The notes under the pieces were generated by a model that was given only the letters and a program-made list of their open reading frames with translations, searched no databases and had not been told where the DNA came from. Positions 1 to 64,000 of a stretch of DNA of 64,000 nucleotides are shown here, piece by piece. How positions within the stretch are numbered: the stretch's first letter is position 1; every line of letters starts with the position of its first letter. This DNA comes from an uncultured Desulfobacterales bacterium (GTDB taxonomy: Bacteria > Desulfobacterota > Desulfobacteria > Desulfobacterales > Desulfobacteraceae): assembly GCA_964565415.1 (NCBI GenBank), contig CAZMEX010000005.1:21442-85441 (forward strand). Reading direction: 5' to 3'. Position numbers and translations under genes: made by a program.

Positions 1-104
1 TATAGTAAAGAGCTGACCCCTGTTTATTGTCGTTGTCAATACATACTATTTAATGATATATTCTATAAAATTCAAAAAATGGTTAATCAAGGGTAAAAAA
101 AATT

Positions 105-503
105 ATGGAAACTACAATCAGAATTCGAGGCTATCATACAGATTTATATAAACATGTTAACAATGCAAGGTATCTTGAATTCCTCGAAGAGGCACGATGG
201 CAGATAGTTGAAGAATATATGGAAATTACTGATTTTCTCCAGAACAAACTCAGCTTTTTTGTTGTAAATATAAACATTTCATACCGAAGCCCTGCCAGGG
301 TAAATGATATTATTGTAATAAAAACAGGCTTGCATAAAATTGGTCATAAAAGTGCTGTCTTTAAGCAGGAAATTATTAATAAAGCCACCGGGACAATATG
401 TATTCAGGCTGACATCACCTTTGTTGTTGCTGATGAAACCGGAAAAGCCATTGCTCTAGAAGGTAAAATCAGAGAAGCAATTAATAACCTTCCAGGTATT
501 TAA
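105..503 (+). CDS. 4HBT/YbgC-type hotdog-fold acyl-CoA thioesterase
   Basis: 132-aa ORF. N-terminal YHTDLYKHVNNARYLEFLEEARW pattern is typical of YbgC/4HBT thioesterases. Confidence 0.75.
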   Translation: METTIRIRGYHTDLYKHVNNARYLEFLEEARWQIVEEYMEITDFLQNKLSFFVVNINISYRSPARVNDIIVIKTGLHKIGHKSAVFKQEIINKATGTICIQADITFVVADETGKAIALEGKIREAINNLPGI

Positions 504-532
504 AAAAATCAATTATGGAATAAGAGAAAACT

Positions 533-2137
533 ATGATCACAATTCTTGATTATGGAGCAGGAAACGTTAGAAGTGTTATTAACGCTGTCCAATCCCTTGG
601 GAAAAGAGTAAATATTGTAAAAAATCCTTCAGATATTGTTAATGCAGAGAAGCTGATATTTCCAGGAGTAGGACATTTTGGAAATATGATAAGAACCATT
701 AATGAAAAAGGTTATTTTGAGCCCCTTAAGAGTTATCTTAATGAAAACCGACCATTTCTTGGTATTTGCCTTGGCTTTCATGCCCTTTTTGAAACAAGTG
801 AAGAGTTTGCAGCGCACAAAGGACTTGGTATTCTTCCAGGGCATGTTAAACTCTTTGATATTAAGCTTGCAGTACCACACATAGGATGGAACAGTGTTAA
901 TATAAGAAAAGAGTTGCCTCTTTTTAACAATATTTCTAAAGACAGCCGATTTTACTTTGTACACTCTTTCCATGTAGTACCTGATAACAAATCTGATATC
1001 TTGACAACTACACCCTATGAGTATGAATTTGTGAGTGGAGTTAATAGAGGGAATGTCACAGGCATCCAATTCCATCCAGAAAAAAGCGGAAAACCTGGTT
1101 TACAATTGTTAAATAACTTTGTTTCTGGAAAGGATCAAAAGATTAAAAAAAACTCTGGCTCAAATAATCCAGGCAGCAGCCTTCCTGCCAACATTGGACT
1201 TGCAAAAAGAATAGTTGCCTGCCTTGATGTAAGGACAAACAATGATGGAGATCTTGTGGTTACAAAGGGTGATCAGTATGATGTCAGGGAGAAAGGTGAT
1301 GTCAGAAATCTTGGGAAACCCGTGGAGTTGGCAAGGGACTATTATGAGCAGGGTGCCGATGAAATTACTTTTCTTAACATAACAGGTTTTAGAGATTTTC
1401 CTTTAAAAGATATGCCCATGATAGATGTTTTGAAAAAAACTTCTAAAAATGTCTTTGTACCCCTGACAATTGGAGGGGGAATAAGAGATTATACTGACAA
1501 TAATAATAAAACATATAAAGCCATTGAAGTTGCAGAAGCCTATTTCAGAGCAGGAGCAGACAAAATTTCCATTGGAAGTGATGCTGTTTATGCTGCTGAA
1601 AAATATTTAAAAACCAATGAAAAAACCGGTGAAAGCTCCATTGAAGAAATCTCCAGCATATTTGGAAGTCAGGCAGTTGTTATCTCCATTGATCCTGTAA
1701 AGGTTTGGGTTAAATCCAAAGACACCCCTTTACCACATACCATTATTGCCCCACATGAACCTGGTCCTTCAGGAGAAAAATACTGCTGGTATCAATGCAC
1801 TGTAAAAGGCGGACGTGAACACCGCAATATTGATGTTGTAGCCTTTGCAAAAGCGTGCGAGAGCCTTGGTGCAGGGGAGCTTCTTATAAATTCCATTGAC
1901 AGGGACGGTACGAATTCAGGATTTGACCTTGATCTTATTAATTTAATAAAAAATGCTGTTTCAATCCCGGTTATTGCATCAAGTGGAGCTGGCAGTGAAG
2001 CACATTTTTATGAAGTTTTCACAGAAACAGAGAGTGAAGCTGCTCTGGCAGCAGGAATTTTTCATAGAAAGGAGATTCCCATCTCTAAAGTAAAAACCTT
2101 TCTTTCAGATAAACAGCTTAAAATCAGAAATAACTGA
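533..2137 (+). CDS. hisHF: Fused imidazole glycerol phosphate synthase (HisH glutaminase + HisF cyclase, HIS7-type)
   Basis: N-terminal GATase motifs: ILDYGAGNVRSV, LGICLGFHAL (Cys nucleophile), IQFHPEKS. C-terminal HisF barrel motifs: RIVACLDVR, ADEITFLNIT, PLTIGGGIR, GADKISIGSDAV, IDRDGTNSGFDL, VIASSGAG. All in a single 534-aa ORF. Confidence 0.9.
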   Translation: MITILDYGAGNVRSVINAVQSLGKRVNIVKNPSDIVNAEKLIFPGVGHFGNMIRTINEKGYFEPLKSYLNENRPFLGICLGFHALFETSEEFAAHKGLGILPGHVKLFDIKLAVPHIGWNSVNIRKELPLFNNISKDSRFYFVHSFHVVPDNKSDILTTTPYEYEFVSGVNRGNVTGIQFHPEKSGKPGLQLLNNFVSGKDQKIKKNSGSNNPGSSLPANIGLAKRIVACLDVRTNNDGDLVVTKGDQYDVREKGDVRNLGKPVELARDYYEQGADEITFLNITGFRDFPLKDMPMIDVLKKTSKNVFVPLTIGGGIRDYTDNNNKTYKAIEVAEAYFRAGADKISIGSDAVYAAEKYLKTNEKTGESSIEEISSIFGSQAVVISIDPVKVWVKSKDTPLPHTIIAPHEPGPSGEKYCWYQCTVKGGREHRNIDVVAFAKACESLGAGELLINSIDRDGTNSGFDLDLINLIKNAVSIPVIASSGAGSEAHFYEVFTETESEAALAAGIFHRKEIPISKVKTFLSDKQLKIRNN

Positions 2138-2154
2138 CTACAGGATTTTAACCT

Positions 2155-3054
2155 ATGAAAACCATAACTCTCAAGGAACCTGGACAAACAATAGAACTTG
2201 ACAAAGGTCCCTTTATGCCGGCTGTTCTGGCAAAAGGACTTATGCTTTCACTAATACGTCCCTCCATTGACCATAAAAAAGAGATTGTTTTTGACAAGTT
2301 TTCCTCCTCCATTGACAATATCCAGCCTGATTTAAAAAAAATTAATCAATTTAAGAAAATTTGCGGATATCCGCAGGACAATAACACTGTTCCCATGCTT
2401 TATCTGCAATCTCTTTTTATTGGACTTTTTGGAAACTATATAACATCACCTTTTTTCCCTCTTCTTCCCCTGGGATTAATTCACACAAAACAATCAATTT
2501 CCCAAAAAAGACCCATTGAACAGACAGAAATTTTAAAAACCAAATTTACTCTTAATACAGTTAATAATGACCCAAAAGGGCTTGAAATTACCTTTTTGCT
2601 TGAAGTTATAAGCGAAGAAGATGTCGTCTGGGAAGGCATTACAACCACTCTTTGCAAAAGCAGGAGATATGAGAAAAAGGGCAAACCTGTTAAAGCTATA
2701 ACACCCATTGATCCTTTTACCACCATTGATGTCCCAAAAAATATTGGCAGACTCTATGCTAAAGTCTCAGGAGACTTTAACCCACACCACCTCTCAACCT
2801 TTTTAGCCAGACTTTTTGGTTTTAAACATGCCATTGCCCATGGTATGTGGAGTTTGGCAAGGTGTGTTGCGGCAATGGAGGATCAATATCCAGATAAAAA
2901 TCTTTTTTCCCTTGATGTCTCATTTAAACGTCCCTTGTTTTTACCGGGAACAGTTGCCCTCGGTGCAACACAGGAGAATGAAAATATCATTTTTGAACTT
3001 AGGGATAATGTAACAAACATACCACATATTACAGGCACCATCGGAACTTGCTAG
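2155..3054 (+). CDS. MaoC-like dehydratase (double hotdog) family protein
   Basis: C-terminal YAKVSGDFNPHHLS...AHGMW matches the MaoC/(R)-hydratase motif. 299 aa. Confidence 0.7.
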   Translation: MKTITLKEPGQTIELDKGPFMPAVLAKGLMLSLIRPSIDHKKEIVFDKFSSSIDNIQPDLKKINQFKKICGYPQDNNTVPMLYLQSLFIGLFGNYITSPFFPLLPLGLIHTKQSISQKRPIEQTEILKTKFTLNTVNNDPKGLEITFLLEVISEEDVVWEGITTTLCKSRRYEKKGKPVKAITPIDPFTTIDVPKNIGRLYAKVSGDFNPHHLSTFLARLFGFKHAIAHGMWSLARCVAAMEDQYPDKNLFSLDVSFKRPLFLPGTVALGATQENENIIFELRDNVTNIPHITGTIGTC

Positions 3055-3069
3055 GAGAATATTGCCATT

Positions 3070-4224
3070 ATGAAATTTGATTTTGATCAGATAATTGACC
3101 GAACCAGTAGCTGTTCTTTAAAATGGGAAAAGTATAAAGGTAAAGATATTCTTCCCATGTGGGTGGCAGACATGGATTTTAAATGCCCCCCTGCAATTAT
3201 GGAAGAACTCCACAAACAGATTGATCATGCAATTTTTGGTTATTCAGTCATTCCTGACCAGCTTTATGAAATAACCATTAAAAATTTAAAGAGATTGTAT
3301 GGATGGGAAGTCAAAAAAGAGTGGATTGTGTGGTTCCCCGGCATTGTAAGTGGAATAAATGCATGCTGTCATGCCTTTGGCGCATTGGGAAGCAGCTCTT
3401 CAAAAATCGCTACAACCACACCAGCCTATCCACCATTTCTATCAGCACCTGATAACTCAGGCAATGAACTTGTAACCACTCCTTTAATTGAAAAAAACTC
3501 AAGAATGACCTTTGACTTTCCTGCCCTTGAACAACTCTTTTCAAAAAACAACATCTCTCTGTTTATTCTCTGCAGCCCCTATAACCCGTGTGGCACTGTT
3601 TTCACCAGAGAGGAACTTTCAACCCTTGCAGATCTATGTTTTAAACATAGTGTAATTATCTGCTCCGATGAAATCCATAGTGATTTTGTTCTGGATATTG
3701 ATAAACAACACATCCCAACAGCCTCTATTTCTGAAAAAGCCGCTCAAAACACGCTGACATTTATGGCACCAAGCAAAACATATAATATCCCAGGCCTTGG
3801 TTGCTCCTTTGCTGTTGTTAAAAACAAAAACTTAATAAAAAAAATTAAAAACGCTGCTGCCGGCATTGTTCCCGACGTGAACACACTCGGCCTTATGGCA
3901 GCTAAAACAGCCTATGAAAAATGTGATGAGTGGCTTTCTCAATTGATTGTGTATCTCAGAGACAACCGTGATCTTCTTGAAAAAGAGATTAACCTGATTC
4001 CCGGTCTAAAACTCAACCACATTGAAGCCACATATCTTGCCTGGATTGATGTCCGTAATGCAAATATAAAAAACCCGGCTCTGTTTTTTGAAGATGCCGG
4101 GGTTGGGCTTTCCTGTTCAAGCTATTTTGGTCAAAAAGGCTTTGTCCGCCTCAATTTTGGATGCCCTAAATCAATGGTTGAACAAGCAATTCATCGAATA
4201 AGCACTGCTATTACCAAAAAATAA
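3070..4224 (+). CDS. PLP-dependent C-S lyase / aminotransferase class I-II, MalY/PatB family
   Basis: Motifs CSPYNPCGTVFTREEL, SDEIHSDF, and APSKTYNIPGLG (PLP lysine context). 384 aa. Confidence 0.8.
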   Translation: MKFDFDQIIDRTSSCSLKWEKYKGKDILPMWVADMDFKCPPAIMEELHKQIDHAIFGYSVIPDQLYEITIKNLKRLYGWEVKKEWIVWFPGIVSGINACCHAFGALGSSSSKIATTTPAYPPFLSAPDNSGNELVTTPLIEKNSRMTFDFPALEQLFSKNNISLFILCSPYNPCGTVFTREELSTLADLCFKHSVIICSDEIHSDFVLDIDKQHIPTASISEKAAQNTLTFMAPSKTYNIPGLGCSFAVVKNKNLIKKIKNAAAGIVPDVNTLGLMAAKTAYEKCDEWLSQLIVYLRDNRDLLEKEINLIPGLKLNHIEATYLAWIDVRNANIKNPALFFEDAGVGLSCSSYFGQKGFVRLNFGCPKSMVEQAIHRISTAITKK

Positions 4225-4251
4225 TATTATTAAACTTATTTTCTAATCCCC

Positions 4252-4280
4252 TTGACTTTCTGTTTTTATTTGGTTAGGAA
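4252..4280 (+). promoter_or_regulatory. Candidate sigma70 promoter for riboswitch 1 (TTGACT-17 nt-TAGGAA)
   Basis: TTGACT at 4252-4257, 17-nt spacer, TAGGAA at 4275-4280. Same CTTGACTTT -35 context as the promoter at 12378. Confidence 0.4.
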
Positions 4281-4287
4281 AGTAATC

Positions 4288-4455
4288 TGATTCAGGTGCT
4301 TTTTTAAGGCACAATAGGGAACCCGGTTTAATTCCGGGACGGACCCGCCGCTGTTATTGGGTACGAAAACCTAAACAATGCCACTGTCAGAACAATCTGA
4401 TGGGAAGGCTTAGGTGAGTAGAATGATCCAAAAGTCAGAAGACCTGCCTGGATTA
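4288..4455 (+). promoter_or_regulatory. Cobalamin (B12) riboswitch 1
   Basis: Conserved core AATAGGGAACCCGGTTTAATTCCGGGACGGACCCGCCGCTGT, then GCCACTG...TGGGAAGGC, then B12-box AGTCAGAAGACCTGCC. P1 pairing TTCAGG/CCTGGA. Confidence 0.9.
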
Positions 4456-4517
4456 TATATAAGTTTTCCTTCTGGATAAAGGAATTCTTAAAAGATCTTG
4501 AGGAAAGAAAAGGGATA

Positions 4518-4557
4518 CCCCTGATCGATATGTTTTATATCGGCCAGGGGTTTTTTT
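4518..4557 (+). terminator. Rho-independent terminator (riboswitch 1 expression platform)
   Basis: Stem CCCCTGATCGATA / TATCGGCCAGGGG followed by TTTTTTT. It lies between the aptamer and the receptor start codon. Confidence 0.75.
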
Positions 4558-4589
4558 ATTGGTTTACTAGAGAATAAGGAAGATACTTT

Positions 4590-6704
4590 ATGGAAAAAAG
4601 ATTTGTTTTAATTTTATTGTCAGTTTTACTGGTTGTTTCTAATGGTTTTGCCTTGGATAATGAGCCAAAACCTTTTGAAATGGATGAGGTGGTTGTCACT
4701 TCCACCAACAAGGCTAAAGCCTTTGATACACCTTCCAGCATTGCTATTATTACAGCAAAAGATCTGGAGGATTCCGGAGCCAAAAATATTATAGAAGTTT
4801 TGGAAAACATTCCGGGTATTATTAATAAAACATATAACAATGAAGGTATTGCCATTCGGGGCACTCAAAGCTCCATGGCAGGTGGACCTGTTATACTTAT
4901 TGATGGTGTACCCCAAAAAATTGGAGACACGCAATATGACTCTTTTGGTTTTATTCCTGTCTCCCAGGTTGAACGCATTGAGGTATTAAAATCCCCGGGG
5001 ATAGTTTATGGACCTGGCTCTGCCAGGGGTGTTATTAATATTATTACTAAAAAAGGAGAAAAAGAAAACTTTAGTGGTAATATCAAACTTTCCTATGGAT
5101 CATGGGACACAATTGACACCAATGCCACCATATCCGGCAATAAACACAAATTTGATTATTTGATTAATGCAGGAATTTTTAAAACAGACGGGTATGAAGA
5201 TGAAGGAGTGAATAAAACCTCCTCTTTAATAAAGTTTGGATATAAGCCAAATGATTATACCCGCATTGGATTGAGGGGCAATTTAATTTTAAATGATGCC
5301 GAAGTTGCCAGGGGTCGTGAAAAAAACCGATGGCACATAAAGCATTTTCGAAGAAAGAAGCAGTTTCCCAGAAGCGCAACAGACCCGCGACTTGTATGGT
5401 ATAATAAAAAAGATCACACCGAATCAGTGCTGGGTCTTGAATTTTCCCACGATAAAGATGCTCTTTTTCTCAACTCCAATGTTTCTTATACAAAATATGA
5501 AGCAAATTATAAAAGTCAGTATTCCATTAACTACAAACCAAAAACCGTATTCCATGAGGATGAAAACCAGAGCACCTATGCTTTTAACTTTTCCGGTGGC
5601 TACAACTTAAGCCTTGACAACTTCATCTATACGCCCTCTTTTGGTGTTAATATGGAACAGATTAATTTTGACCAGCAGAGAAACTATCCCTTTAACCCCA
5701 AAAAGAAAACAGGTAAATATATTTTTGATGTAAATGAGACAATGTATGGTCTATTCTGGGATAACGATTTTTTATTTAAAGAGAAGTATGGTTTAAAAAT
5801 TGGTGCGAGGATTGATCAAGTAAATGTAGAATTTGAAGATAAAGCTGCAACTGAAATTGATCAATCAGAAACTTTTATTGGATGGTCAATTGCCCCCTCT
5901 TACTACTTCACTACAGATGCAAACATCTATTTCCAAATAAGTAAAAACTTCTGGATGCCAACACCTGCATATTATGCCTGGGCAGCATCCCGTGGGAAAA
6001 AAGGCGGTATCACCATAAACACTGCTGACAGCCTCAAGCCCGAAGAATCCCTAACATATGAAATTGGTTATAAACATATGGTTAATAAAAATATACGATT
6101 TATTCTGACAGGTTTCTTCATTGATTATAAGGACAAATTTGCAAGTGTCTACCATAGCAATGCAGCCATGACCTGGGGTGGAATGAAAAATATAGGCTCG
6201 GCTGAAATGAAAGGTATTGAACTTGAAGCCGATGGACGACCATGCAATTTTTTTGGTTATCGACTCTCTGGAACATATCTTGATGCCAAGTGGAAAAGCG
6301 GTCAAATGAAAGTCTATGAAAGACCTGGCAACACAAAAGTACTTTGCGACCTTGATGGGTATCAAATCTATGGAATCCCAAAGTATACAGCCACAGCGGG
6401 TTTTGATTTTTATCCCATGGAAAAATTAAAAATCTCAGCAGATATCAACTATTTTGGTCCCCATTATGCAGATTACACCAACAAGGTAAAATACAGTGCA
6501 AAGACAACCTTTGATACTAAAGTTACCTATACAATCAATAACAGCTGGGAGGTATGGCTGTTGGGAAAAAATATTTTTGATCAAAACATTGAAAGAGTAA
6601 GCAATACAACTGCTCGAATCAATACTGCCACCGGAGCATATGCCAACACCTATTATGTTCAGGATGGAGCATATTTTGAAGCTGGATTGAATTATAGTTT
6701 TTAA
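4590..6704 (+). CDS. TonB-dependent outer-membrane receptor
   Basis: Signal peptide, TonB-box-like DEVVVTS, plug motif IEVLKSPGIVYGPGSARGVINIITKKG, C-terminal LNYSF. 704 aa. Confidence 0.9.
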   Translation: MEKRFVLILLSVLLVVSNGFALDNEPKPFEMDEVVVTSTNKAKAFDTPSSIAIITAKDLEDSGAKNIIEVLENIPGIINKTYNNEGIAIRGTQSSMAGGPVILIDGVPQKIGDTQYDSFGFIPVSQVERIEVLKSPGIVYGPGSARGVINIITKKGEKENFSGNIKLSYGSWDTIDTNATISGNKHKFDYLINAGIFKTDGYEDEGVNKTSSLIKFGYKPNDYTRIGLRGNLILNDAEVARGREKNRWHIKHFRRKKQFPRSATDPRLVWYNKKDHTESVLGLEFSHDKDALFLNSNVSYTKYEANYKSQYSINYKPKTVFHEDENQSTYAFNFSGGYNLSLDNFIYTPSFGVNMEQINFDQQRNYPFNPKKKTGKYIFDVNETMYGLFWDNDFLFKEKYGLKIGARIDQVNVEFEDKAATEIDQSETFIGWSIAPSYYFTTDANIYFQISKNFWMPTPAYYAWAASRGKKGGITINTADSLKPEESLTYEIGYKHMVNKNIRFILTGFFIDYKDKFASVYHSNAAMTWGGMKNIGSAEMKGIELEADGRPCNFFGYRLSGTYLDAKWKSGQMKVYERPGNTKVLCDLDGYQIYGIPKYTATAGFDFYPMEKLKISADINYFGPHYADYTNKVKYSAKTTFDTKVTYTINNSWEVWLLGKNIFDQNIERVSNTTARINTATGAYANTYYVQDGAYFEAGLNYSF

Positions 6705-6715
6705 AGCTGAAAAAG

Positions 6716-7462
6716 ATGCTGAAACAACTTTGGATTACTGGAATTTTTACCGGCTTTTTGATTTTTGGAATCAAGGCAGGGCTTGGCTTAAGCAGCTATT
6801 TATATAATAGGTCTGGGGAAAAAACTCAAAAACTTATTTTTCTGTTTTTCTGTTTTTTTGTATATCTTGCTCTCTTTTTCATGCTTTATTATGTGATTAA
6901 TAGCTTTAGCCTGCTTGATTATCTGGATCAATTTCTAAATTTGTTGAAATATGGCATGCTTATACATATACTTATTGCTGTCGGGCTTTTTTTCTGGGGA
7001 GCAAAGCTTTTATTGCAGACCCAGAAGGGCCCGACAAAATATGCTTCAAAATATGCGCTTATTCTTCTGCTGCCATGTCCTGTATGTGCCACAGTTATCT
7101 TATTGAATCTAACCCTTGCTTTTTCCATTTTTTCATTTTCCCCTGCATTGGTTACTCTGGTTTTGTTTTCCATATTTTCAACCATTATCCTTGTCTCTCT
7201 GGGGCTTGTATTTCCTTTCCGCCATAAAATCCTGTCGGACAACTCCTTTTTAGGAGTATCCATGACTCTTGTTTCTCTCTATTTCCTTTTTACTATTATT
7301 ATTGCTCCAATATACCCTAAAATAAAAGCAAGCTATTTTATGGCTCTTTCAAATAACCCTTTTACCAATATAGATATGTTTCATACAATCCTTCTCCTTG
7401 TAGTTGTCGTGGTGTTAGCCGGATATGGATTTATTAAAATTTATTTTTTGCAAAGGCAGTGA
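6716..7462 (+). CDS. Polytopic membrane protein, DUF2162-like predicted transporter
   Basis: About 7 hydrophobic segments, with an intramembrane LLLPCPVCATVILL motif. The family assignment comes from remembered gene context (DUF2162 / MotA-ExbB / DUF2149 / CobN clusters). Confidence 0.55.
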   Translation: MLKQLWITGIFTGFLIFGIKAGLGLSSYLYNRSGEKTQKLIFLFFCFFVYLALFFMLYYVINSFSLLDYLDQFLNLLKYGMLIHILIAVGLFFWGAKLLLQTQKGPTKYASKYALILLLPCPVCATVILLNLTLAFSIFSFSPALVTLVLFSIFSTIILVSLGLVFPFRHKILSDNSFLGVSMTLVSLYFLFTIIIAPIYPKIKASYFMALSNNPFTNIDMFHTILLLVVVVVLAGYGFIKIYFLQRQ

Positions 7463-7466
7463 ACCA

Positions 7467-8096
7467 ATGAACATTTTTCCAATTTTTCAAACAATACTTT
7501 ATACCATCTCAACAGCTCTTCTTTATCCTGTTGTTCTTTTATTAATTGGACTCAGCATCTGGATTGTCATATATACAGGTGGGTTTATAGCAGAGTTTGT
7601 GCAACGTAAAAAATTTATCTCCACTGAAAACCTTGCAGATTCACTTGAACAAATCAGCAGCAAAATAGATCTTCCCCTATCAATAAGAAACTGCCTCCCT
7701 CGGCATATCATTGAATTTTCTGAAAATCTTAAGGTCATAATCAGTGCAAATAAATCCTTTAAAAATGAAAAAATTGAAAACCTTTTGCAACAGAGTGAAT
7801 CCTTTCTGGAAAAAGAGTTAAACAAAATAAAAATGATTGTGAGAGTCGGACCCAGTATTGGCCTTATGGGAACTTTGATCCCCATGGGTACAGGTCTGGC
7901 AGGATTAACCCAAGGAGATATGACACAACTTTCATCAAGCCTTATCCTTGCGTTTACCACCACAGTAGTGGGTATTGCCCTGGGAGTTACAGCATATTTT
8001 TTTTCCATGGTTAAGCAGACATGGCTTAATTGGGATTATAGGTGTCTTGCACTTATCACAGAAGCCATGACAAAAAACCCAATGACAAAAGAGTAA
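7467..8096 (+). CDS. MotA/TolQ/ExbB-family proton channel protein
   Basis: VGPSIGLMGTLIPMGTGLAGL and LAFTTTVVGIALGV match the ExbB/TolQ C-terminal channel motifs. I chose the ATG at 7467 (MNIFPIF), just after the upstream stop at 7462, instead of the overlapping 7425 start. Confidence 0.8.
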   Translation: MNIFPIFQTILYTISTALLYPVVLLLIGLSIWIVIYTGGFIAEFVQRKKFISTENLADSLEQISSKIDLPLSIRNCLPRHIIEFSENLKVIISANKSFKNEKIENLLQQSESFLEKELNKIKMIVRVGPSIGLMGTLIPMGTGLAGLTQGDMTQLSSSLILAFTTTVVGIALGVTAYFFSMVKQTWLNWDYRCLALITEAMTKNPMTKE

Positions 8097-8101
8097 ACTA
8101 T

Positions 8102-8461
8102 ATGAAATATCTTACAAGACAAAAACAATCCAAGTTGCAAAATGTTGCAATGGAAGATCCCATGAATGGAGTTGCCAATCTTTTTGATGTTGCTCTGGTG
8201 TTTATTGTAGCTCTGCTGCTATCGCTGATGTCTGCCTACCAGATCCTTGATTTTTTCAATCCTGAAAGCGAGATTACAATTATGAAAAAAACCGATGAAC
8301 AGTGGCGGATAATAACAAAAAAGGGCAGAAAGATAAAAGTAAAAAAGGTTACGAACCGCAAAGTTGGTGGGAAAGAAGGGCTTAAGCTTGGCACTGCTTA
8401 TCAGCTTCAAAACGGGCAGGTGATTTATATTCCGGAAGAGGAGATAAATGAGATTGAATAG
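8102..8461 (+). CDS. DUF2149-like, ExbD/TolR-like single-pass membrane protein
   Basis: The ATG at 8102 follows the ExbB-like stop. One N-terminal TM segment, NLFDVALVFIVALLLSLM, has an Asp at the helix start as in ExbD/TolR. About 70 aa of soluble tail. Confidence 0.5.
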   Translation: MKYLTRQKQSKLQNVAMEDPMNGVANLFDVALVFIVALLLSLMSAYQILDFFNPESEITIMKKTDEQWRIITKKGRKIKVKKVTNRKVGGKEGLKLGTAYQLQNGQVIYIPEEEINEIE

Positions 8462-11400
8462 ACTCTTTTCCATCTTTATTTTCTTCTTGGTTATATTTGC
8501 CCTGGAAATTCCATCACTATTGCAGGCAGGTATTCAGAAAAAAGAAGTTCTCATGATAATTGGTGCCGGAGACTCCCTCGGTGTTGCCAGGGTTTTTAAG
8601 GAGCTTAAAAAAAACAAACTATCAAAACAATATTCATTCACCTTTATTACAGACTATGAAGTGAGAAGTAATAAAGCTGATGGCAGCAAAATAGACAAAG
8701 CTGACATAATTATTGCTGATTTTATGAAAAGAGAGTTTGATGCATTTATTGCTGAAAACAATGTAAAACAGAATGCTGCCATATATAGCCTTCGCTGTGG
8801 CTATCTTGCTGAAAAAACTAAAAAAAAGGGGTTAAAGGTTAATATTGAGACAGAGCAATATTTTTCTCCTTCAACCCATGAAAACATTAAAAATCTACTT
8901 TTTCTAACCATTGCAAATTCTGGCTGCGACCTGGAGTATAAGAGACCATTCAAACTACCAGAAGCTGGAATTTTTCACCCTGAAGCTGAAACAGTTTTTT
9001 CATCCTTTGATACATATTTAAGCTGGTATAAAAAAAGGGTTGGTTTCAACAAGACAGGCTTCTGGGTCGGAGTTTCAACCTTTTCCACCTCTGCCAGCAG
9101 CTTGCAATATCCCAATGCAGGTAAGATTGAACAATTTTTGATCTTAGCCCTTGAAAAGCAAGGCATTAATATTTTACCAATATTTGGAAGACCTCCATAC
9201 CATGACTCATTAAAAAAATTTTTTTTAGATGACCACCAAAACCCAAGAATTGATGCTTTGGTTGGATTTTCTTTCCGTTTTTTACGCGGATTCCCGGTTA
9301 AAACAAGGCTTATTCTAAAAACAATAAATGCACCCATCTTTATGCCTTTGGAAGCCCATTCAATTACCATTAAACAGTGGAAAAAATCATGCACTGGAAT
9401 ATCTCCCATCAGAACTGCCTGGCAAGTATGTATTCCAGAACAGAATGGAGCAATTGAACCTACTATTGTTGGTGGTAAAGCTCCTGCAAGACTCAAAGGC
9501 ATGACCAGTATCATATATGAAAAACGCCCCCTTCCAGATAATATTGATTTTTTAATCAAAAGGATTAAAGCTTTTCATAAACTTAGAGTCACACCCAACA
9601 AAGATAAAAAAGTTGCTCTTTTTTATTGGAACCACCCTCCGGGCAAACAGGGTGTTGGTGCAAGTTATATGAACTGTTTCAGCTCCATTGCCCATATTCT
9701 GAAAAAATTAAAAGCCCAGGGATATATTGTTGATATCAATGACATCTCAAAGGATAAAATAAAAAAACGAATAATGCAGAGCGGACGAAATATCGGCTCC
9801 TGGGCACCAGGGGAGCTGCAAGGGCTGATGGCAAGCAAAGATGTTGTCCAGATTCCAGTCTCAAAATATAAAAAATGGTTTAAAGAGCTTCCCCCTAGCT
9901 TTCAAAAAGCTGTTGAGGAACAATGGGGCAAGGTTGAAGAGTCAAATATAATGATAAAATCTTCCAAAATTATTATTCCATTGGTAGATCTTGGCAATGT
10001 GATTCTTTTGCCCCAACCATCCAGGGGATTTGGTGAAGACCCTGCAAAACTGTACCACGATCCAAAGGTTTTCCCCCATCACCAATACATTGCCTTTTAC
10101 CTCTGGCTGAAAAAAGAATTTAATGTTAATGCAATAATATCCCTTGGCAAACATGGTACCCATGAGTGGCTGCCTGGCAAGCAGGTGGGCTTATCCCTCA
10201 ACTGCCCCCCTGAAATCTTAATTCAGGATATTCCCAATATTTACCCATATATTGTAGATAACATCGGTGAAGGTATCCAGGCAAAAAGGCGGGGGCGCGG
10301 CATAATTATTGACCATCTTATCCCACCTTTAAAAAAAGGCGGGATTTATATGGAATATAGAGAACTTACAGCGAAAATTGATTCCTATCATACTGCCCTT
10401 GTAACAAACCCCAAACTTGCAGATGAAAAATTGAAAACTGTCCGCACCCTTATTTTAAAACTTGGTATTGATAAAGATCTTGGTTTAAGTGTGATTGATC
10501 ATGAATCTGTTGAAGAGGTTGAACACTACATTCTGGAGTTGCAGGAAAGGTTGATCCCCTATGGTAATCACACGTTTGGTATCTCACCTGCAGGTGAGTC
10601 ACTTGTCCACCTCACCAATGCAGTTTGTGATAAAAGCCCAGAAATTGACAAAAAAGAGGTTAAAACAAAAATAGAGGTTTGCGGTGAAAAGGAAATCTTC
10701 TCCCTCATAAAAGCTTTAAATGGTGAATTTATTGCACCGGGTGAGGGTAATGACCCTGTGAGAAATCCCGATGCAATTCCCACGGGAAATAATTTTTATG
10801 GGTTTAATATTGATAAAGTTCCTTCCAGAGAGGCATTTGTCATGGGTAAAAACCTTGCTGAAAAAATGATTCAGGAGTACAAACAAAAACACAATCATTT
10901 TCCTGACAAACTTGGAATTATTCTCTGGAGCACAGAATTACAGCGCAATGAAGGTGCAGGTATTGCTGCAATATTTCATCTTATGGGAGTTGAACCAATT
11001 TGGGACAGAAAAGAGCAGGTAACAGGTGTAAAAGCTATTCCCGGTACCCTTCTTAACCGACCCAGAATTGATGTATTAATTCAAATGTCTGGTCTGTTTC
11101 GGGACAGTTATGCTAAATTAATTACACTTATGGATGAAGCTGTTAAAATAGCAGGTGCTTTAAAAGATGTTGAAAACTTTATTGCCATAAATAATAAAAA
11201 AATTGAAAGTACTCTTATCTCCAAAGGATATTCTAAAGAGAAAGCGCGCCAATTAAGCAAAGCAAGAATATTTGGACCAATGCCTGGTGCGTACTCCCAT
11301 GCTCTGCAGGAGTTAATTCCCAACAGTGCTGTATGGGAAACCCAAGATGAAATAGCAGATGTATTTATACACCACTCATCCTTTGCCTATGGAAAATCTT

Positions 11401-12371
11401 TCTGGGGCAGGCCTTTAAAGAGTGCATACAAGGAAAATCTAAAAGATGTGAAAATAACAATGCACACACGATCTTCCAATCTTTACTATATGCTGGATAA
11501 TGATGACATGTTTGCTTTTTTGGGAGGCTTGTCCCTTGCAGTAAAAAGTGTTGCCGGTAAACAGCCTGAAGCCATTGTTGCAAATATGCAGGATGGCAAA
11601 ACCGTAACATTGGATAGTTTATCTAAATCAATTGGTAAAGCAATGCGAAGCCGCTATCTTAACCCGGAATGGATTAAAGGAATGCAAAAAGAGGAATACT
11701 CTGGTGCAAAAGAGATGGATCAATTTGTTGAACATCTGTGGGGGTTTCAGGTAACAACTCCCTATGCAGTGGATAAAAGCCTCTGGCAGGAGATCCACGA
11801 TGTCTATGTAAAAGATAAATACAAACTTGATATGAAAAAATTTTTTGATGAAAATAACCCCTGGGCATTGCAATCAATCACAGCAAGAATGCTTGAGGCA
11901 GACCGGAAAAAATATTGGGATGCACCGGAAAAAATGAAAAAAAGCCTTGCGAAAACCTATGCACTCAGTATGATTGAAAAAGGGGTTGCCTGTTGTGAGC
12001 ACACCTGTAACAATCCCATGTTACAGCAATTTGTCACCAATATTATCTCCCTGTATGGACTAATGTCACAACAACAATTGGAACTGTTTAAAATGACTCT
12101 AGCCCAGGCAACATCAATGAGCCAAAAGGAGAGTGAAGCCAAAATAAAAAAAATGCAGGAGGGTTTAACAAAAACAATTAAAGAGATAAAAAAAGATGAA
12201 GAGATAAATACAAAAACCAAAGGCAAGGCAATAGAAGGTTTTGAGTTGGTCGATGAAAAGCAGAATGAGACAAAAGTTACTTCATCAGGTTCCTCCTGGG
12301 TAATCATACTAATTATTTGTGCTGTCCTTATGCTTTTAGTTGCTGGCTGGAAACAAAAAATAACAGCCTGA
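8448..12371 (+). CDS. cobN: CobN/ChlH-family (class I chelatase large subunit) homologue with N-terminal signal peptide and C-terminal TM anchor
   Basis: CobN motifs HGTHEWLPGK, IPNIYPYIVDNIGEGIQAKRRG, DHLIPP, NPDAIPTGNNFYGFN, PRIDVLIQMSGLFRD. N-terminus MRLNRLFSIFIFFLVIFALEIPSLLQAG. C-terminus SSWVIILIICAVLMLLVAGWKQK. Confidence 0.88.
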   Translation: MRLNRLFSIFIFFLVIFALEIPSLLQAGIQKKEVLMIIGAGDSLGVARVFKELKKNKLSKQYSFTFITDYEVRSNKADGSKIDKADIIIADFMKREFDAFIAENNVKQNAAIYSLRCGYLAEKTKKKGLKVNIETEQYFSPSTHENIKNLLFLTIANSGCDLEYKRPFKLPEAGIFHPEAETVFSSFDTYLSWYKKRVGFNKTGFWVGVSTFSTSASSLQYPNAGKIEQFLILALEKQGINILPIFGRPPYHDSLKKFFLDDHQNPRIDALVGFSFRFLRGFPVKTRLILKTINAPIFMPLEAHSITIKQWKKSCTGISPIRTAWQVCIPEQNGAIEPTIVGGKAPARLKGMTSIIYEKRPLPDNIDFLIKRIKAFHKLRVTPNKDKKVALFYWNHPPGKQGVGASYMNCFSSIAHILKKLKAQGYIVDINDISKDKIKKRIMQSGRNIGSWAPGELQGLMASKDVVQIPVSKYKKWFKELPPSFQKAVEEQWGKVEESNIMIKSSKIIIPLVDLGNVILLPQPSRGFGEDPAKLYHDPKVFPHHQYIAFYLWLKKEFNVNAIISLGKHGTHEWLPGKQVGLSLNCPPEILIQDIPNIYPYIVDNIGEGIQAKRRGRGIIIDHLIPPLKKGGIYMEYRELTAKIDSYHTALVTNPKLADEKLKTVRTLILKLGIDKDLGLSVIDHESVEEVEHYILELQERLIPYGNHTFGISPAGESLVHLTNAVCDKSPEIDKKEVKTKIEVCGEKEIFSLIKALNGEFIAPGEGNDPVRNPDAIPTGNNFYGFNIDKVPSREAFVMGKNLAEKMIQEYKQKHNHFPDKLGIILWSTELQRNEGAGIAAIFHLMGVEPIWDRKEQVTGVKAIPGTLLNRPRIDVLIQMSGLFRDSYAKLITLMDEAVKIAGALKDVENFIAINNKKIESTLISKGYSKEKARQLSKARIFGPMPGAYSHALQELIPNSAVWETQDEIADVFIHHSSFAYGKSFWGRPLKSAYKENLKDVKITMHTRSSNLYYMLDNDDMFAFLGGLSLAVKSVAGKQPEAIVANMQDGKTVTLDSLSKSIGKAMRSRYLNPEWIKGMQKEEYSGAKEMDQFVEHLWGFQVTTPYAVDKSLWQEIHDVYVKDKYKLDMKKFFDENNPWALQSITARMLEADRKKYWDAPEKMKKSLAKTYALSMIEKGVACCEHTCNNPMLQQFVTNIISLYGLMSQQQLELFKMTLAQATSMSQKESEAKIKKMQEGLTKTIKEIKKDEEINTKTKGKAIEGFELVDEKQNETKVTSSGSSWVIILIICAVLMLLVAGWKQKITA

Positions 12372-12377
12372 TATTGC

Positions 12378-12406
12378 TTGACTTTTTGCTTTTGTTTTTA
12401 TAGATT
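12378..12406 (+). promoter_or_regulatory. Candidate sigma70 promoter for riboswitch 2 (TTGACT-17 nt-TAGATT)
   Basis: TTGACT at 12378-12383, 17-nt spacer, TAGATT at 12401-12406, immediately upstream of the aptamer. Confidence 0.45.
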
Positions 12407-12407
12407 G

Positions 12408-12578
12408 AAAGTTCAGGTGTTGCATTGAGCAGATAATAGGGAATCTCGTTAAAATCGAGAGCGGACCCGCCGCTGTAATCGGGGATGAAAACTTTAACAA
12501 TCACTGCAAAGTTAATAAAAGACTTGTGGGAAGATAAAGTAATAATTTGATCCGTAAGCCAGAAAACCTGCCTGAAAA
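12408..12578 (+). promoter_or_regulatory. Cobalamin (B12) riboswitch 2
   Basis: AATAGGGAATCTCGTTAAAATCGAGAGCGGACCCGCCGCTGTAATC, then TCACTG...TGGGAAGAT, then B12-box AAGCCAGAAAACCTGCC. P1 pairing TTCAGG/CCTGAA. Confidence 0.9.
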
Positions 12579-12637
12579 TAATTTCAGTAAGCTGACGAGG
12601 AAATAAGCTAGGGCTAAAAATATGGAAAAATACGGTT

Positions 12638-12669
12638 CCCATATCGACCATATCGATATGGGTTTTTTT
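12638..12669 (+). terminator. Rho-independent terminator (riboswitch 2 expression platform)
   Basis: Stem CCCATATCGA, loop CCATA, stem TCGATATGGG, then TTTTTTT. It lies upstream of the cbiK start at 12712. Confidence 0.75.
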
Positions 12670-12711
12670 ATGCCCATTTAAATTTAATTAATTTAAAATA
12701 TAGGAGTCAAG

Positions 12712-13680
12712 ATGATCAGAAAACGTAATTTTTATTTTATTTTAGTACTATCTTTTTTATTGGTGGCATCCAGCAACTTATTTGCAAAAAGTGCTATAAT
12801 TTTGTCAAGTTTTGGCACAACAGAGCCGAAAGCTGTCTCTTCAATCTTGAATATTAAAGCCGAGATTGAAAAGGCTTTTCCTGGAACCAGAGTTGAACTG
12901 ACCTTTACTTCAAATATTATCAGATCAATCTGGCAAAAGAGAAGGCAAAATGCTGCTAAATGGAAAGCAATGGGAATTGCTCCTGAAGTCCTTAATATCA
13001 AAGGAATCCTCGAAACTTTTGGAAAACTTCAAAGTGCAGGATTCAAAGATATAGTGGTGCAACCGACTCATATGTTTCACATGGAACAATACTCTGATCT
13101 GGTATCATATGTTGATGGTATTGCATCCATTAAAACCATAAGAAAAAAGTGGATGCCCTTTAATAACATTGTTATTGGCAGACCTGCCCTGGGGACATGT
13201 GGTGTAAAATATCCATACCATGATGATATGAAAAGAGTTGTTAAAATTTTCCATGCCGATGCTAAAGAAGCAGAGGAGGAAAAGTCAATTCTCGTATATA
13301 TGGGGCATGGAAATGAGGTGTGGTCCACCGGGATTTATGCAGAGCTGCAAAAAGAGATGAGGAAAGTTTATCCTGATATAATAACATTTATTGGAAGTGT
13401 TGAAGGGTACCCTTCCCTTGATGATATCAAAGCAGGGTTAAAACACATGCACCTGAAACAGAAAAATATTCTATTAAAACCTCTAATGATTGTTGCAGGC
13501 GACCATGCAAGAAATGATATGGCAGGAGATGGGGAAGATTCCTGGAAAACAAACTTTGAAAAAATTGGTTTTAAGGTTAATCCTGTATTAAAAGGGTTGG
13601 GATCCAATAATGAGTTTGTGCAAATATTCATTGACCACATTAAAGATGCTGCCCAGGAGGGTGGAATAAAATTAAAATAA
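12712..13680 (+). CDS. cbiK: Sirohydrochlorin cobaltochelatase CbiK with signal peptide (periplasmic CbiK(P)-like)
   Basis: SFGTT, YMGHG and PLMIVAGDHARNDMAGDGEDSWK closely match the CbiK signature. N-terminus MIRKRNFYFILVLSFLLVASSNLFAKSA looks like a Sec signal. Confidence 0.85.
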   Translation: MIRKRNFYFILVLSFLLVASSNLFAKSAIILSSFGTTEPKAVSSILNIKAEIEKAFPGTRVELTFTSNIIRSIWQKRRQNAAKWKAMGIAPEVLNIKGILETFGKLQSAGFKDIVVQPTHMFHMEQYSDLVSYVDGIASIKTIRKKWMPFNNIVIGRPALGTCGVKYPYHDDMKRVVKIFHADAKEAEEEKSILVYMGHGNEVWSTGIYAELQKEMRKVYPDIITFIGSVEGYPSLDDIKAGLKHMHLKQKNILLKPLMIVAGDHARNDMAGDGEDSWKTNFEKIGFKVNPVLKGLGSNNEFVQIFIDHIKDAAQEGGIKLK

Positions 13681-13692
13681 AGGACTGGGAGG

Positions 13693-14742
13693 TTGAATAG
13701 TAAAATTAAAGCCATAACAAAAAGGAGAACAGGGACTCTGGTGACTCTGTTCTCCTTTTTATTAACAGGGACAATATTATTATCATGTTCAATGGGATAT
13801 GTTAATATTGACTTTAGTGATATCTGTAAAATCATATACTCAGCCATCACTAACAATGCAGACATTGTATCTGATATCCCAAAAACCATCAGGGTGATTG
13901 TTATGGAGATACGGTTACCCCGTATTCTTACCTGTGCTGCTGTTGGTGGAGCGCTTGCCGTATCAGGTGCATTGTTTCAAGGTATTCTTTTAAATCCCCT
14001 TGCTGATCCTTATACTTTGGGAGTTTCTGCCGGGGCAGCTTTTGGTGCATGTATTGCGATTTTATTTAACCTCGGGGCTTTTTTTGTTTCAATTCCTTTA
14101 TTTGCTTTTATCGGAGCAATTAGTACACTGTTTCTTGTAATTTTTCTTTCCAGCGGATCCAACAAAAGCAGCTCTAACTTCTCCTCTAATAACCTTATTT
14201 TATCAGGCATTATTATTGCCGCAATTTTATCTGCCGGCATTAGTTTTTTAAAGTACCTTGCCGATGAACAGGTGTCGGTTATTATTTTCTGGCTCATGGG
14301 CAGTTTTGCTTCAAAAACCTGGATTGACGTTTTTGCAGTTTTAAGCTTTTTAATGATGGGTTTTTTAATATCAATTTTATATGCAAGGGATCTTAACCTC
14401 ATATCTCTTGGAGAAAAAGCAGCCTCCAGTCTTGGGGTTGATATTAAAAAGGTTGTCATAACCCTTCTTATTACAGGTTCTCTGCTTGCTGCAATCTCAG
14501 TTTCTGTCTCTGGCATAATTGGTTTTGTAGGGCTTCTTATTCCCCATATGGTAAGATCCATTACAGGTCCTGACAACTTAAAAGTTATCCCGCTTTCCAT
14601 GATTGCAGGAGCAGCTCTTCTTCTTGTTGCCGACACAATAACAAGGGCTGTCCTTGTTCATGAAATCCCCATTGGTGTTTTAACAGCGCTGATTGGCGGT
14701 CCTGTTTTTTGCTGGATATTTAAAAAAAGTAACCAAAAGTAA
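13693..14742 (+). CDS. FecCD/BtuC-family ABC transporter permease
   Basis: About 9-10 TM segments. Motifs LADPYTLGVSAGAAFGA and ALIGGPVF. TTG start. Confidence 0.85.
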   Translation: MNSKIKAITKRRTGTLVTLFSFLLTGTILLSCSMGYVNIDFSDICKIIYSAITNNADIVSDIPKTIRVIVMEIRLPRILTCAAVGGALAVSGALFQGILLNPLADPYTLGVSAGAAFGACIAILFNLGAFFVSIPLFAFIGAISTLFLVIFLSSGSNKSSSNFSSNNLILSGIIIAAILSAGISFLKYLADEQVSVIIFWLMGSFASKTWIDVFAVLSFLMMGFLISILYARDLNLISLGEKAASSLGVDIKKVVITLLITGSLLAAISVSVSGIIGFVGLLIPHMVRSITGPDNLKVIPLSMIAGAALLLVADTITRAVLVHEIPIGVLTALIGGPVFCWIFKKSNQK

Positions 14743-14751
14743 GGAACAGAT

Positions 14752-15543
14752 ATGAGAATCAAAGTTGAAAATCTTTCATTTGCCCATGATCTCAGCATCA
14801 CAATGCCAGGCAATACCATCAATAATTTCAATATTGAATTTGAACAAGGCAACTTCTACTCTTTACTTGGTCCCAACGGCAGTGGGAAAACAACCTTTCT
14901 TGATCTTTTAACTGGATATTTAAAGCCAGATTCTGGAAATGTTTTGTTTAATGATAACAATATTATCTCTTTTTCTAAAAATCAGCTTTCCAGAAAAATA
15001 GCCCTTGTTTCCCAGGAATACTCCATAAACTTTCCATATACTGTAAAAGAAATTGTTACCATGGGAAGACATCCTTACATGGGACGATTTCTTTCCCTGG
15101 ATAAAAAAGATAAAGATATAGTCAAACATATTGCTTCCATTACAGATATCAATGATTTAATGGAAAGGACTATTACCTGCCTAAGTGGAGGGGAAAAGCA
15201 ACGCTGTGTTTTTGCAAGAGCTTTATGCCAGCAAACCCCTGTACTTCTTTTAGATGAAGCTTTTTCCAATATGGATATTAACCACTCATTTAATTTGTTG
15301 AAGATTTTAAAAAATATGATTAGAGACAATAAAATTATAGTAATTTCAGTTTTCCATGATATAAATTTTGCATCCATATGGTCAGATAAAATGATTTTTT
15401 TAAAAAAAGGAGATATAATGGCATATGGAACGCCTAACGATGTAATGACCGAAGCAAATATAAAAAAAGTGTATGATATTAAAGCAAAAGTTGAACACAA
15501 TGCTTTTGCAAAGGCAAAACAAGTATATTTTAGTACAAATTAA
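14752..15543 (+). CDS. ABC transporter ATP-binding protein (BtuD/FecE-like)
   Basis: Walker A GPNGSGKTT, signature LSGGEKQR, Walker B LLLDEAFS. Confidence 0.9.
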   Translation: MRIKVENLSFAHDLSITMPGNTINNFNIEFEQGNFYSLLGPNGSGKTTFLDLLTGYLKPDSGNVLFNDNNIISFSKNQLSRKIALVSQEYSINFPYTVKEIVTMGRHPYMGRFLSLDKKDKDIVKHIASITDINDLMERTITCLSGGEKQRCVFARALCQQTPVLLLDEAFSNMDINHSFNLLKILKNMIRDNKIIVISVFHDINFASIWSDKMIFLKKGDIMAYGTPNDVMTEANIKKVYDIKAKVEHNAFAKAKQVYFSTN

Positions 15544-15554
15544 AATAAAATCAC

Positions 15555-16490
15555 ATGAATAATCTCATAAAGCATTTTAAAGTCTTAGTATGGCTGCTGA
15601 TATTTTCTCTTTTCAGCAGTGTATCTGTATTTGCCCATACAATTGTTGATAATGCAGGAAGAAAGGTTACATTTTCAAAACCTTTTCAAAAAATTATCTC
15701 TTTATATGGCGCACATACTGAAAACCTGTTTTATCTTGGAGCCGGAAGCCAGGTTATCGGTGTATCAGTCAATGATACATACCCAGCTTGTGTAAAAGAG
15801 AAAAAAAGCTTTTCCTTTCATGATGATGCAGAAAAATTTCTATCGGCTGCTCCAGACCTTATTATAATCCGCCCAATGATTGACAAAGGATATACAAAAT
15901 TATTCACTGCCCTTGAAAAATTTGGAATTGTTGTGGTATCACTTCAGCCGGCAAACCCTGAACAAATGTACAGTTATTGGTTAAAACTTGGTTTACTGAC
16001 AGGCAAAAACAGACAAGCTCAAAACATGGTAAAAGAGTTTCAGGATCAAATTAGTTTCTTAGGCTTGCTTACCTGCAATGTTAAAAACAAGAAGAGGGTC
16101 TATTTTGAAGCGATCCATTCAAGAATGAAAACTTTTACCCAAAGGTCCATGCCGGGATTTGTTTTAAAAACCGCTGGCGGTATTAACATTGCAGTAGATG
16201 CAAAAGCTTCACGAAATACAAACATAGCACATTATGGTAAGGAAAAATTATTATCCCATGCATCTGAGATTGATATTTTCCTTGCACAACAAGGAGTAAT
16301 GAATAGTATAACTAAAGCAGTTATTAAAAACGAACCCGGGTTTGAAACCATCAAGGCAATTGCCAACAATAAAGTGTATTTAATAGATGAGCAGATAATT
16401 TCAAGACCGGGATTCAGGCTTTTACAAGGAATAAAAACAATTGGTAAACTATTATATCCAAATATATATAATAACAATATAATTAATTAG
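15555..16490 (+). CDS. Periplasmic substrate-binding protein (BtuF/FecB class)
   Basis: Signal peptide. Size and position after the permease/ATPase genes fit. PDLIIIRP and KVYLIDE motifs are typical of class III binding proteins. Confidence 0.75.
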   Translation: MNNLIKHFKVLVWLLIFSLFSSVSVFAHTIVDNAGRKVTFSKPFQKIISLYGAHTENLFYLGAGSQVIGVSVNDTYPACVKEKKSFSFHDDAEKFLSAAPDLIIIRPMIDKGYTKLFTALEKFGIVVVSLQPANPEQMYSYWLKLGLLTGKNRQAQNMVKEFQDQISFLGLLTCNVKNKKRVYFEAIHSRMKTFTQRSMPGFVLKTAGGINIAVDAKASRNTNIAHYGKEKLLSHASEIDIFLAQQGVMNSITKAVIKNEPGFETIKAIANNKVYLIDEQIISRPGFRLLQGIKTIGKLLYPNIYNNNIIN

Positions 16491-16518
16491 CAACATAATA
16501 ATATCAAAAGGTTCTCTT

Positions 16519-17226
16519 ATGAAAAAAAGCGGGAAACTGTTCGGAATTGGTGTTGGACCGGGTGATCCTGAACTTATCACGAAAAAAGCAATCAGAATTA
16601 TTAATGAGGCAGATGTGATTTTTACTGCAGCCTCCACAAAAAACAATTACAGCCTTGCCCTTGAAATTGCCGACCCGTATATTTCAGATAATGCTGACAT
16701 CCAAAATCTATCTTTTCCCATGATAAAGGACAAGCTGAAAAGTGCAAAAGCATGGAACTCCAATGCTGAAAAAATTTCTGCTGTTTTAAAGCAGGGCAAA
16801 AATGCAGCATTTATAACTCTTGGTGACCCTGTAACATACTCAACTTTTGGCTATATTTTAATGGCAATGGAAAAAGTGATGCCCAACGCTGACATTGAAA
16901 TTGTTCCTGGTATTACATCTTTTCATGCTGCCGCTGCAAGATGCAATCAAATACTGGTGGAGGCAGAAGAGACACTTGCCATAGCATCAGGTGCCTATGG
17001 AGGCAGCCACATCAGAGATATTGCTGAAAAAGTTGATAAAATTGCAATTGTTAAAGCATATAAGAATACAAAAGATTTAATAAAAGCTTTAAAAGAGACT
17101 GGATTTTATGAAAAGAGCGTTGCTGTATCAAAATGCGGAAGAGAAGGCGAAAACATCATTCAAGACATAGATGATCTTGAAACAAGGGAACCTGATTACT
17201 GGACATTGATTCTTGCAAGCAAATAA
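16519..17226 (+). CDS. cbiL: Cobalt-factor II / precorrin-2 C20-methyltransferase
   Basis: GKLFGIGVGPGDPELIT tetrapyrrole methylase N-terminus. 235 aa. cbi operon context. Confidence 0.85.
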   Translation: MKKSGKLFGIGVGPGDPELITKKAIRIINEADVIFTAASTKNNYSLALEIADPYISDNADIQNLSFPMIKDKLKSAKAWNSNAEKISAVLKQGKNAAFITLGDPVTYSTFGYILMAMEKVMPNADIEIVPGITSFHAAAARCNQILVEAEETLAIASGAYGGSHIRDIAEKVDKIAIVKAYKNTKDLIKALKETGFYEKSVAVSKCGREGENIIQDIDDLETREPDYWTLILASK

Positions 17227-17385
17227 CACTGAAACATTACCATGCAGATGTTTTACCATTTCAATATTTATAGCAACATTGATTACGGTTTTGCTTATGC
17301 AAGGAGCGAAGATTTCCGTAGGAAGGTCAATGTTTCAAGATCTTAAGTTAATAATAGTTGGATTAATCTATTTTATGGTGGCTGA

Positions 17386-18624
17386 ATGAAACCTGTAAAA
17401 ATTATTGGTATGGGACAAGCTTTACACGATATTACACCGGAACAAATGAAGATAATTAAAGATGCTGATTTACTGATCGGAGGCACAAAGCTGCTTGTAA
17501 ATTTTGATAATCTTAATGTACAAAAGATAGAAATTAAGAATAATTTGGCCTTAATTGTTAAAACAATTCAAGCTAAGATAGATTCAAACAAAATTGTGGT
17601 GCTGGCATCGGGAGACCCCCTCTTTTTCGGTATCGGGACATATCTTATAAAAAAAATCGGTAAAGAAAATGTTAGGATTTATCCAAATATTTCATCTGCT
17701 GCCAAAGCTTTTTCTAAAATAAATGAGTCATGGCATGATGCTAAACTTATCAGCCTCCATGGAAAAAGGTCAAAAAAATTTGATAACCTTACGGACCTTT
17801 TTGCAGATAAAACTAAGTTTGGGATATTAACTGATAAGAAAAAAGATCCTGTGTGGATTGCAAAAAAAATCGTTGCTAATAATATGACGGATTTTTCAAT
17901 GTGTGTATTGGAGGAGCTCGACACTAACAATGAAAAAATCCGATGGTTCCATGACCTTTCAAAAGTTGCAGAAAATCAATTTGCCCATCCAAATATTGTA
18001 ATTTTAAAAAGAGACCACTCTTCCACTGATTCCGCCAAAAACAGACAAATTTTCCCGGGAATGGCAGATGGATATTTCCTCCATGAAAAGGGACTTATTA
18101 CTAAAGCTGAAATTAGAAGTATTGCTATATCTAAGCTTAATTTTGTCAATGAAGATCATCTGTTCTGGGACCTTGGTTCAGGCTCCGGTTCCATTTCCAT
18201 AGAGGTTTCATCTATTCTCACCAAAGGTAAGATTTATGCAGTTGAAAAGAATCTTGATAGAATAAGTTTGATTAAAAAAAACATTCTCAAGTATAATGTT
18301 AAAAACATTAATGTGATCCATGCAAACCTCCCGGACAATTTTGATAAATTGCCTGTTCCAGATCGAATATTTATTGGAGGCGGGGGCAAAGACCTTGCTG
18401 AGATTACAGAGTGTGCTGTAGATAAACTTGCCTTAAACGGTGTTATTGTTGTAAACACAATTTTAATTCAAAACCTTGAGCCTGTTTTTAAAATACTGAA
18501 AAAGCAAAGGTTAAACCCCCAGGCAATTTCAGTACAAATCTCAAAATCTAAAGACATGCCCTTTGGCACAAGATTTGAAGCACTAAACCCTGTATGGATT
18601 ATTTATGGAAAAAAGGAATACTAA
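17386..18624 (+). CDS. cbiET: Fused CbiE-CbiT cobalt-precorrin-6B/7 methyltransferase-decarboxylase (CobL-type)
   Basis: N-terminal tetrapyrrole methylase domain (IGMGQ..., ASGDPLFFG). C-terminal class I SAM methyltransferase domain (WDLGSGSGSISIE). Confidence 0.85.
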   Translation: MKPVKIIGMGQALHDITPEQMKIIKDADLLIGGTKLLVNFDNLNVQKIEIKNNLALIVKTIQAKIDSNKIVVLASGDPLFFGIGTYLIKKIGKENVRIYPNISSAAKAFSKINESWHDAKLISLHGKRSKKFDNLTDLFADKTKFGILTDKKKDPVWIAKKIVANNMTDFSMCVLEELDTNNEKIRWFHDLSKVAENQFAHPNIVILKRDHSSTDSAKNRQIFPGMADGYFLHEKGLITKAEIRSIAISKLNFVNEDHLFWDLGSGSGSISIEVSSILTKGKIYAVEKNLDRISLIKKNILKYNVKNINVIHANLPDNFDKLPVPDRIFIGGGGKDLAEITECAVDKLALNGVIVVNTILIQNLEPVFKILKKQRLNPQAISVQISKSKDMPFGTRFEALNPVWIIYGKKEY

Positions 18625-18627
18625 CAA

Positions 18628-19410
18628 ATGCAAAGCAAATTTTATCCGGTATTATTTGTAGGTGCGGGTCCTGGGGACCCTGATCTCATAACTGTTAAAG
18701 GAATGAATGCACTAAAAGAGGCAGATATAATTATCTATGCCGGCTCTCTTGTTCCAAAAGAACTTCTTTCATGGGCAAAACCTGAAACCAAAACAATAAA
18801 TAGTGCTTCAATGCACTTAAATGAAATTATTGAAGAGATCAAATCTTCCTATTTTGCCCAAAAAAAAGTTGTAAGGCTTCATACTGGAGACCCTTCCCTT
18901 TACGGAGCAATTTTAGAGCAGTTTAGAGAGTTAAATAGAGACTCTATTAAATTTAAAACAATTCCCGGAGTTACTGCAGCGTTTGCTGCAGCTGCATCCA
19001 TGAATATGGAGTATACCCTGCCTGAAGTTACCCAGACATTAATCTTAACCAGAATCTCTGGCAGGACATCTGTCCCTGATTTAGAGGACTTAAACCTATT
19101 GTGCTCCCATAAAAGTTCCATTGTTATCTATTTGAGTATCAAGCATATTGAAAAAGTTGAAGAAATTGTGTGTAAGTCCTTTGGCGAAAAGAGCTTATGT
19201 GCAATAGCATATAAAGTTGGTTTTAAAGAGGAAAAAATTATATATTGTGAGGCAAACAATCTTACTGAGTCAGTAAAAAAAGAAAAAATTGCCAGCCAGG
19301 CAATAATCATTGCAGGCAAAGCAGTAGAGGCAAGTATGGCAGACAAAGATATACTCAAGTCAAAACTTTATGATATAAATTTCAGCCATGAATACAGAGA
19401 GAATAGATAA
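18628..19410 (+). CDS. cbiF: Cobalt-precorrin-4 C11-methyltransferase
   Basis: FVGAGPGDPDLITVKG, RLHTGDPSLYGA and IPGVTAAFAAAA motifs. Confidence 0.9.
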   Translation: MQSKFYPVLFVGAGPGDPDLITVKGMNALKEADIIIYAGSLVPKELLSWAKPETKTINSASMHLNEIIEEIKSSYFAQKKVVRLHTGDPSLYGAILEQFRELNRDSIKFKTIPGVTAAFAAAASMNMEYTLPEVTQTLILTRISGRTSVPDLEDLNLLCSHKSSIVIYLSIKHIEKVEEIVCKSFGEKSLCAIAYKVGFKEEKIIYCEANNLTESVKKEKIASQAIIIAGKAVEASMADKDILKSKLYDINFSHEYRENR

Positions 19411-20458
19411 AAGAGTAGCAATCTGGACAATCACCAAATCAGGTTACAAACATGGTGTTAACCTTGCCAGAAACATTGATGATTCAATACTTTTTATTTC
19501 CAAAAACCTTTCTGGAAAATTAAATGGCCTAGAAAAACTGCACAGCAGCTTTTCTAAAAACCCTTTGGTTTTTTCAAAATTATCAAACCATGTAAAAAGT
19601 GTTTTTAATGATTTTGATGGTCATATTTTTGTGTTTTCCACAGGTATTGCAGTCAGGACAATAGCACCACTTATTAAATCTAAGATTGAAGATCCTGCTG
19701 TTGTAGTGCTTGATGATAAAGCTATCCATGCCATCAGTTTGTTGTCAGGACACATTGGCGGAGCAAATGAACTTACAAAAAAAGTTTGCTCCATTACACA
19801 AGCAAACCCTGTGATTACAACTGCGACTGATATTCATAATAAGCCTGCCATTGACATCCTGGCAATTGAAAATAATATGTACATTGCAAATCCTGGCATG
19901 ATAAAAAAAATAAACATGGCAATTCTTGAGAATAAAAACATTAAAATCCATGATCCCAATAATATTCTGGCCCCTAAATTGCCCAACAGCATAAGCACCA
20001 GAGAAAACCCTGATATAATATGTACTGACAAAACAGTTGATGTTCCACGTGGAACTCTTCTATTGAATCCACCATCTCTAATTGTTGGCATGGGATGCAA
20101 CAGAGGAACATCCCTGGAGGAGATTGAAAAATTTCTGATTTCAACCTTAGATAAGAACAACTTAACCATTAAAAGTATCTGGGCATTTGCCTCAATAGAT
20201 GCAAAAGCTGATGAAGCAGGTTTTCTTAAACTATCAAAGAAACTTGGTATTCGGTTTCTCTTTATTGACAAACAGAGGCTTGCATCAACAAACAATATTA
20301 AGAATCCATCAAAAATAGTTGAAAAATATATGGGAGTAAAAAGCGTATGCGAAGCAGCAGCACTAACAGCGGGAAACCAGGCAAAACTGATAGTTCAAAA
20401 ACAGATAAGCGGCAACGTAACAATTGCCATTGCAAGACAGAACCTGTCCTCTATGTAG
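19388..20458 (+). CDS. cbiG: Cobalt-precorrin-5A hydrolase
   Basis: CbiG N, middle and C domain pattern (VAIWTITKSG..., IVGMGCNRGTS..., VCEAAAL). 356 aa. Confidence 0.85.
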   Translation: MNTERIDKRVAIWTITKSGYKHGVNLARNIDDSILFISKNLSGKLNGLEKLHSSFSKNPLVFSKLSNHVKSVFNDFDGHIFVFSTGIAVRTIAPLIKSKIEDPAVVVLDDKAIHAISLLSGHIGGANELTKKVCSITQANPVITTATDIHNKPAIDILAIENNMYIANPGMIKKINMAILENKNIKIHDPNNILAPKLPNSISTRENPDIICTDKTVDVPRGTLLLNPPSLIVGMGCNRGTSLEEIEKFLISTLDKNNLTIKSIWAFASIDAKADEAGFLKLSKKLGIRFLFIDKQRLASTNNIKNPSKIVEKYMGVKSVCEAAALTAGNQAKLIVQKQISGNVTIAIARQNLSSM

Positions 20459-21291
20459 TTGGAACAGGACCTGGTGACCCTGAGTATATGGCACAACGTG
20501 CCCTGGATATAATAGAAAAGGTAGATACCATTGCCGGGTATTCAACTTACATTGAATTAATTAAAAATATTGTTAAAGGCAAAAAGGTCATTTCAACAAC
20601 AATGACTAAAGAGGTACAAAGGGTTGAGCTTGCAATAAATGAAGTTTTAAATAAAAAATCTTGTGCTCTTATTTCCGGAGGAGATTCTGGAATCTATGCC
20701 ATGGCAGGGCTTGTTTTTGAAATCTGCAAAAAACAAAATATCAAACTTTTCCGCGCAAACAATTGCAAGGCATCGAATTCAAACCAGACAGAGGGTTCAG
20801 ATGGAATAGAAGGCTCAGATGTAATGGAAAAAAGGGGAGGGAAACAAAACCAACTGGTCCTTGAAATTATTCCCGGAATACCTGCCCTTGCAGCCGGGGC
20901 AGCACTTGCAGGTGCACCCTTAACCCATGACTTTGCAACAATCAGCTTAAGCGATCTTTTAACAAAATGGGAAATAATCGAAAAGCGTCTGGAACTTGCA
21001 GCTCAAGCTGACTTTGCAATTGTAATATATAACCCTAAAAGTAAAAAAAGAGACTGGCAACTTACAAGGGCAAAGGAGTTGATTGTCCGACACCGGGACA
21101 AACAAACCCCTGTTGCCATAGTAACCGGAGCCATGAGAGAGAACCAAAACATAATAATTACCGATCTTGACAAAATGGACAAAGAAGATGTGGGAATGCA
21201 GTCAATATTATTTGTAGGATCAACTGCATCGGTTCAATATCTTGACTTTATTTTCACACCCAGGGGCTATGGGAACAAATACAATCTATAG
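20347..21291 (+). CDS. cbiH: Cobalt-factor III / precorrin-3B C17-methyltransferase (start uncertain)
   Basis: YVVGTGPGDP, SGGDSGIYAMAG, HDFATISLSDLLT and FTPRGY motifs. The only canonical start upstream of the GPG motif is the ATG at 20347, which overlaps cbiG by 112 nt. Confidence 0.85.
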   Translation: MRSSSTNSGKPGKTDSSKTDKRQRNNCHCKTEPVLYVVGTGPGDPEYMAQRALDIIEKVDTIAGYSTYIELIKNIVKGKKVISTTMTKEVQRVELAINEVLNKKSCALISGGDSGIYAMAGLVFEICKKQNIKLFRANNCKASNSNQTEGSDGIEGSDVMEKRGGKQNQLVLEIIPGIPALAAGAALAGAPLTHDFATISLSDLLTKWEIIEKRLELAAQADFAIVIYNPKSKKRDWQLTRAKELIVRHRDKQTPVAIVTGAMRENQNIIITDLDKMDKEDVGMQSILFVGSTASVQYLDFIFTPRGYGNKYNL

Positions 21292-21315
21292 AGATTAATA
21301 AGTTAACAAGAGAAG

Positions 21316-21849
21316 ATGATGAAAAAAGGATATGTTCAAATCTATACAGGTAATGGTAAGGGGAAGACAACTTGCGCACTTGGACTTGTCTTAAGAGCTC
21401 TGGGAGCTGGATTAAAAATATTTATTGGACAGTTTTTAAAACAAGGGGATTATTCAGAAATTAAAGCTCTGGAAAAATACTCTAAAATTTACAAAGATCA
21501 AATTACCGTTGAACAGTATGGGTCCGGAAGGTTTGTAAAGGGAAAACCCACTGAAGATGAAAAAAAAGAGGGGCAAAAAGGATTAAAAAAAATCCTTGGA
21601 ATTTTAAAAAAAGGAGAACATGATCTTGTTATTGCAGAAGAAGGCAATGTGGCAATGATGTGCAATATAATAAGTGAGGATGATCTGCTGGATTTAATGA
21701 ATCAGAAACAGGATCATGTTGAACTTGTTATCACAGGACGGGGTGCCACAGATAATTTGATTGCAAGAGCAGACCTTGTAACTGAAATGAAAGAGATAAA
21801 ACACTACTTCAGCAAGGGAGTAACAGCACGCAAAGGAATAGAAAAATGA
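21316..21849 (+). CDS. cobO: Cob(I)yrinic acid a,c-diamide adenosyltransferase
   Basis: GYVQIYTGNGKGKTTCALG P-loop and ITGRGA motif. 177 aa. Confidence 0.9.
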   Translation: MMKKGYVQIYTGNGKGKTTCALGLVLRALGAGLKIFIGQFLKQGDYSEIKALEKYSKIYKDQITVEQYGSGRFVKGKPTEDEKKEGQKGLKKILGILKKGEHDLVIAEEGNVAMMCNIISEDDLLDLMNQKQDHVELVITGRGATDNLIARADLVTEMKEIKHYFSKGVTARKGIEK

Positions 21850-23297
21850 AGGGTTCTAAAAACATTGCATTTTTAGGAACCGGGTCTGATGTTGGAAAAA
21901 GCGTGATTGCAGCCGCTTTCTGCAGGTCATTAGTTGATAAAGGGATTATGGTTGCGCCCTTTAAAGCTCAAAACATGTCAAACAATTCCGGCATCACTCC
22001 TGAAGGTCTTGAAATGGGCAGGGCACAAATCGTACAGGCTGAGGCGTGCAAGATTGCACCCCATGTTGATATGAATCCTATTCTTCTTAAGCCCACCGGT
22101 GAAAAAGGGTCCCAGGTTATTTTAAACGGATTAGTCCATGACAATCAATCTGCAATGGATTATCACAAAACAAAAGACTTTTACTTTAAACAGGCGTGTC
22201 AAGCATTTAAAAGGCTGAAAAGGCAGCATGAATATATAGTTTTAGAGGGTGCAGGTTCATGTGCTGAGGTCAATCTTATGCATTCAGATATTGTAAACTT
22301 CAGAATGGCTGAATATGCAAAGGCAGATGTTATCTTAATTGCTGACATCCACAGGGGCGGAGTATTTGCCCAGATAATAGGCACCCTGCAATGTCTGCCT
22401 GAAAAATACAAAAATATGGTTAAAGGATTTATAATAAACCGATTTCGCGGGGACCCTGAACTTTTTATGGATGGGGTTAAGTGGATAGAAAAAGAAACCA
22501 GAAAAAAAGTGTTTGGAATAATGCCATGGTACTTTCACTTTAGAATTGATGCAGAAGACTCTGTTGAAATTGAAAACACAATAAAAATATCAGAGCTTGA
22601 TAAAAACAAGCCTGTAATTGGAGTCATAAAACTGCCCCATATTTCAAACTTCACTGACATACACTCCCTTTGTGAAATAGACGAGATACAAACAGCATTT
22701 ATAGATTCTCCAAGAGATCTCTCTTTTTGCAAAGCTATAATTATTCCTGGCTCTAAAAACACAAGATCTGATATGGAGTGGCTTACAAAAACAGGGTTTG
22801 CAAATTTAATTAAAGCCTACGCAGATGCCAGGGGAGATATCCTTGGAATTTGCGGCGGATATCAAATTTTAGGTAAAAGCATTAATGACCCTAATGGTCA
22901 TGAGGGTAAACCAGGCAGCACAAAGGGACTTGGACTTTTGGATGTAGAAACAACAATAATTTATCCAAAAGTTACAACCACTACGGTCTTTTCCTGGGGG
23001 CAAGTTTCTGGCAAAGGCTATGAAATTCATATGGGGAAGACTGCTTTAAGTTCTGGAAACCACCTTTTGCAAATCAATTCCAGAAATAATAAAAAAACAG
23101 AGGGGCAAGATGGTTGTATCTCAAGGGACAAAAAAATTATTGGGACTTATATTCATGGCTTTTTTGATTCAAAAGCAATTTTAGTAAAGTGGCTTGGCAG
23201 ATTAAACATCAATTCCACGGCATCTGAAAAAACAGAAAACTATCAACTTTTAAAGGAACACTTTGAGAAACATGTGGATGTAAATGAAATTATTTAG
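21846..23297 (+). CDS. cobQ: Cobyric acid synthase
   Basis: N-terminal CobQ/CbiP ATPase domain (FLGTGSDVGKS, PFKAQNMSNN). C-terminal GATase domain (ICGGYQILG, YIHG). Confidence 0.9.
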   Translation: MKGSKNIAFLGTGSDVGKSVIAAAFCRSLVDKGIMVAPFKAQNMSNNSGITPEGLEMGRAQIVQAEACKIAPHVDMNPILLKPTGEKGSQVILNGLVHDNQSAMDYHKTKDFYFKQACQAFKRLKRQHEYIVLEGAGSCAEVNLMHSDIVNFRMAEYAKADVILIADIHRGGVFAQIIGTLQCLPEKYKNMVKGFIINRFRGDPELFMDGVKWIEKETRKKVFGIMPWYFHFRIDAEDSVEIENTIKISELDKNKPVIGVIKLPHISNFTDIHSLCEIDEIQTAFIDSPRDLSFCKAIIIPGSKNTRSDMEWLTKTGFANLIKAYADARGDILGICGGYQILGKSINDPNGHEGKPGSTKGLGLLDVETTIIYPKVTTTTVFSWGQVSGKGYEIHMGKTALSSGNHLLQINSRNNKKTEGQDGCISRDKKIIGTYIHGFFDSKAILVKWLGRLNINSTASEKTENYQLLKEHFEKHVDVNEII

Positions 23298-23347
23298 CGG
23301 GATTTTTCCAAGTCAACTACTATTTTATCGATATAATGCTCTGTTTT

Positions 23348-24424
23348 CTATCTTGTAATGTTTGAAAGCTGGTTTAATATTTTAGTCATCCTGTCTATAC
23401 TCTCTTTAATAATGGTAACAAACTCAAAATTTTTATCTTCCCTGCTCATTTCAAGAAATATAAGTTCAACAGAACCAAAGATTGTCTGCATTGGCTGGTG
23501 GAGTTCATGGCAGATAGCATCAACAGTTTCAATTGCTGTTTCCAATTGATGGTTCTTTTTTCTTTCGGTAACATCACTTACAAAAGCAAAGGCCCCGGAA
23601 ATTTCATTATTATTATCATAGGTCAATGCAGCATCAAAAAGAGCATAAAGTTGTTCACCTTTTTTAGTTTTTAAAACAATACCAAAATTTTTTGATTGTG
23701 TATCCCCTGGATCAGTTAATATTGCCTTAAAGGTTTTTCCTTCTTTCTCCTCTGTAAAATCAACTACTGATTTTCCAATGATCTGTTCGGAAGTGACCCC
23801 AAGCATTTCACAAAGTGCGTGATTAACTGCAATTGTGACTTCGTTTTTATCTACTTGCCAAAACCCTGAGGAGGTTGTTTTGATAAGTTGAGAATATTTT
23901 TCTCTACTTTGGGCAAGCAGCTGCTCAGTTCTCTGTTTTTCATTCAGAACAAAAGAGTGCTCCAATGCTCGTTCAATGGAGTGAAGCAGGGTTGACATAT
24001 CTCTGATGGGTTTAACAATATAGTCCCATGCACCAATCTTCATTGTTTCAATGGCATCCTGAATTCCGCTTACTCCGGAAATTACAATAAGAGGTATTTG
24101 AGGGGAGTCTTTATGTATATGAGTAATAACATCATAACCATCCATTTGAGGCATTCGAAGATCCAAAAGCACTATGTCAATGTTTTCTTTTTCAAATATA
24201 TTTATCCCCTGTTTTCCATCACAGGCAGTGAATATAATAAAGTCAGAATCTTCAAGAAAGCTTGCAAGGCTGCTTCGAACAGAATCATCATCATCAATAA
24301 TTAAAACTGAAACAGGCTGTTTTTCTTTATTATCCACAGCTGAAACAGCTTCAAACCTGCCAGGCAATTGCTTTTCTAATTGACGAATTTTACTTTCAAG
24401 CTCTTCGTAACTCGGCTTGTTCAT
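23348..24424 (-). CDS. Response-regulator receiver + PAS + HisKA(DHp)-like domain protein lacking an ATPase domain
   Basis: REC domain: VLIIDDD...VLLDLRMPQMDG...LIVISG. A central PAS-like segment. C-terminal H-box AICHELHQPMQTIFG. The ORF ends about 55 aa later with no HATPase_c. Confidence 0.75.
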   Translation of the reverse strand: MNKPSYEELESKIRQLEKQLPGRFEAVSAVDNKEKQPVSVLIIDDDDSVRSSLASFLEDSDFIIFTACDGKQGINIFEKENIDIVLLDLRMPQMDGYDVITHIHKDSPQIPLIVISGVSGIQDAIETMKIGAWDYIVKPIRDMSTLLHSIERALEHSFVLNEKQRTEQLLAQSREKYSQLIKTTSSGFWQVDKNEVTIAVNHALCEMLGVTSEQIIGKSVVDFTEEKEGKTFKAILTDPGDTQSKNFGIVLKTKKGEQLYALFDAALTYDNNNEISGAFAFVSDVTERKKNHQLETAIETVDAICHELHQPMQTIFGSVELIFLEMSREDKNFEFVTIIKESIDRMTKILNQLSNITR

Positions 24425-24543
24425 ACTTGCCCTCTTGAATATTGATAATGAAAGAACAAAATATTGGAGCTTTTATTATCTTACAATTATAGGATGATTG
24501 CTATTTTTTTGTCAAGAAAATTTAAACAATTTCACCTTCCACA

Positions 24544-25824
24544 TTACCTTTTATCAATGGGCATATATTGCAACAATGGTTCACCGGTAAATACCTGACG
24601 GGGGCGGCTGATTTTCATCTCAGGATCAGAAAAGTCTTCCTGCCAATGGGCAATCCAGCCGGGAAGTCGTCCAATGGCAAACATTACTGTAAACATATTG
24701 GTGGGAATCCCCATTGCCCTTAAAACAATACCTGAATAAAAATCCACGTTGGGGTATAAATTTTTATCCTGAAAATATGGATCAGCCAATGCCTCTTTCT
24801 CAAGTTCCATGGCAATCCAAAGCAGAGGATCATTTGTTTTTGTTTTTTTTAAAATTTTGTCACAAATCTGTTTCATTATTTTGGCTCTTGGGTCATAGGT
24901 TTTATAAACTCTGTGACCAAACCCCATAAGCTTAAAAGGGTCATTAACATCTTTTGCCTTTTTAATTACATCGGCAATTTTAAGACCTGTTGTATGAATT
25001 TCATCCAGCATGTGGATAACTGCCTGATTGGCACCACCATGCAAAGGACCCCACAGCGCAGCAATTCCCGATGATATGGCAGCATAAATATTTACTTTGC
25101 CGCTTCCCACAACCCGCACAGCAGTTGTTGAACAATTTTGCTCATGGTCAGCATGCAAAATCCAGAACACATTCAAAGCCTCGGCAATATCTTTATCAAT
25201 ATGATATGGGACCACCGGGTTATCAAACATCATGTGAAGAAAATTTTCACAATAGGAGTAGTTTGGATTGGGATAAACAGGGTTTTGACCAATGGAGACC
25301 TTATATGCCATGGCAGCCATTGTTCTAACCTTTGAAACAAGGCGTAAAAAAGTTTTTTGAAGATCTTCTCTGCTGTCCACAAGTCCTGGATGAAAACTTC
25401 TCATTGCATTTACCATGGCAGATAAAATACCCATGGGATGTGCTCTGCTGGGAAAATTCTGGTAAAACATTTTCATGTTTTCATGGAGAAGTGAATGATC
25501 ATTTAAATTTACACTTGTTGCTGTAAGCTCGTCTCTGGTAGGAAGTCTGCCTCGTATCAAAAGAAAAGTTGTTTCAACAAAGGAGGAGTGTTCAGCAAGT
25601 TGTTCAATGGGTATGCCCCGGTATCTTAAAATACCTTTTTCACCATCCATAAATGTAATGGCACTTTTACAGCTGCCAGTATTTCCAAATCCCGGATCAA
25701 AAGTAATAAATCCACTCTCCTGTCTTAATTTTCTTATATCAATTGCTCTGTCACCGGCAGTACCGGTTATTACAGGTAGTTTATATTCTTTACCATCAAT
25801 GGTTAATCTGGCATACTCTTCCAT
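24544..25824 (-). CDS. gltA: Citrate synthase
   Basis: GFGHRVYKTYDPRA signature, HADHEQNCST, GPLHGGAN. I chose the start at M36 (25824, AAGGA RBS) so that it does not overlap the upstream zinc-ribbon gene. Confidence 0.9.
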   Translation of the reverse strand: MEEYARLTIDGKEYKLPVITGTAGDRAIDIRKLRQESGFITFDPGFGNTGSCKSAITFMDGEKGILRYRGIPIEQLAEHSSFVETTFLLIRGRLPTRDELTATSVNLNDHSLLHENMKMFYQNFPSRAHPMGILSAMVNAMRSFHPGLVDSREDLQKTFLRLVSKVRTMAAMAYKVSIGQNPVYPNPNYSYCENFLHMMFDNPVVPYHIDKDIAEALNVFWILHADHEQNCSTTAVRVVGSGKVNIYAAISSGIAALWGPLHGGANQAVIHMLDEIHTTGLKIADVIKKAKDVNDPFKLMGFGHRVYKTYDPRAKIMKQICDKILKKTKTNDPLLWIAMELEKEALADPYFQDKNLYPNVDFYSGIVLRAMGIPTNMFTVMFAIGRLPGWIAHWQEDFSDPEMKISRPRQVFTGEPLLQYMPIDKR

Positions 25825-25855
25825 TTTTGAATCCTTGGGCTTGTTTTGTGGTCTT

Positions 25856-26095
25856 TTATTCTCCTGGTACAGTGTAGGTGGTACATGAACCTTGTGAACA
25901 ATTTCTCTCCTGCTTTGTTGCTTTGGCACTTGAAGCAGAGCGTCCCATTACATAATTGGTTTGACTCAAAACCCTTTCAAATTCCCTGGAATCACACTTG
26001 GGGCATTTGTTATCATCACTCTCCTTTGAAGAACTGGTGGAAATTACCTCAAAAAACTCTTCACATTTACTGCATTTGAACTCATATATAGGCAT
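25856..26095 (-). CDS. FmdB-family zinc-ribbon protein
   Basis: MPIYEFKCSKCE...CPKCDS double CxxC. AGGAGG lies 6 nt upstream of the ATG at 26095. Confidence 0.75.
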   Translation of the reverse strand: MPIYEFKCSKCEEFFEVISTSSSKESDDNKCPKCDSREFERVLSQTNYVMGRSASSAKATKQERNCSQGSCTTYTVPGE

Positions 26096-26172
26096 CTTTG
26101 CCTCCTGGGAAATGATATTATTCTTATTTAAAATTTGCACAAGTCACTAATATATGTACGTTTTAGGCATTG

Positions 26173-27270
26173 TCAAGGAGCAAGGGAATCAAATATCAAG
26201 TTCCCATCAAAATCAAAAATAATTGAGCGGACAGAGAGTTTATTTTCAGCAAAGTTTTCTCCATTGGCAACAATTTTTTTACCCACATGGGAAACCAAAT
26301 CTGGAAACTTGGGATATATAAAAGAAAATGCATGTCTTGCAGTGTTGGCACTTTTGATTTTTCTCACAAGGGTTGGATCTGAAGTTATTGTCTTAGCCCA
26401 CCCTGCAAGCTTTTCCATGGAAAGATTTGATTTTGCAGCATGTGTATGTTCAAATCCCATTGCCATTTTTACAGCTTTTCCAAAAAAAACTGTGATTATT
26501 AAATTTTGAATTTTTGAATTTTTAACAGCTTGATCAATGGAAGCCTTAAAGAAGTCACCTGTCTGGACAAAGCACTCTTCAAAAAAATCAGGAAAAAGAT
26601 CCATGGCAAATCTTTCGCTTCTTCTTCCCGTGGTATACACCAAAGTTGTTCCCCCCTTGGCAGCAGCAATATTTACACCTGCCTTAATGGTTGCAATATA
26701 AGCATCATGGGACATGGGAGTAACAATACCAGTGGTTCCAAGGATTGAAATACCGCCAATAATGCCAAGCCTTGCATTTAAGGTCTTTTTTGCAAGCTCC
26801 TCACCCCGGGGAACAAACACCTCTATAACAAGATTATTAGATCTTGTTATAGAGAGATTATCAAAAACATAATCAATGGATTCTCGAATCATTGCCCGGG
26901 GACCTGGGTTTATGGCAAACTCTCCAACAGTAAGCTCTAATCCAGGCTTTGTAACTTTGCCAACACCAACTCCACCCTTAATTGTAATATCATGACCTTT
27001 GGTTTTTAATAATGTTATTTTTACTCCGATTTGCGCTTTATGTGTAATGTCTGGATCATCACCTGCATCCTTAACTACAAGGCATTGGACTTGATTATCA
27101 GTTAATTGCCTGATGTCAAATATATCTATAAATCTTTGTTCACCTGTTAAAAACCTTATTTTTACTTTGCTCTTTTTTTCCTTGCCCAATAAAAAATAGA
27201 GGGCTGCTTTTGTGGCAGCAGCAGCAGAAGCACCGGTTGTAAAACCTTTTTTTAAAGGCTTGTCAGACAT
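26173..27270 (-). CDS. cbiD: Cobalt-precorrin-5B (C1)-methyltransferase
   Basis: LKKGFTTGASAAAATKAA N-terminus and GTTGIVTPMS motif. 365 aa. Confidence 0.9.
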   Translation of the reverse strand: MSDKPLKKGFTTGASAAAATKAALYFLLGKEKKSKVKIRFLTGEQRFIDIFDIRQLTDNQVQCLVVKDAGDDPDITHKAQIGVKITLLKTKGHDITIKGGVGVGKVTKPGLELTVGEFAINPGPRAMIRESIDYVFDNLSITRSNNLVIEVFVPRGEELAKKTLNARLGIIGGISILGTTGIVTPMSHDAYIATIKAGVNIAAAKGGTTLVYTTGRRSERFAMDLFPDFFEECFVQTGDFFKASIDQAVKNSKIQNLIITVFFGKAVKMAMGFEHTHAAKSNLSMEKLAGWAKTITSDPTLVRKIKSANTARHAFSFIYPKFPDLVSHVGKKIVANGENFAENKLSVRSIIFDFDGNLIFDSLAP

Positions 27271-27314
27271 TGAATCTTACCTTTTTGCTTTTTAATTGTG
27301 TATTTTATAACTAT

Positions 27315-28715
27315 TTACTCCATGCTCTTATACTTGAGACATGCCTTAACAAAGCTTTTTGCACAGTTCTCATTGCTTCCAAAATGAATATGAAAATAAC
27401 TTGCTAAAGTATTATTTTTTAAAAAGCCGGATAGGTCCACGGTTTTACCATCTCTCTTTGTAACATTGTAAATATCTTTAATATCATTATCCAAAAAAGT
27501 TTTCTTTGACATATCTTCCAGAAGAGTTGAATAATGATACTCATGTCCTCTTAAAACAGCGCCTTTACTCCCAATTAAGGAATTCTGTTTAAGCGTGATT
27601 TCTCGATACCCAAGAGATCTTAATCTGGATGACACCTTAACTGAAAAATTAAAGCAGCCGGTCATGGGATATGTTTTTTTACCATTTTCATCTGTCATAA
27701 AAGAACAAAGATACATAAATCCTCCGCACTCTCCATATATGGGCATATTGCCATGACTTTCTGCATTAATATCTTTTAAAAGGGAGATATTGCAGGAGAG
27801 CTCATTGGCAAAAAGCTCAGGATATCCTCCGCCAAAATAGAGACCATGCAGGTTATCAGGAAGATGTGTATCAGTTAAAGGAGAAAATTCAACAATTTTC
27901 GCACCGCTTTTTTTTAACAGCTCAATATTGTCTTTATAATAAAAGCAGAAAGCTTTATCCCTTGCAACTCCAATGTTAACCACCTCTTTATCCCTGGTAC
28001 CTTCATCTGAAACGTGATAATGGTTATTGGAAAAAGGTGCTAGTTTATGGATAAAATCTTTAAAAGATGTATTTTTATCAATCATTGTTACAAGCAGAGA
28101 AAGTGTTTCATCAGACATGGTAAACTCTTCTGCTGTAACAAGTCCCAAGTGCCTGTCAGGAAGAGATATTTTCTCATTTCTTAAAATATAACCCAAAGAT
28201 TCTGTTTTGCAATTATCTTTTACTGCATCTTTCAAATACCTATAATGATTTGGACTTCCAACACGATTAAAAATAATACCGGCAATATTCAAATTTTTAT
28301 CAAAGTTTTCAAACCCCTGTACAATGGCAGCAACACTTCTTGCCATACTTCTTGCATCAAGAATCAGAACAACAGGAAGATTGAGCCATTTTGCCATTTG
28401 CGCTGTTGATCCTGCCTCTGATGTACCGCTGATACCGTCAAAAAGCCCCATCACGCCCTCGACCACAGCAATATCACAATTGAGAGAACTTTTTTGAAAA
28501 TTTTCTATATTATAATTTTTTGAAAGCATCCAGGAATCCAGATTAATGCTGGTTTTGCCACATATTTTTGTATGGTGACCAGGATCAATAAAATCAGGCC
28601 CTATTTTAAAAGGTGCAACTTTATATCCCAAGTGGGAAAGATATTTCATTATACCAAGGGATAGAGTTGTTTTGCCGGAGTTACTCCCGATTCCTGCTAT
28701 TACAAAACCTTTAAT
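27315..28715 (-). CDS. cbiA: Cobyrinic acid a,c-diamide synthase (probable non-canonical ATT start)
   Basis: FKIGPDFIDPGHH and GECGGFMYL (GATase Cys). The P-loop IAGIGSNSGKTT is encoded in frame upstream of the first ATG (28649). AGGAGG lies 5 nt upstream of the ATT at 28715. Confidence 0.85.
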   Translation of the reverse strand: MKGFVIAGIGSNSGKTTLSLGIMKYLSHLGYKVAPFKIGPDFIDPGHHTKICGKTSINLDSWMLSKNYNIENFQKSSLNCDIAVVEGVMGLFDGISGTSEAGSTAQMAKWLNLPVVLILDARSMARSVAAIVQGFENFDKNLNIAGIIFNRVGSPNHYRYLKDAVKDNCKTESLGYILRNEKISLPDRHLGLVTAEEFTMSDETLSLLVTMIDKNTSFKDFIHKLAPFSNNHYHVSDEGTRDKEVVNIGVARDKAFCFYYKDNIELLKKSGAKIVEFSPLTDTHLPDNLHGLYFGGGYPELFANELSCNISLLKDINAESHGNMPIYGECGGFMYLCSFMTDENGKKTYPMTGCFNFSVKVSSRLRSLGYREITLKQNSLIGSKGAVLRGHEYHYSTLLEDMSKKTFLDNDIKDIYNVTKRDGKTVDLSGFLKNNTLASYFHIHFGSNENCAKSFVKACLKYKSME

Positions 28716-28736
28716 AATTGCCTCCTGAACAGCTTC

Positions 28737-29330
28737 TTATGCATTGTTTTCAGCCAAAACAGTAAGGGCATTCACAACACTTGCTGCAATGTTTGACCCA
28801 CCTTTTCTACCCACATTGGAAATATATGGAAAATCCAACTCAATAAGGTCATGCTTGGATTCTGCGGCATTAACAAACCCCACGGGAAATCCAATTATCA
28901 ATGCAGGTTTGGCTTTTCCCATTTTTACAAGCTCAATTAAGCGCAACAAAGCTGTGGGTGCATTTCCAATAACATAAATAGCATTGTCCATCAAATCTGA
29001 CGCTTTATCAACAGCAGCTTCAGCCCGGGTCAGATTTTTATCAAAAGCTTCTCTTACAACTGCTTCATCTTTTATAAAGCAGTGAGCCGGTTTACGAATT
29101 CCAGCCCTTGCCATATTTGTATCTGTAAAAATAGAGCATCCATTTTTTAAAGCTCTAATTGCTGCATCAATTGCATTTTTATGGAATCTTATGGTCTTAA
29201 TATATTCAAAATCAGCTGAGGTGTGAATCATTCGCCTTACTATGGGCCATTCTAAAGAGCTAAATCCGTGATCACCCGCTTCTTTATCAATAATTTGAAA
29301 ACTTAACTTTTCAATATTTTCAGGTTTCAT
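28737..29330 (-). CDS. cbiC: Cobalt-precorrin-8 methylmutase
   Basis: MIHTSADFE and VIGNAPTAL motifs. 197 aa. Confidence 0.9.
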   Translation of the reverse strand: MKPENIEKLSFQIIDKEAGDHGFSSLEWPIVRRMIHTSADFEYIKTIRFHKNAIDAAIRALKNGCSIFTDTNMARAGIRKPAHCFIKDEAVVREAFDKNLTRAEAAVDKASDLMDNAIYVIGNAPTALLRLIELVKMGKAKPALIIGFPVGFVNAAESKHDLIELDFPYISNVGRKGGSNIAASVVNALTVLAENNA

Positions 29331-29476
29331 ATATATTTATCCTTTTTTAATTATCCAGATATTTTATTTACCATGCTTTTATTTGATATCATTGTTCCAC
29401 CATTACTTGCAACAGATCACTCTCTTATTTATCTTGAATTTAAACAAATTTAAGATTATGTTTACAAAACAGATAA

Positions 29477-32428
29477 ATGGATTTTAAGATGACAAAACAG
29501 ATATATACTAAAACAGTTGACAAAATCTTTCCAACGCTTGAAGCTTATCATAAAGACAACATTTTATCAAAAATAACAAAAATTCATAACCACGCTGCAA
29601 CCTTACAAATAGCTCTGCCTGAAAGTTCAGATTTTATTAAAGAATTTGTACAGGCAATATTTTTCAGTGAATTTATTGAATCTTCCCTTACAAGATACCC
29701 GGATATTTTAGAAGATCTTATAAATTCAGGCGACCTTGAAAAAACATATACAGAAGATGAAGTTTTTGTCAAAATTGATGGTTCAATCAAAAATTTATCC
29801 AGTAAAGCCAATGAACCCAGTGAAGCCAAAGTCCAACATGCTGTGGTTAAAACAAAACTTCGTGAAATGATCAGAATAGCATGGAGGGACTTAAATCAAA
29901 AAGCCAGCCTCAATGAAACTTTAACTGATTTATCTTTACTTGCAGATGCTTGTATTGAAACGGTTTTCTCCCATATTTACAAGGAGTTATCCTCAACCCA
30001 TGGAACCCCAACAGATGCACAGGGAAAAAGGCAAAACCTGATAGTATTTGGAATGGGAAAGCTTGGTGCAAAAGAGTTAAACTTTTCATCAGATATTGAT
30101 CTGATTTTTGTTTATCCAAAACATGGATATACTGATAGGGAAAAGAGTATTTCCAACGAAGAATTTTTTACAAAGATGTGTAGAAAATTTATAAAATTTT
30201 TAAGCTCAAACAGGGATGGACTGAATTTTTACAGGGTGGATACCAGACTTAGACCCTTTGGAGCAACAGGACCCCTGGTTATGACATGCCAGGAGTTTGA
30301 AGAGTACTACGAGGCACAGGGCAGAGAGTGGGAAAGATATGCCTTTATAAAAACAAGACCCGTGGCAGGAGACTTAAAGGGCGGGTATAAACTTTTAAAG
30401 GATTTAAATTCATTCATCTACAGGCGGTATTTTGATTATGGAACTTTTGACTCTTTTAAGGATATGAAAACAAGAATCTCTCTGCAGACAAAAAACAGAA
30501 ATCTAAAGACAAATATTAAATCAGGTCCCGGCGGAATAAGAGAGATTGAATTTTTTGGACAGGTTTTCCAGCTCATACGGGGAGGGATTGAACCTGAACT
30601 CCAGACGAGAAAGATATTAAAGGTTCTTGGTCTTTTAGTGAAATATTCATGCATTGACCAGAAAACTGAAGAAGATTTGACCAGGGCATATTTTTTTTTA
30701 AGAATGGTTGAAAATCGCCTCCAGGAGTATCAGGATTTACAAACCCATGATCTTCCGGAAAACAGTGGGGCAAAATTAAGAGTGGCGCTCTCCATGGGCT
30801 TTGCTTCCCATGAAGAGTTTATAACAATTCTTGATAAACATAGAGATACGGTTCATCAGCACTTCACAGACCTTCTTGTATCAGAAGAAGATGAAATAGA
30901 TGATAAGGAAATAGAAGGTTATAAGCAATTATGGCTAAATATTAATGATGCCCAGTCAATAATTGAAACTAAAGTAATCTCAGGCTATGGCAATATTGAT
31001 AGTGTGGCTAAGCTTTTGCAAGGACTTAAAGAGCATCCTAAAACTCAAAGGCTTGCTGTGAGCGGAAGAAAACGCCTAAACAGATTAATCCCCCTGGTTT
31101 TACAAAAAGCAAGTAAATGTCAAGATCCTGACACTGCATTAATGCGCCTTATTGAGATGATAATAACAATAGAATCAAGAGCATGCTATATATCTCTGCT
31201 TTTAGAAAACAAAGGTGCATTGCACACTCTATCTGTTTTGGCAGAAAAAAGCCCCTGGATTATCTCGTTTCTTTCAAAACATCCGGCTTTACTGGATGAA
31301 TTGCTTGATCCTAAAACCCTTTACTCCCCTCCTGAAAAAAAAGAGCTGGAGGATTTGCTTAAAAGGCGAATGTCAAAAATTGATGAAAATGATATTGAAT
31401 TTCAACTGGAAGAGTTGTCAGTTTTTAAACAGACAAACACATTAAGGGTTGCTTCAGCTGACATAAGTAAAAATTATCCTTTAATGAAAGTAAGTGACAA
31501 ACTGACATATATAGCTGAAACAGTGCTGGATAAAGTTCTTGAAATTTCCTGGAACACGGTTGTAAAAAAATATGGGGTACCAGGAAGAGCAGATGATGGT
31601 GCAATAGATGAAGCCCATGACCAACAGATAGAATCGTGCGGCTTTGCAATTGTTACATATGGCAAAGTTGGCGGCTTGGAAACAGGTTATAAATCAGACC
31701 TGGATTTAATATTTATCTGTTTAGACGATGCCGGGGTAACAAAGCATGCAAAAAGAAGTATTGAAAACATTGCGTTTTATTCAATCCTAAGCCAGAGAAT
31801 AATAAGTGCCCTTACAATGCATACCCCGGCAGGTCAACTCTATGGTGCTGATATGAGATTAAGACCCGGGGGGCAGAGCGGAATGATTGTAACCACTGTT
31901 GATGCTTTAAAGGATTACTTTGAAACTAAGGCATGGACCTGGGAACATCAGGCATTGATAAGGGCAAGGGCAGTAAGCGGAGATAAAGAGATTCAAACAA
32001 GGTTCAATAAAATAAGAGAAGGAGTTATAAGAAAAAAAAGGGATTTAAAAACCTTAAAAACCGATGTGCTTGATATGCGCAACCGTATGAAAAAAGAACA
32101 TCTTAAAACAAAAAAGGGATTTTTTGACATAAAACAGGGCAGTGGTGGAATTATAGATATTGAATTTTTAGTGCAATACCTTATTTTAAAAAACAGTTAT
32201 TCCCATCCTGGCTTAACATTATGGACAGATAATGTACGTCTGCTTGAAACCCTTGCCCAAGAGAAAATTATACAGCAAAAAGAGTGTGAGGCGATACAAA
32301 AAGCATATCTTGTAATGAGAAAAGCAATCCATAGACTCAACCTTCAGGAGAAGGAGTTGTTATTGCCAATAACCCAATTTTCCGACTTAAAAAACCATGT
32401 GGTTACAGCATACAATAAATATTTTTAA
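29477..32428 (+). CDS. glnE: Bifunctional glutamine synthetase adenylyltransferase / adenylyl-removing enzyme
   Basis: Two nucleotidyltransferase cores, GMGKLGAKELNFSSDIDLIF and YGKVGGLETGYKSDLDLIF. 983 aa. Confidence 0.9.
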   Translation: MDFKMTKQIYTKTVDKIFPTLEAYHKDNILSKITKIHNHAATLQIALPESSDFIKEFVQAIFFSEFIESSLTRYPDILEDLINSGDLEKTYTEDEVFVKIDGSIKNLSSKANEPSEAKVQHAVVKTKLREMIRIAWRDLNQKASLNETLTDLSLLADACIETVFSHIYKELSSTHGTPTDAQGKRQNLIVFGMGKLGAKELNFSSDIDLIFVYPKHGYTDREKSISNEEFFTKMCRKFIKFLSSNRDGLNFYRVDTRLRPFGATGPLVMTCQEFEEYYEAQGREWERYAFIKTRPVAGDLKGGYKLLKDLNSFIYRRYFDYGTFDSFKDMKTRISLQTKNRNLKTNIKSGPGGIREIEFFGQVFQLIRGGIEPELQTRKILKVLGLLVKYSCIDQKTEEDLTRAYFFLRMVENRLQEYQDLQTHDLPENSGAKLRVALSMGFASHEEFITILDKHRDTVHQHFTDLLVSEEDEIDDKEIEGYKQLWLNINDAQSIIETKVISGYGNIDSVAKLLQGLKEHPKTQRLAVSGRKRLNRLIPLVLQKASKCQDPDTALMRLIEMIITIESRACYISLLLENKGALHTLSVLAEKSPWIISFLSKHPALLDELLDPKTLYSPPEKKELEDLLKRRMSKIDENDIEFQLEELSVFKQTNTLRVASADISKNYPLMKVSDKLTYIAETVLDKVLEISWNTVVKKYGVPGRADDGAIDEAHDQQIESCGFAIVTYGKVGGLETGYKSDLDLIFICLDDAGVTKHAKRSIENIAFYSILSQRIISALTMHTPAGQLYGADMRLRPGGQSGMIVTTVDALKDYFETKAWTWEHQALIRARAVSGDKEIQTRFNKIREGVIRKKRDLKTLKTDVLDMRNRMKKEHLKTKKGFFDIKQGSGGIIDIEFLVQYLILKNSYSHPGLTLWTDNVRLLETLAQEKIIQQKECEAIQKAYLVMRKAIHRLNLQEKELLLPITQFSDLKNHVVTAYNKYF

Positions 32429-33672
32429 TCTGTTTTTGGTATTTTTCCCGCTGCCATAATCATTGCAGCAGGAGCTAACCCTGCATAGTAACTTAAATCA
32501 CACGGCTCTGTTATATCCCATGCAACCAGGTCTGCATCTTTGCCAACTTCCAGGGTTCCCTTTTTGTTTTCAAGTCCTAAAGCTTTTGCACCATTTATGG
32601 TTGCACCCAAAAGAGCTTCTCCAGGGGTAAGAGAAAACAATACACATGCCATGTTCATGGCAAGGGGCAGTGACAACACAGGGCTTGAGCCTGGATTCAT
32701 GTCTGTTGACACTGCCATGGCAATATCAAGCTCTCTTAAAAGTTTAATGGGTGGTTTTTGTTTCTCTTTTAAATAGTAAAATGCTCCGGGTAAAAGCACT
32801 GCTGTAACACTGTTTTCTGCCATTTCTTCAAGGCTTGATCTTGAAACATATTCAAGATGATCACAGGACAATGCGCCATATCGGGCTGCCATTAAGGCTC
32901 CTTTAGAATCTGAAAGCTGCTCCGCATGGAGTTTTAGATCAAAACCCAGCTCTTTTGCTTTTTGAAAAACCTTTTGGGTTTGTTTCAGGGAGAATCCAAT
33001 GGTTTCACAAAAAGCATCAACGCTTGTTGCAATTCCCTGATTTTTCACTTCAGGCAACACTTGAGTTACTAAAAAATCTATATAATCATCTGGTCTGCCT
33101 TTAAATTCCAAAGGCAGAGCATGGGCACCAAGAAAAGTAGCCTTAATTGCCGCAGGATGGGATTCATCAATTTTTTTAATAACCTCAAGCATTTTAAGTT
33201 CGGTTTCAAGGTCAAGCCCGTATCCTGATTTGATTTCAATGGTTGTTGCGCCTTGATAAAAAAGAGAGTTCACCCTTTTTAATGCATTTTCATAAAGAGT
33301 ATCAATTGATTCTTTCCGGGTATGTTTTACAGTAGAGAGAATACCTCCACCCATTGTTGCAATCTTCTCATAACTTATACCGGAAAGTTTCATTTCAAAC
33401 TCTTTGGCTCTTGAACCTCCGTACAGTAAATGAGTATGACACTCCACAAGACCTGGTAAAATCCATTTTCCCTGCATATCATGAATATTTACAGCTCTTT
33501 TTTCCCAATCACTTATTAGGTTCTTCCTTTTACCTGCAAAACATATTTTTTTTCCAGCAACACCAACAGCACCATCAAAAACTGAACCATAGCCATTATT
33601 GGTCATGGTTGCAATATTACAATGGATAAAAAGATGGTCGATTTTTTCCGGAAAAGAATTCTTGCTCCCCAT
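32425..33672 (-). CDS. hutI: Imidazolonepropionase
   Basis: VECHTHL, DAFCE, LHAEQLS and VGKDADLV amidohydrolase motifs. Adjacent to hutU. Confidence 0.9.
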   Translation of the reverse strand: MGSKNSFPEKIDHLFIHCNIATMTNNGYGSVFDGAVGVAGKKICFAGKRKNLISDWEKRAVNIHDMQGKWILPGLVECHTHLLYGGSRAKEFEMKLSGISYEKIATMGGGILSTVKHTRKESIDTLYENALKRVNSLFYQGATTIEIKSGYGLDLETELKMLEVIKKIDESHPAAIKATFLGAHALPLEFKGRPDDYIDFLVTQVLPEVKNQGIATSVDAFCETIGFSLKQTQKVFQKAKELGFDLKLHAEQLSDSKGALMAARYGALSCDHLEYVSRSSLEEMAENSVTAVLLPGAFYYLKEKQKPPIKLLRELDIAMAVSTDMNPGSSPVLSLPLAMNMACVLFSLTPGEALLGATINGAKALGLENKKGTLEVGKDADLVAWDITEPCDLSYYAGLAPAAMIMAAGKIPKTD

Positions 33673-33732
33673 TTTCTGCTCCTCCTGTTCTATCCTCTGT
33701 TTTCTACTCCCTGATAGTATAAACTCGCCTGT

Positions 33733-35724
33733 TTATTGTTTAACTATCTTATCAATAAGATCATTATTGGGAATATATGGCAATGTAATATGGTCGTCCA
33801 TGTTCTTCTCATTATATTCAGCACATGTTTTAATGGAGTTTTCACAGCGTGCCCATGCTCTTCTTGCAACACCGCCCATGACATCCCAGTTCATGGCGCT
33901 CTTAATAATTTCATCAATGCGCCCACTTCCATCAAGAACAAGTCCAAATCCTCCATTGATTGCTCTTCCTATACCAACTCCACCGCCATTGTGGAGAGAT
34001 ACAAGACTCATACCCCTTGCAGCATTACCAGCATAGCACTGGGTTGCCATATCAGCCATGATATTAGAACCATCTTTAATGTTTGCAGTTTCCCGGAAAG
34101 GCGAATCTGTGCCTCCTGTGTCGTGGTGATCTCTTCCCAGCATAATCGGTCCAATTTTCCTGTCTCGTACCATCTTGTTAAATTTCAAGGCAATCTTAAT
34201 TCTACCTTCGGTATCCTGATAAAGGATTCTTGCCTGGGTGCCGACAACAAGCTTGTTTTTCTTAGCATCCCTTATCCAGATATAATTATCCCTATCCTGA
34301 AATCTTCTGTCAGGATCAATACACTCCATGGCAGCCAAATCAGTTGCATCAAGATCATCTGTTTTACCGCTCAAACAAACCCATCTGAAAGGTCCATAGC
34401 CATAATCAAATAAAAGAGGTCCCATAATATCTTCCACATAGGAAGGAAAAACAAATCCTTCATTTGTATTTTTACCATTTTTACAAATATCTACAATACC
34501 AGTGTCATAGACCGCTTTAAGAAAGTTGTTTCCATAATCAAAAAAATAGGTCCCATTATCAACAAGTTTTTTAATGAGCTCATAATGTTTTTTTAAAGAT
34601 GCGTTGACAAGGTTGACAAATTTACCATGATCATCTGTCAGAAGATTTGTTCTCTCTTCAAAATCAAGCCCCTGGGGACAATAACCTCCATCATAAACAA
34701 CATGACAGGAAGTTTGATCACTTAAAAGCTCTATTTTTATGCTGTTATTCACACCATATTCCAGTAGATCCACAATATTGCCGTGGAATGCAATTGCAGC
34801 CCCTTTCTTCTCCTTTTTATATTGTGCTGCAAGCTCAAAAGCCTTACCCGGCTCTTTAACAATTTCGCTGACCCAACCCTGATTATATCGCGTCTCTATT
34901 CTTGACAAATCAACTTCTGCGAATATACCTACACCATGGGCTATTTCAACTGCTTTTCCCTGGGCACCACTCATTCCTCCCAATCCAGAACTTACGAAAA
35001 GAACACCCTTCATATCTTTTTTGTTTTCTTTTTTTGAAACCATACGTGCTGCATTTAAAAGCGTGTTGTAAGTGCCATGCACAATGCCCTGGGGACCTAT
35101 ATACATCCACCCCCCGGCTGTCATCTGACCATAGTTGGCAACCCCAATGGCAGCAGCCCGGTTAAAATCTTCATTATTATCAAAAATACCTACCATTAAT
35201 GCATTGGACATTATAACCCTGGGTGCACCAGGGGATGATTTAAAAAGCCCCAGGGGATGCCCTGATTCAACAACAAGTGTAACATTTTGGGTTAATTGTT
35301 CCAGATAAGCTTTGATAAGCCAGTACTGCATCCAGTTCTGGCACACTTGACCAGTTTCGCCATAGGTCACAAGTTCGTAAGGATATAGAGCTACTTCAAA
35401 GTCAAGATTATTGTCGATCATTGTCTGAAATGCTTTTCCTTCTATACATTTTGACTTGTATTGATCAAGGGGCAACCCTGTAATCTTTCCAACAGGTCTG
35501 AACCTGTATCCATAGATGCGCCCCTTTGTATCAAGCTCTTTCATAAACTCTGGTGCCATGGTTTCATGCCATTTTTCAGGTATATATCTCAAGGCATTTT
35601 TAAGGGCAAGCTTTCTATCTTCATGGGAAAGTTCAGAATGCCTTTTAGGTGCCCTGCGCATCTCTTTGATAAACTCTTTTTTACCAGGAAGTGTTTCAAA
35701 TATATTTTCAAGTGTAATATTCAT
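33733..35724 (-). CDS. hutU: Urocanate hydratase (long form, 663 aa)
   Basis: GGWMYIGPQGIVHGTY, GLGGMSGAQ and LHNGGGVGIG motifs. Confidence 0.92.
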   Translation of the reverse strand: MNITLENIFETLPGKKEFIKEMRRAPKRHSELSHEDRKLALKNALRYIPEKWHETMAPEFMKELDTKGRIYGYRFRPVGKITGLPLDQYKSKCIEGKAFQTMIDNNLDFEVALYPYELVTYGETGQVCQNWMQYWLIKAYLEQLTQNVTLVVESGHPLGLFKSSPGAPRVIMSNALMVGIFDNNEDFNRAAAIGVANYGQMTAGGWMYIGPQGIVHGTYNTLLNAARMVSKKENKKDMKGVLFVSSGLGGMSGAQGKAVEIAHGVGIFAEVDLSRIETRYNQGWVSEIVKEPGKAFELAAQYKKEKKGAAIAFHGNIVDLLEYGVNNSIKIELLSDQTSCHVVYDGGYCPQGLDFEERTNLLTDDHGKFVNLVNASLKKHYELIKKLVDNGTYFFDYGNNFLKAVYDTGIVDICKNGKNTNEGFVFPSYVEDIMGPLLFDYGYGPFRWVCLSGKTDDLDATDLAAMECIDPDRRFQDRDNYIWIRDAKKNKLVVGTQARILYQDTEGRIKIALKFNKMVRDRKIGPIMLGRDHHDTGGTDSPFRETANIKDGSNIMADMATQCYAGNAARGMSLVSLHNGGGVGIGRAINGGFGLVLDGSGRIDEIIKSAMNWDVMGGVARRAWARCENSIKTCAEYNEKNMDDHITLPYIPNNDLIDKIVKQ

Positions 35725-35995
35725 TTTTAAATCTCCTCTGTCAAACAGTAGTATATGCTAAACAATAAAGCTCTTATGGTTGTATATACAACTAATAAAT
35801 AAATGTCAATGAAAAAGATTTTGTACTTTCACCTGATTGTAAGTTACCTTTTTCGTAAATCGTAACGAAATTTGTTTTTTTTCTTGACTTACCTGCGAAT
35901 TCAATGCAGACTTAATCTTAATAATAACAAAATTATTTTTCTGCTATTTTCAAAGCATGCGCAGGCAAAACTGATTTCCAGCTTAAGGAGACAAA

Positions 35996-36340
35996 ATGGG
36001 CGGTAAAAACATCATAGATATTGATGAACTAAAAGAGATTATGGATAATGATATGGAGCTTATTCAGGAGTGTTTTGATGAGTTCTGCGAGGAGTGGTCT
36101 GAAGCGTTTGGAGATGTTGCAAGGGCTGTAAATGAAAAAGATGCGTCAAGGCTTGACGAAACAGCCCACAAGCTCAAAGGAACACTGCGCTATCTAGCTG
36201 CTGACCAAGCCCAGCAGGCAGCCTATGAACTGGAGGCTGCAGGTAAAGCAAAAAAACTTGATGGTATTGATAGTAAACTTGCTGTTTTAGAAAAAAAGGG
36301 TCTTGAAGTTATAGAGTATATAAAAAATTTCAGCGAATAA
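35996..36340 (+). CDS. Hpt (histidine phosphotransfer) domain protein
   Basis: AHKLKGTLRYLAA phospho-His motif in a 114-aa helical protein. AAGGAG RBS. Confidence 0.7.
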   Translation: MGGKNIIDIDELKEIMDNDMELIQECFDEFCEEWSEAFGDVARAVNEKDASRLDETAHKLKGTLRYLAADQAQQAAYELEAAGKAKKLDGIDSKLAVLEKKGLEVIEYIKNFSE

Positions 36341-36361
36341 TTATTCTTGGAGGAGAATGTC

Positions 36362-36838
36362 ATGCCAAACAATAAAATAGAAGATTATAAACAATATCAA
36401 AATATTTCCATTCTTTTTGTTGATGATGATAAAATGGCACAAAAACTTATGTCCAAATTCCTGAAAGAGTGGAATATTTATTGTGCATCATCGGGTCAGG
36501 AGGCATTGGAAACAATGGAAGAAAAAACCTATGCTGTTGTGCTTTTAGACTATCAAATGCCGGGAATGAACGGAATAGAACTTTTAAGAAGAATTAAAAA
36601 AAGACACAGTATGGTCCAGGTGATCATGATCACGGGCTCTGATGAGCTCAACACATTAATTGAAAGCTTGTCCCACGGTGCAGATGATTTTATTCTCAAG
36701 CCTGTGAAAAAAGAGACCTTGTTCAAAGTTCTTGGAAATACGTGTGACAAAATAACTCGATGGACAGGTGTTATGAAAACCCTCTACAAGAAAAAAAAAG
36801 AGAGAAAGCAGGAAGAAGATGCCTTATCAAAAAAATAG
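36362..36838 (+). CDS. Stand-alone response-regulator receiver protein
   Basis: ILFVDDD, VLLDYQMPGMNG and VIMITG. I preferred the ATG at 36362, preceded by GGAGGAG, over the TTG at 36347. Confidence 0.8.
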   Translation: MPNNKIEDYKQYQNISILFVDDDKMAQKLMSKFLKEWNIYCASSGQEALETMEEKTYAVVLLDYQMPGMNGIELLRRIKKRHSMVQVIMITGSDELNTLIESLSHGADDFILKPVKKETLFKVLGNTCDKITRWTGVMKTLYKKKKERKQEEDALSKK

Positions 36839-36976
36839 CAGTTTTCTAAAAACAGACTTTGATTGACTCCCCCTATATTGTCTGCAAAAGGTTTATTACT
36901 ATTGACCCCTCCATAAAAAAAGCTATATAATAGCATCAAAAAATTAAGCTATAACCTGAAGCAAGGATTTAAAACA

Positions 36977-37249
36977 ATGAGTGTTGAAATAAATATTCAC
37001 TTGACCCACCGGCAGCATACTGATAATCAAAAAAGCATTGAAGTTGAAGGAGATACTATAGGACAAGCCATTAGTAATTTATGTAAAAAATATCCGAATA
37101 TAGAACCTGAACTTTTTGAAGGCAAAGATAAGCTTGCAAAACACATTGAAATATACCTGAATGATGAGAGTGCATATCCTGACGAGCTTAAAAAGAACAC
37201 AAAACATGGTGACAAAATATATATTACAGCTATCCTAGCCGGAGGATAA
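36977..37249 (+). CDS. MoaD/ThiS-like beta-grasp protein with C-terminal Gly-Gly
   Basis: 90 aa ending ...ITAILAGG. Length and GG terminus fit sulfur-carrier/ubiquitin-like proteins. Confidence 0.55.
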   Translation: MSVEINIHLTHRQHTDNQKSIEVEGDTIGQAISNLCKKYPNIEPELFEGKDKLAKHIEIYLNDESAYPDELKKNTKHGDKIYITAILAGG

Positions 37250-37288
37250 AAAGACAAATTGAGCAAGTCTTCGTTTTAAAAGAATGTT

Positions 37289-38242
37289 TTAAGAGATATT
37301 TAAATATTTCCTGGCTGTTCCAGTACGTAAAATATCTTCTCTAAAATATTTAATAAATGTTTTTTCTGTAAGTGTAGGAATTTTATCTTGCAGCAAAACC
37401 AGGGAAATTTTATTGACAACATTCTGACATGAGGTTTTTATTGGAACAATTTTATTTTTCCTGATTTGGCTTTGCACAATATGCGAGGCAATAACTCCCA
37501 TCCCTATATTGTTGTTTATACCCATAATCACAGCCTGGTGACTGTCTACAGTCAAAACTCTGTTCAGGTTTACCGGAAATTTATTAAAATGGTGTTTAAA
37601 CCAGTTTTTTATGGTTAGTGAAGATTTTTGATAGGAAATAAACTCCTTTGATGCAAGATTTTCATAGGAGTGATCCCTAGTAATTTCTCTTTCATAATAA
37701 TCTTTTGAACATGCCAGGATAACCTCTTCTTCGATAAGGGGTTCAATGCTGTATATACCAAAATCAGAAAAAAACTGATCCTTGGTTAAAAATGCATCAA
37801 CCAGCCCAAAATCAAGCTCACCGCTTTCTATCAAAGGAAAGATCTCGGCTGGATCTCCAAGCTTTAAGTTAAATATAACATCGGGATAAAGCTTTCGGAA
37901 CTCAGCAATTATGCGGGGGAAATATGATTTCCCAAATTCAATAGGTGATCCGATTTTTAAAAGACCATATGGTTTTTGCCTTGCCTGCCTGATGTTTTTT
38001 ATCCCCTTTGCAAGCTCGCTTATAAAAGGAGATACAATACCAAACAACTGCTCCCCGGCTGAGGTTGGCACAAGTTTTTTATGCAGCCTTGTAAATAGAT
38101 GTATTTTTAATTCATCTTCTAATTTGGTCAGGCTTTGACTTATGGCAGATGAGGTAATATTTACCTCTTTGGCAGCAGCAGCAACACTTTTTAAAGAAAA
38201 AACATAATAAAAAATTTTTAGCCTGTTAAAATCGGGTAGCAT
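37289..38242 (-). CDS. LysR-family transcriptional regulator
   Basis: N-terminal HTH AAAKEVNITSSAISQSLTKLE. 317 aa with a typical substrate-binding half. Confidence 0.9.
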   Translation of the reverse strand: MLPDFNRLKIFYYVFSLKSVAAAAKEVNITSSAISQSLTKLEDELKIHLFTRLHKKLVPTSAGEQLFGIVSPFISELAKGIKNIRQARQKPYGLLKIGSPIEFGKSYFPRIIAEFRKLYPDVIFNLKLGDPAEIFPLIESGELDFGLVDAFLTKDQFFSDFGIYSIEPLIEEEVILACSKDYYEREITRDHSYENLASKEFISYQKSSLTIKNWFKHHFNKFPVNLNRVLTVDSHQAVIMGINNNIGMGVIASHIVQSQIRKNKIVPIKTSCQNVVNKISLVLLQDKIPTLTEKTFIKYFREDILRTGTARKYLNIS

Positions 38243-38379
38243 TAGTATCTCTTAACCTAAGATTAAATTGTTTTAATTTTACTTAATATCAAAACTGTTT
38301 TATATTATCAACATAAAAGAGACACTTTAAGATAATAATTTGTCTTTTACATACAAAGCAAGGATTATTGGAGGCTCAA

Positions 38380-38574
38380 ATGAAAAACTCAATAGCAGGC
38401 AACATCATAAAAATTATCACATATTTTTTTACACCTGAAGACACAGCAACTCCAATCTGGCATGGATCTTCTGCTTATAATATTGAGTCAGACATACATG
38501 GAATTGGAACAACAAAAGCGTTGTTCTGGGTAGTAAACTCAGTTCTGTTGCTCTATCTTATCTCTCTGTTCTAA
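38380..38574 (+). CDS. Small hypothetical protein with C-terminal TM segment, divergent from the LysR gene
   Basis: GGAGG lies 6 nt upstream of the ATG at 38380. No recognisable family. Weak support. Confidence 0.3.
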   Translation: MKNSIAGNIIKIITYFFTPEDTATPIWHGSSAYNIESDIHGIGTTKALFWVVNSVLLLYLISLF

Positions 38575-38639
38575 TTTGGCAATTTTTAGTAATTCCCCGG
38601 GGAAGCTTGCTTAATTTAAAACAAATCATTTACCTAAAG

Positions 38640-39212
38640 TTAAGCTTCCCTTTTCTTTTTTATAGCCTCTTTAATCGCTTTTATCTTGGGACCATCTTCT
38701 GTCCACAGCCTGCAACTGTTTAAAATAAAATCTTTTTCTTGAATTTGATCTACTGATGTTGGAGTTTCACTTCTATGCTTTCTTTTTTCCGTAAGCCAGC
38801 CATGGACAATTTCTTGCCCCATAACAGTTAAAAGATGGGTAAGATGCGTACAACCCTTTACTCCTCCCATAAAACCTTTAATTTTTTTTGAAAACCCGCC
38901 CCGCACCTCAAGCCCCTCAATCTTTTTTATCACATCAAGGGTTTCATGGCATTGAGACATGGGAACATGGGGCATATAAGCTTCTGCTTGAGAAATTCTC
39001 AAAGGGTTGTCATGGATTAAAAGATAGATTTCCATATTATGAATAACCCCTTGTAAAATTTCCTCTTCAGTAATATCAAATATATTTTGATATCGTTCAT
39101 CCTTTAATTTCCCCCAAACTATCAACTCAGAATCATTAATATAATATGTAGCAAGTTCAATGTTTCTGGTGTGAATCTTTTTTTTATCTTGGATTAACTC
39201 TTTTAAATTCAT
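38640..39212 (-). CDS. Hypothetical protein, possibly DUF2889 family
   Basis: 190 aa. The GGVKGCTHLTHLL motif resembles the conserved Cys-x-His segment I associate with DUF2889. Recalled, not verified. Confidence 0.45.
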   Translation of the reverse strand: MNLKELIQDKKKIHTRNIELATYYINDSELIVWGKLKDERYQNIFDITEEEILQGVIHNMEIYLLIHDNPLRISQAEAYMPHVPMSQCHETLDVIKKIEGLEVRGGFSKKIKGFMGGVKGCTHLTHLLTVMGQEIVHGWLTEKRKHRSETPTSVDQIQEKDFILNSCRLWTEDGPKIKAIKEAIKKKREA

Positions 39213-39261
39213 TGCTTTTCCTCTTTAATTGTTTTTCCTCTATCTGGTATGTGGATTGAAC

Positions 39262-41442
39262 CTATGCAAGCCGTACTGCCAGACTTGAACACCTTAAATC
39301 AGTTTTGTTATTATTTAAAGCTATTGTAAATGCTTTTTTTGAGCCAACCAGGATTACAAGCTGTTTACCCCGCGTTATGGCTGTATAAAGAAGGTTCCGC
39401 TGTAATAGAGGAAAATGAGAAGTGCTCAATGCAATAATAACAGCTGAATATTCTGATCCTTGAGACTTATGGACTGAAATAGTGTAGGCAAGGGTTAGTT
39501 GCTCAAGCTCTAATATCTCATAATCAACAATCCTTCCATTATAATCAACACTGACTACTCCTTCAGCCTTATCAATTTCATAAACTATACCTATATCACC
39601 ATTAAAAACATCTTTGTCATAATTATTCTTAAGATGCATAACCTTATCCTCTACTTTAAAAGTAAAACCGTGGGCTTCAATACCTGTTTCATTATTATTT
39701 AACACTTTTTGAAGCTGCTGATTTAAATTTATAGTCCCTGTTTCACCTTTATGCATTGGTGTTAAAACCTGGATTTCATCAATGTGGGGAAATGCCTGCT
39801 TGATTCTTGTTGAGTATAAAAGGGATATTGTTTCAACAATTTTTGAAGGATTATTGTTTTCTATGAAATAAAACTCTGAAAGCTCTTGATTATTTCCCAT
39901 TGCAAGTTCAGGCATTTCACCATTTCGAATGGCATGGGCATTCATTATTATTGGGCTTAAGCTTGCCTGGCGGAATATTTCAGTCAAATAAAATGTTTTT
40001 ACAACACCGGAGTTGATAATATCAGCAAGTACATTACCAGGTCCCACTGATGGAAGTTGAAATGTATCACCCACAAGCATTAACAGGGATGTTGAAGGCA
40101 GTGCTGCCACAAGATGATACATAAGCATTGTATCAACCATGGAAGCTTCATCCACAATAAAAACATCAAGATCAAACGGGTTTGAATGGTTCTTTGCAAA
40201 TGTATTGTCATCAGGGTCATACTCAAGAAGTTTATGTAAAGTTTTTGCTTTTTTCCCTGTTACTTCAGAAAGCCTTCTTGCAGCCCGCCCGGTTGGTGCT
40301 CCTAAAACAACTTTTTGCTCTGATTTCTTGAAAATTGCACATAAAGCTCTTATCAGGGTGGTCTTTCCTGTTCCGGGACCGCCTGTAATAACTGTGACCC
40401 TCTGTTCCAAAGCTTTGGTTATAATTTCAATTTGATTTTCTGAAAGCTTTATTGCAAGTCTGGATGCAACCTCTTCAACGATTTCATCTTTATCAATCTC
40501 TGTTGTAAAAACAGGCAGGGACAACATTGCCTTAATCCTCAATGCAATGCCTTTTTCTGCCATGTAAAGTCTTTCCATATATATTAAAGTCTTGTCATCT
40601 CTGTTTTCCATGACAATTTCATCATTTTGTTCTAAATCCAACAGAGCATTATCAACTCTCTCCAGGTCGATCCCTTGGTCAACCTCTCCATATGACCCGC
40701 CCTCAAAACCAATGATTTTATAACATTGCTCAATTAATGTCTCTTTTTGAACAAAAACATGTCCATCGTTTTCAAAAATTAAAAGAAGATAAATAAGAGA
40801 TGCCTTGATTCTTTCAGGATCATCCCTTTGTCCACCTGCCTGCAAAGCAATTTTATCTGCTATTTTAAACCCGGCTTGGGGAATATCTTTTGCAATGGTG
40901 TAGGGAGTTTGGTGCAGTATTTTTAATGCATCTGAGCCATAACAAATCAGGATTGCTGAAGCATGCACAACACTCACTCCTCGATCCTGCAAAAACTGCA
41001 TTACTCTTCTAACCGAGTGGTGTTTGTTCCATGCCTCTGTGATGGTATTGGATTTTGCTTTACCTATACCTGTTATCTCTTTTAATCTTACAGGCTCATT
41101 TTCTATAATATCAAAGGTGTTTTCTTTAAATTTTTTTACAATTTTACCTGCAAGGTCTTTGCCAATACCCTTGATAATACCTGACTCAAGATACTCTTTT
41201 ATCCCTGATGTTGTTGATGGAAGAATTACATTAAAAGATTTAACATTAAACTGGTCACCATATTTTTGATGTGTAACCCATATACCGGTAAGCGCAAGGG
41301 TTTCGCCCTCAACAATTCCTGCCATGTGACCGACAATAGTAACAAAATCTTTTATCTGGGGAACTTCTAGCTTTGCAATAGTATAAAAATTATCACTGTT
41401 TTGAAATGTTATTCTTTTTAATAAACCTTTTAATATAATCAT
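39262..41442 (-). CDS. recD2: RecD2-type SF1 5'-3' DNA helicase
   Basis: Walker A GGPGTGKTT, Walker B VFIVDEASMVD, motif VHKSQGSEY. N-terminal OB / helix-hairpin-helix region. 726 aa. Confidence 0.85.
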   Translation of the reverse strand: MIILKGLLKRITFQNSDNFYTIAKLEVPQIKDFVTIVGHMAGIVEGETLALTGIWVTHQKYGDQFNVKSFNVILPSTTSGIKEYLESGIIKGIGKDLAGKIVKKFKENTFDIIENEPVRLKEITGIGKAKSNTITEAWNKHHSVRRVMQFLQDRGVSVVHASAILICYGSDALKILHQTPYTIAKDIPQAGFKIADKIALQAGGQRDDPERIKASLIYLLLIFENDGHVFVQKETLIEQCYKIIGFEGGSYGEVDQGIDLERVDNALLDLEQNDEIVMENRDDKTLIYMERLYMAEKGIALRIKAMLSLPVFTTEIDKDEIVEEVASRLAIKLSENQIEIITKALEQRVTVITGGPGTGKTTLIRALCAIFKKSEQKVVLGAPTGRAARRLSEVTGKKAKTLHKLLEYDPDDNTFAKNHSNPFDLDVFIVDEASMVDTMLMYHLVAALPSTSLLMLVGDTFQLPSVGPGNVLADIINSGVVKTFYLTEIFRQASLSPIIMNAHAIRNGEMPELAMGNNQELSEFYFIENNNPSKIVETISLLYSTRIKQAFPHIDEIQVLTPMHKGETGTINLNQQLQKVLNNNETGIEAHGFTFKVEDKVMHLKNNYDKDVFNGDIGIVYEIDKAEGVVSVDYNGRIVDYEILELEQLTLAYTISVHKSQGSEYSAVIIALSTSHFPLLQRNLLYTAITRGKQLVILVGSKKAFTIALNNNKTDLRCSSLAVRLA

Positions 41443-41486
41443 TCAGAGTACAAGTATTCAGTGTTTAATAACCCTAGACATATAAA

Positions 41487-42047
41487 CTATGCTTTTTTTA
41501 TGATCCATTTTACAGCATCATAGAGGTTTTTTGCTGTAAAATCGACTCCTGTTCCATTTTTTTCAAGAAGTTGTTCAGCAATTAATCCATTGCCGGTTTG
41601 AACTAAAACTGCAAGGCTGCACCCGGCATTTCTTGCACACTCAATATCCTTGGCACTATCACCTACCATGCATGCATACTCAAGGTCAATGTTGTATTTT
41701 TCTGCTGCCTGTAGGATTAATCCCGGATTTGGTTTTCTGCAATTACATCCTGCATCGGGCAGGTGGGGACAATAAAAAATATCTTTTATTTTACCGCCTG
41801 CCTTTTCTATCCCATTTTCCATTTTACTGAAAATTTTTTCAAGCTCTTGTATTGTTGTCAATTGCCTCTCTATTGCAGACTGATTAGTAATCAAAATAAC
41901 ATCAAACCCAGCTTTTGTGAGCATGGCGACAGCTTCAGGACTTTTATCGATAAAATGAAATTCAGATTCGTGCTTGATATAATCTTGAGAGTCAACATTG
42001 ATAACCCCATCACGGTCTAAAAAAACTGTATATTGCATTTTCAACAC
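41487..42047 (-). CDS. gmhB: D,D-heptose 1,7-bisphosphate phosphatase (HAD-IIIA)
   Basis: VFLDRDGVIN, zinc motif CPHLPDAGCNCRKPNPG, MVGDSAKD. Confidence 0.8.
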   Translation of the reverse strand: MLKMQYTVFLDRDGVINVDSQDYIKHESEFHFIDKSPEAVAMLTKAGFDVILITNQSAIERQLTTIQELEKIFSKMENGIEKAGGKIKDIFYCPHLPDAGCNCRKPNPGLILQAAEKYNIDLEYACMVGDSAKDIECARNAGCSLAVLVQTGNGLIAEQLLEKNGTGVDFTAKNLYDAVKWIIKKA

Positions 42048-42850
42048 TACTCTGCAACCAAAAATAGTGTTTTCAGTCCATCAACACTCAACTGTTTTTC
42101 CAGCAGTGATGCTTGAATCAGTTTTGAATATTTACCAATCCTGACACGATAAAAAGTTCCACGGTGGTCTTGGTGGGTGACAATGTGAACATTGTCATAA
42201 CTTGCAGAAAGCTCTTGTTTATATTGATTGGCATTGCTTTTTACCTGGAAAGCACCTACCTGGACTGAAAAATTACCATCCTGCCAGTTTACAGGAACAT
42301 ACTCTCTCTTTTTTGCTTTTGGATTTTTTAATTTTCCAAGTACAGTAATTATAACAGGGGCAGTTCCCTTTTCAACTATTCCAATTTTTTTTGCACCTGT
42401 ATATGAAAGATCAATTATTCTTCTTCTTACAAAAGGACCCCTGTCATTAATCCTTACTACTATTTCCTTATTATTTCTTAAATTATGTACTTTGACCCAG
42501 GTTTGAAGGGGCAGTGTTTTATGGGCTGCTGTCATTGCATACATATTATAAATTTCACCGTTTGCTGTCTTTTTTCCATGAAAATCCTTTCCATACCAGG
42601 AAGCAAGCCCTTTTTGAGTGTAATTTTCAGGCTGGCTTTTAGGGTAATACATTATTCCATTGATATAATAGGGTTTTCCAAGTTTTGCTTTTCCTGGTGA
42701 GCTGGATTTTTTTTCAGAAGTTATAGATGGTTTTTTCTGTTTTACATGTTCAACTACTATTTTTCTTCTTGAACAGCCAACGGCAAAAAATAATACAATA
42801 GATAAAAATATAACAATAGATAGTGTTGCTTTTGAAAACAAAATATTCAT
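42047..42850 (-). CDS. rlpA: Septal ring lytic transglycosylase RlpA (DPBB + SPOR)
   Basis: Lipobox FAVGCS, GLASWYGKDFHGKKTANGEIY, VRINDRGPF. C-terminal SPOR-like FSVQVGAF...YRVRIG. Confidence 0.85.
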   Translation of the reverse strand: MNILFSKATLSIVIFLSIVLFFAVGCSRRKIVVEHVKQKKPSITSEKKSSSPGKAKLGKPYYINGIMYYPKSQPENYTQKGLASWYGKDFHGKKTANGEIYNMYAMTAAHKTLPLQTWVKVHNLRNNKEIVVRINDRGPFVRRRIIDLSYTGAKKIGIVEKGTAPVIITVLGKLKNPKAKKREYVPVNWQDGNFSVQVGAFQVKSNANQYKQELSASYDNVHIVTHQDHRGTFYRVRIGKYSKLIQASLLEKQLSVDGLKTLFLVAE

Positions 42851-42860
42851 AAACTTTTTC

Positions 42861-45227
42861 CTAAATATTCAGAGCTTTTTTTAATACATCTTCCATGGTA
42901 TCAGCAAAAACAAAATCTATTTGCTCTTTTACCTTTACTGGAACATCCTCAATATCCTTTTTATTCCATTGGGGCAGAATAATGCTTTTTATGCCACTTC
43001 TTTGGGCAGCAATAACTTTCTCTTTTATTCCTCCCACAGCAAGCACATCACCTCTTAACGTAATTTCACCTGTCATTGCAAGTCTTTTTTGCACAGGTTT
43101 GTTAGTTATCAGGGACATGAGTGCGGTCAACATTGCAACTCCTGCGGATGGTCCATCTTTTGGTATTGCTCCTTCAGGAACATGAATATGAATATCATGC
43201 TCTTCAAAAAAAGAATCATCTATATTAAAATTATCAGTTTTTGATCTTATATAACTTAGAGCTGTATTTGCAGATTCTTTCATTACATCTCCAAGATGGC
43301 CGGTCAAAGTAAGCAGGCTTGCTCCTTTCATGGCAGCAGCTTCAATATATAAAATTTCTCCTCCAAAGGGGGTCCAGGCAAGCCCTAAAACAACTCCGGG
43401 GCAGGCTGTTTTTATATTATGATCCGGCATATTACGTTCCACACCCAGGTACTTTGGAATATCCTGTTTTAAAATTTTAATGGGCTTTTCAACATTGCTG
43501 TTTTCTTCCACAATTGTGCTTGCAACTCCCCTGCAAACTGAACCTATCTCTCTTTCAAGGTTTCTCAAACCAGCTTCTCTGGTATATCCAGATATAATTT
43601 TTCTTATTGCCCCATTGGTAATTTGTATTTGGGATGCCTTTAAACCATTTTCATAGCGCTGTCTTGGTATTAAGTATTTAGTTGCTATTTTGGTTTTTTC
43701 TTCTTCTATATATCCACTTAATTCCAGAATTTCCATTCTATCTCTTAAGGGGTCAGGAATGGTATGAAGTACATTTGCCGTTGTAAGAAAAATAATATCA
43801 GAAAGATCAAAGGGTAAATCAAGATAGTGATCTGTAAATGAATTGTTTTGCTCAGGATCCAAAACTTCAAGAAGTGCTGAAGACGGGTCTCCATGGTAAG
43901 ATGAATCAACCTTGTCAATCTCATCCAGCATAAAAACCGGATTATTTGTTCCAGCTCTTCTAAGCTGTTGAATAATGCGACCCGGCATTGCACCAACATA
44001 GGTTCTTCTATGCCCTCTTATTTCAGCCTCATCTCGCATTCCCCCCAGAGCAATTCTCACAAACTCTCTGCCTAAAGCTTTTGCAATTGATTTTCCCAGG
44101 GATGTTTTCCCAGTACCCGGAGGTCCTGCAAAGCATAAAATAGGACCCTTTGAATCTTTTTTAAGTTTTCTTACGGAAAGATACTCAAGAATTCTCTTTT
44201 TCGGTTTTTCAAGACCATAATGATCATTATTAAGAGTTGCCCTTGCCTCTTTGATATCAATTTTTTCTACTGATTTATCATTCCAGGGCAGAGTGGTAAT
44301 CCAGTCAAGATATGTTGAAGAGACAACATATTCGCTGGACGAGGGGGACATTTTTGCAAGGCGGTCAAGCTCGCGCAAAGCTTCTTTAAAAACTACTCCC
44401 TCAAGCTCTTTTGCTTCTATTTTATCCTTGTATTCCCTTATTTCAATATTCTCGTCATCATCACCCTCTCCTAGCTCTTCTTTAATGGCTTTAAGCTGCT
44501 GGCGAAGATAATAATCCCTCTGCTTTTTATCCATATCCTCTTTGACCTGGGATTGAATTTTTGAACCCATTTCAAGTATATCAAGTTGATCATTTACAAG
44601 CCTTGTTACACTTTCCAGCCTTTTTTTAACATCTAAATATTCCAGAGCTTTCTGTTTTTCTTCCACTGGAGCATTTACCGAGGATGCAACCATATCTGCA
44701 AGAACATCTGGGTCTTGAAGGGATTTCACAAGATCTGTCATCTCCGGGGGAAGACCTGGAGAAAGCTTTACAATTTTTTCGTACTGCTCAATTATATTTG
44801 CCATGAGAGCACGATTTGCTTTGTTTCTTTTACAGTTCTTGTTTTTAAGAACTCTGATTTTTGCCTGGATATAGCTTTTTTCATTCAGATACTCTTCAAC
44901 TTTAAACCGGCTTATTCCCTGTATTAAAAGCTGTGCTTTATCCTCTTCCATTTTTGACATTTTAAGAATAACCGCAGCTGTTCCAATCTTATAAAGGTCT
45001 TTTGTGGTGTGCCTCTGTTCAACCTCGGACCGCTTTGATAGAATAAGTCCAAGTATTCTATCTCCTGCCATTGCTTCGTCAATAAGGTCAATTGCCTCTT
45101 TTTGCACTAAAACAAGGGGAAGCACCATTTTTGGAAAAAGGTTTGTATCAACAATGGGAAGGATTGGCAGAATATCGGGAATCTGGTCAGTTTTAATATC
45201 AACATTAGGTTGTTCCATGCTATCCAT
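42861..45227 (-). CDS. lon: ATP-dependent Lon protease
   Basis: GPPGTGKTS Walker A, DGPSAGVAM catalytic Ser, GGIKEKV catalytic Lys. 788 aa. Confidence 0.95.
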   Translation of the reverse strand: MDSMEQPNVDIKTDQIPDILPILPIVDTNLFPKMVLPLVLVQKEAIDLIDEAMAGDRILGLILSKRSEVEQRHTTKDLYKIGTAAVILKMSKMEEDKAQLLIQGISRFKVEEYLNEKSYIQAKIRVLKNKNCKRNKANRALMANIIEQYEKIVKLSPGLPPEMTDLVKSLQDPDVLADMVASSVNAPVEEKQKALEYLDVKKRLESVTRLVNDQLDILEMGSKIQSQVKEDMDKKQRDYYLRQQLKAIKEELGEGDDDENIEIREYKDKIEAKELEGVVFKEALRELDRLAKMSPSSSEYVVSSTYLDWITTLPWNDKSVEKIDIKEARATLNNDHYGLEKPKKRILEYLSVRKLKKDSKGPILCFAGPPGTGKTSLGKSIAKALGREFVRIALGGMRDEAEIRGHRRTYVGAMPGRIIQQLRRAGTNNPVFMLDEIDKVDSSYHGDPSSALLEVLDPEQNNSFTDHYLDLPFDLSDIIFLTTANVLHTIPDPLRDRMEILELSGYIEEEKTKIATKYLIPRQRYENGLKASQIQITNGAIRKIISGYTREAGLRNLEREIGSVCRGVASTIVEENSNVEKPIKILKQDIPKYLGVERNMPDHNIKTACPGVVLGLAWTPFGGEILYIEAAAMKGASLLTLTGHLGDVMKESANTALSYIRSKTDNFNIDDSFFEEHDIHIHVPEGAIPKDGPSAGVAMLTALMSLITNKPVQKRLAMTGEITLRGDVLAVGGIKEKVIAAQRSGIKSIILPQWNKKDIEDVPVKVKEQIDFVFADTMEDVLKKALNI

Positions 45228-45265
45228 ACTTTTTCTTATTTTAAGAATTCAAGTTATACAGGTAT

Positions 45266-45700
45266 CTAGGCACCAGTGCCACCATTTCCCTGAAATTTAT
45301 CCATTTTAATCTCAAGAAAACCATTGGAAAAATAAGCAGATACGCTTTTTGCATCCACCACAGTAGGAAGATAGAGCACTCTTTCAAAGTCTCCAAATTG
45401 AATCTCAGCAAGTCTATAGGTCGCAATTTTATTTTTAGGTGGTTTTATGCTCTTTCTCTTCCCGGAAATTTTAACTGCCTTGCTGCTTACTTCTATCAAA
45501 ATATTGCGCTTTTTAACCCCGGCTATTTCAGCATGTATAATAATTTTTTCCCTTGTTTCAAAAATATCCATCTGGGGTTTCCATACACGTCTTGAAGGGC
45601 AAAACATGGGGCTTACAGATTGAAACATATCATCTATGGGTTTGGCTTCCCTTGGTTTTTCATCAATATCTTCATCACAGCGAATTTCTATGGAGTTCAT
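45266..45700 (-). CDS. Hsp20/alpha-crystallin small heat-shock protein
   Basis: Alpha-crystallin domain (DIFETREKIIIHAEIAGV...GDFERVLYLP). Directly upstream of lon. Confidence 0.85.
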   Translation of the reverse strand: MNSIEIRCDEDIDEKPREAKPIDDMFQSVSPMFCPSRRVWKPQMDIFETREKIIIHAEIAGVKKRNILIEVSSKAVKISGKRKSIKPPKNKIATYRLAEIQFGDFERVLYLPTVVDAKSVSAYFSNGFLEIKMDKFQGNGGTGA

Positions 45701-45986
45701 ACATTAAGCTCCTAATGATGTTATACATTTTGTATCATTTGGTTTTATATAAAATACCACTTGTTTCAACCCTTGTAAAGAAAGAAATAAGTGTCTGGAT
45801 ATTTGCCATAATAACAAAACAATTTAACACTTCATAAATTGAATATGCTGAATGTCAATTGTTTGCGTTTTCCTTACCCAATCATCAAAAATGCTTTTTT
45901 TACCTGGCCTGCAAGCCATTATTCCCACTTAAACTTTTCCCATTAGTGTTTAATACACCTGTATTCTTGATCCCTCCCGTCCTGGT

Positions 45987-46688
45987 CTAGGACCTTATTT
46001 CTATAAATTTTGGAAAAACCTTCTTCTTTTCTCTTCTATACGACCAGATAAGATATGTTGAACTCAAGCCACCAAGAAGTGAGAAAAAGATAAGATAATA
46101 AAAACCATCACCACAACAATGGGGGATGCGAAAAAAAATCATCACCATGGAAAAACCAATAAAAATAATACTTGCAATAATTCTTAAAGCAAATCGGAAC
46201 ATATCTGTTGCTTTATAAAACCTCTGAATACTATTTTTGAAATTTATTTCTTGATTTATTTTGTAAAAAAAATTTGGCTTGTCAATGCACAATTCAATTT
46301 GACCAAATCGATCATTTGATAATTTCCCAAAACCAATTTTTTCCAGTTCTTTTAATGCTAAATCAGCTTCATTCATAGATAGGTTTAACTTTGACACAAA
46401 ATCCATGGTTGTGAGGCAAGACTCTTTTCCTTGAATTATCTTTAAGATTTTGGCCATTTTAATACGTTTTTTATGTCTCTGGGGTCTATATTTTACCATT
46501 AACCGTATTCCGCATGCAGCAACTGGTGACATTAAAAAACTTATAACATAGGCACCAATTTTTGAATTTTCATCTTCAAAACCTTCCATTTCTATTACAA
46601 TAAATACAACGAATAAAAGCAAACTGAAAAGGGTTAAAGCTAAACCAAACAAAAATAGAAATATATTTATTAATTTATTCATTATCAA
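45987..46688 (-). CDS. Hypothetical membrane protein (2+2 TM segments flanking a soluble segment)
   Basis: ORF with clear hydrophobic segments at both ends. No family recognised. Confidence 0.45.
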   Translation of the reverse strand: MIMNKLINIFLFLFGLALTLFSLLLFVVFIVIEMEGFEDENSKIGAYVISFLMSPVAACGIRLMVKYRPQRHKKRIKMAKILKIIQGKESCLTTMDFVSKLNLSMNEADLALKELEKIGFGKLSNDRFGQIELCIDKPNFFYKINQEINFKNSIQRFYKATDMFRFALRIIASIIFIGFSMVMIFFRIPHCCGDGFYYLIFFSLLGGLSSTYLIWSYRREKKKVFPKFIEIRS

Positions 46689-46770
46689 TGGTAAGTTACA
46701 TTCAGTTTTAATTACAGTGCTGGTTAATGGTTAACTATGACCCCAGCGGTTTTGAAAAAATCAGGTTAAA

Positions 46771-47721
46771 CTACTCTGATAATTGAGCTAATATAATAGC
46801 ATTTAATTTCTCTGAATCCTGCATTGTCGGCATATGACCAATGCCTTTTAAAACAACGGTTTTAATTGAAGGAATCATTTTTTGTATTGCCCCAAGGTTT
46901 TTAAGTGAAACACTCTTGTCAGCATCACCATAAATTAATATTGTTGGTTTATTAAGAGAATTGATTTTATTATAACTCTCTTCATAACTTCCCAGACCAT
47001 CATGTTTAAATAAGCTTCTAATCGCCCATTCAGTCCCCTTTATAGAAAACTGTTTTTTAAAAAAATTTATATATAATTTTTTATTTGGCGTTGAGGCTTC
47101 ATCAAAAAGTTCCTCTGCCCTTTTAATTAAATTTTTGCGAAGTATTAATCGGGTCAGATAAGGTCCAATAACAGGTGTTTTAATCAATGTTATTTTAAAA
47201 TTATTTTTTGATTCATCAACAATGGGAGAAACCAGAATAATTTTTTTTACACGATCAGGATTGTCAGCAGTATAAGCTGCAGCAATTCCTCCCCCCATGG
47301 AATGACCTATTATGTAAAATGGAGATGTTATTTTAAGCAGATCCATCAATTCGTTAATTTGCCTGCAATAAAACTTTTGTGAGTATTCTTCCCTGGGTCG
47401 ATCTGAAAACCCCCTGCCAAAATGATCATAGCGAATAACATTAAAGCCATGATCAGATAAAAACAGATATTGTTCATCCCAGTCATACATTGCCACAGAG
47501 AATCCGTGAACTAATAAGACTGTTTTGTTTTGATCCTTGTTATTGCTTTGATAATGAGTATAGCCATTGCTCAATTGAATAAAGTTTCCACCTGTTTTTT
47601 TCCTGAATGCATTATTGGAAATATTTTTTTCTACGTTGGATAATGGATAAGTAGCAGCAATTATTGCTATTAATAAAACCGTTATTATAAGAGTTATTTT
47701 TTTCTTATTTAATTTTATCAT
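46771..47721 (-). CDS. Alpha/beta-fold hydrolase with N-terminal anchor
   Basis: LVHGF oxyanion region, nucleophile elbow GHSMGG, C-terminal GHMP His region. Confidence 0.8.
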   Translation of the reverse strand: MIKLNKKKITLIITVLLIAIIAATYPLSNVEKNISNNAFRKKTGGNFIQLSNGYTHYQSNNKDQNKTVLLVHGFSVAMYDWDEQYLFLSDHGFNVIRYDHFGRGFSDRPREEYSQKFYCRQINELMDLLKITSPFYIIGHSMGGGIAAAYTADNPDRVKKIILVSPIVDESKNNFKITLIKTPVIGPYLTRLILRKNLIKRAEELFDEASTPNKKLYINFFKKQFSIKGTEWAIRSLFKHDGLGSYEESYNKINSLNKPTILIYGDADKSVSLKNLGAIQKMIPSIKTVVLKGIGHMPTMQDSEKLNAIILAQLSE

Positions 47722-47922
47722 TCCTATTCCTTGTCAAATGGATAGTTACATTCTTAAATTGCATATGAATTTTATCAGTGCAATCTCTCTTTGTACTCCC
47801 ACAAGAATATTATATGAAGAATTGCCTTTGGGCAAGCGTAAAATAGATTGAAAGACCGTTCTGAGGTGTACCTTGCGTTTTAGTCCATGGGTTTCTGTTT
47901 TGCATAATATTTCACAAAAGCC

Positions 47923-47951
47923 TTGACAAAGGCTTAGTAAACTTCTATTTT
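47923..47951 (+). promoter_or_regulatory. Candidate sigma70 promoter (TTGACA-17 nt-TATTTT) for the TetR-RND operon
   Basis: TTGACA at 47923-47928, 17-nt spacer, TATTTT at 47946-47951. About 40 nt upstream of the TetR start. Confidence 0.4.
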
Positions 47952-47953
47952 TA

Positions 47954-47973
47954 AATTAAACAAACGTTTAATT
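47954..47973 (+). promoter_or_regulatory. Inverted repeat, candidate TetR operator
   Basis: AATTAAAC-AAAC-GTTTAATT (8-bp arms, 4-nt spacer), immediately downstream of the putative -10. Confidence 0.35.
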
Positions 47974-47991
47974 AAGTTAGAGACGAAAATT

Positions 47992-48624
47992 ATGGTGCAG
48001 GAAATAAGAAAAAAACCGGCTGGTGCAGATTCAAAAAAAAGAATCCTGAAAAGTGCTGCAATGCTCTTTGCAAAAAAGGGGTACGGCAACTCAGGGCTTC
48101 GTGAACTTGCAGCTTCAGCAGATGTCAACCTTGCCATGATAAATTATTTTTTCGGCTCTAAAAAAAGCCTGTTAAAAGAGATTATTGCAACTTTTTTTTC
48201 AGGCTATCTGGAAGTTGCCCAAAAGGAATTAAAGGGGGATGAGAATATTTCTGTAAAGCTTGACCGGTTCATCCATGGTGCCATCTCCTATTTTTCTCAA
48301 AATCCCGAATATCTGCTGGTCACAATTACTGAACTCCCCCATGATGACCCTGATATCATTGAATACAAAGCAAGTTTTGGAAAACAGATGGCAGCAGTTG
48401 TGGAAGAGCATCTGAATACCAGTCAGTCAGACATAAAAGGAGATATCCCGCCATCTGCGGTTTTCTGTTCCATGCTCACATCCATGATGGCATCAAGATT
48501 TCTGTTTTCACCTGTTATGGAGCGTGTCCAGCCCATGACAGGTGAAATATCCATGGAAGGGTATGCAGATATTGTCAGTAAAATTTTCATAAACGGTGTA
48601 TTAAACAAGACAGGAGAAGTATGA
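47992..48624 (+). CDS. TetR/AcrR-family transcriptional regulator
   Basis: HTH region ILKSAAMLFAKKGYGNSGLRELAASADVNLAMINYFFGSKKSL. Confidence 0.85.
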   Translation: MVQEIRKKPAGADSKKRILKSAAMLFAKKGYGNSGLRELAASADVNLAMINYFFGSKKSLLKEIIATFFSGYLEVAQKELKGDENISVKLDRFIHGAISYFSQNPEYLLVTITELPHDDPDIIEYKASFGKQMAAVVEEHLNTSQSDIKGDIPPSAVFCSMLTSMMASRFLFSPVMERVQPMTGEISMEGYADIVSKIFINGVLNKTGEV

Positions 48625-51068
48625 GTATAAAAAAACGTATTGAAGCGATGTTTGAAACCTGGGCAAGGCTAGTGATCAGGTTCAGATTTCTTGTGTTAAT
48701 CCTTGCTCTGATCCCGACATTTCTCATGGGATCACAGATTAGAAATCTAACCATGGACACATCCAATGAAGGACTTCTCCATCCTGATGATCCCATACTG
48801 ACATCATATAATTCCTTTAGAGATCAATTTGGCAGGGATGATCTGCTGGTCATTGCTATCAAGAGTGACAATATTTTTACCCTACCGTTTTTAACAAAAC
48901 TGAAAAAGCTCCATGATCAGCTGGAAGCCCAGGTCCCCCATTTAAATGATATTACTTCCCTGGTAAATGCACGGGACACCCGGGGCAGAGGAGAGACACT
49001 TTTAGTGGATGATCTGCTCCTTGAGTTCCCGGAAAATGACCAGGACCTTGCTCTTTTGAAAAAACGGGTCATGGCAAACCCTGTTTACCAAAACCAGCTT
49101 GTCTCTGTGGACAATACTTTTACCACAATCATAATAAAGAGTGACACCTATTCAGGTGCAGGCGTGTCAGATGATGATGCCCTTGAAGGTTTTGATGAGG
49201 AGACCCTGCCTCCTTCCAATGAAAAAAGTGCCCAAACCCAAGAGAGACCTGCATTTTTGACAGATCAGGAAAATACTGAAATGGTGGCTGAAGCTGAAAA
49301 AATTGCCATGACCTATGACAGTCCTGATTTCAAAATATTCCTGGCAGGCAGCCCCATTGTCACCCACACTGTGAAACTTTTAATGATGAAAGATATGAAA
49401 AGGTTTCTTCGTCTTGCAGTTCTCACCATCGGACTCTGCCTCTTTTTCATGTTCCGCCGTGTTTCAGGTGTTGTGCTGCCCCTTTTGGTTGTGGGTCTGA
49501 CATTGATATCCACATTGGGTTTAATGGCGCTTTTTAACATTCAATTTAAAGTACCCACTATTATTCTTCCATCTTTTCTGCTGGCTGTGGGGGTAGGTGC
49601 ATCTGTACACCTCCTCTCCCTGGTCTACCAGAAGCTGCGCAGGGGAGAATCAAAAGACAATGCATTAATCCATGCCCTGGGTCATTCTGGTCTTGCAATA
49701 TTCATGACCTCCCTTACAACGGCAGCAGGGCTTGCCTCCTTTGCAGCAGCCAAAGTTGCCCCCATAGCTGACCTTGGTCTTTTCTCCGCAGCAGGGGTAC
49801 TATTATCCCTTTTTTTTACCATCACACTTCTTCCTGCACTGCTTGTAATTTTTCCACTTAAACAGAGAAAAGAGGCCGAGGATAAAATCGGAACAAGCCT
49901 GTTTGATAGCTTTCTTGACAGGACAGCTGATATTACCACACAGCACCCGAAAAAAATTGCACTCATCTCCCTTATGATAGTTCTGCTATTTTCCGCCGGC
50001 ATTCCAAGGCTTAGATTCTCCCACAACCTTATTGCATGGCTGCCTGCTGATCTGCCGGTCAGGGTTGCAACCCAGGTGATTGACAACAACCTTAAGGGCA
50101 GTGTGGCTCTGGAAGTAATCCTTGATACAGGCAGTGAAAACGGTCTGTATGACCGAGACGTTCTCCTTGCCATGGAGAGCCTTGGAACAGAACTTGAGAC
50201 CTTTAAAAAATATTCTCTTTTTGTGGGAAAGGTATTTGATGTCACAACCATTTTAAAGGAGATCCACAAAGCACTCAATGAGAACAGATCAGACATGTAC
50301 AAGATTCCCGATGGTGCAGCCTTGATTCCCCAGGAGTTTCTTCTGTTTGAAAATTCCGGGTCTGATGATCTTGAGGATTTTGTGAATTCCGCCTTTTCAA
50401 AGGCCAGGATCACCATTAAAGTCCCATGGCGGGATGCACTCTCCTATGTTCCCTTTATCAGAGAAATCGAAGAAAAATTCCACAAGACCTTTGACTCCAT
50501 TAAAGTAAATGGCAGACCTGTATCAATATCCACCACAGGCATTATGTCACTCTTTGCAAGGATACTGTATGCCACCATGTATTCGGCTGCCCAGAGCTAC
50601 GGCATTGCCATTGCGGTCATAACAATTATGATGATTTTCCTCCTGGGGGATCTGCGCATGGGTCTTATTGCCATGCTACCCAACATCAGTCCCATACTTG
50701 TGGTTATGGGGATCATGGGCTGGTTCCGCATCCCCCTTGACATGTTTACCATGCTTGTGGCATCCATTGCCATTGGTCTTGCCGTTGATGATACAATTCA
50801 CTTTGTTTACCATTTCAGAAGGTATTACAGGGAGACAGGCAATGTTCATAAGGCAGTTGCCAGCACACTGCACACTGCCGGACGTGCCATGCTCACCACA
50901 TCCATTGTGCTCTCCATAGGTTTTTTTATTTTTATGTTTGCATCCATGCACAATGTATTTTATTTTGGCATGCTTGTGGGTCTTGCCATTATTATTGCGC
51001 TTCTGGCAGACTTTTTTCTTGCCCCTGCCCTCATGGCCATGGCCCTGGGAAAACATCAACATAATTAA
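48621..51068 (+). CDS. RND-superfamily exporter (MMPL/HpnN-like, two 6-TM bundles plus two periplasmic loops)
   Basis: 815 aa. Repeated TM blocks with GxxxD-type motifs (IAIGLAVDDTIHF). Start overlaps the TetR stop by 4 nt. Confidence 0.85.
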   Translation: MSIKKRIEAMFETWARLVIRFRFLVLILALIPTFLMGSQIRNLTMDTSNEGLLHPDDPILTSYNSFRDQFGRDDLLVIAIKSDNIFTLPFLTKLKKLHDQLEAQVPHLNDITSLVNARDTRGRGETLLVDDLLLEFPENDQDLALLKKRVMANPVYQNQLVSVDNTFTTIIIKSDTYSGAGVSDDDALEGFDEETLPPSNEKSAQTQERPAFLTDQENTEMVAEAEKIAMTYDSPDFKIFLAGSPIVTHTVKLLMMKDMKRFLRLAVLTIGLCLFFMFRRVSGVVLPLLVVGLTLISTLGLMALFNIQFKVPTIILPSFLLAVGVGASVHLLSLVYQKLRRGESKDNALIHALGHSGLAIFMTSLTTAAGLASFAAAKVAPIADLGLFSAAGVLLSLFFTITLLPALLVIFPLKQRKEAEDKIGTSLFDSFLDRTADITTQHPKKIALISLMIVLLFSAGIPRLRFSHNLIAWLPADLPVRVATQVIDNNLKGSVALEVILDTGSENGLYDRDVLLAMESLGTELETFKKYSLFVGKVFDVTTILKEIHKALNENRSDMYKIPDGAALIPQEFLLFENSGSDDLEDFVNSAFSKARITIKVPWRDALSYVPFIREIEEKFHKTFDSIKVNGRPVSISTTGIMSLFARILYATMYSAAQSYGIAIAVITIMMIFLLGDLRMGLIAMLPNISPILVVMGIMGWFRIPLDMFTMLVASIAIGLAVDDTIHFVYHFRRYYRETGNVHKAVASTLHTAGRAMLTTSIVLSIGFFIFMFASMHNVFYFGMLVGLAIIIALLADFFLAPALMAMALGKHQHN

Positions 51069-51082
51069 AAACGGAGAAAAAA

Positions 51083-51889
51083 ATGAAACTTAAAAAAAAA
51101 TATTATGTCCCCTTTACAATTGTTTTAATGATCCTGGTTTTAACCTCAAGCACCTTTGCCCTGACAGCCAGAGAAATCATGGAAAAGGTGGATGCCAGAA
51201 ACGACGGCGATAACATGACAGCCAATGTGCAGATGATACTCATTGACCGCCAGAACCACCAGCGGATCAGGGATATGAAAGTGTTTACCAAAGATAAGGG
51301 AAAAGACACCTTAAAAATGCAGTTTTTTCTCTCCCCTGCCGATGTTAAAAACACAGGTTTCCTGACCTATGATTATTATGAAGGTGCAAGGGATGATGAC
51401 CAGTGGCTCTTCCTGCCCGATCTGCATAAAACCAAACGCATTGCCACATCAGACAAATCCTCATCATTCATGGGATCTGATTTCTCCTATGCTGATATCA
51501 CCCAAAGGGTTCTTGACGAATGGAAATACAAACTTCTTAAAGAGGGAAAGGTTAACAATAAAAAAGTCTGGCTCATTGAAGCCGTGCCCGTATCTGACAA
51601 GGTGAGGGACAGGTATGGATACCTTAAATCCGTGGTTTTTATCCGCCAGGATATTTTCATGGGAGTCAGGGCAGTACACTGGCTTAAAGAGGGCAAAAAG
51701 ATAAAATATCAGGAGAACAAAGGCATCAAACAGATTGACGGGGTATGGGTTGCAACGGAACTCCACATGAAGACCACCAAAAACAAGGTAACTTCCCACC
51801 GTACAATCATGCGGTATTCTGATATTAAATTTAACCAGAACCTTTCTGATAAACTGTTTACAGTCAGAACTCTGGAAAAGGGAATCTAG
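51083..51889 (+). CDS. LolA-like outer-membrane lipoprotein-sorting family protein
   Basis: Signal peptide, LTAREIMEKVDARNDGDN, DDQWLFLPDLHKTKRIA, SFMGSDFSYADI. This pattern is typical of the LolA_like family found next to RND exporters. Confidence 0.7.
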   Translation: MKLKKKYYVPFTIVLMILVLTSSTFALTAREIMEKVDARNDGDNMTANVQMILIDRQNHQRIRDMKVFTKDKGKDTLKMQFFLSPADVKNTGFLTYDYYEGARDDDQWLFLPDLHKTKRIATSDKSSSFMGSDFSYADITQRVLDEWKYKLLKEGKVNNKKVWLIEAVPVSDKVRDRYGYLKSVVFIRQDIFMGVRAVHWLKEGKKIKYQENKGIKQIDGVWVATELHMKTTKNKVTSHRTIMRYSDIKFNQNLSDKLFTVRTLEKGI

Positions 51890-51900
51890 GTATTTAAGCC

Positions 51901-53289
51901 ATGCATAATATCAGCATACACAGACCATCTCTTTTGTTCACCCTTATTATTATTCTTTTTGCTGCCTTTTCAATACACACTGCGCCTGCCAGATCTGATG
52001 AGAATCTGGACGATATCTTGTCAGGTTTTACTGAATCTGAGAACCATACAGAAGTTACAACCAATAAAAAACTTCCTCCATGGATCGATATATCCGGCTC
52101 CCTTACCATTGGTACTTCCTGGAATTTTGCACAGAAATCCCCGGACCCGGGCAGGCCAGATTATCGTGGAATTTCCATGCTTCGCACCACAGCAGCCCTG
52201 AACACTGATTTCAATATCAACTCATGGCAGGCAAGGATCAGCGGTCATGGGTTCTATGATGCAGCCTGGCATTATAATGACAGAGACCTTTACACAGACC
52301 GTTTTTTAGATTCCATGGAAGATGAATTTGAATTTGATGATTTTTACATTGCAGGCAGCCTTGCCAACCACCTTGATATTAAAATCGGCAGACAGGTTGT
52401 TGTCTGGGGCAAGGCAGACAATGTCCGGGTAACTGATGTTTTAAACCCTTTGAACAACCAGACCCCGGGCATGGTTGATATCAAATACCGGAGACTTCCT
52501 GTCTGCATGGGAAAGCTTGACTATTATACAGGCAGCTGGAATTTGAGCACCATCTTAATCCAGGAGGTCAGGTTTGATAAAAACCCAATTTTCAACAGTG
52601 AATTCTATCCAGGCACCATGCCAATGCCGCAGGAGAAAAATCCAGCCCCATTTTCCCCTGATATCCGGCAGTACGGAATTGCCCTGAACGGCATCTTTTC
52701 CGGCTGGGATATATCTTTTTACCGTGCCAGAATCTATGATAACCGCGCCCACATAACAACAGACAGTGGCATGGTCCTACGGGAGCACAATAGAGTCTCC
52801 ATGACCGGCATAACCTGCAACATGGCATGGGGAAACCTGCTTTTCAAAGGGGAAGGTGCTTTCTGGCAGGACCTTGAGTTTGGTGCTGTTCCTAACCAGG
52901 ATTTTAATAGGATTGATCTCATGGCTGGTCTTGAGTACACAGGGTTTTCCGAAACAATGGTCTCACTGGAAGTAGTCAACCGACACATAAACAATTTTGA
53001 TCACCGCCTTACCCTTGCCCCGGACTTTGCCCGAAAAGACCTTTTGCAGACAGTACTCATGATGACAAAAGATTTTGCCAATGACACGGTACAGCTTAAA
53101 ATTCTCTGTTCGATTTTTGGACCAAAAGGCAATGATGGTGCCTTTGAGAGAGCTCAACTGGAATACAATTTAAGTGATCACACAACCCTGACCCTTGGCT
53201 TTGTCCTGTACCAGACCGGTGATCTGCCGGGGTTCAGCACCATTGGCAGCAGCGACAGAATCTTTTTTGAATACAAGTATGCGTTTTAA
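51901..53289 (+). CDS. DUF1302-like outer-membrane beta-barrel protein
   Basis: Signal peptide, KIGRQVVVWGKADNVRVTDVLNP motif, alternating beta-strand pattern, C-terminal YKYAF. Confidence 0.6.
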   Translation: MHNISIHRPSLLFTLIIILFAAFSIHTAPARSDENLDDILSGFTESENHTEVTTNKKLPPWIDISGSLTIGTSWNFAQKSPDPGRPDYRGISMLRTTAALNTDFNINSWQARISGHGFYDAAWHYNDRDLYTDRFLDSMEDEFEFDDFYIAGSLANHLDIKIGRQVVVWGKADNVRVTDVLNPLNNQTPGMVDIKYRRLPVCMGKLDYYTGSWNLSTILIQEVRFDKNPIFNSEFYPGTMPMPQEKNPAPFSPDIRQYGIALNGIFSGWDISFYRARIYDNRAHITTDSGMVLREHNRVSMTGITCNMAWGNLLFKGEGAFWQDLEFGAVPNQDFNRIDLMAGLEYTGFSETMVSLEVVNRHINNFDHRLTLAPDFARKDLLQTVLMMTKDFANDTVQLKILCSIFGPKGNDGAFERAQLEYNLSDHTTLTLGFVLYQTGDLPGFSTIGSSDRIFFEYKYAF

Positions 53290-53393
53290 CCTTTTATTTA
53301 AAAGCATTTGAAGTGCAATGTTTGCTGTTAGTTTCACCCTTGGAATTTAATAAAAACATTGGAATAGGTTTTACTTTTTTCCTGGAAAGTCTT

Positions 53394-53813
53394 CTATTTC
53401 CCAAACTCCCACCATTTCTTATTTGCCTTGCGTTCTCTCTCTGGTTTTTCATTCTCTTTAATTTCTTTTAGCTCATTTTCTACTTGTCGGAGGTACTCCA
53501 TCCAGTCAGACGCTTTTGTGGTGTGCTTGCCTGTTTCCATATCAAAGGTAAAGACACAAGAGTTGTCAGCTGTAAGATCGACAAAATACAGCTCCTCTCC
53601 TCCGTCACTTCCAATTATAAAGAGTTTGCCAATGCCAGGGTGTTCACCCGAGCCCTGATTGTAGTCTATAATGGGCTCTGGATCGTTCGGCAAAAGAAAC
53701 TCATTAGCAAAAGAATTAGCAGGAAATGGATAGTCCAGCATGGTCCTGCGATAGTATTCAGGCAGAAGCATGTTAAGCGAAGATTCTATCATTCTGATGT
53801 CGGATTCTATCAT
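53394..53813 (-). CDS. SMI1/KNR4 (SUKH-1) family protein, putative immunity protein
   Basis: N-terminal IESSLNMLLPEYYRRTML and central LFIIGSDGGEELYFVDL pattern typical of SUKH-1. Confidence 0.6.
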   Translation of the reverse strand: MIESDIRMIESSLNMLLPEYYRRTMLDYPFPANSFANEFLLPNDPEPIIDYNQGSGEHPGIGKLFIIGSDGGEELYFVDLTADNSCVFTFDMETGKHTTKASDWMEYLRQVENELKEIKENEKPERERKANKKWWEFGK

Positions 53814-54081
53814 TTTTCCTCCCTACAAAAAAATAAGTGATCGGGGCTTTATGCCAACGAACTTTGCATGATAAAAATTTATATTAAAACCAAAATCTTC
53901 GGTTTTATCATTAGTGTTTTTGTTTGTTGATATTAACCAATGTTTATTTTTTGCCATAATAAGTTATTAATAGTTGCCATATATAATGATTTTAGTTAAG
54001 CATAATTTCATCATGTAAACAAACTACTTCCAATTTAACTTGAGAGTGGTTATAATTCAGTATTTAGAAAGGATTAAAAAA

Positions 54082-54254
54082 ATGAATCTTGGTGATAGAA
54101 TTAAACAATTAAGAAAAGAGAAGACTCTGAACTTTTAAAACGTATTCAGAATATTACAGACCTTACAGAAGCAGACGGGAGTTCACTGTTTCATATCATT
54201 GACGCTCTTCTTGCAAAAAATAAAGTTAAAGATTTTGCAAAAAATCTTTGTTGA
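54082..54254 (+). pseudogene. XRE-family HTH regulator remnant (internal deletion/frameshift)
   Basis: MNLGDRIKQLRKEKTLNF then a stop. The typical C-terminal tail ELLKRIQNITDLTEADGSSLFHIIDALLAKNK continues in another frame. The HTH core is missing. Confidence 0.5.
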
Positions 54255-54270
54255 TAAAAAGGGGGAAGCC

Positions 54271-54477
54271 ATGCAAACCGTAATTGATGAAAGCAAACTC
54301 AGGCAAGTCTTTAAAGATGTACTTGTTGAAATGTTTGAAAAAAAGAGAGACATCTTTCATGACATAGTTATAGAAGCTATGGAAGATGTTGCTTTAAGCC
54401 GTGCAATCCAGGAAGGCGAGGAATCAGGGACAGCAACTAAACAGGAAGTCTTTGATATACTGGAAGGTCGTGCGTGA
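54271..54477 (+). CDS. Putative antitoxin of the RelE/ParE pair
   Basis: 68-aa acidic protein. GGGGGAAG RBS. Its stop overlaps the toxin's GTG start (GTGA). Confidence 0.6.
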   Translation: MQTVIDESKLRQVFKDVLVEMFEKKRDIFHDIVIEAMEDVALSRAIQEGEESGTATKQEVFDILEGRA

Positions 54478-54743
54478 AGATCGAATATAGAAAAAGTTTT
54501 ACCAAGGATTTAAAAAAACGTACAACTGACAAACCACTGCTTGAAAGAGTCAAAAAGGTCATACTTGAAGTTGAAGAAGCTCAAAACACCCATGGAATAA
54601 AAAATCTAAAAAAACTTAAAGCCCAAGGCAATCACTACAGAATTAGGCTTGGTAATTATCGGTTTGGTCTTATTGTCGAGAGCGATATTGTCATATTTGT
54701 CAGATTTTTACCACGCCCTGATATTTATAAATATTTTCCTTAA
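54474..54743 (+). CDS. RelE/ParE-family type II toxin
   Basis: 89 aa. KIEYRKSFTKDLKK...YRIRLGNYRFGLIVE...IVIFVRFLPRPDIY pattern is typical of RelE/StbE toxins. Confidence 0.8.
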   Translation: MKIEYRKSFTKDLKKRTTDKPLLERVKKVILEVEEAQNTHGIKNLKKLKAQGNHYRIRLGNYRFGLIVESDIVIFVRFLPRPDIYKYFP

Positions 54744-55850
54744 CTGCTATTGGAATACATGACCACCTTTTTTAGTTTTTCCCAAGGTGCAACTGCACCT
54801 TGGACATCAACCGCAGCGGTTGATGCGTTTGCGGGATATTTGCCTTGCATTGCTATTTTGGTCATAATAGATGAAAGGCTGCCGGGGTTCGGCTTTGAGA
54901 CCTTGAGGCTATGTCCTCTTGCAAAGACTGCCGATACCGGTTTATTACACTTACCGCTTGACGCGCGTATCTGCACTGATTTAGCTGCGAGGACGTGTTT
55001 CACCAGTGTCACCCCCAATTGGGCATCCTTAATTATAAAAATATTGAAAGGAGATTTGCTCAAATGTGGACTTTGGGAATCTACATTGCAAAACGCCAGC
55101 ATGTTGCAACTATGCTGGATGAAAAAGGGAAAAAAGTATTTGGAAATTTTTCGTTTACCAATACAAATGAGGGTTTGAATTTGCTTTTGAATCGCATTAA
55201 ACAAATTGATATCTCTACAAATAATCTGCATAGGTATGGAAGCTGGTCATTACTGGATGATTCTTTACCACTGTCTTGTTGATGTAGGATTCCAGCTTAG
55301 ATTGATTAATCCTTTGATGACTGCTGCAAGACGTCATGTTGGAATCAGGGGAACAAAAACTGATTCTGCAGATGCTGAACTTATTGCTAATATTCTCAGA
55401 GAAGCTGATCCAAAATTTTCTGCAGTTCCTGATGATGAAACACGTCAGTTGCGTAATCTTATGCGCCTTCGTTATGAATGCAGTCAAACATTTGTTGCTG
55501 AAAAGCATAGATTGAATAGCCTGCTGGATCTTGTTTTTCCAGAGTATGCAGACCATTTTTCGGATATCTTTGGTGCTGCCAGCAGGGAGTTCTCAATTTC
55601 CTACAGCTAAAGAAATTGGGAAAATTGATATCAGAAAGCTTATCGGTATTCTTAAAAAAGCCAGCAAGGGACGGATGGGTCGTGAGCATGCTCAACAGCT
55701 TAAAACATCCGCAATAAACTCTTTTGCTCTGACTATAACCAATAGCTCTTTTGCACTTGAGATTAGATTCCTTGTGCAACGCATGAATCTTCTCATGGAG
55801 CAGATGGAAGCGCTGGGAAAGCAGGCAAAAAAATATTTGAAGGCTGTAAA
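54744..55850 (+). mobile_element. Degraded IS110-family element: about 320-nt structured non-coding left end plus an inactivated transposase
   Basis: A GC-richer non-coding block begins right after the relE stop. It is followed by an RBS and a DEDD-type transposase reading frame broken into three frames and lacking the C-terminal domain. Confidence 0.75.
55064..55850 (+). pseudogene. IS110-family (DEDD) transposase pseudogene, at least 2 frameshifts and 3' truncation
   Basis: MWTLGIYIAKRQHVATMLDEKGK..., shift near 55228, IGMEAGHYWMILYHCLVDVGFQLRLINP...KTDSADAELIA..., shift near 55585, FPTAKEIGKIDIRKL...MEALGKQAKKYL. The PGIG-containing Transposase_20 part is absent. Confidence 0.8.
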
Positions 55851-56100
55851 TCTTACCAGATTACTTTATTTTTACTTCTTTTTTTATCTACCATCAAAAA
55901 AAAACAGTTGAAAAATTTGTTTATTTTTTATCTCAAAGCTTTTTCATACCTCTTTTTTGCCTTGTATGAGTTTTTGTATAGTTCAAGTTCAGGCTGGATA
56001 CACTTACCCACTTAAACAAATCAATTGACATCTTTTTGGCATGCGAGTATATTTAGGTGTATCGGAAAAAAACAGCGAGTAATTTTGGATTGAGGTTAAA

Positions 56101-57240
56101 ATGTCAGGGTATTTAAAGAGGTATTTAGAAAATATAATTATAGAAGACCTGGAACAGAAAATGGTCTTTATTGGAGGACCCCGGCAGGCAGGGAAAACTA
56201 CTCTGGCAAAGTATCTTTGCAAACAGGCTGGATTTGACCCTGAGCAAAGATATATAAACTGGGATGCACTGGATGATCGTGAAAAAATAATGGCTGAAAT
56301 GTTTCCTGCTGGTGCAGGTTATCTGGTGCTGGATGAAATTCATAAATATTCACGATGGCGACAGATTGTAAAGGGTCTTTATGATAAACGAGGGCATGAA
56401 ATACAAATTCTTATTACCGGAAGTGCAAAACTTGATTACTATCGTCGCGGAGGAGATTCACTCCAGGGCAGATATCATTTTCACAGGCTTTTACCGTTAA
56501 CCTTTGCCGAGCTCGATGTTCAAAGCCCGGGAACAATAGAAAGCCTTATGATTTACGGTGGTTTTCCAGAACCATTTTTTTTGCAGTCTGAAAGACAGAC
56601 AAGGCGGTGGAGCAGAGAGTACCGGTCAAGGCTTGTACGCGAAGACCTAGCTGACCTTGAAAATGTAAAAGATTTAGGGTTGATTGAACACATGGTATTC
56701 CGTTTGCCTGATCTGGTTGGAAGCCCTTTGTCAATCAATGCACTTAGGCTGGATTTGCAGGTATCTCATCAGTCTGTTACACGATGGATTAATATGCTTG
56801 AAAATCTATATATGATATTTAGAATTTATCCTTTTGGTGCCCCAAAAATTAGAGCTGTAAAAAAGGAGGCAAAACATTATCATTTTGACTGGACCCTTAT
56901 CAAAGAGACTGGTAAGCGGTTTGAGAACCTTATTGCCTGTCATCTTTTAAAATGGTGCTATTTTATGCAGGATACGCAAGGCAAAGAAATTGAACTGCGT
57001 TATTTTAGAGATGTTGATAAAAGGGAAGTTGATTTTGTAATAACAGAGGACAATAAGCCCATCTATTTTATTGAATGCAAAAAAAGTGGTCAAAAGATAA
57101 ACAGACCGCTTCATTATTTGAAAGTCCGTTTTCCTGATGTCAAGGCAGTCCAGGTTATCTTTGAAAAAAATATTGATCTTGTCTCAAAAGATGATATCAG
57201 AATCTGCTCTGCCCATATTTTTCTTTCTGAGCTTGTGTGA
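56101..57240 (+). CDS. AAA-family ATPase with DUF4143-type C-terminal domain
   Basis: Walker A GGPRQAGKTT, Walker B YLVLDEIH. C-terminal restriction-endonuclease-like EVDFVI...IECK. Confidence 0.85.
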   Translation: MSGYLKRYLENIIIEDLEQKMVFIGGPRQAGKTTLAKYLCKQAGFDPEQRYINWDALDDREKIMAEMFPAGAGYLVLDEIHKYSRWRQIVKGLYDKRGHEIQILITGSAKLDYYRRGGDSLQGRYHFHRLLPLTFAELDVQSPGTIESLMIYGGFPEPFFLQSERQTRRWSREYRSRLVREDLADLENVKDLGLIEHMVFRLPDLVGSPLSINALRLDLQVSHQSVTRWINMLENLYMIFRIYPFGAPKIRAVKKEAKHYHFDWTLIKETGKRFENLIACHLLKWCYFMQDTQGKEIELRYFRDVDKREVDFVITEDNKPIYFIECKKSGQKINRPLHYLKVRFPDVKAVQVIFEKNIDLVSKDDIRICSAHIFLSELV

Positions 57241-57259
57241 AAATATAAGGAAATATTTA

Positions 57260-57666
57260 ATGACAAGTGAAAAAGATTTAGAAAAATTATTAACGTTAAT
57301 GGCTCCTTGTGTTTTTCCTGATGAGTATGTTTTCTGTATTGTGCCTGATGGAAAGTATGGTGATTATTTTGAATATTGCCCTGTGGCTTCATTTATGGAA
57401 TCTGAAGGTCTTACTCTTGTTCTTACAAGAAAGAATACAGATAAAGCTAAACTGCAATATGATTCAGTTTTTAAAAGAATTACTTTGGAAGTTCATTCCA
57501 GTTTAGAAGCTGTTGGTCTTACACTGCTGCTGTATCTGGTAAATTGGCTGAAAATAGCATCAGTGCCAATGTTATTGCGGGCTATTTTCATGATCATGTT
57601 TTTGTTCCAGCTGAAAAGGCAGAGCTTGCACTCAAACTTTTAGAGGAGCTTTGCAATGGAAAATAA
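57260..57666 (+). pseudogene. ACT-domain protein, frameshifted
   Basis: MTSEKDLEKLLTLMAPCV...HSSLEAVGLT, then a frame change near 57530 to AAVSGKLAENSISANVIAGYFHDHVFVPAEKAELALKLLEEL. Confidence 0.6.
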
Positions 57667-57696
57667 AATTAAATGTCATTTTAATCAATCTGATAA

Positions 57697-58271
57697 AGAT
57701 ATCTGTTTGATCGGATTGAACCTGATGATAAAACCGGTCTTGGTAATCTGGCAAGATACATCATTCGTGCCTGTTTCTCTCAGGAAAGACTGGTTTATAT
57801 TCCGGCAAAAAAATTTGATAGTGGTGTTGCCAAGGTTATTTACACATCTAAGGACAGAAAATCCAGAAAAGTTTTTAATGCTTTGGACTGGCTTGCCAGG
57901 CTGGTAACACATATCCCAATCAGATATGAGAATACTGTAAGATATTATGGCTTCTTTTCGAACAAATCCAGGGGAATGAGAAAGAAGGCAGACGTTGATG
58001 ATGTAATCCCGACAATCATGCCAAATGATATGTCTTCTAATGAAGCAAAACAGAATTGGGCTCGGTTAATTCAAAAAATTTATGAAGTCGATCCACTTGT
58101 GTGCCCAAAATGCCAGGGGTCAATGAAAATCATTTGAATCTCTGGGATATCCGCAACCATGATCCGCCTGAGGTTGAACCTGTTCATATTCTTGAATTAA
58201 CATATGTTGAAGAATCAGATTATGACAATTCAGGCTCTCAAATTCCAGTATTTGACACCTTTTGGAGCTGA
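57697..58271 (+). pseudogene. IS91-family (Y2 HUH) transposase C-terminal remnant, 5'-truncated with an internal deletion
   Basis: GNLARYIIRACFSQERLVY...WLARLVTHIPIRYENTVRYYGFFSNKSRGMRKK...CPKCQGSMKII then a stop. The tail LWDIRNHDPPEV... continues in the -1 frame. There is no N-terminal catalytic part. Confidence 0.6.
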
Positions 58272-58381
58272 TATTTTTGAAATTGAGTTGAGGGATTACA
58301 GGTGCCCTATACTCAAATTCAGCCATATTTTAATTTTTCCGGTCTATTTTAACAATAATTCTGCTTCACAAGAACTCTGCA

Positions 58382-58429
58382 CCCGGCACCAGAAGGGACA
58401 CAACATGTTGTGTCCCTTCTGGTGCCGGG
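58382..58429. repeat. 48-nt perfect palindrome (24-bp arms, no spacer)
   Basis: CCCGGCACCAGAAGGGACACAACA / TGTTGTGTCCCTTCTGGTGCCGGG, read directly. GC-rich in an AT-rich spacer. Confidence 0.95.
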
Positions 58430-58545
58430 GTATATTTTTCAGGGTTATAAATTTTTTTTCTCTATTTCTTGACAAAAAGCAAAAAAGCATTTACTTATCC
58501 TTTTAACAATATGCAAATCTGTATAACTACTTTATTAGGCAAAGA

Positions 58546-59787
58546 ATGAAGCTACTTAAAATGATAATAACTCTTTTGATATTCATTGTATTTTTACCGA
58601 ATATTTCGTTTGCTGCGAGTTTTAATTGTCAAGAAGCTACTCAAGAGGTAGATAAAACCATTTGTTCAAACCAAGAACTCACCAAGCTTGATGAAAAGAT
58701 GTCAAAATACTATTTCAAACTTAAGGAATCGCTTGATAAAAAGTCCTCTGGTACACTGTTAAAAAAGCAAAAAAGATGGTTAAAGCAACGGACTAAAAAA
58801 TGTAATTCAAGTGATGCTAACTGTTTAATGAGTTTATATAAAGCAAGAATTCTTGAGTTAAGGGAAAGACACGAAAATCTTATTCCATACACCCTTACAA
58901 AAAAGGAAGCATTCCAAGGGTTGAAAGGAGTCTGTAACTTTAATGATGAAAATATACCTATTGATACTCTTATTTATGCTGGAGGAGCCTATAGCGGAAA
59001 GAAAATTAATTTCCAAATTGATCAGAGTGGACATCAAGCGACCCAATTTGAAGTGATAGTTAATTCACCAGACAAACCTGTTGCTTTAATTTTAGGCGCA
59101 TATGAACCTTCAATTTGGAATATCGCATGGACACAAGGGACTCTGATTACTGCTGTTGTTGCTACCGGTTATCATCGGCAGGCAGTTTCAGGTTTACCAA
59201 ATGATACTCCAATACTTATCAGTTCTTATGATAACGGTGGACCTTGTGGTTATCTTTATATAGTAGAAAAAAACTTACGAAAGATCAATCCTCTTTCCAA
59301 TAAAATTTTTAATAAGGATGTAACGTTAGTACACTATGCAAGCAAAGGTATCTTGATAATTGGTAAACAGATCAATCAAGAAGATAGGCTATTTACGTCT
59401 AAGGACAATCCTCCCGAAGTATTTTTTGATAAATCTGTTCCTCTTGCAGGTAAAGCAGGATTAGAAGATCTCGTTAGAAAAGGTCTGATTCGTAAAGCTA
59501 CATTGGGAGATTCTGAAAGATGGACTCAAATAAAATCAGAAATGTATAAAAAGGAGTTACCTCCTGTTGCTCAAGGATCTATCCCTAAAGCTTCCAAACC
59601 AAGAAGCATGCATAATGGATATGTCATACTTAAACAAATTACAATACCCGCAGGTTTATATGGCGGGAATTCAGCCACATTTTTCTTAAAGAAAGATGTA
59701 CCATATCCAAAAGGAAAACTTGGGCATTCAACTTTATATGATTTTAATACGATGACTTGTTCTGGGACAGGATGCCGTGAGTATTAA
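58546..59787 (+). CDS. Secreted protein with N-terminal DUF1311/LprI-like domain and an uncharacterised C-terminal domain
   Basis: Signal peptide ending SFA. FNCQEATQEVDKTICSNQELTKLDEKMSKYY...QKRWLKQRTKKC...CLMSLYKARILEL fits the four-Cys LprI pattern. Confidence 0.6.
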   Translation: MKLLKMIITLLIFIVFLPNISFAASFNCQEATQEVDKTICSNQELTKLDEKMSKYYFKLKESLDKKSSGTLLKKQKRWLKQRTKKCNSSDANCLMSLYKARILELRERHENLIPYTLTKKEAFQGLKGVCNFNDENIPIDTLIYAGGAYSGKKINFQIDQSGHQATQFEVIVNSPDKPVALILGAYEPSIWNIAWTQGTLITAVVATGYHRQAVSGLPNDTPILISSYDNGGPCGYLYIVEKNLRKINPLSNKIFNKDVTLVHYASKGILIIGKQINQEDRLFTSKDNPPEVFFDKSVPLAGKAGLEDLVRKGLIRKATLGDSERWTQIKSEMYKKELPPVAQGSIPKASKPRSMHNGYVILKQITIPAGLYGGNSATFFLKKDVPYPKGKLGHSTLYDFNTMTCSGTGCREY

Positions 59788-60029
59788 ACACCATTAAGTC
59801 ATTAAGAATACAATTTGTATCCTTGATAAAGTTTTTTATATTCTGTGTAAAGATCCACCAGGTGCTAACAAATAAAAATTTAGAATTATCATATCAAATT
59901 CTGGCTGTATTACAGCCTGATACAGCATGGGTTATATAAAAGTATAAAATCATTTTTAGCTTATCCATTAATTGAATTATCTATTATCACAAAGCTAAAA
60001 TAGTTTTAAATCAGTAGGTTTTCTTTTTT

Positions 60030-60308
60030 TTATGATTTATGAAATAGACCTCGAATACGACCATATATCCCTCGAAGGATACAATTTATAATAAGGAATG
60101 ATGCGATAAATATAAAAAACAATCCAGCCCGTGGATTTAGTGCTTCAGGGATATCTTTTTGTGTAAGAACAAAATCAATATATTCCTTAGGAGCAAAAAA
60201 CATGAAACAAAAAGGAGCTAATAGAGAGATAAGTAACCATGGGTCGAATGTATAAGCTATAATGTCTGCTATGGTACCGGTACCTTTTGACATATTAACG
60301 TTTACCAT
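60030..60308 (-). CDS. Small hypothetical membrane protein (2 TM segments)
   Basis: AGAGGA RBS 7 nt upstream of the ATG at 60308. Two hydrophobic segments. No family recognised. Confidence 0.35.
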   Translation of the reverse strand: MVNVNMSKGTGTIADIIAYTFDPWLLISLLAPFCFMFFAPKEYIDFVLTQKDIPEALNPRAGLFFIFIASFLIINCILRGIYGRIRGLFHKS

Positions 60309-60599
60309 TTCATTTTCCTCTTTTAGACCACAAACCACATATAGAAAAAAATTAATAACTGTGTTTTAGAATAGGGAACACTTTATCCTGTTCAAGTTGT
60401 GCCTATATTTTTTTAAACTATTTTATAATTTTCCAGCCAGATATCAATAATTTTTTATTGATATTGATACGAGGATATCATGATGATTAAAATGCCGCAA
60501 CAATATTGTAACAGCTTGAAATATGGTTGAAAAAATACCATATTGCTGTCCCAGCTCCTTTGCAATGATACTTTTCAGGAGAATAAACCAGAGTGTTGT

Positions 60600-62567
60600 T
60601 TATATTAGCCACTTTTGCAAATCTTCTTCTAAATATTTTGCATTATTTGTTCTAAGATAATAGGATTTATTTTGATGTGTTTGAATTTTCAGCAGAGGTT
60701 TCCAGAAAAGAATTGAATATCCCAAAGTTTTTAAAAATTTCCCTATACTCCATGTTTCTACTTTTAAGTTTTGAATATTCTCTTTTGGGATAACCTGGAT
60801 TCTATTGCCAACCAAATAAATTTTATTTTTGGTCACATCCATGTGTGCATAATAATTGAACAGATATCGGTAGATGAGTAAAAATACGATAATATGTAAA
60901 AATGAATCTGCTATTGTTATGACATAGCTGTAGGGAACATCAATTGTACGAAGATAAAAAGCGTCACCCATACTGAATTTTAATGCCAGGTGTTTTGTCC
61001 ATGCCCAGGAAAAAGAGGTTATGATTGAAACAAAAATAAAAACAAGGACTCCAAGGAAACGATTGCTTAATCTGCGGTGCATTAAAACATCTCTTTTAGT
61101 GTAGGAGATTGTTTTATTAAGCCTGTCAACAAAATTTATTTTATAGTAGCCAAGCAGAAGCAGAATTGTTGTAACTATTGATAATAGTGTCATTTCCAGG
61201 GGAAAATAGTAGTAGTCTCTATATATGTATGAATAGCTGTTTTCAGGTTTAAAAGTATTTTTTACAATATCTCTGAATTCATCATTGGTTATAGATTGAA
61301 ATATTTCAAATGAAGTTTTATCTGAAATATCATGGTGTTCACGCAGGTATTCAGTGGTTCCTATAATCTCCATGAGAGATTGACTGTCATGTTCAATAGA
61401 TGTATATGTTTTCTTATAATTTTTTAATGCATCCTGAATAAATTTATCATCTAAATGTTCAAGATCTTTTTGCATTGTCTTTTTAATAATTTTAATATTA
61501 TTTTCAAAGTCCTTACGCAACCCATCAAAGCTGATTGATGCCACCATGGCTTTTCTGGTTCTACTGCCGAAATGATATGGGCTGATACTGTATGTGGCTC
61601 CCAGCTTGTTTCTCAAATGCTGCTGCAGTCGTTTTGCAAGATTTGTGATATAGGCATCAAGAATAATATATTTCTTGTAACTATCTAAAATATATTTTCC
61701 GCCAACATACCCTACATTGGAGCTATAGCCTTCAATAAAACGAAAAAAGGGTTTATTGTTTAGTTTTGGATTCTCCGACGGGTGATTTACTGTCAGGTTC
61801 CCCTTTATATTTATTGCACCGTATTGTTCTTCTACCAGTGATTTCATCTGTTCTACATCAAAATCACCTGCAATTTTAAGTGTCATATTGGCAGGATAGT
61901 AATAGGTGTTATAGTGTTGCATTACATCTTTAAAAGAGAATGTATGGTAATTTTGTTTTGCTCGATAATTTGGTGGCAGTTTTTTAGGTTCGTCCAATGC
62001 AAAACTCAATTTATAGAAATCATCTTCTGGAGGAGAGAGCTTTTCAATGGTTTCCAGTAAATACCACAGATATTTTTCATACCACATCTCCTCACCAACT
62101 TCAGTTTGTATAGCACCTTTTTCAATCTTTAAGTCTTCCGGGATTACTTTTTTATCAAACAGCATTTTAGAAAAAATTTTTGCTACCCAGTAAGACTTTG
62201 AACTCTCTATTGTGGCAAAATACTCAGTTTCATAGCGTCGGGTATATCCATTGACATAGGTAGCTCCCTCATCTTTGAGATAATCCAGATAATCATTATG
62301 CGGTACCCTTTGATCACGAAAAACAATGTGTTCAACAAGGTGTGAAAGCCCATAGGTGTCATAATCTTCCATGTCGGTTCCCACCTTGACTTTTACTGAT
62401 ATCTGAGTATTAACAGCTTTATTGTCACTCAATAGATAGACTTGCATTCCATTATCAAGCTTGAAATAATGAACATTTTTATAAGGGTCCGCAATATTTT
62501 CAGAATAGGCGTTCACCATAGGCAACAGTGTAAAGGCAAATATCCATAGTATCAATCTTGATTTCAT
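60600..62567 (-). CDS. M16 (pitrilysin/insulinase) family peptidase fused to a C-terminal multi-TM plus PH-like module
   Basis: Signal peptide. Inverted zincin GLSHLVEHIVF (HxxEH). About 440 aa of M16 N+C halves, then about 4 TM segments and a roughly 100-aa tail. Confidence 0.8.
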   Translation of the reverse strand: MKSRLILWIFAFTLLPMVNAYSENIADPYKNVHYFKLDNGMQVYLLSDNKAVNTQISVKVKVGTDMEDYDTYGLSHLVEHIVFRDQRVPHNDYLDYLKDEGATYVNGYTRRYETEYFATIESSKSYWVAKIFSKMLFDKKVIPEDLKIEKGAIQTEVGEEMWYEKYLWYLLETIEKLSPPEDDFYKLSFALDEPKKLPPNYRAKQNYHTFSFKDVMQHYNTYYYPANMTLKIAGDFDVEQMKSLVEEQYGAINIKGNLTVNHPSENPKLNNKPFFRFIEGYSSNVGYVGGKYILDSYKKYIILDAYITNLAKRLQQHLRNKLGATYSISPYHFGSRTRKAMVASISFDGLRKDFENNIKIIKKTMQKDLEHLDDKFIQDALKNYKKTYTSIEHDSQSLMEIIGTTEYLREHHDISDKTSFEIFQSITNDEFRDIVKNTFKPENSYSYIYRDYYYFPLEMTLLSIVTTILLLLGYYKINFVDRLNKTISYTKRDVLMHRRLSNRFLGVLVFIFVSIITSFSWAWTKHLALKFSMGDAFYLRTIDVPYSYVITIADSFLHIIVFLLIYRYLFNYYAHMDVTKNKIYLVGNRIQVIPKENIQNLKVETWSIGKFLKTLGYSILFWKPLLKIQTHQNKSYYLRTNNAKYLEEDLQKWLI

Positions 62568-62576
62568 TTTTACTCT

Positions 62577-64000
<1,424 letters not shown>

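Follow-up and report, generated by a model that had tools for sequence, protein, structure and literature searches.

Here, we describe a five-gene cluster that is confirmed to be under the control of a B12 riboswitch and that very probably serves the acquisition of cobalt or corrinoid rather than haem. The cluster lies within 64,000 nucleotides of DNA from an uncultured Desulfobacterales bacterium (the window, meaning the whole stretch analysed), and its features are on the plus strand unless stated otherwise. We propose, at a probability of about 0.4, that the encoded system extracts cobalt from imported cobalt tetrapyrroles through periplasmic, proton-gradient-driven dechelation. The cluster belongs to the already described BtuS kind, known from comparative genomics. 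In Rocha 2019 (PMC6460266), recognition of the B12-associated, CobN-like "BtuS" proteins as a class is credited to Rodionov 2003; a plasmid cluster of Trichlorobacter lovleyi was described by Wagner 2012 (PMC3403914), and Hmu-like operons behind cobalamin riboswitches were noted by Mesle 2023 (PMC10100974). Together, these reports count against the view of the initial annotation that the regulatory logic of such clusters had not been characterised.

The aptamer that had been postulated upstream of the cluster was recovered as a full-model RF00174 match at 4277-4465 (119.4 bits, E = 2.4e-29, against an Rfam gathering score of 31.5), and scored 173 bits with a model, R1, built in this analysis. 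The intrinsic terminator also stood: the expression platform consists of a terminator-like hairpin at 4517-4551 (15 pairs; centroid fold -20 kcal/mol, z = -3.05 vs shuffles) and a U7 tract at 4552-4558. The promoter held up in part, with a good -35 hexamer, TTGACT, read from the sequence at 4252-4257, but a weak -10, TAGGAA, at about 4274-4279, and a consensus scan reported no promoter at 4252. Nor is the arrangement isolated to one genome, as a same-strand cobalamin riboswitch precedes the CobN-like gene in 43 of the 48 related loci that could be assessed, that is, those with at least 7 kb upstream. Plasmid pSZ77 of T. lovleyi carries tandem riboswitches followed by the identical five-gene order. 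T. lovleyi SZ and Desulfobacter curvatus DSM 3379 are carriers available in culture.

Pfam matched all five of the gene families named initially. The first gene (4590-6704; Plug and TonB_dep_Rec_b-barrel) encodes an outer-membrane TonB-dependent receptor that carries a signal peptide and whose PDB sequence matches fall mainly in the N-terminal plug region; its NCBIfam scores lie far below the cut-offs both for the B12 receptor (111 vs 599.7) and for the family of haem receptors (118.8, cut-off 316.85), and it was assigned to no substrate class. The second (6716-7462; PF09930, 130 bits) encodes DUF2162, a polytopic inner-membrane protein with 7-8 helices predicted in a low-confidence structure model and a PCPVC motif at residues 120-124, within a hydrophobic stretch, that is at least 90% conserved across 55 homologues. 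DUF2162 is a candidate metal permease, although no homology could be detected to known metal transporters, to the HmuT of Bacteroides or to the permease of Runella. A MotA/ExbB/TolQ-family proton-channel protein (7467-8096; PF01618, 43.8 bits, cut-off 22.9) and DUF2149 (8102-8461; PF09919, 102 bits) follow. Start codons were revised on alignments of 55-61 homologues, which place the conserved start of the ExbB-like gene at about 7467 (61 homologues; the longest ORF runs from 7425) and move that of DUF2149 from 8042 to 8102. The resulting spacings across the five genes, +11, +4, +5 and -14 nt, agree with the tight packing (-14 to +12 nt) given before. DUF2149 has one transmembrane helix, a nearly invariant Asp (D29, within NLFDV) and, in an AlphaFold2 model (pLDDT 75.6), a small periplasmic domain made up entirely of beta structure. 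It is likely the partner of the ExbB-like channel, but its former label of "ExbD-like" was abandoned, as neither sequence nor fold homology to ExbD was found and the resemblance is one of architecture alone.

The fifth gene (8448-12371; PF02514, CobN-Mg_chel, 1031 bits) encodes a 1307-aa CobN-like protein of the BtuS type, predicted to be exported, anchored in the membrane and located in the periplasm. Its N-terminus is signal-like (MRLNR, then LFSIFIFFLVIFAL, continuing to LLQA), and a transmembrane segment at about 1284-1301 is followed by KQKITA. Judged by hydropathy only, the signal-like N-terminus recurs in 72/76 full-length homologues and the C-terminal anchor in 74/76, in line with the topology first proposed. 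The reported absence of an AAA+ partner also held, with no ChlI, ChlD, CobS or CobT among the 44 window ORFs scanned with Pfam (among them every ORF of at least 230 aa outside longer ORFs). The protein reaches none of the NCBIfam equivalog cut-offs, and its best PDB matches are HmuS 9d26 (5.6e-153) and CobN 9uk9 (4e-137).

Haem dechelation has been proven for HmuS (PMC12583661), and the likeness to the hmuYRSTUV locus noticed at the outset was supported; a receptor, MotA/ExbB and DUF2149 accompany the CobN-like protein in both. Though this likeness and the rank of HmuS as best PDB sequence match would suit an ordinary Hmu-type system that extracts haem iron and whose riboswitch is incidental or has no function, we regard such a system as very improbable here. 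HmuY is absent, the window contains no Fur-box-like site, the context is one of cobalamin biosynthesis, and the riboswitch, kept so widely among the related loci, was not found in the true hmu loci searched. Identity to HmuS is 28%, and by alignment the protein fails most of the features that define it: the Met-rich insertion is missing, His254 is replaced by Phe, and His1209 and Glu1212 by Asp and Ala. Where HmuS has SLDH, the CobN-like protein has the CobN-type LDNDD (1016-1020); a further motif, ACCEHTCNNP, lies at 1181-1190. The catalytic His is kept (H569, equivalent to HmuS H538), and in the alignment M93 takes the place of Met79, which ligates haem in HmuS, suggesting that the head domain has kept a site for tetrapyrroles. 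Both M93 and H569 are invariant in 17 aligned sequences.

A second cobalamin riboswitch, overlooked by the initial annotation, begins 27 nt past the CobN-like stop codon (12398-12589; RF00174, 109.3 bits) and heads the adjacent operon. Its leader, at 12378, has a -35 context, CTTGACTTT, nearly identical to that of the first, and its terminator hairpin and U7 tract lie at 12638-12669. The operon opens with an exported CbiK-family protein (12712-13680; Pfam CbiK, 244 bits) whose signal peptide, MIRKRNFYFILVLSFLLVASSNLFA, followed by K, had likewise escaped notice; its best PDB matches are FetB 9b86, which binds haem, and a putative chelatase of D. vulgaris, 2xvx. A BtuCDF-like ABC importer follows, comprising permease, ATPase and periplasmic binding protein (13693-16490; FecCD, ABC_tran, Peripla_BP_2). 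Pfam then assigns 16519-23297 to anaerobic cobalamin biosynthesis, with three genes of the TP_methylase family (candidates for CbiL, CbiF and CbiH), another in which a TP_methylase is fused to a methyltransferase (CbiET-like), CbiG, CobO and CobQ/CbiP; CbiD, CbiA and CbiC lie at 26173-29330 on the minus strand. An anaerobic corrin route is shown by CbiG, CbiD, CbiL, CbiC and others, so that this part of the earlier claim stands, whereas the window CbiK, being exported, cannot underpin use of the CbiK route.

The related loci point to cobalt and corrinoids. DUF2162, the ExbB-like protein and DUF2149 accompany the CobN-like gene as a trio in 51/59 loci with enough flank. Exported BtuF-CbiZ fusions adjoin the CobN-like gene, or are fused to it, in 37/77 loci; in 33 of the 77 a fusion with a signal peptide stands directly upstream, a further 4 are truncated, and in one case BtuF, CbiZ and the CobN-like protein form a single 1968-aa ORF. 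CbiK without a signal peptide directly follows the CobN-like gene in ten loci, and CbiM-CbiQ-ABC ATPase lies directly upstream in one (L054), with the same layout but the ATPase alone identified in another (L063). The initial preference for corrinoid or cobalt over haem is thus upheld by the shared riboswitch, the BtuF-CbiZ fusions and the CbiK/CbiMQO neighbours found elsewhere. The fusion is absent from the window's own subclade (at least 58% identity; 15 assessable loci), where the corrinoid link therefore rests on the riboswitch and homology.

These neighbours bear on a competing explanation, the salvage of intact corrinoids, which we consider possible though rather unlikely. The receptor would be a B12 receptor and the CobN-like protein a periplasmic component that binds and hands off corrinoids, the macrocycle rather than the metal being imported through the adjacent BtuCDF-like transporter or through DUF2162 driven by the ExbB-like stator; in sister clusters, exported CbiZ would help by trimming cobamides to cobyric acid. 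TonB receptors under riboswitch control are usually B12 receptors, which favours salvage, as do the BtuCDF-like operon directly downstream with its own riboswitch and the tetrapyrrole site suggested by M93. As far as we know, Bacteroides do not build the corrin de novo, and this points the same way. Riboswitch-linked BtuS1 is present in Bacteroides fragilis (PMC10100974), and the BtuF-CbiZ fusions would yield a salvage intermediate, CbiZ being known to trim cobamides to cobyric acid (PMC3541065). However, salvage leaves unexplained the conserved catalytic His and acidic chelatase motif, the co-transcribed cytoplasmic CbiK or CbiMQO neighbours, and the versions in nickel and iron contexts, whose cargo is evidently the metal. 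DUF2162 would also make a small pore for a corrinoid.

Cobalt could also be taken up without any tetrapyrrole, which we judge improbable: the metal would enter through the receptor as Co(II) or bound in a small chelate, and the CobN-like protein, with exported CbiK where present, would act as a periplasmic metal chaperone handing Co(II) to DUF2162. Cobalt transporters are commonly under B12 riboswitches, and the PCPVC motif, the CbiMQO and CbiK neighbours and the COG0523 (cobW-family) genes beside the module in L084 would fit. So would the reported TonB receptors that are linked to such riboswitches and predicted to be specific for cobalt (PMC7689651), and the nickel-context version, in which a Runella permease with an HX4DH motif stands in for DUF2162; the module lies within a hyp/NiFe-hydrogenase cluster both in Runella and in a metagenome locus that is 63% identical. 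Yet a chelatase of 1300 aa whose tetrapyrrole cavity is conserved would be an odd metal chaperone, the BtuF-CbiZ fusions argue for periplasmic corrinoid handling in the sister clade, and HmuS, the sole relative to have been characterised, has a metallo-tetrapyrrole as its substrate (PMC12583661). Least probable of all is a forward periplasmic chelatase that inserts cobalt into scavenged metal-free or partly built corrinoid; the CobN-type active-site motif is compatible with it and the stator could conceivably provide energy for chelation. Metal-free corrinoids are rare in nature, however, and such an enzyme would leave the adjoining CbiK and cobalt importers with no purpose. The iron and nickel relatives indicate metal release and import (PMC12583661 among the evidence).

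We therefore return to cobalt extraction, in favour of which we count the conserved catalytic His, LDNDD, the predicted export and anchor, the trio and the nickel-context permease swap. Against it, we know of no enzyme that removes cobalt from a corrin, and the Co-corrin is kinetically very inert. The downstream BtuCDF-like importer suits intact corrinoid uptake equally well, DUF2162 lacks detectable homology to known metal transporters, DUF2149 is not an ExbD homologue, the receptor was assigned to no substrate class, and the window's subclade lacks BtuF-CbiZ. Dechelatase activity in extracts of B. fragilis rose, and was not abolished, when BtuS1 and BtuS2 were lost (PMC6460266). The analysis establishes the riboswitch and its terminator, the gene families, the predicted topology and how widely module and riboswitch are conserved; as with the chelation or dechelation and the proton-gradient coupling envisaged initially, we infer which substrate is used, which way the reaction runs, what DUF2162 does and how energy is delivered. 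Canonical ExbB/ExbD genes lie within 10 kb in eleven loci, six of them also with TonB. A separate task for the ExbB-like/DUF2149 pair is therefore probable, which indirectly supports its powering something besides the receptor. We propose that when adenosylcobalamin is scarce the riboswitch would permit read-through of the terminator, the system being repressed by B12, and the receptor would import a cobalt-containing tetrapyrrole, most likely a corrinoid, to the periplasm. The CobN-like protein, tethered to the inner membrane, would take it into the chelatase cavity and free Co(II), a reversal of the CobN reaction analogous to the freeing of Fe(II) from haem by HmuS. The MotA/ExbB-like channel and DUF2149 would form a proton-driven stator acting on the CobN-like anchor and/or DUF2162, not the receptor, its energy replacing that of the ATP-dependent ChlI/ChlD or CobS/CobT in cytoplasmic class I chelatases. 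Co(II) would then pass the inner membrane via DUF2162, at its intramembrane PCPVC site, and the cobalt may supply the anaerobic pathway for de novo synthesis that the neighbouring genes encode.

An Rfam covariance-model search placed a full-length cobalamin aptamer (RF00174, model positions 1-189) at 4277-4465, scoring 119.4 bits against a gathering score of 31.5, directly ahead of the five-gene cluster at 4590-12371 on the plus strand. The aptamer proposed in the initial annotation was thus borne out, as was the terminator placed between it and the genes, a 15-pair hairpin at 4517-4551 (centroid -20 kcal/mol, z = -3.05) that lies 52 nt past the aptamer and is followed by U7; together, hairpin and U7 predict a putative ligand-dependent control of the downstream genes. 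The proposed promoter stood in part, with a good -35 hexamer (TTGACT) at 4252 on the 5' side of the aptamer and a weak -10 that a consensus promoter scan left uncalled, while no Fur-box consensus site occurred across the window with up to three mismatches allowed. All five genes were found as described, co-directional and tightly packed, and Pfam assigned them in order to a TonB-dependent receptor, DUF2162, MotA_ExbB, DUF2149 and CobN-Mg_chel. Alignments of 55 to 61 homologues moved the start of the ExbB-like gene to about 7467 and that of the DUF2149 gene to 8102, giving intergenic spacings of +11, +4, +5 and -14 nt. We propose that this cluster serves the acquisition of cobalt or corrinoids, to which we assign a probability of about 0.85.

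The last gene encodes a CobN-like protein (PF02514, 1031 bits) that stayed below the equivalog cut-offs of all nine CobN and BchH NCBIfam models by wide margins (best 912 against 1619), and whose best PDB sequence matches were, in order, HmuS (5.6e-153), CobN (4e-137) and ChlH. Hydropathy gave it a signal-like N-terminus and a hydrophobic C-terminal helix followed by KQKITA, in agreement with the signal peptide and anchor first read from the sequence, and these features are kept in 72 and 74, respectively, of 76 full-length homologues. By the positive-inside rule the protein is predicted to be exported and tethered to the inner membrane, with its bulk in the periplasm. The earlier remark that the window holds no AAA+ partner also stands, as none of ChlI, ChlD, CobS or CobT was among 44 window ORFs scanned with Pfam, which included every ORF of at least 230 aa not inside a longer ORF. 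CobNST and ChlHID, which belong to the same superfamily and share the CobN-type motifs LD(S/N)DD and HG(T)HEWLPG with the window protein, differ from it in being cytoplasmic and dependent on such AAA+ ATPases.

The initial annotation had also likened the locus to hmuYRSTUV, and this likeness holds for the receptor, the CobN-like protein with its membrane topology, the MotA/ExbB protein and DUF2149, to which a polytopic membrane protein can be added. The differences are that the hmu loci of Bacteroidota carry HmuY, have another gene order, and lack a riboswitch, being regulated by iron instead of B12, and that HmuT is not detectably a DUF2162 protein; in the window, the receptor comes directly after the riboswitch with no HmuY gene between, so the hmuYRSTUV operon is incomplete. 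HmuS is a haem dechelatase whose family-defining features have been listed (Nath et al. 2025, PMC12583661), and we compared these with the window protein using a Bacteroides thetaiotaomicron-like HmuS rebuilt across a frameshift and the intact HmuS of B. finegoldii. HmuS (PDB 9d26) shares the membrane topology of the window protein, and its catalytic His538, part of the superfamily-wide HFG(T/A)HG, is kept as H569 in SLGKHGTHEW, invariant among 17 aligned sequences. Of the haem-ligand positions, Met79 is matched by the equally invariant M93, whereas His254 is replaced by Phe276, leaving the ligand pair incomplete. In place of the HmuS motif LSLDHxxEFMGG the window protein has LDNDDMFAFLGG, with D1020 at His1209 and A1023 at Glu1212; LDNDD (residues 1016-1020) thereby occupies the place of SLDH and matches the LDSDD of true CobN. 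A Cupriavidus "CobN" tried as a true-CobN comparator proved to be itself an exported, anchored form, so the CobN-likeness of LDNDD rests on the alignment to PDB CobN. The Met-rich insertion of domain IV is absent, with 8 residues and no Met against 136 residues and 19 Met in B. thetaiotaomicron HmuS, and identity to HmuS is 28%, against the family threshold of at least 50% to the B. thetaiotaomicron protein. Given the missing insertion, the replaced His254, His1209 and Glu1212, and this low identity, the window protein is not an HmuS in the strict sense, nor, with its predicted topology, a cytoplasmic CobN.

Its features instead point to the BtuS type: a CobN/Mg-chelatase domain without an equivalog score, predicted export and tethering, a B12 element, a TonB receptor and no AAA+ partner. 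A passage of Rocha et al. 2019 (PMC6460266) credits the name BtuS to Rodionov et al. 2003, and it is still used in annotation ("CobN-like chelatase BtuS for metalloporphyrine salvage"). The two BtuS proteins of B. fragilis, BtuS1 and BtuS2, likewise combine a CobN-Mg_chel domain with predicted export and membrane anchoring and lack an AAA+ partner (PMC6460266), but they belong to another phylum, and the likeness of the window protein to BtuS1 is one of description; the phenotypes reported for them concern haem iron only, and were seen only in the double mutant (PMC6460266). Hmu-like operons of the BtuS1 type without HmuY stand behind a cobalamin riboswitch, like the window cluster, and a role in cobalamin has been suggested for them (Mesle et al. 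2023, PMC10100974).

Two further observations concern these proteins. Residues 1181-1190 of the window protein (encoded at 8448-12371) read ACCEHTCNNP, and the pattern A-C-C-x-H-T-C-N-N-P is invariant among the 17 aligned sequences; HmuS and the Runella and Cupriavidus homologues have at most a weaker C-x4-C at this place, and B. finegoldii HmuS has none. In the periplasmic domain, this motif might bind a metal or form a disulfide. Separately, the B. thetaiotaomicron-like hmuS (locus L078) carries a frameshift at an A-rich run at about 9960-10000 that breaks the gene into two parts, coding for 908 and 556 aa. In the literature this split is put down to an assembly error. A 400-aa piece of HmuS used as query retrieved only split C-terminal halves, and the 556-aa product or a similar one recurs in dozens of independent metagenome assemblies. 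This recurrence suggests that the site is truly slippery or phase-variable, or else that sequencing errs there systematically.

The membrane partners were less readily assigned. By Pfam the receptor is a generic TonB-dependent receptor, below the NCBIfam cut-offs of both the B12 receptor (TIGR01779, 111.4 against 599.7) and the haem receptor family (TIGR01785, 118.8 against 316.85), and these scores together with PDB sequence matches gave no assignment to a B12, haem or siderophore class. The DUF2162 protein bears a PCPVC motif (residues 120-124) that lies within a hydrophobic stretch and is at least 90% conserved; its AlphaFold2 model from the single sequence reached a pLDDT of 53, too low for use, and its profile revealed no homology to Bacteroides HmuT or to the permease of the Runella module described below. 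The ExbB-like protein belongs to the MotA/ExbB/TolQ family (PF01618, 43.8 bits against a cut-off of 22.9) and is below the TolQ equivalog cut-off (23.8 against 221). Its neighbor, encoded 5 nt further 3', had been called ExbD-like, a label that has to be withdrawn, as DUF2149 aligned to canonical ExbD with an hhalign probability of 0.06%, had no relevant match in a PDB profile search, and as a model (pLDDT 75.6) had no Foldseek match in the PDB at an E of 0.001 or better. The likeness to ExbD is one of architecture alone, consisting of a single N-terminal transmembrane helix, an Asp (D29 in NLFDV) nearly invariant across 42 sequences, and a gene beside the channel gene. In eleven loci (L080, the Trichlorobacter (Geobacter) lovleyi plasmid locus, at 12693-16126, and L006, L044, L048, L057, L060, L066, L067, L070, L072 and L077), canonical ExbB/ExbD genes are found no more than 10 kb from the ExbB-like/DUF2149 pair, joined by TonB in six, with a placement that varies from adjoining the cluster to several kb off or on the opposite strand. 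Therefore, the pair is unlikely to serve merely as the energizer of the receptor.

Using an alignment of the CobN-like protein as query, we scanned one genome per species and obtained 77 loci, mostly from Desulfobacterota/Thermodesulfobacteriota with a few from Omnitrophota, Poribacteria, Elusimicrobiota, Verrucomicrobiota and Synergistaceae. Identity is highest, at 75%, in L013. We searched these loci for riboswitches with our own covariance model, built from 12 Rfam-confirmed aptamers, and annotated neighbors by phmmer with the window proteins. A same-strand cobalamin riboswitch lies upstream of the CobN-like gene in 43 of the 48 loci with at least 7 kb of upstream sequence, and the DUF2162, ExbB-like and DUF2149 trio lies beside it in 51 of the 59 loci whose flanks are long enough. 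Of the five exceptions to the riboswitch pattern, two lie in longer cbi operons and one has no riboswitch; a repeat search of four of the five with filters off found none. A close published parallel in layout is plasmid pSZ77/pGLOV01 of T. lovleyi SZ, whose cluster was described with its role left open (Wagner et al. 2012, PMC3403914). There, tandem cobalamin riboswitches precede the same set of five genes, arranged in identical order, between cobalamin biosynthesis genes as in the window, and the CobN-like protein shares the N-terminal signal, the C-terminal anchor, LDNDD and the Cys-rich motif (as ACCDHTCNNP). It differs in being 37-38% identical to the window protein, and in the canonical ExbB-ExbD-TonB set and second receptor that follow the cluster. 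The regulatory logic had been presented as uncharacterized; this does not hold, since the BtuS class (PMC6460266), the T. lovleyi cluster (PMC3403914) and riboswitch-headed Hmu-like operons (PMC10100974) were already described. Clusters of this kind are known from computational work, and the window holds a further member.

Variants of the layout also occur. Two or three cobalamin riboswitches in a row stand upstream of the cluster in L080 (4237-4703), L021 (5108-5611), L071 (5835-6405), L076 (2500-3033) and L012 (3158-5754). Seven neighborhoods hold two paralogous CobN-like genes (L006, L014, L028, L033, L034, L035 and L038); in L006 a separate riboswitch heads each paralogue and a BtuF-CbiZ gene accompanies just one of them, which suggests two subtypes with different substrates. 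On replicon p352-1 of Cupriavidus sp. EM10 (L083), an unannotated stretch holds a 1363-aa ORF matching CobN with a signal-like N-terminus and a C-terminal anchor, placing exported CobN-like proteins in Betaproteobacteria too.

Gene neighborhoods provide a link to corrinoids. In 33 loci, and in 4 further truncated cases, a signal-peptide protein of about 680 aa with BtuF-type and CbiZ (adenosylcobinamide amidohydrolase) domains is encoded directly upstream of the CobN-like gene, usually at a few nt distance or overlapping its start (for example, L058 7919-9982, L066 7866-9929 and L023 7944-10001); we found no description of an exported CbiZ in the literature searched. A Synergistaceae MAG (JAISQE010000032.1; L077, 7889-13792) carries BtuF-like, CbiZ and CobN-like parts in a single 1968-aa ORF with the signal peptide at the BtuF end, a predicted triple fusion that forms a Rosetta-stone link from corrinoid trimming to the CobN-like enzyme. 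The BtuF-CbiZ protein belongs to a subclade of 40-54% identity (31 of 48 assessable loci) and is absent from all 15 assessable loci of the window's own subclade (at least 58% identity). Cobalt itself is indicated by a CbiK without signal peptide directly 3' of the CobN-like gene in ten loci, and by CbiM, CbiQ and an ABC ATPase, an ECF cobalt importer, directly upstream of and co-directional with the DUF2162, ExbB-like, DUF2149 and CobN-like genes in L054 (5563-8155), where a search of the flank revealed no riboswitch; L063 (5534-8165) has the same ORF layout, of which the ATPase is the sole one identified. Exported CbiK homologues in six loci (L005 6405, L010 617, L071 8553, L074 6637, L035 17863 and L052 404) have a His-rich stretch (GHGH or similar) just past the signal peptide, and perhaps bind metal in the periplasm; in four of these loci the gene follows the riboswitch and precedes the other cluster genes.

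A related module appears in a nickel setting. In Runella slithyformis pRUNSL01 (L082, 4683-12717) and in a 63%-identical metagenome contig (L087, 4278-12044), receptor, polytopic permease, MotA/ExbB, DUF2149 and exported CobN-like genes, in the same order as in the window, sit between hypA-hypB-hypF and hypC-hypD-hypE beside a NiFe hydrogenase. The Runella CobN-like protein is 32% identical to ours, and the permease in the place of DUF2162 contains HAFEADH, the HX4DH motif of nickel/cobalt permeases, which suggests that the hyp-embedded module may be a nickel version of the system. Another relative adjoins two cobW-family genes. Neither at this locus nor at the hyp-embedded ones was a riboswitch found, a further difference from the window.

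A second cobalamin riboswitch (12398-12589, 109 bits), overlooked in the initial annotation, begins 27 nt past the stop codon of the window's CobN-like gene; it has its own terminator and a -35 context almost identical to that of the first leader. The operon it heads (12398-23297) begins with a signal-peptide CbiK and a BtuCDF-like ABC importer and continues with three TP_methylase-family genes, a CbiET-like fusion, CbiG, CobO and CobQ. CbiD, CbiA and CbiC lie within 23348-29330 on the minus strand; a response-regulator/PAS/HisKA gene and a citrate synthase gene stand between them and the main cbi operon. CbiG and CbiD uphold the anaerobic route that had been claimed for the organism, but not the CbiK step, as the signal peptide of this CbiK, also missed before, means that it reveals no cytoplasmic chelatase, and the window showed neither a CbiK nor a CbiX of the cytoplasmic kind. 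Its closest PDB relatives are the haem-binding FetB (9b86) and the D. vulgaris putative chelatase 2xvx, which likewise represent exported CbiK-fold proteins beside an Fe/B12-type ABC importer; the window's CbiK differs in being under a cobalamin riboswitch and in leading a cbi biosynthesis operon.

The most economical reading is that the module acquires metal, with regulation and permease setting which one: the iron version is proven in Hmu, the hyp clusters would by their context be the nickel version, and the cobalt version would be the one under a B12 riboswitch. For the window cluster, we tentatively propose, at somewhat less than even odds, four specific steps, in which a cobalt tetrapyrrole would be imported under B12 repression, Co(II) would be freed by the exported CobN-like protein, the metal would enter via DUF2162, and the ExbB-like/DUF2149 stator would supply energy in place of the missing AAA+ motor. 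The chief objections are that DUF2162 appears to have no homology to known metal transporters and that CbiZ is absent from the window's subclade; cobalt corrins are, moreover, chemically inert. The main rival takes its cue from the adjacent BtuCDF-like importer, through which corrinoids would be salvaged intact; we consider this possible but on balance unlikely. Of the proton-motive-force-coupled periplasmic tetrapyrrole (de)chelatase envisaged in the initial annotation, the link to cobalt or corrinoids, the riboswitch and the predicted topology survive, and the ExbD-like label and the view that the regulation was unrecognized do not. On a broader view, the window module might represent a general type of periplasmic machine that pulls metal out of tetrapyrroles with power from the proton gradient, an idea we regard as speculative and rather improbable. 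Such a machine would combine a TonB receptor with a class I chelatase that is exported and works backwards, a MotA/ExbB-DUF2149 stator in the role of the AAA+ motor and a swappable metal permease of the inner membrane, and its cobalt version would dismantle foreign corrinoids, with CbiZ trimming the side chain, the CobN-like protein removing the cobalt, and the cobalt passing to de novo B12 synthesis.

Sulfidic habitats offer little cobalt, and microbial communities trade B12 as a commodity. The cluster bears on how cobalt reaches B12-making anaerobes and on whether corrinoids are ever dismantled for their metal, and if the machine reading is true, we know of no previous case of biological corrin demetallation or of a chelatase coupled to the proton gradient. 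The 2025 demonstration that HmuS strips iron from haem makes its B12-regulated relatives obvious candidates for the equivalent reaction with cobalt; the BtuF-CbiZ-CobN fusion ties the enzyme to corrinoids, and the hyp-embedded sister system provides the nickel context. Cultured carriers include T. lovleyi SZ, Desulfobacter curvatus, Desulfospira joergensenii, Desulfogranum japonicum and Desulfonema magnum, and candidate key residues are M93, H569 and D1019/D1020 of the CobN-like protein, C121/C124 of DUF2162 and D29 of DUF2149. A stator powering a chelatase would, if true, represent a new use of MotA/ExbB-type motors.

Follow-up and report, generated by a model that had tools for sequence, protein, structure and literature searches.

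The 64-kb window (the whole stretch of DNA analysed here) contains, at positions 8448..12371 of the + strand, a gene for a CobN-like class I chelatase homologue of 1307 aa which, judged by its sequence, falls with the BtuS type in the HmuS-like branch of the CobN/ChlH superfamily. At roughly even odds (about 0.5), and by analogy with HmuS, this protein would work in the periplasm as a (de)chelatase of cobalt tetrapyrroles (corrinoids), independently of ATP and in the service of cobalt/B12 salvage. What is documented here is the structure of its gene, its family and fold, its conserved residues, the conservation of its operon and the linkage to riboswitches.

The gene, its family and its fold

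That 8448-12371 encodes a CobN homologue had been claimed in an earlier reading made without database searches (the sequence-only reading), and the claim holds, PF02514 (CobN-Mg_chel) matching the product at 1031 bits. The AlphaFold model (pLDDT 85.9) was closest to HmuS (9d26; TM 0.85), followed by CobN (0.74) and ChlH (0.68), and the sequence scores against solved structures took the same order (514, 462 and 393 bits, respectively), with approximately 25% identity to HmuS. The six-domain CobN/ChlH fold is common to the window protein and HmuS of Bacteroides thetaiotaomicron and P. gingivalis (PDB 9d26/9p4s). These rankings form part of the case for a plain HmuS orthologue, i.e. a periplasmic heme dechelatase that supplies iron by releasing Fe(II) and protoporphyrin IX; the regulatory and active-site evidence below makes such an orthologue quite unlikely. 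Members of the BtuS family (B. fragilis BtuS1/BtuS2, PMC6460266; Hmu-like operons, PMC10100974) are likewise CobN-like and distinct from CobN and ChlH, are regulated by B12 elements, have B12-type uptake genes alongside and are predicted to be exported and membrane-anchored; the family is defined by comparative genomics only.

With CobN, the catalytic subunit of the aerobic cobaltochelatase CobNST (PDB 7c6o, 9uk9), the protein shares its fold and a B12-related context, and public databases label the homologues 'cobaltochelatase subunit CobN'. It would be an ordinary cytoplasmic CobN if its start had been mis-called and truly lay at Met36, with CobS/CobT elsewhere in the genome. One public gene call on identical DNA does begin at Met36, whereby the signal peptide is lost, and the partner search covered 64 kb of the genome. 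This explanation is nevertheless very improbable. A Shine-Dalgarno sequence (GGAG) lies 4-5 nt 5′ of the ATG at 8448, and this start is favoured over Met36 because the N-terminal peptide is conserved in homologues, as is the C-terminal TM helix. Every NCBIfam CobN model scored the 8448 ORF under its cut-off. The protein further differs from CobN by approximately 150 extra C-terminal residues, with an HmuS-like C-terminal extension, by its predicted export and tethering, by the lack of CobS/CobT nearby (a partner was near 0/80 loci) and by its organism, whose cobalamin pathway is the anaerobic one with early insertion (cbiD, cbiG and cbiK).

Export and membrane tether

The homologue set consisted of 111 full-length sequences with 39-75% identity to the CobN-like protein, in which signal peptides and TM helices were called with crude rules. 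The N-terminus, MRLNRLFSIFIFFLVIFALEIPSLLQAG, combines a basic n-region with a hydrophobic core of 14 residues and an LQA|G site, making residues 1-28 (8448..8531, + strand) a predicted Sec signal peptide that was kept in 95/111 homologues. Residues 1281-1300 are the sole second hydrophobic segment and are followed by WKQKITA; this predicted TM helix with its basic tail WKQK (12288..12362, + strand) was found in 108/111 homologues, and an internal TM-like segment in 0/111. In alignment A1 (28 sequences) W1284 was at least 90% conserved and G1300 invariant. Ahead of the helix lies a charged tether (12132..12287, + strand) with the conserved juxtamembrane motif IEGFE..EK...T..SSGS. These topology features are not due to chance, since they are conserved across the 111 full-length homologues. 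The signal-peptide-like N-terminus and the single C-terminal hydrophobic helix followed by KQK, both pointed out in the sequence-only reading, were confirmed, and the exported, C-terminally tethered topology drawn from them stands as a prediction.

The Sec signal peptide would direct export of the CobN-like protein, approximately 1250 residues of chelatase fold would lie in the periplasm, and the C-terminal helix would hold the protein at the inner membrane. This predicted arrangement resembles that of HmuS, which is periplasm-facing, anchored to the membrane at its termini and lacks an AAA+ partner. When examined in an E. coli model, P. gingivalis HmuS proved to sit at the inner membrane and to face the periplasm (PMC13227078).

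AAA+ partners and ATP

A search for ChlI/ChlD/CobS/CobT-type genes found none in the 64-kb window, where the only matches of this sort were Lon and an unrelated AAA_14/DUF4143 protein, and none next to 80 related loci; no AAA+ chelatase partner was present among 483 unlabelled neighbour ORFs. The proposed lack of an AAA+ partner is thus upheld locally, for the window and the 80 related loci. The sequence-only reading had also presented an extracytoplasmic CobN homologue away from ATP as a surprise, and this did not stand, as HmuS is a documented precedent. HmuS, for which there is a cryo-EM structure, is bound to the membrane and depends on NADH but not on ATP (PMC12583661), and BtuS1/BtuS2 are periplasmic and membrane-anchored by prediction (PMC6460266). 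By analogy, HmuS as published already removes the apparent ATP paradox. B12-regulated CobN-like genes were reportedly named "BtuS" in the 2003 comparative genomics of Rodionov et al. Operons resembling hmu under a cobalamin riboswitch were noted in 2023, with action on cobalamin suggested (PMC10100974).

A riboswitch-flanked Hmu-like operon

The operon has the content hmuR-T-U-V-S (cf. PMC12583661, PMC12094164) and is flanked by two cobalamin riboswitches. The first forms the operon leader (4277..4465, + strand; Rfam RF00174, 119.4 bits against a gathering score of 31.5) and precedes a TonB-dependent outer-membrane receptor in the HmuR/BtuB position (4590..6704, + strand; Pfam Plug and TonB_dep_Rec_b-barrel; signal peptide), whose nearest solved receptors are YncD and PqqU, not BtuB. 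Three inner-membrane genes follow on the same strand, the trio: a DUF2162 polytopic protein (HmuT-like; 6716..7462; PF09930, 130 bits), a MotA/TolQ/ExbB-family proton-channel protein (HmuU-like; 7467..8096; PF01618, 43.8 bits) and a DUF2149 single-pass protein (HmuV-like; 8102..8461; PF09919, 102 bits). The ExbB-like ORF is open from 7425, and the public gene call on identical DNA agrees with the start at 7467. The DUF2162 protein, modelled with 8 helices (pLDDT 78) and with no PDB fold match found, carries an intramembrane PCPxC at 7073-7087, in which P120, C121 and P122 were invariant and C124 was at least 90% conserved among 55 homologues. In the DUF2149 TM motif ANLFDVALVF the Asp is invariant. 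The preceding ORF ends at 8461, which verifies the 14-nt overlap with the CobN-like gene and with it the close linkage to the ExbB-like/DUF2149 genes before it; the same overlap was seen again in 10 related loci. The sequence-only reading took these preceding genes for motor components coupled to the chelatase, which they may be.

Riboswitch 2 (12398..12589, + strand; RF00174, 109.3 bits) and a terminator-like hairpin at 12638-12662 (10 bp, then a T-run) lead into a second group of + strand genes. These encode an exported CbiK-type class II chelatase (CbiK-P/FetB-like; 12712..13680; PF06180, 244 bits; signal peptide), a BtuCDF-like ABC importer composed of FecCD permease, ATPase and Peripla_BP_2 binding protein (13693..16490), and the anaerobic cobalamin enzymes cbiL, cbiET, cbiF, cbiG, cbiH, cobO and cobQ (16519..23297), whereas cbiD, cbiA and cbiC lie on the − strand (26173-29330). 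Among solved proteins, FetB (9b86) and the periplasmic CbiK of D. vulgaris (2xvx) come nearest to the CbiK. The Peripla_BP_2 protein has a signal peptide, and the ligands of its relatives in the PDB are iron complexes, B12 or heme. There was no soluble binding protein in operon 1 and no hmuY in the operon. The sequence-only reading had recognised neither the two riboswitches, nor the Hmu-like make-up of the operon as a whole, nor the adjacent exported CbiK and cbi cluster.

Counts in related loci refer to 49 CobN-like genes with adequate flanks. The DUF2162/ExbB-like/DUF2149 trio was present in 47/49, the TonB-dependent receptor in 43/49, an upstream cobalamin riboswitch in 42/49, a BtuF-CbiZ fusion in 25/49 and CbiK in 22/49. 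Rfam verified 7 further RF00174 matches in relatives, and a signal peptide was found on 36/36 BtuF-CbiZ fusions. A canonical ExbB-ExbD-TonB set was also present in some operons (clusters in 5-9 loci).

The operon bears on heme dechelation in both directions. The window protein is encoded with the same partners as HmuS (receptor, DUF2162/HmuT, ExbB-like/HmuU and DUF2149/HmuV), and the nearest relatives of the neighbouring CbiK bind heme. However, control is by a cobalamin riboswitch, here and in the 42 relatives, and not by iron or heme as for HmuS; HmuY is missing, the genomic context is one of CbiZ and cbi genes, and the host is Desulfobacterota-like rather than one of the Bacteroidota.

The constancy of the trio is also consistent with a forward periplasmic cobalt chelatase in which a proton-driven ExbB-like/DUF2149/DUF2162 module replaces the AAA+ motor, acting via the C-terminal tether and helix on domain VI, the 'handle' gripped by CobT in CobSTN. 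Linkage to the trio is more constant than to the receptor, the 14-nt overlap recurs, and the tail motifs are conserved in sequence beyond mere hydrophobicity. Some operons hold the full canonical ExbB-ExbD-TonB set beside the trio, which is therefore not needed for the receptor. The metal site is of CobN type (see below), and FetB gives a precedent for extracytoplasmic forward chelation (PMC13065792). We still regard a forward chelatase as unlikely, as DUF2149-ExbD homology is without statistical support (hhalign 0.8%; no PDB hit), no periplasmic source of metal-free tetrapyrrole is known, and HmuS is active in vitro without the trio (PMC12583661).

The metal site and the Cys/His motif

The active-site motif ISLGKHGTHEWLPGK (10137..10181, + strand) contains H569, the equivalent of HmuS His-538 and CobN H554, and LYYMLDNDDMFAFLGG (11481..11528, + strand) contains D1019, the equivalent of CobN D1100. 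Together with E608 in GEGIQAKRR, the counterpart of CobN E593, these invariant residues correspond to the Co2+ ligands H554/E593/D1100 of Brucella CobN (bioRxiv 10.64898/2026.07.21.739949). The H/E/D triad alone does not fix the metal, because it is common to the whole superfamily, and conservation of the His-538 equivalent is also what a heme dechelatase would show. In HmuS the motif LSLDHxxEFMGG carries His-1209 and Glu-1212, whereas the window protein, like CobN, has Asp (D1020) and Ala (A1023) in their place; His at the 1209 position was found in 0/76 clade ORFs with the motif matched (86 scanned). The D-x-D-D motif is of CobN type, EWLPGK and LD(S/N)DD are conserved with CobN, and for the core region the scores against CobN (137 and 123 bits) exceeded the score against HmuS (95 bits). 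Motif 1 has K or T, varying inside the clade. The protein lacks the Met-rich insertion by which HmuS is defined, residues 714-740 of the query aligning to HmuS 685-925. The metal site thus follows CobN, which argues against heme as the substrate.

The C-terminal extension, absent from CobN and ChlH, bears a clade-specific Cys/His motif, GVACCEHTCNNP (11982..12017, + strand), with CC[DE]HxCNNP in 83/86 ORFs. C1182 and C1187 are its only residues common to HmuS, so that both extensions have C-x4-C, and an additional Cys and His make it CC[DE]HxC in the window protein.

Invariance of the H/E/D triad and cleft residues across phyla weighs against a non-catalytic periplasmic corrinoid/cobalt chaperone or adaptor passing cargo from the receptor to inner-membrane transporters, as does the fact that many loci already encode BtuF-type binding proteins. 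Such a role is thus also doubtful. Operon 1 has no soluble binding protein of its own, the size and tether of the CobN-like protein could bridge the periplasm, this or a transfer role was proposed for P. gingivalis HmuS (PMC13227078), and the head and neck domains are binding-protein-like (PMC12583661).

A possible role in cobalt/B12 salvage

The CobN-like protein probably handles cobalt tetrapyrroles rather than heme; from the features above we infer a cobalt/corrinoid substrate, the reaction direction and what the trio may do. An adenosylcobalamin riboswitch governs expression, and the protein is therefore made when B12 is scarce. For the (de)chelatase, the TonB-dependent receptor would carry into the periplasm a cobalt tetrapyrrole, which would most likely be a corrinoid and which in many relatives the exported BtuF-CbiZ fusion may first trim. 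The central cleft would bind the substrate at the His569/Glu608/Asp1019 metal site, and cobalt or corrinoid would be removed or handed on without ATP, much as HmuS takes iron from heme. The always-linked inner-membrane trio (DUF2162 with CPxC, ExbB-like and DUF2149) may assist, either by conducting metal or electrons or as a helper driven by protons.

Some points count against this (de)chelatase, among them the superfamily-wide H/E/D triad and the K/T variation of motif 1 noted above. Corrins hold cobalt very tightly, and we know of no enzyme that demetalates a corrinoid. An organism equipped with BtuCDF and the late cbi genes would also have the simpler option of taking up cobyric acid, and since the receptor is not BtuB-like, its cargo need not be a corrinoid and could be a cobalt complex. 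Unlike what a B12 role would suggest, B. fragilis BtuS1/BtuS2, the Bacteroides members tested, aid heme-iron use, and their mutants have a heme-iron and not a B12 phenotype (PMC6460266), which would also fit heme dechelation.

The neighbouring CbiK resembles the periplasmic Desulfovibrio vulgaris CbiK and P. gingivalis FetB in being an exported class II chelatase of a B12-riboswitch operon that holds btuCDF-like genes (PMC545781). It belongs to another superfamily (class II, approximately 300 aa) than the CobN-like protein, and the likeness concerns the neighbouring gene; this type shows that tetrapyrrole chelatases can work without ATP outside the cytoplasm. The HmuS/BtuS kind of protein is already known, and the gene described here is a member from a cobalamin-riboswitch operon of a Desulfobacterota-like organism.

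Gene, termini and predicted topology

The CobN-like open reading frame spans positions 8448-12371 on the forward strand of the window and encodes 1307 aa that match the CobN-Mg_chel domain (PF02514) at 1031 bits. GGAG lies immediately 5′ of the ATG, and the start at 8448 overlaps the end of the upstream reading frame (8461) by 14 nt. The N-terminus, MRLNRLFSIFIFFLVIFALEIPSLLQAG, has a hydrophobic core of 14 residues between a basic n-region and a small-residue LQA/G site. Outside this region the only hydrophobic window was found at residues 1281-1300 (GSSWVIILIICAVLMLLVAG), followed by WKQKITA. The reading frame, the overlap, the signal-peptide-like N-terminus and the C-terminal helix followed by KQK had all been described in an earlier sequence-only reading of the window and were confirmed here. 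That reading had also proposed an exported, tethered protein. Among 111 full-length homologues (39-75% identity), 95 had a signal-peptide-like N-terminus, 108 had a C-terminal transmembrane helix with a basic tail, and none had an internal transmembrane-like segment. Such conservation of both termini shows that the topology features are not due to chance. The CobN-like protein is thus still predicted to be exported, tethered C-terminally and periplasm-facing. Conserved motifs in the tether and helix were IEGFEMVEEK, SSGSxW and a Gly preceding the basic tail, and the tail gave no NCBIfam match to known sorting signals (PEP-, GlyGly-, PGF-CTERM and similar).

A cytoplasmic CobN with a mis-called start is one of the rival accounts. 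In one of the collected related loci (L081:4485-8303, identical to window 8553-12371) the public gene call begins at Met36, by which the signal peptide is lost. The 8448 start is nevertheless favoured over Met36, because the N-terminal peptide is conserved in the homologues, and the predicted signal peptide and transmembrane helix both set the protein apart from cytoplasmic CobN. The membrane tail is covered, too, by NF004645, an NCBIfam model bearing the name 'cobaltochelatase subunit CobN'; together with the Met36 call this means that exported proteins of this kind are routinely named CobN.

The topology and the missing motor had been taken as unprecedented, which is incorrect, as BtuS and HmuS precedents are published (PMC6460266, PMC12583661, PMC13227078). 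BtuS denotes B12-regulated CobN-like genes according to Rodionov et al. 2003, as cited in PMC6460266; for BtuS1 and BtuS2, Rocha et al. predicted export and attachment to the membrane from its periplasmic side (PMC6460266). HmuS, the heme dechelatase of Bacteroidota, is membrane-bound and NADH-dependent, does not need ATP, and converts heme to PPIX and Fe(II); its structure was solved by Nath et al. (PMC12583661). In an E. coli model, P. gingivalis HmuS was located in the inner membrane and exposed to the periplasm (PMC13227078). As HmuS is ATP-independent and periplasm-facing, the paradox of a chelatase fold placed where there is no ATP is already answered for proteins of the HmuS/BtuS type. 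HmuS is anchored at both termini and faces the periplasm; the CobN-like protein is predicted to agree with this, having a signal-peptide-like N-terminus and a C-terminal helix with a basic tail, though its N-terminus looks cleavable rather than anchoring.

Fold and metal site

Among solved proteins, HmuS gave the highest score over the whole sequence (514 bits), followed by CobN (462 and 417) and ChlH (393). An AlphaFold model covering residues 29-1228 (pLDDT 85.9, pTM 0.85) likewise superposed best on HmuS (TM 0.85, rmsd 4.5), with 0.74 for CobN and 0.68 for ChlH. The PF02514 domain and, in the model, the six-domain head-neck-body fold place the protein in the CobN/ChlH class I chelatase superfamily.

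For Brucella CobN, H554, E593 and D1100 are reported as the Co2+ ligands (bioRxiv 10.64898/2026.07.21.739949). They correspond to H569, E608 and D1019 in the CobN-like protein, all three invariant in alignments of 28 and 73 sequences; H569 also corresponds to HmuS H538, and E608 to ChlH E660. The domain-V motif reads LDNDDMFAFLGG in the CobN-like protein, LDSDDYYQFEGG in CobN and LSLDHVYEFMGG in HmuS. Its LDNDD resembles the LDSDD of CobN, whereas relative to the LSLDHxxEFMGG of HmuS it has Asp for His-1209 and Ala for Glu-1212. A His at the HmuS-1209 position was found in none of the 76 clade reading frames in which the motif was matched (86 scanned). With CobN the core region gave 137 and 123 bits, with HmuS 95. 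As judged from these alignments, the metal site follows CobN, despite the best fold match to HmuS. GKHG was dropped as a CobN signature; since the K/T position is variable within the clade, only EWLPGK and D-x-D-D were used.

Other regions also differed from HmuS. The HmuS-defining Met-rich domain IV insertion (780-898 in B. theta) is absent; query residues 714-740 span HmuS 685-925 and their intervening 25 residues contain no Met. The N-terminal 315 residues, including the neck region, align to ChlH only. The site-1 heme ligands of HmuS, at the head-neck interface, are Met-79 and His-254 of an HGR motif (Nath et al. 2025, PMC12583661). In this region, unaligned to HmuS, H177 was invariant in both the 28- and the 73-sequence alignments, and M93 was invariant in the former with at least 90% conservation in the latter. 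A C-terminal extension past the ends of CobN and ChlH is common to HmuS and the CobN-like protein and includes C1182 and C1187. Within it, the clade-specific motif CC[DE]HxCNNP (window 11982-12017) occurred in 83 of 86 reading frames, the clade having added Cys1183 and His1185; HmuS has only the two outer Cys, and the region is missing from CobN and ChlH. The motif might serve as an additional metal or redox site.

These comparisons bear on the rival explanation that the protein is a heme dechelatase. The fold is closest to that of HmuS, and Bacteroides BtuS1/BtuS2 mutants gave heme-iron phenotypes, which also speaks against corrinoid processing (PMC6460266). On the other side are the absent Met-rich insertion and the replaced His-1209 and Glu-1212.

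Absence of a local AAA+ partner

The missing AAA+ motor held up over a wider sample. No ChlI, ChlD, CobS or CobT gene was found within the 64-kb window, where the related matches were only Lon and an AAA_14/DUF4143 protein. No such genes were found near 80 related loci, nor was a ChlI/ChlD/CobS/CobT-like cluster present among 483 otherwise unlabelled neighbour reading frames. CobN of the aerobic CobNST system, by comparison, has the AAA+ CobS and the vWA CobT as partners and belongs to a late-insertion pathway, whereas the window has cbiD, cbiG and cbiK. The best NCBIfam CobN model scored 912 bits, below its equivalog cut-off of 1619. A non-catalytic chaperone is a further alternative, against which stands the invariance of all three metal ligands.

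The operon and its riboswitches

A cobalamin riboswitch (RF00174, 119 bits) at 4277-4465 on the forward strand lies directly 5′ of a TonB-dependent receptor gene (4590-6704), followed by genes for DUF2162 (6716-7462), a MotA/ExbB-family protein (7467-8096) and DUF2149 (8102-8461) and, as the fifth gene, the CobN-like gene. All five are on the forward strand, overlapping or spaced by at most 11 nt. Relative to the HmuS operon, equivalents of hmuR, hmuT (DUF2162), hmuU (MotA/ExbB) and hmuV (DUF2149) are present but the complete six-gene set with hmuY is not; no reading frame was found at the hmuY position. Hmu-like operons without HmuY and with a cobalamin riboswitch were reported by Meslé et al., who suggested that they act on cobalamin, not heme (PMC10100974).

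A second cobalamin riboswitch (RF00174, 109 bits; 12398-12589) begins 27 nt past the CobN-like stop codon, with a terminator-like hairpin downstream (12638-12662); apart from this hairpin, the promoter and terminator scan was at background level. The cbi operon that follows is headed by CbiK (12712-13680), which has a clear signal peptide (…SSNLFA/K) and as closest solved relatives FetB and the periplasmic D. vulgaris CbiK (PDB 2xvx). FetB, an exported CbiK homologue, inserts Co and Mn outside the cytoplasm (PMC13065792), and in Desulfovibrio cbiK-cbiL are under cobalamin-riboswitch control together with btuCDF (PMC545781). No cytoplasmic CbiK or CbiX was visible within the 64 kb, though anaerobic pathway genes were present. 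After CbiK come a FecCD permease, an ABC ATPase and a Peripla_BP_2 binding protein, and further cbiL, cbiET, cbiF, cbiG, cbiH, cobO and cobQ, with cbiD, cbiA and cbiC nearby. The upstream RF00174 element, the receptor and the BtuCDF-like genes agree with the description of BtuS as a CobN-like gene under a B12 element with B12-type uptake genes. PDB similarity was not diagnostic of substrate for either the receptor or the binding protein, and by the same measure the receptor was not BtuB-like.

Elsewhere in the window, 47992-53289 stands out with 43% G+C against about 36% in the remainder. Its genes, for a TetR regulator, a LolA-like protein, DUF1302 and an MMPL/RND-like transporter, may have been acquired horizontally as an island.

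Related loci

A scan of one genome per species gave at least 563 confirmed relatives, of which 80 loci were kept. These were mostly from Desulfobacterales, Desulfatiglandales and Desulfomonilaceae, other labels being Omnitrophota, Poribacteria, Verrucomicrobiota, Synergistaceae and Planctomycetes. Hosts without an outer membrane were not obtained from contigs assigned to Thermoplasmata and Anaerolineae, as these carry TonB-dependent receptors. The two contigs concerned (locus L082, QMTM01000095.1, labelled as a Thermoplasmata archaeon, and that of the Anaerolineae homologue P0261) each contain a receptor and an operon like that of the window, and are probably mis-binned Desulfobacterota-like DNA.

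Neighbours on the same strand and within 9 kb were counted for the 49 full-length CobN-like genes whose flanks were long enough. DUF2162, the ExbB-like protein and DUF2149 accompanied 47 of them, a TonB-dependent receptor 43, an upstream cobalamin-riboswitch element 42 (detected by nhmmer from Rfam-verified seeds), a fusion of Peripla_BP_2 and CbiZ of about 670 aa 25, and CbiK 22. Two or three riboswitch aptamers in tandem or close series were seen upstream of some related operons (L001:5394-5999, L002:1992-2489, L012:3152-5754 and L068:1071-1567). The fusions of a BtuF-like binding domain with CbiZ adjoin CobN-like genes, often overlapping them (e.g. L065:15915-17942, L002:7995-10001 and L001:19954-21975), and all 36 examined had signal-peptide-like N-termini. 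CbiZ is an adenosylcobinamide amidohydrolase, and exported fusions in this position imply periplasmic corrinoid trimming. Among the 483 unlabelled neighbours, clustering yielded additional receptors, cbi genes and canonical ExbB, ExbD and TonB.

The inner-membrane trio

The ExbB-like protein matched MotA_ExbB at 43.8 bits. DUF2149 has a single transmembrane helix with an invariant ANLFD..LVFIVAL, reminiscent of the Asp-containing helix in ExbD and TolR; homology is not claimed, as a profile search found no PDB match and hhalign gave a probability of 0.8% against ExbD. The CobN-like operon has no TonB gene, and canonical sets co-occur in some relatives. In one operon type (L083/L084:7863-18248) the order is receptor, DUF2162, ExbB-like, DUF2149, CobN-like, CbiK, ExbB, ExbD and TonB, and the presence of both sets in one operon indicates that the trio is not simply a receptor energiser. 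A PMF-driven forward chelatase is another rival reading, for which the closer linkage of the trio than of the receptor to the CobN-like gene (47 against 43 of 49) would speak; the unmatched DUF2149 weighs on the other side.

DUF2162 was modelled as an eight-helix membrane protein (pLDDT 78). Within its membrane region lies P-C-P-x-C (window 7073-7087), in 55 homologues invariant at the first three residues and at least 90% conserved at the second Cys, which is similar to CPx motifs found in metal pumps or to the DsbD/CcdA Cys pairs. The model had no significant fold match in the PDB (best E 0.3, TM 0.36), and no match came from relaxed Pfam or NCBIfam scans. A metal-transporter role is suggested by the CPxC motif only.

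Possible function and significance

The operon is linked to a B12 riboswitch and combines HmuS-like architecture and partners with a CobN-type metal site and no local AAA+ partner, and exported BtuF-CbiZ or CbiK is frequent nearby. Its function may be depicted as follows. At low B12 the cell would import a cobalt tetrapyrrole, and this would most likely be a corrinoid; CbiZ domains are known to act on corrinoids only. The periplasmic CobN-like enzyme would process it at H569/E608/D1019 without ATP, most likely so that cobalt or corrinoid is released or handed on for salvage, and the trio might assist, either by conducting metal or electrons through CPxC or by acting as a proton-driven helper. 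Against corrinoid processing, cobalt is very tightly held in corrins, no corrinoid demetalase is known, the cell could more cheaply import cobyric acid, and the receptor is not BtuB-like.

A more specific reading is that a class I chelatase moved to the periplasm, where its AAA+ motor was swapped for a PMF module (ExbB-like, DUF2149 and DUF2162) acting on the C-terminal tether, and that cobalt is pulled from or pushed into imported corrinoids and then leaves via CC[DE]HxC and the CPxC of DUF2162. We consider this unlikely, with a probability of roughly 0.15; if true, it would be without precedent both as an enzymatic demetalation of corrinoids and as a PMF-driven (de)chelatase.

The CobN-like gene is a new non-Bacteroidota representative of the BtuS/HmuS-like proteins, with a CobN-type metal site and B12 control, and the remaining interest lies in its substrate and reaction direction. 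With at least 563 relatives in one species-level genome collection, riboswitch-linked proteins of this type occur widely among sulfate reducers and other anaerobes; they are named 'cobaltochelatase CobN' in public databases and, to our knowledge, none has been characterised. Alike in scaffold and partners and different in metal site, they form a natural comparison set for HmuS, which could reveal the residues setting metal or substrate specificity and the function of the HmuTUV module. Periplasmic corrinoid or cobalt processing, if true, would explain the purpose of the exported CbiK and BtuF-CbiZ fusions and the cobalt supply of B12 producers in sulfidic, cobalt-poor habitats.
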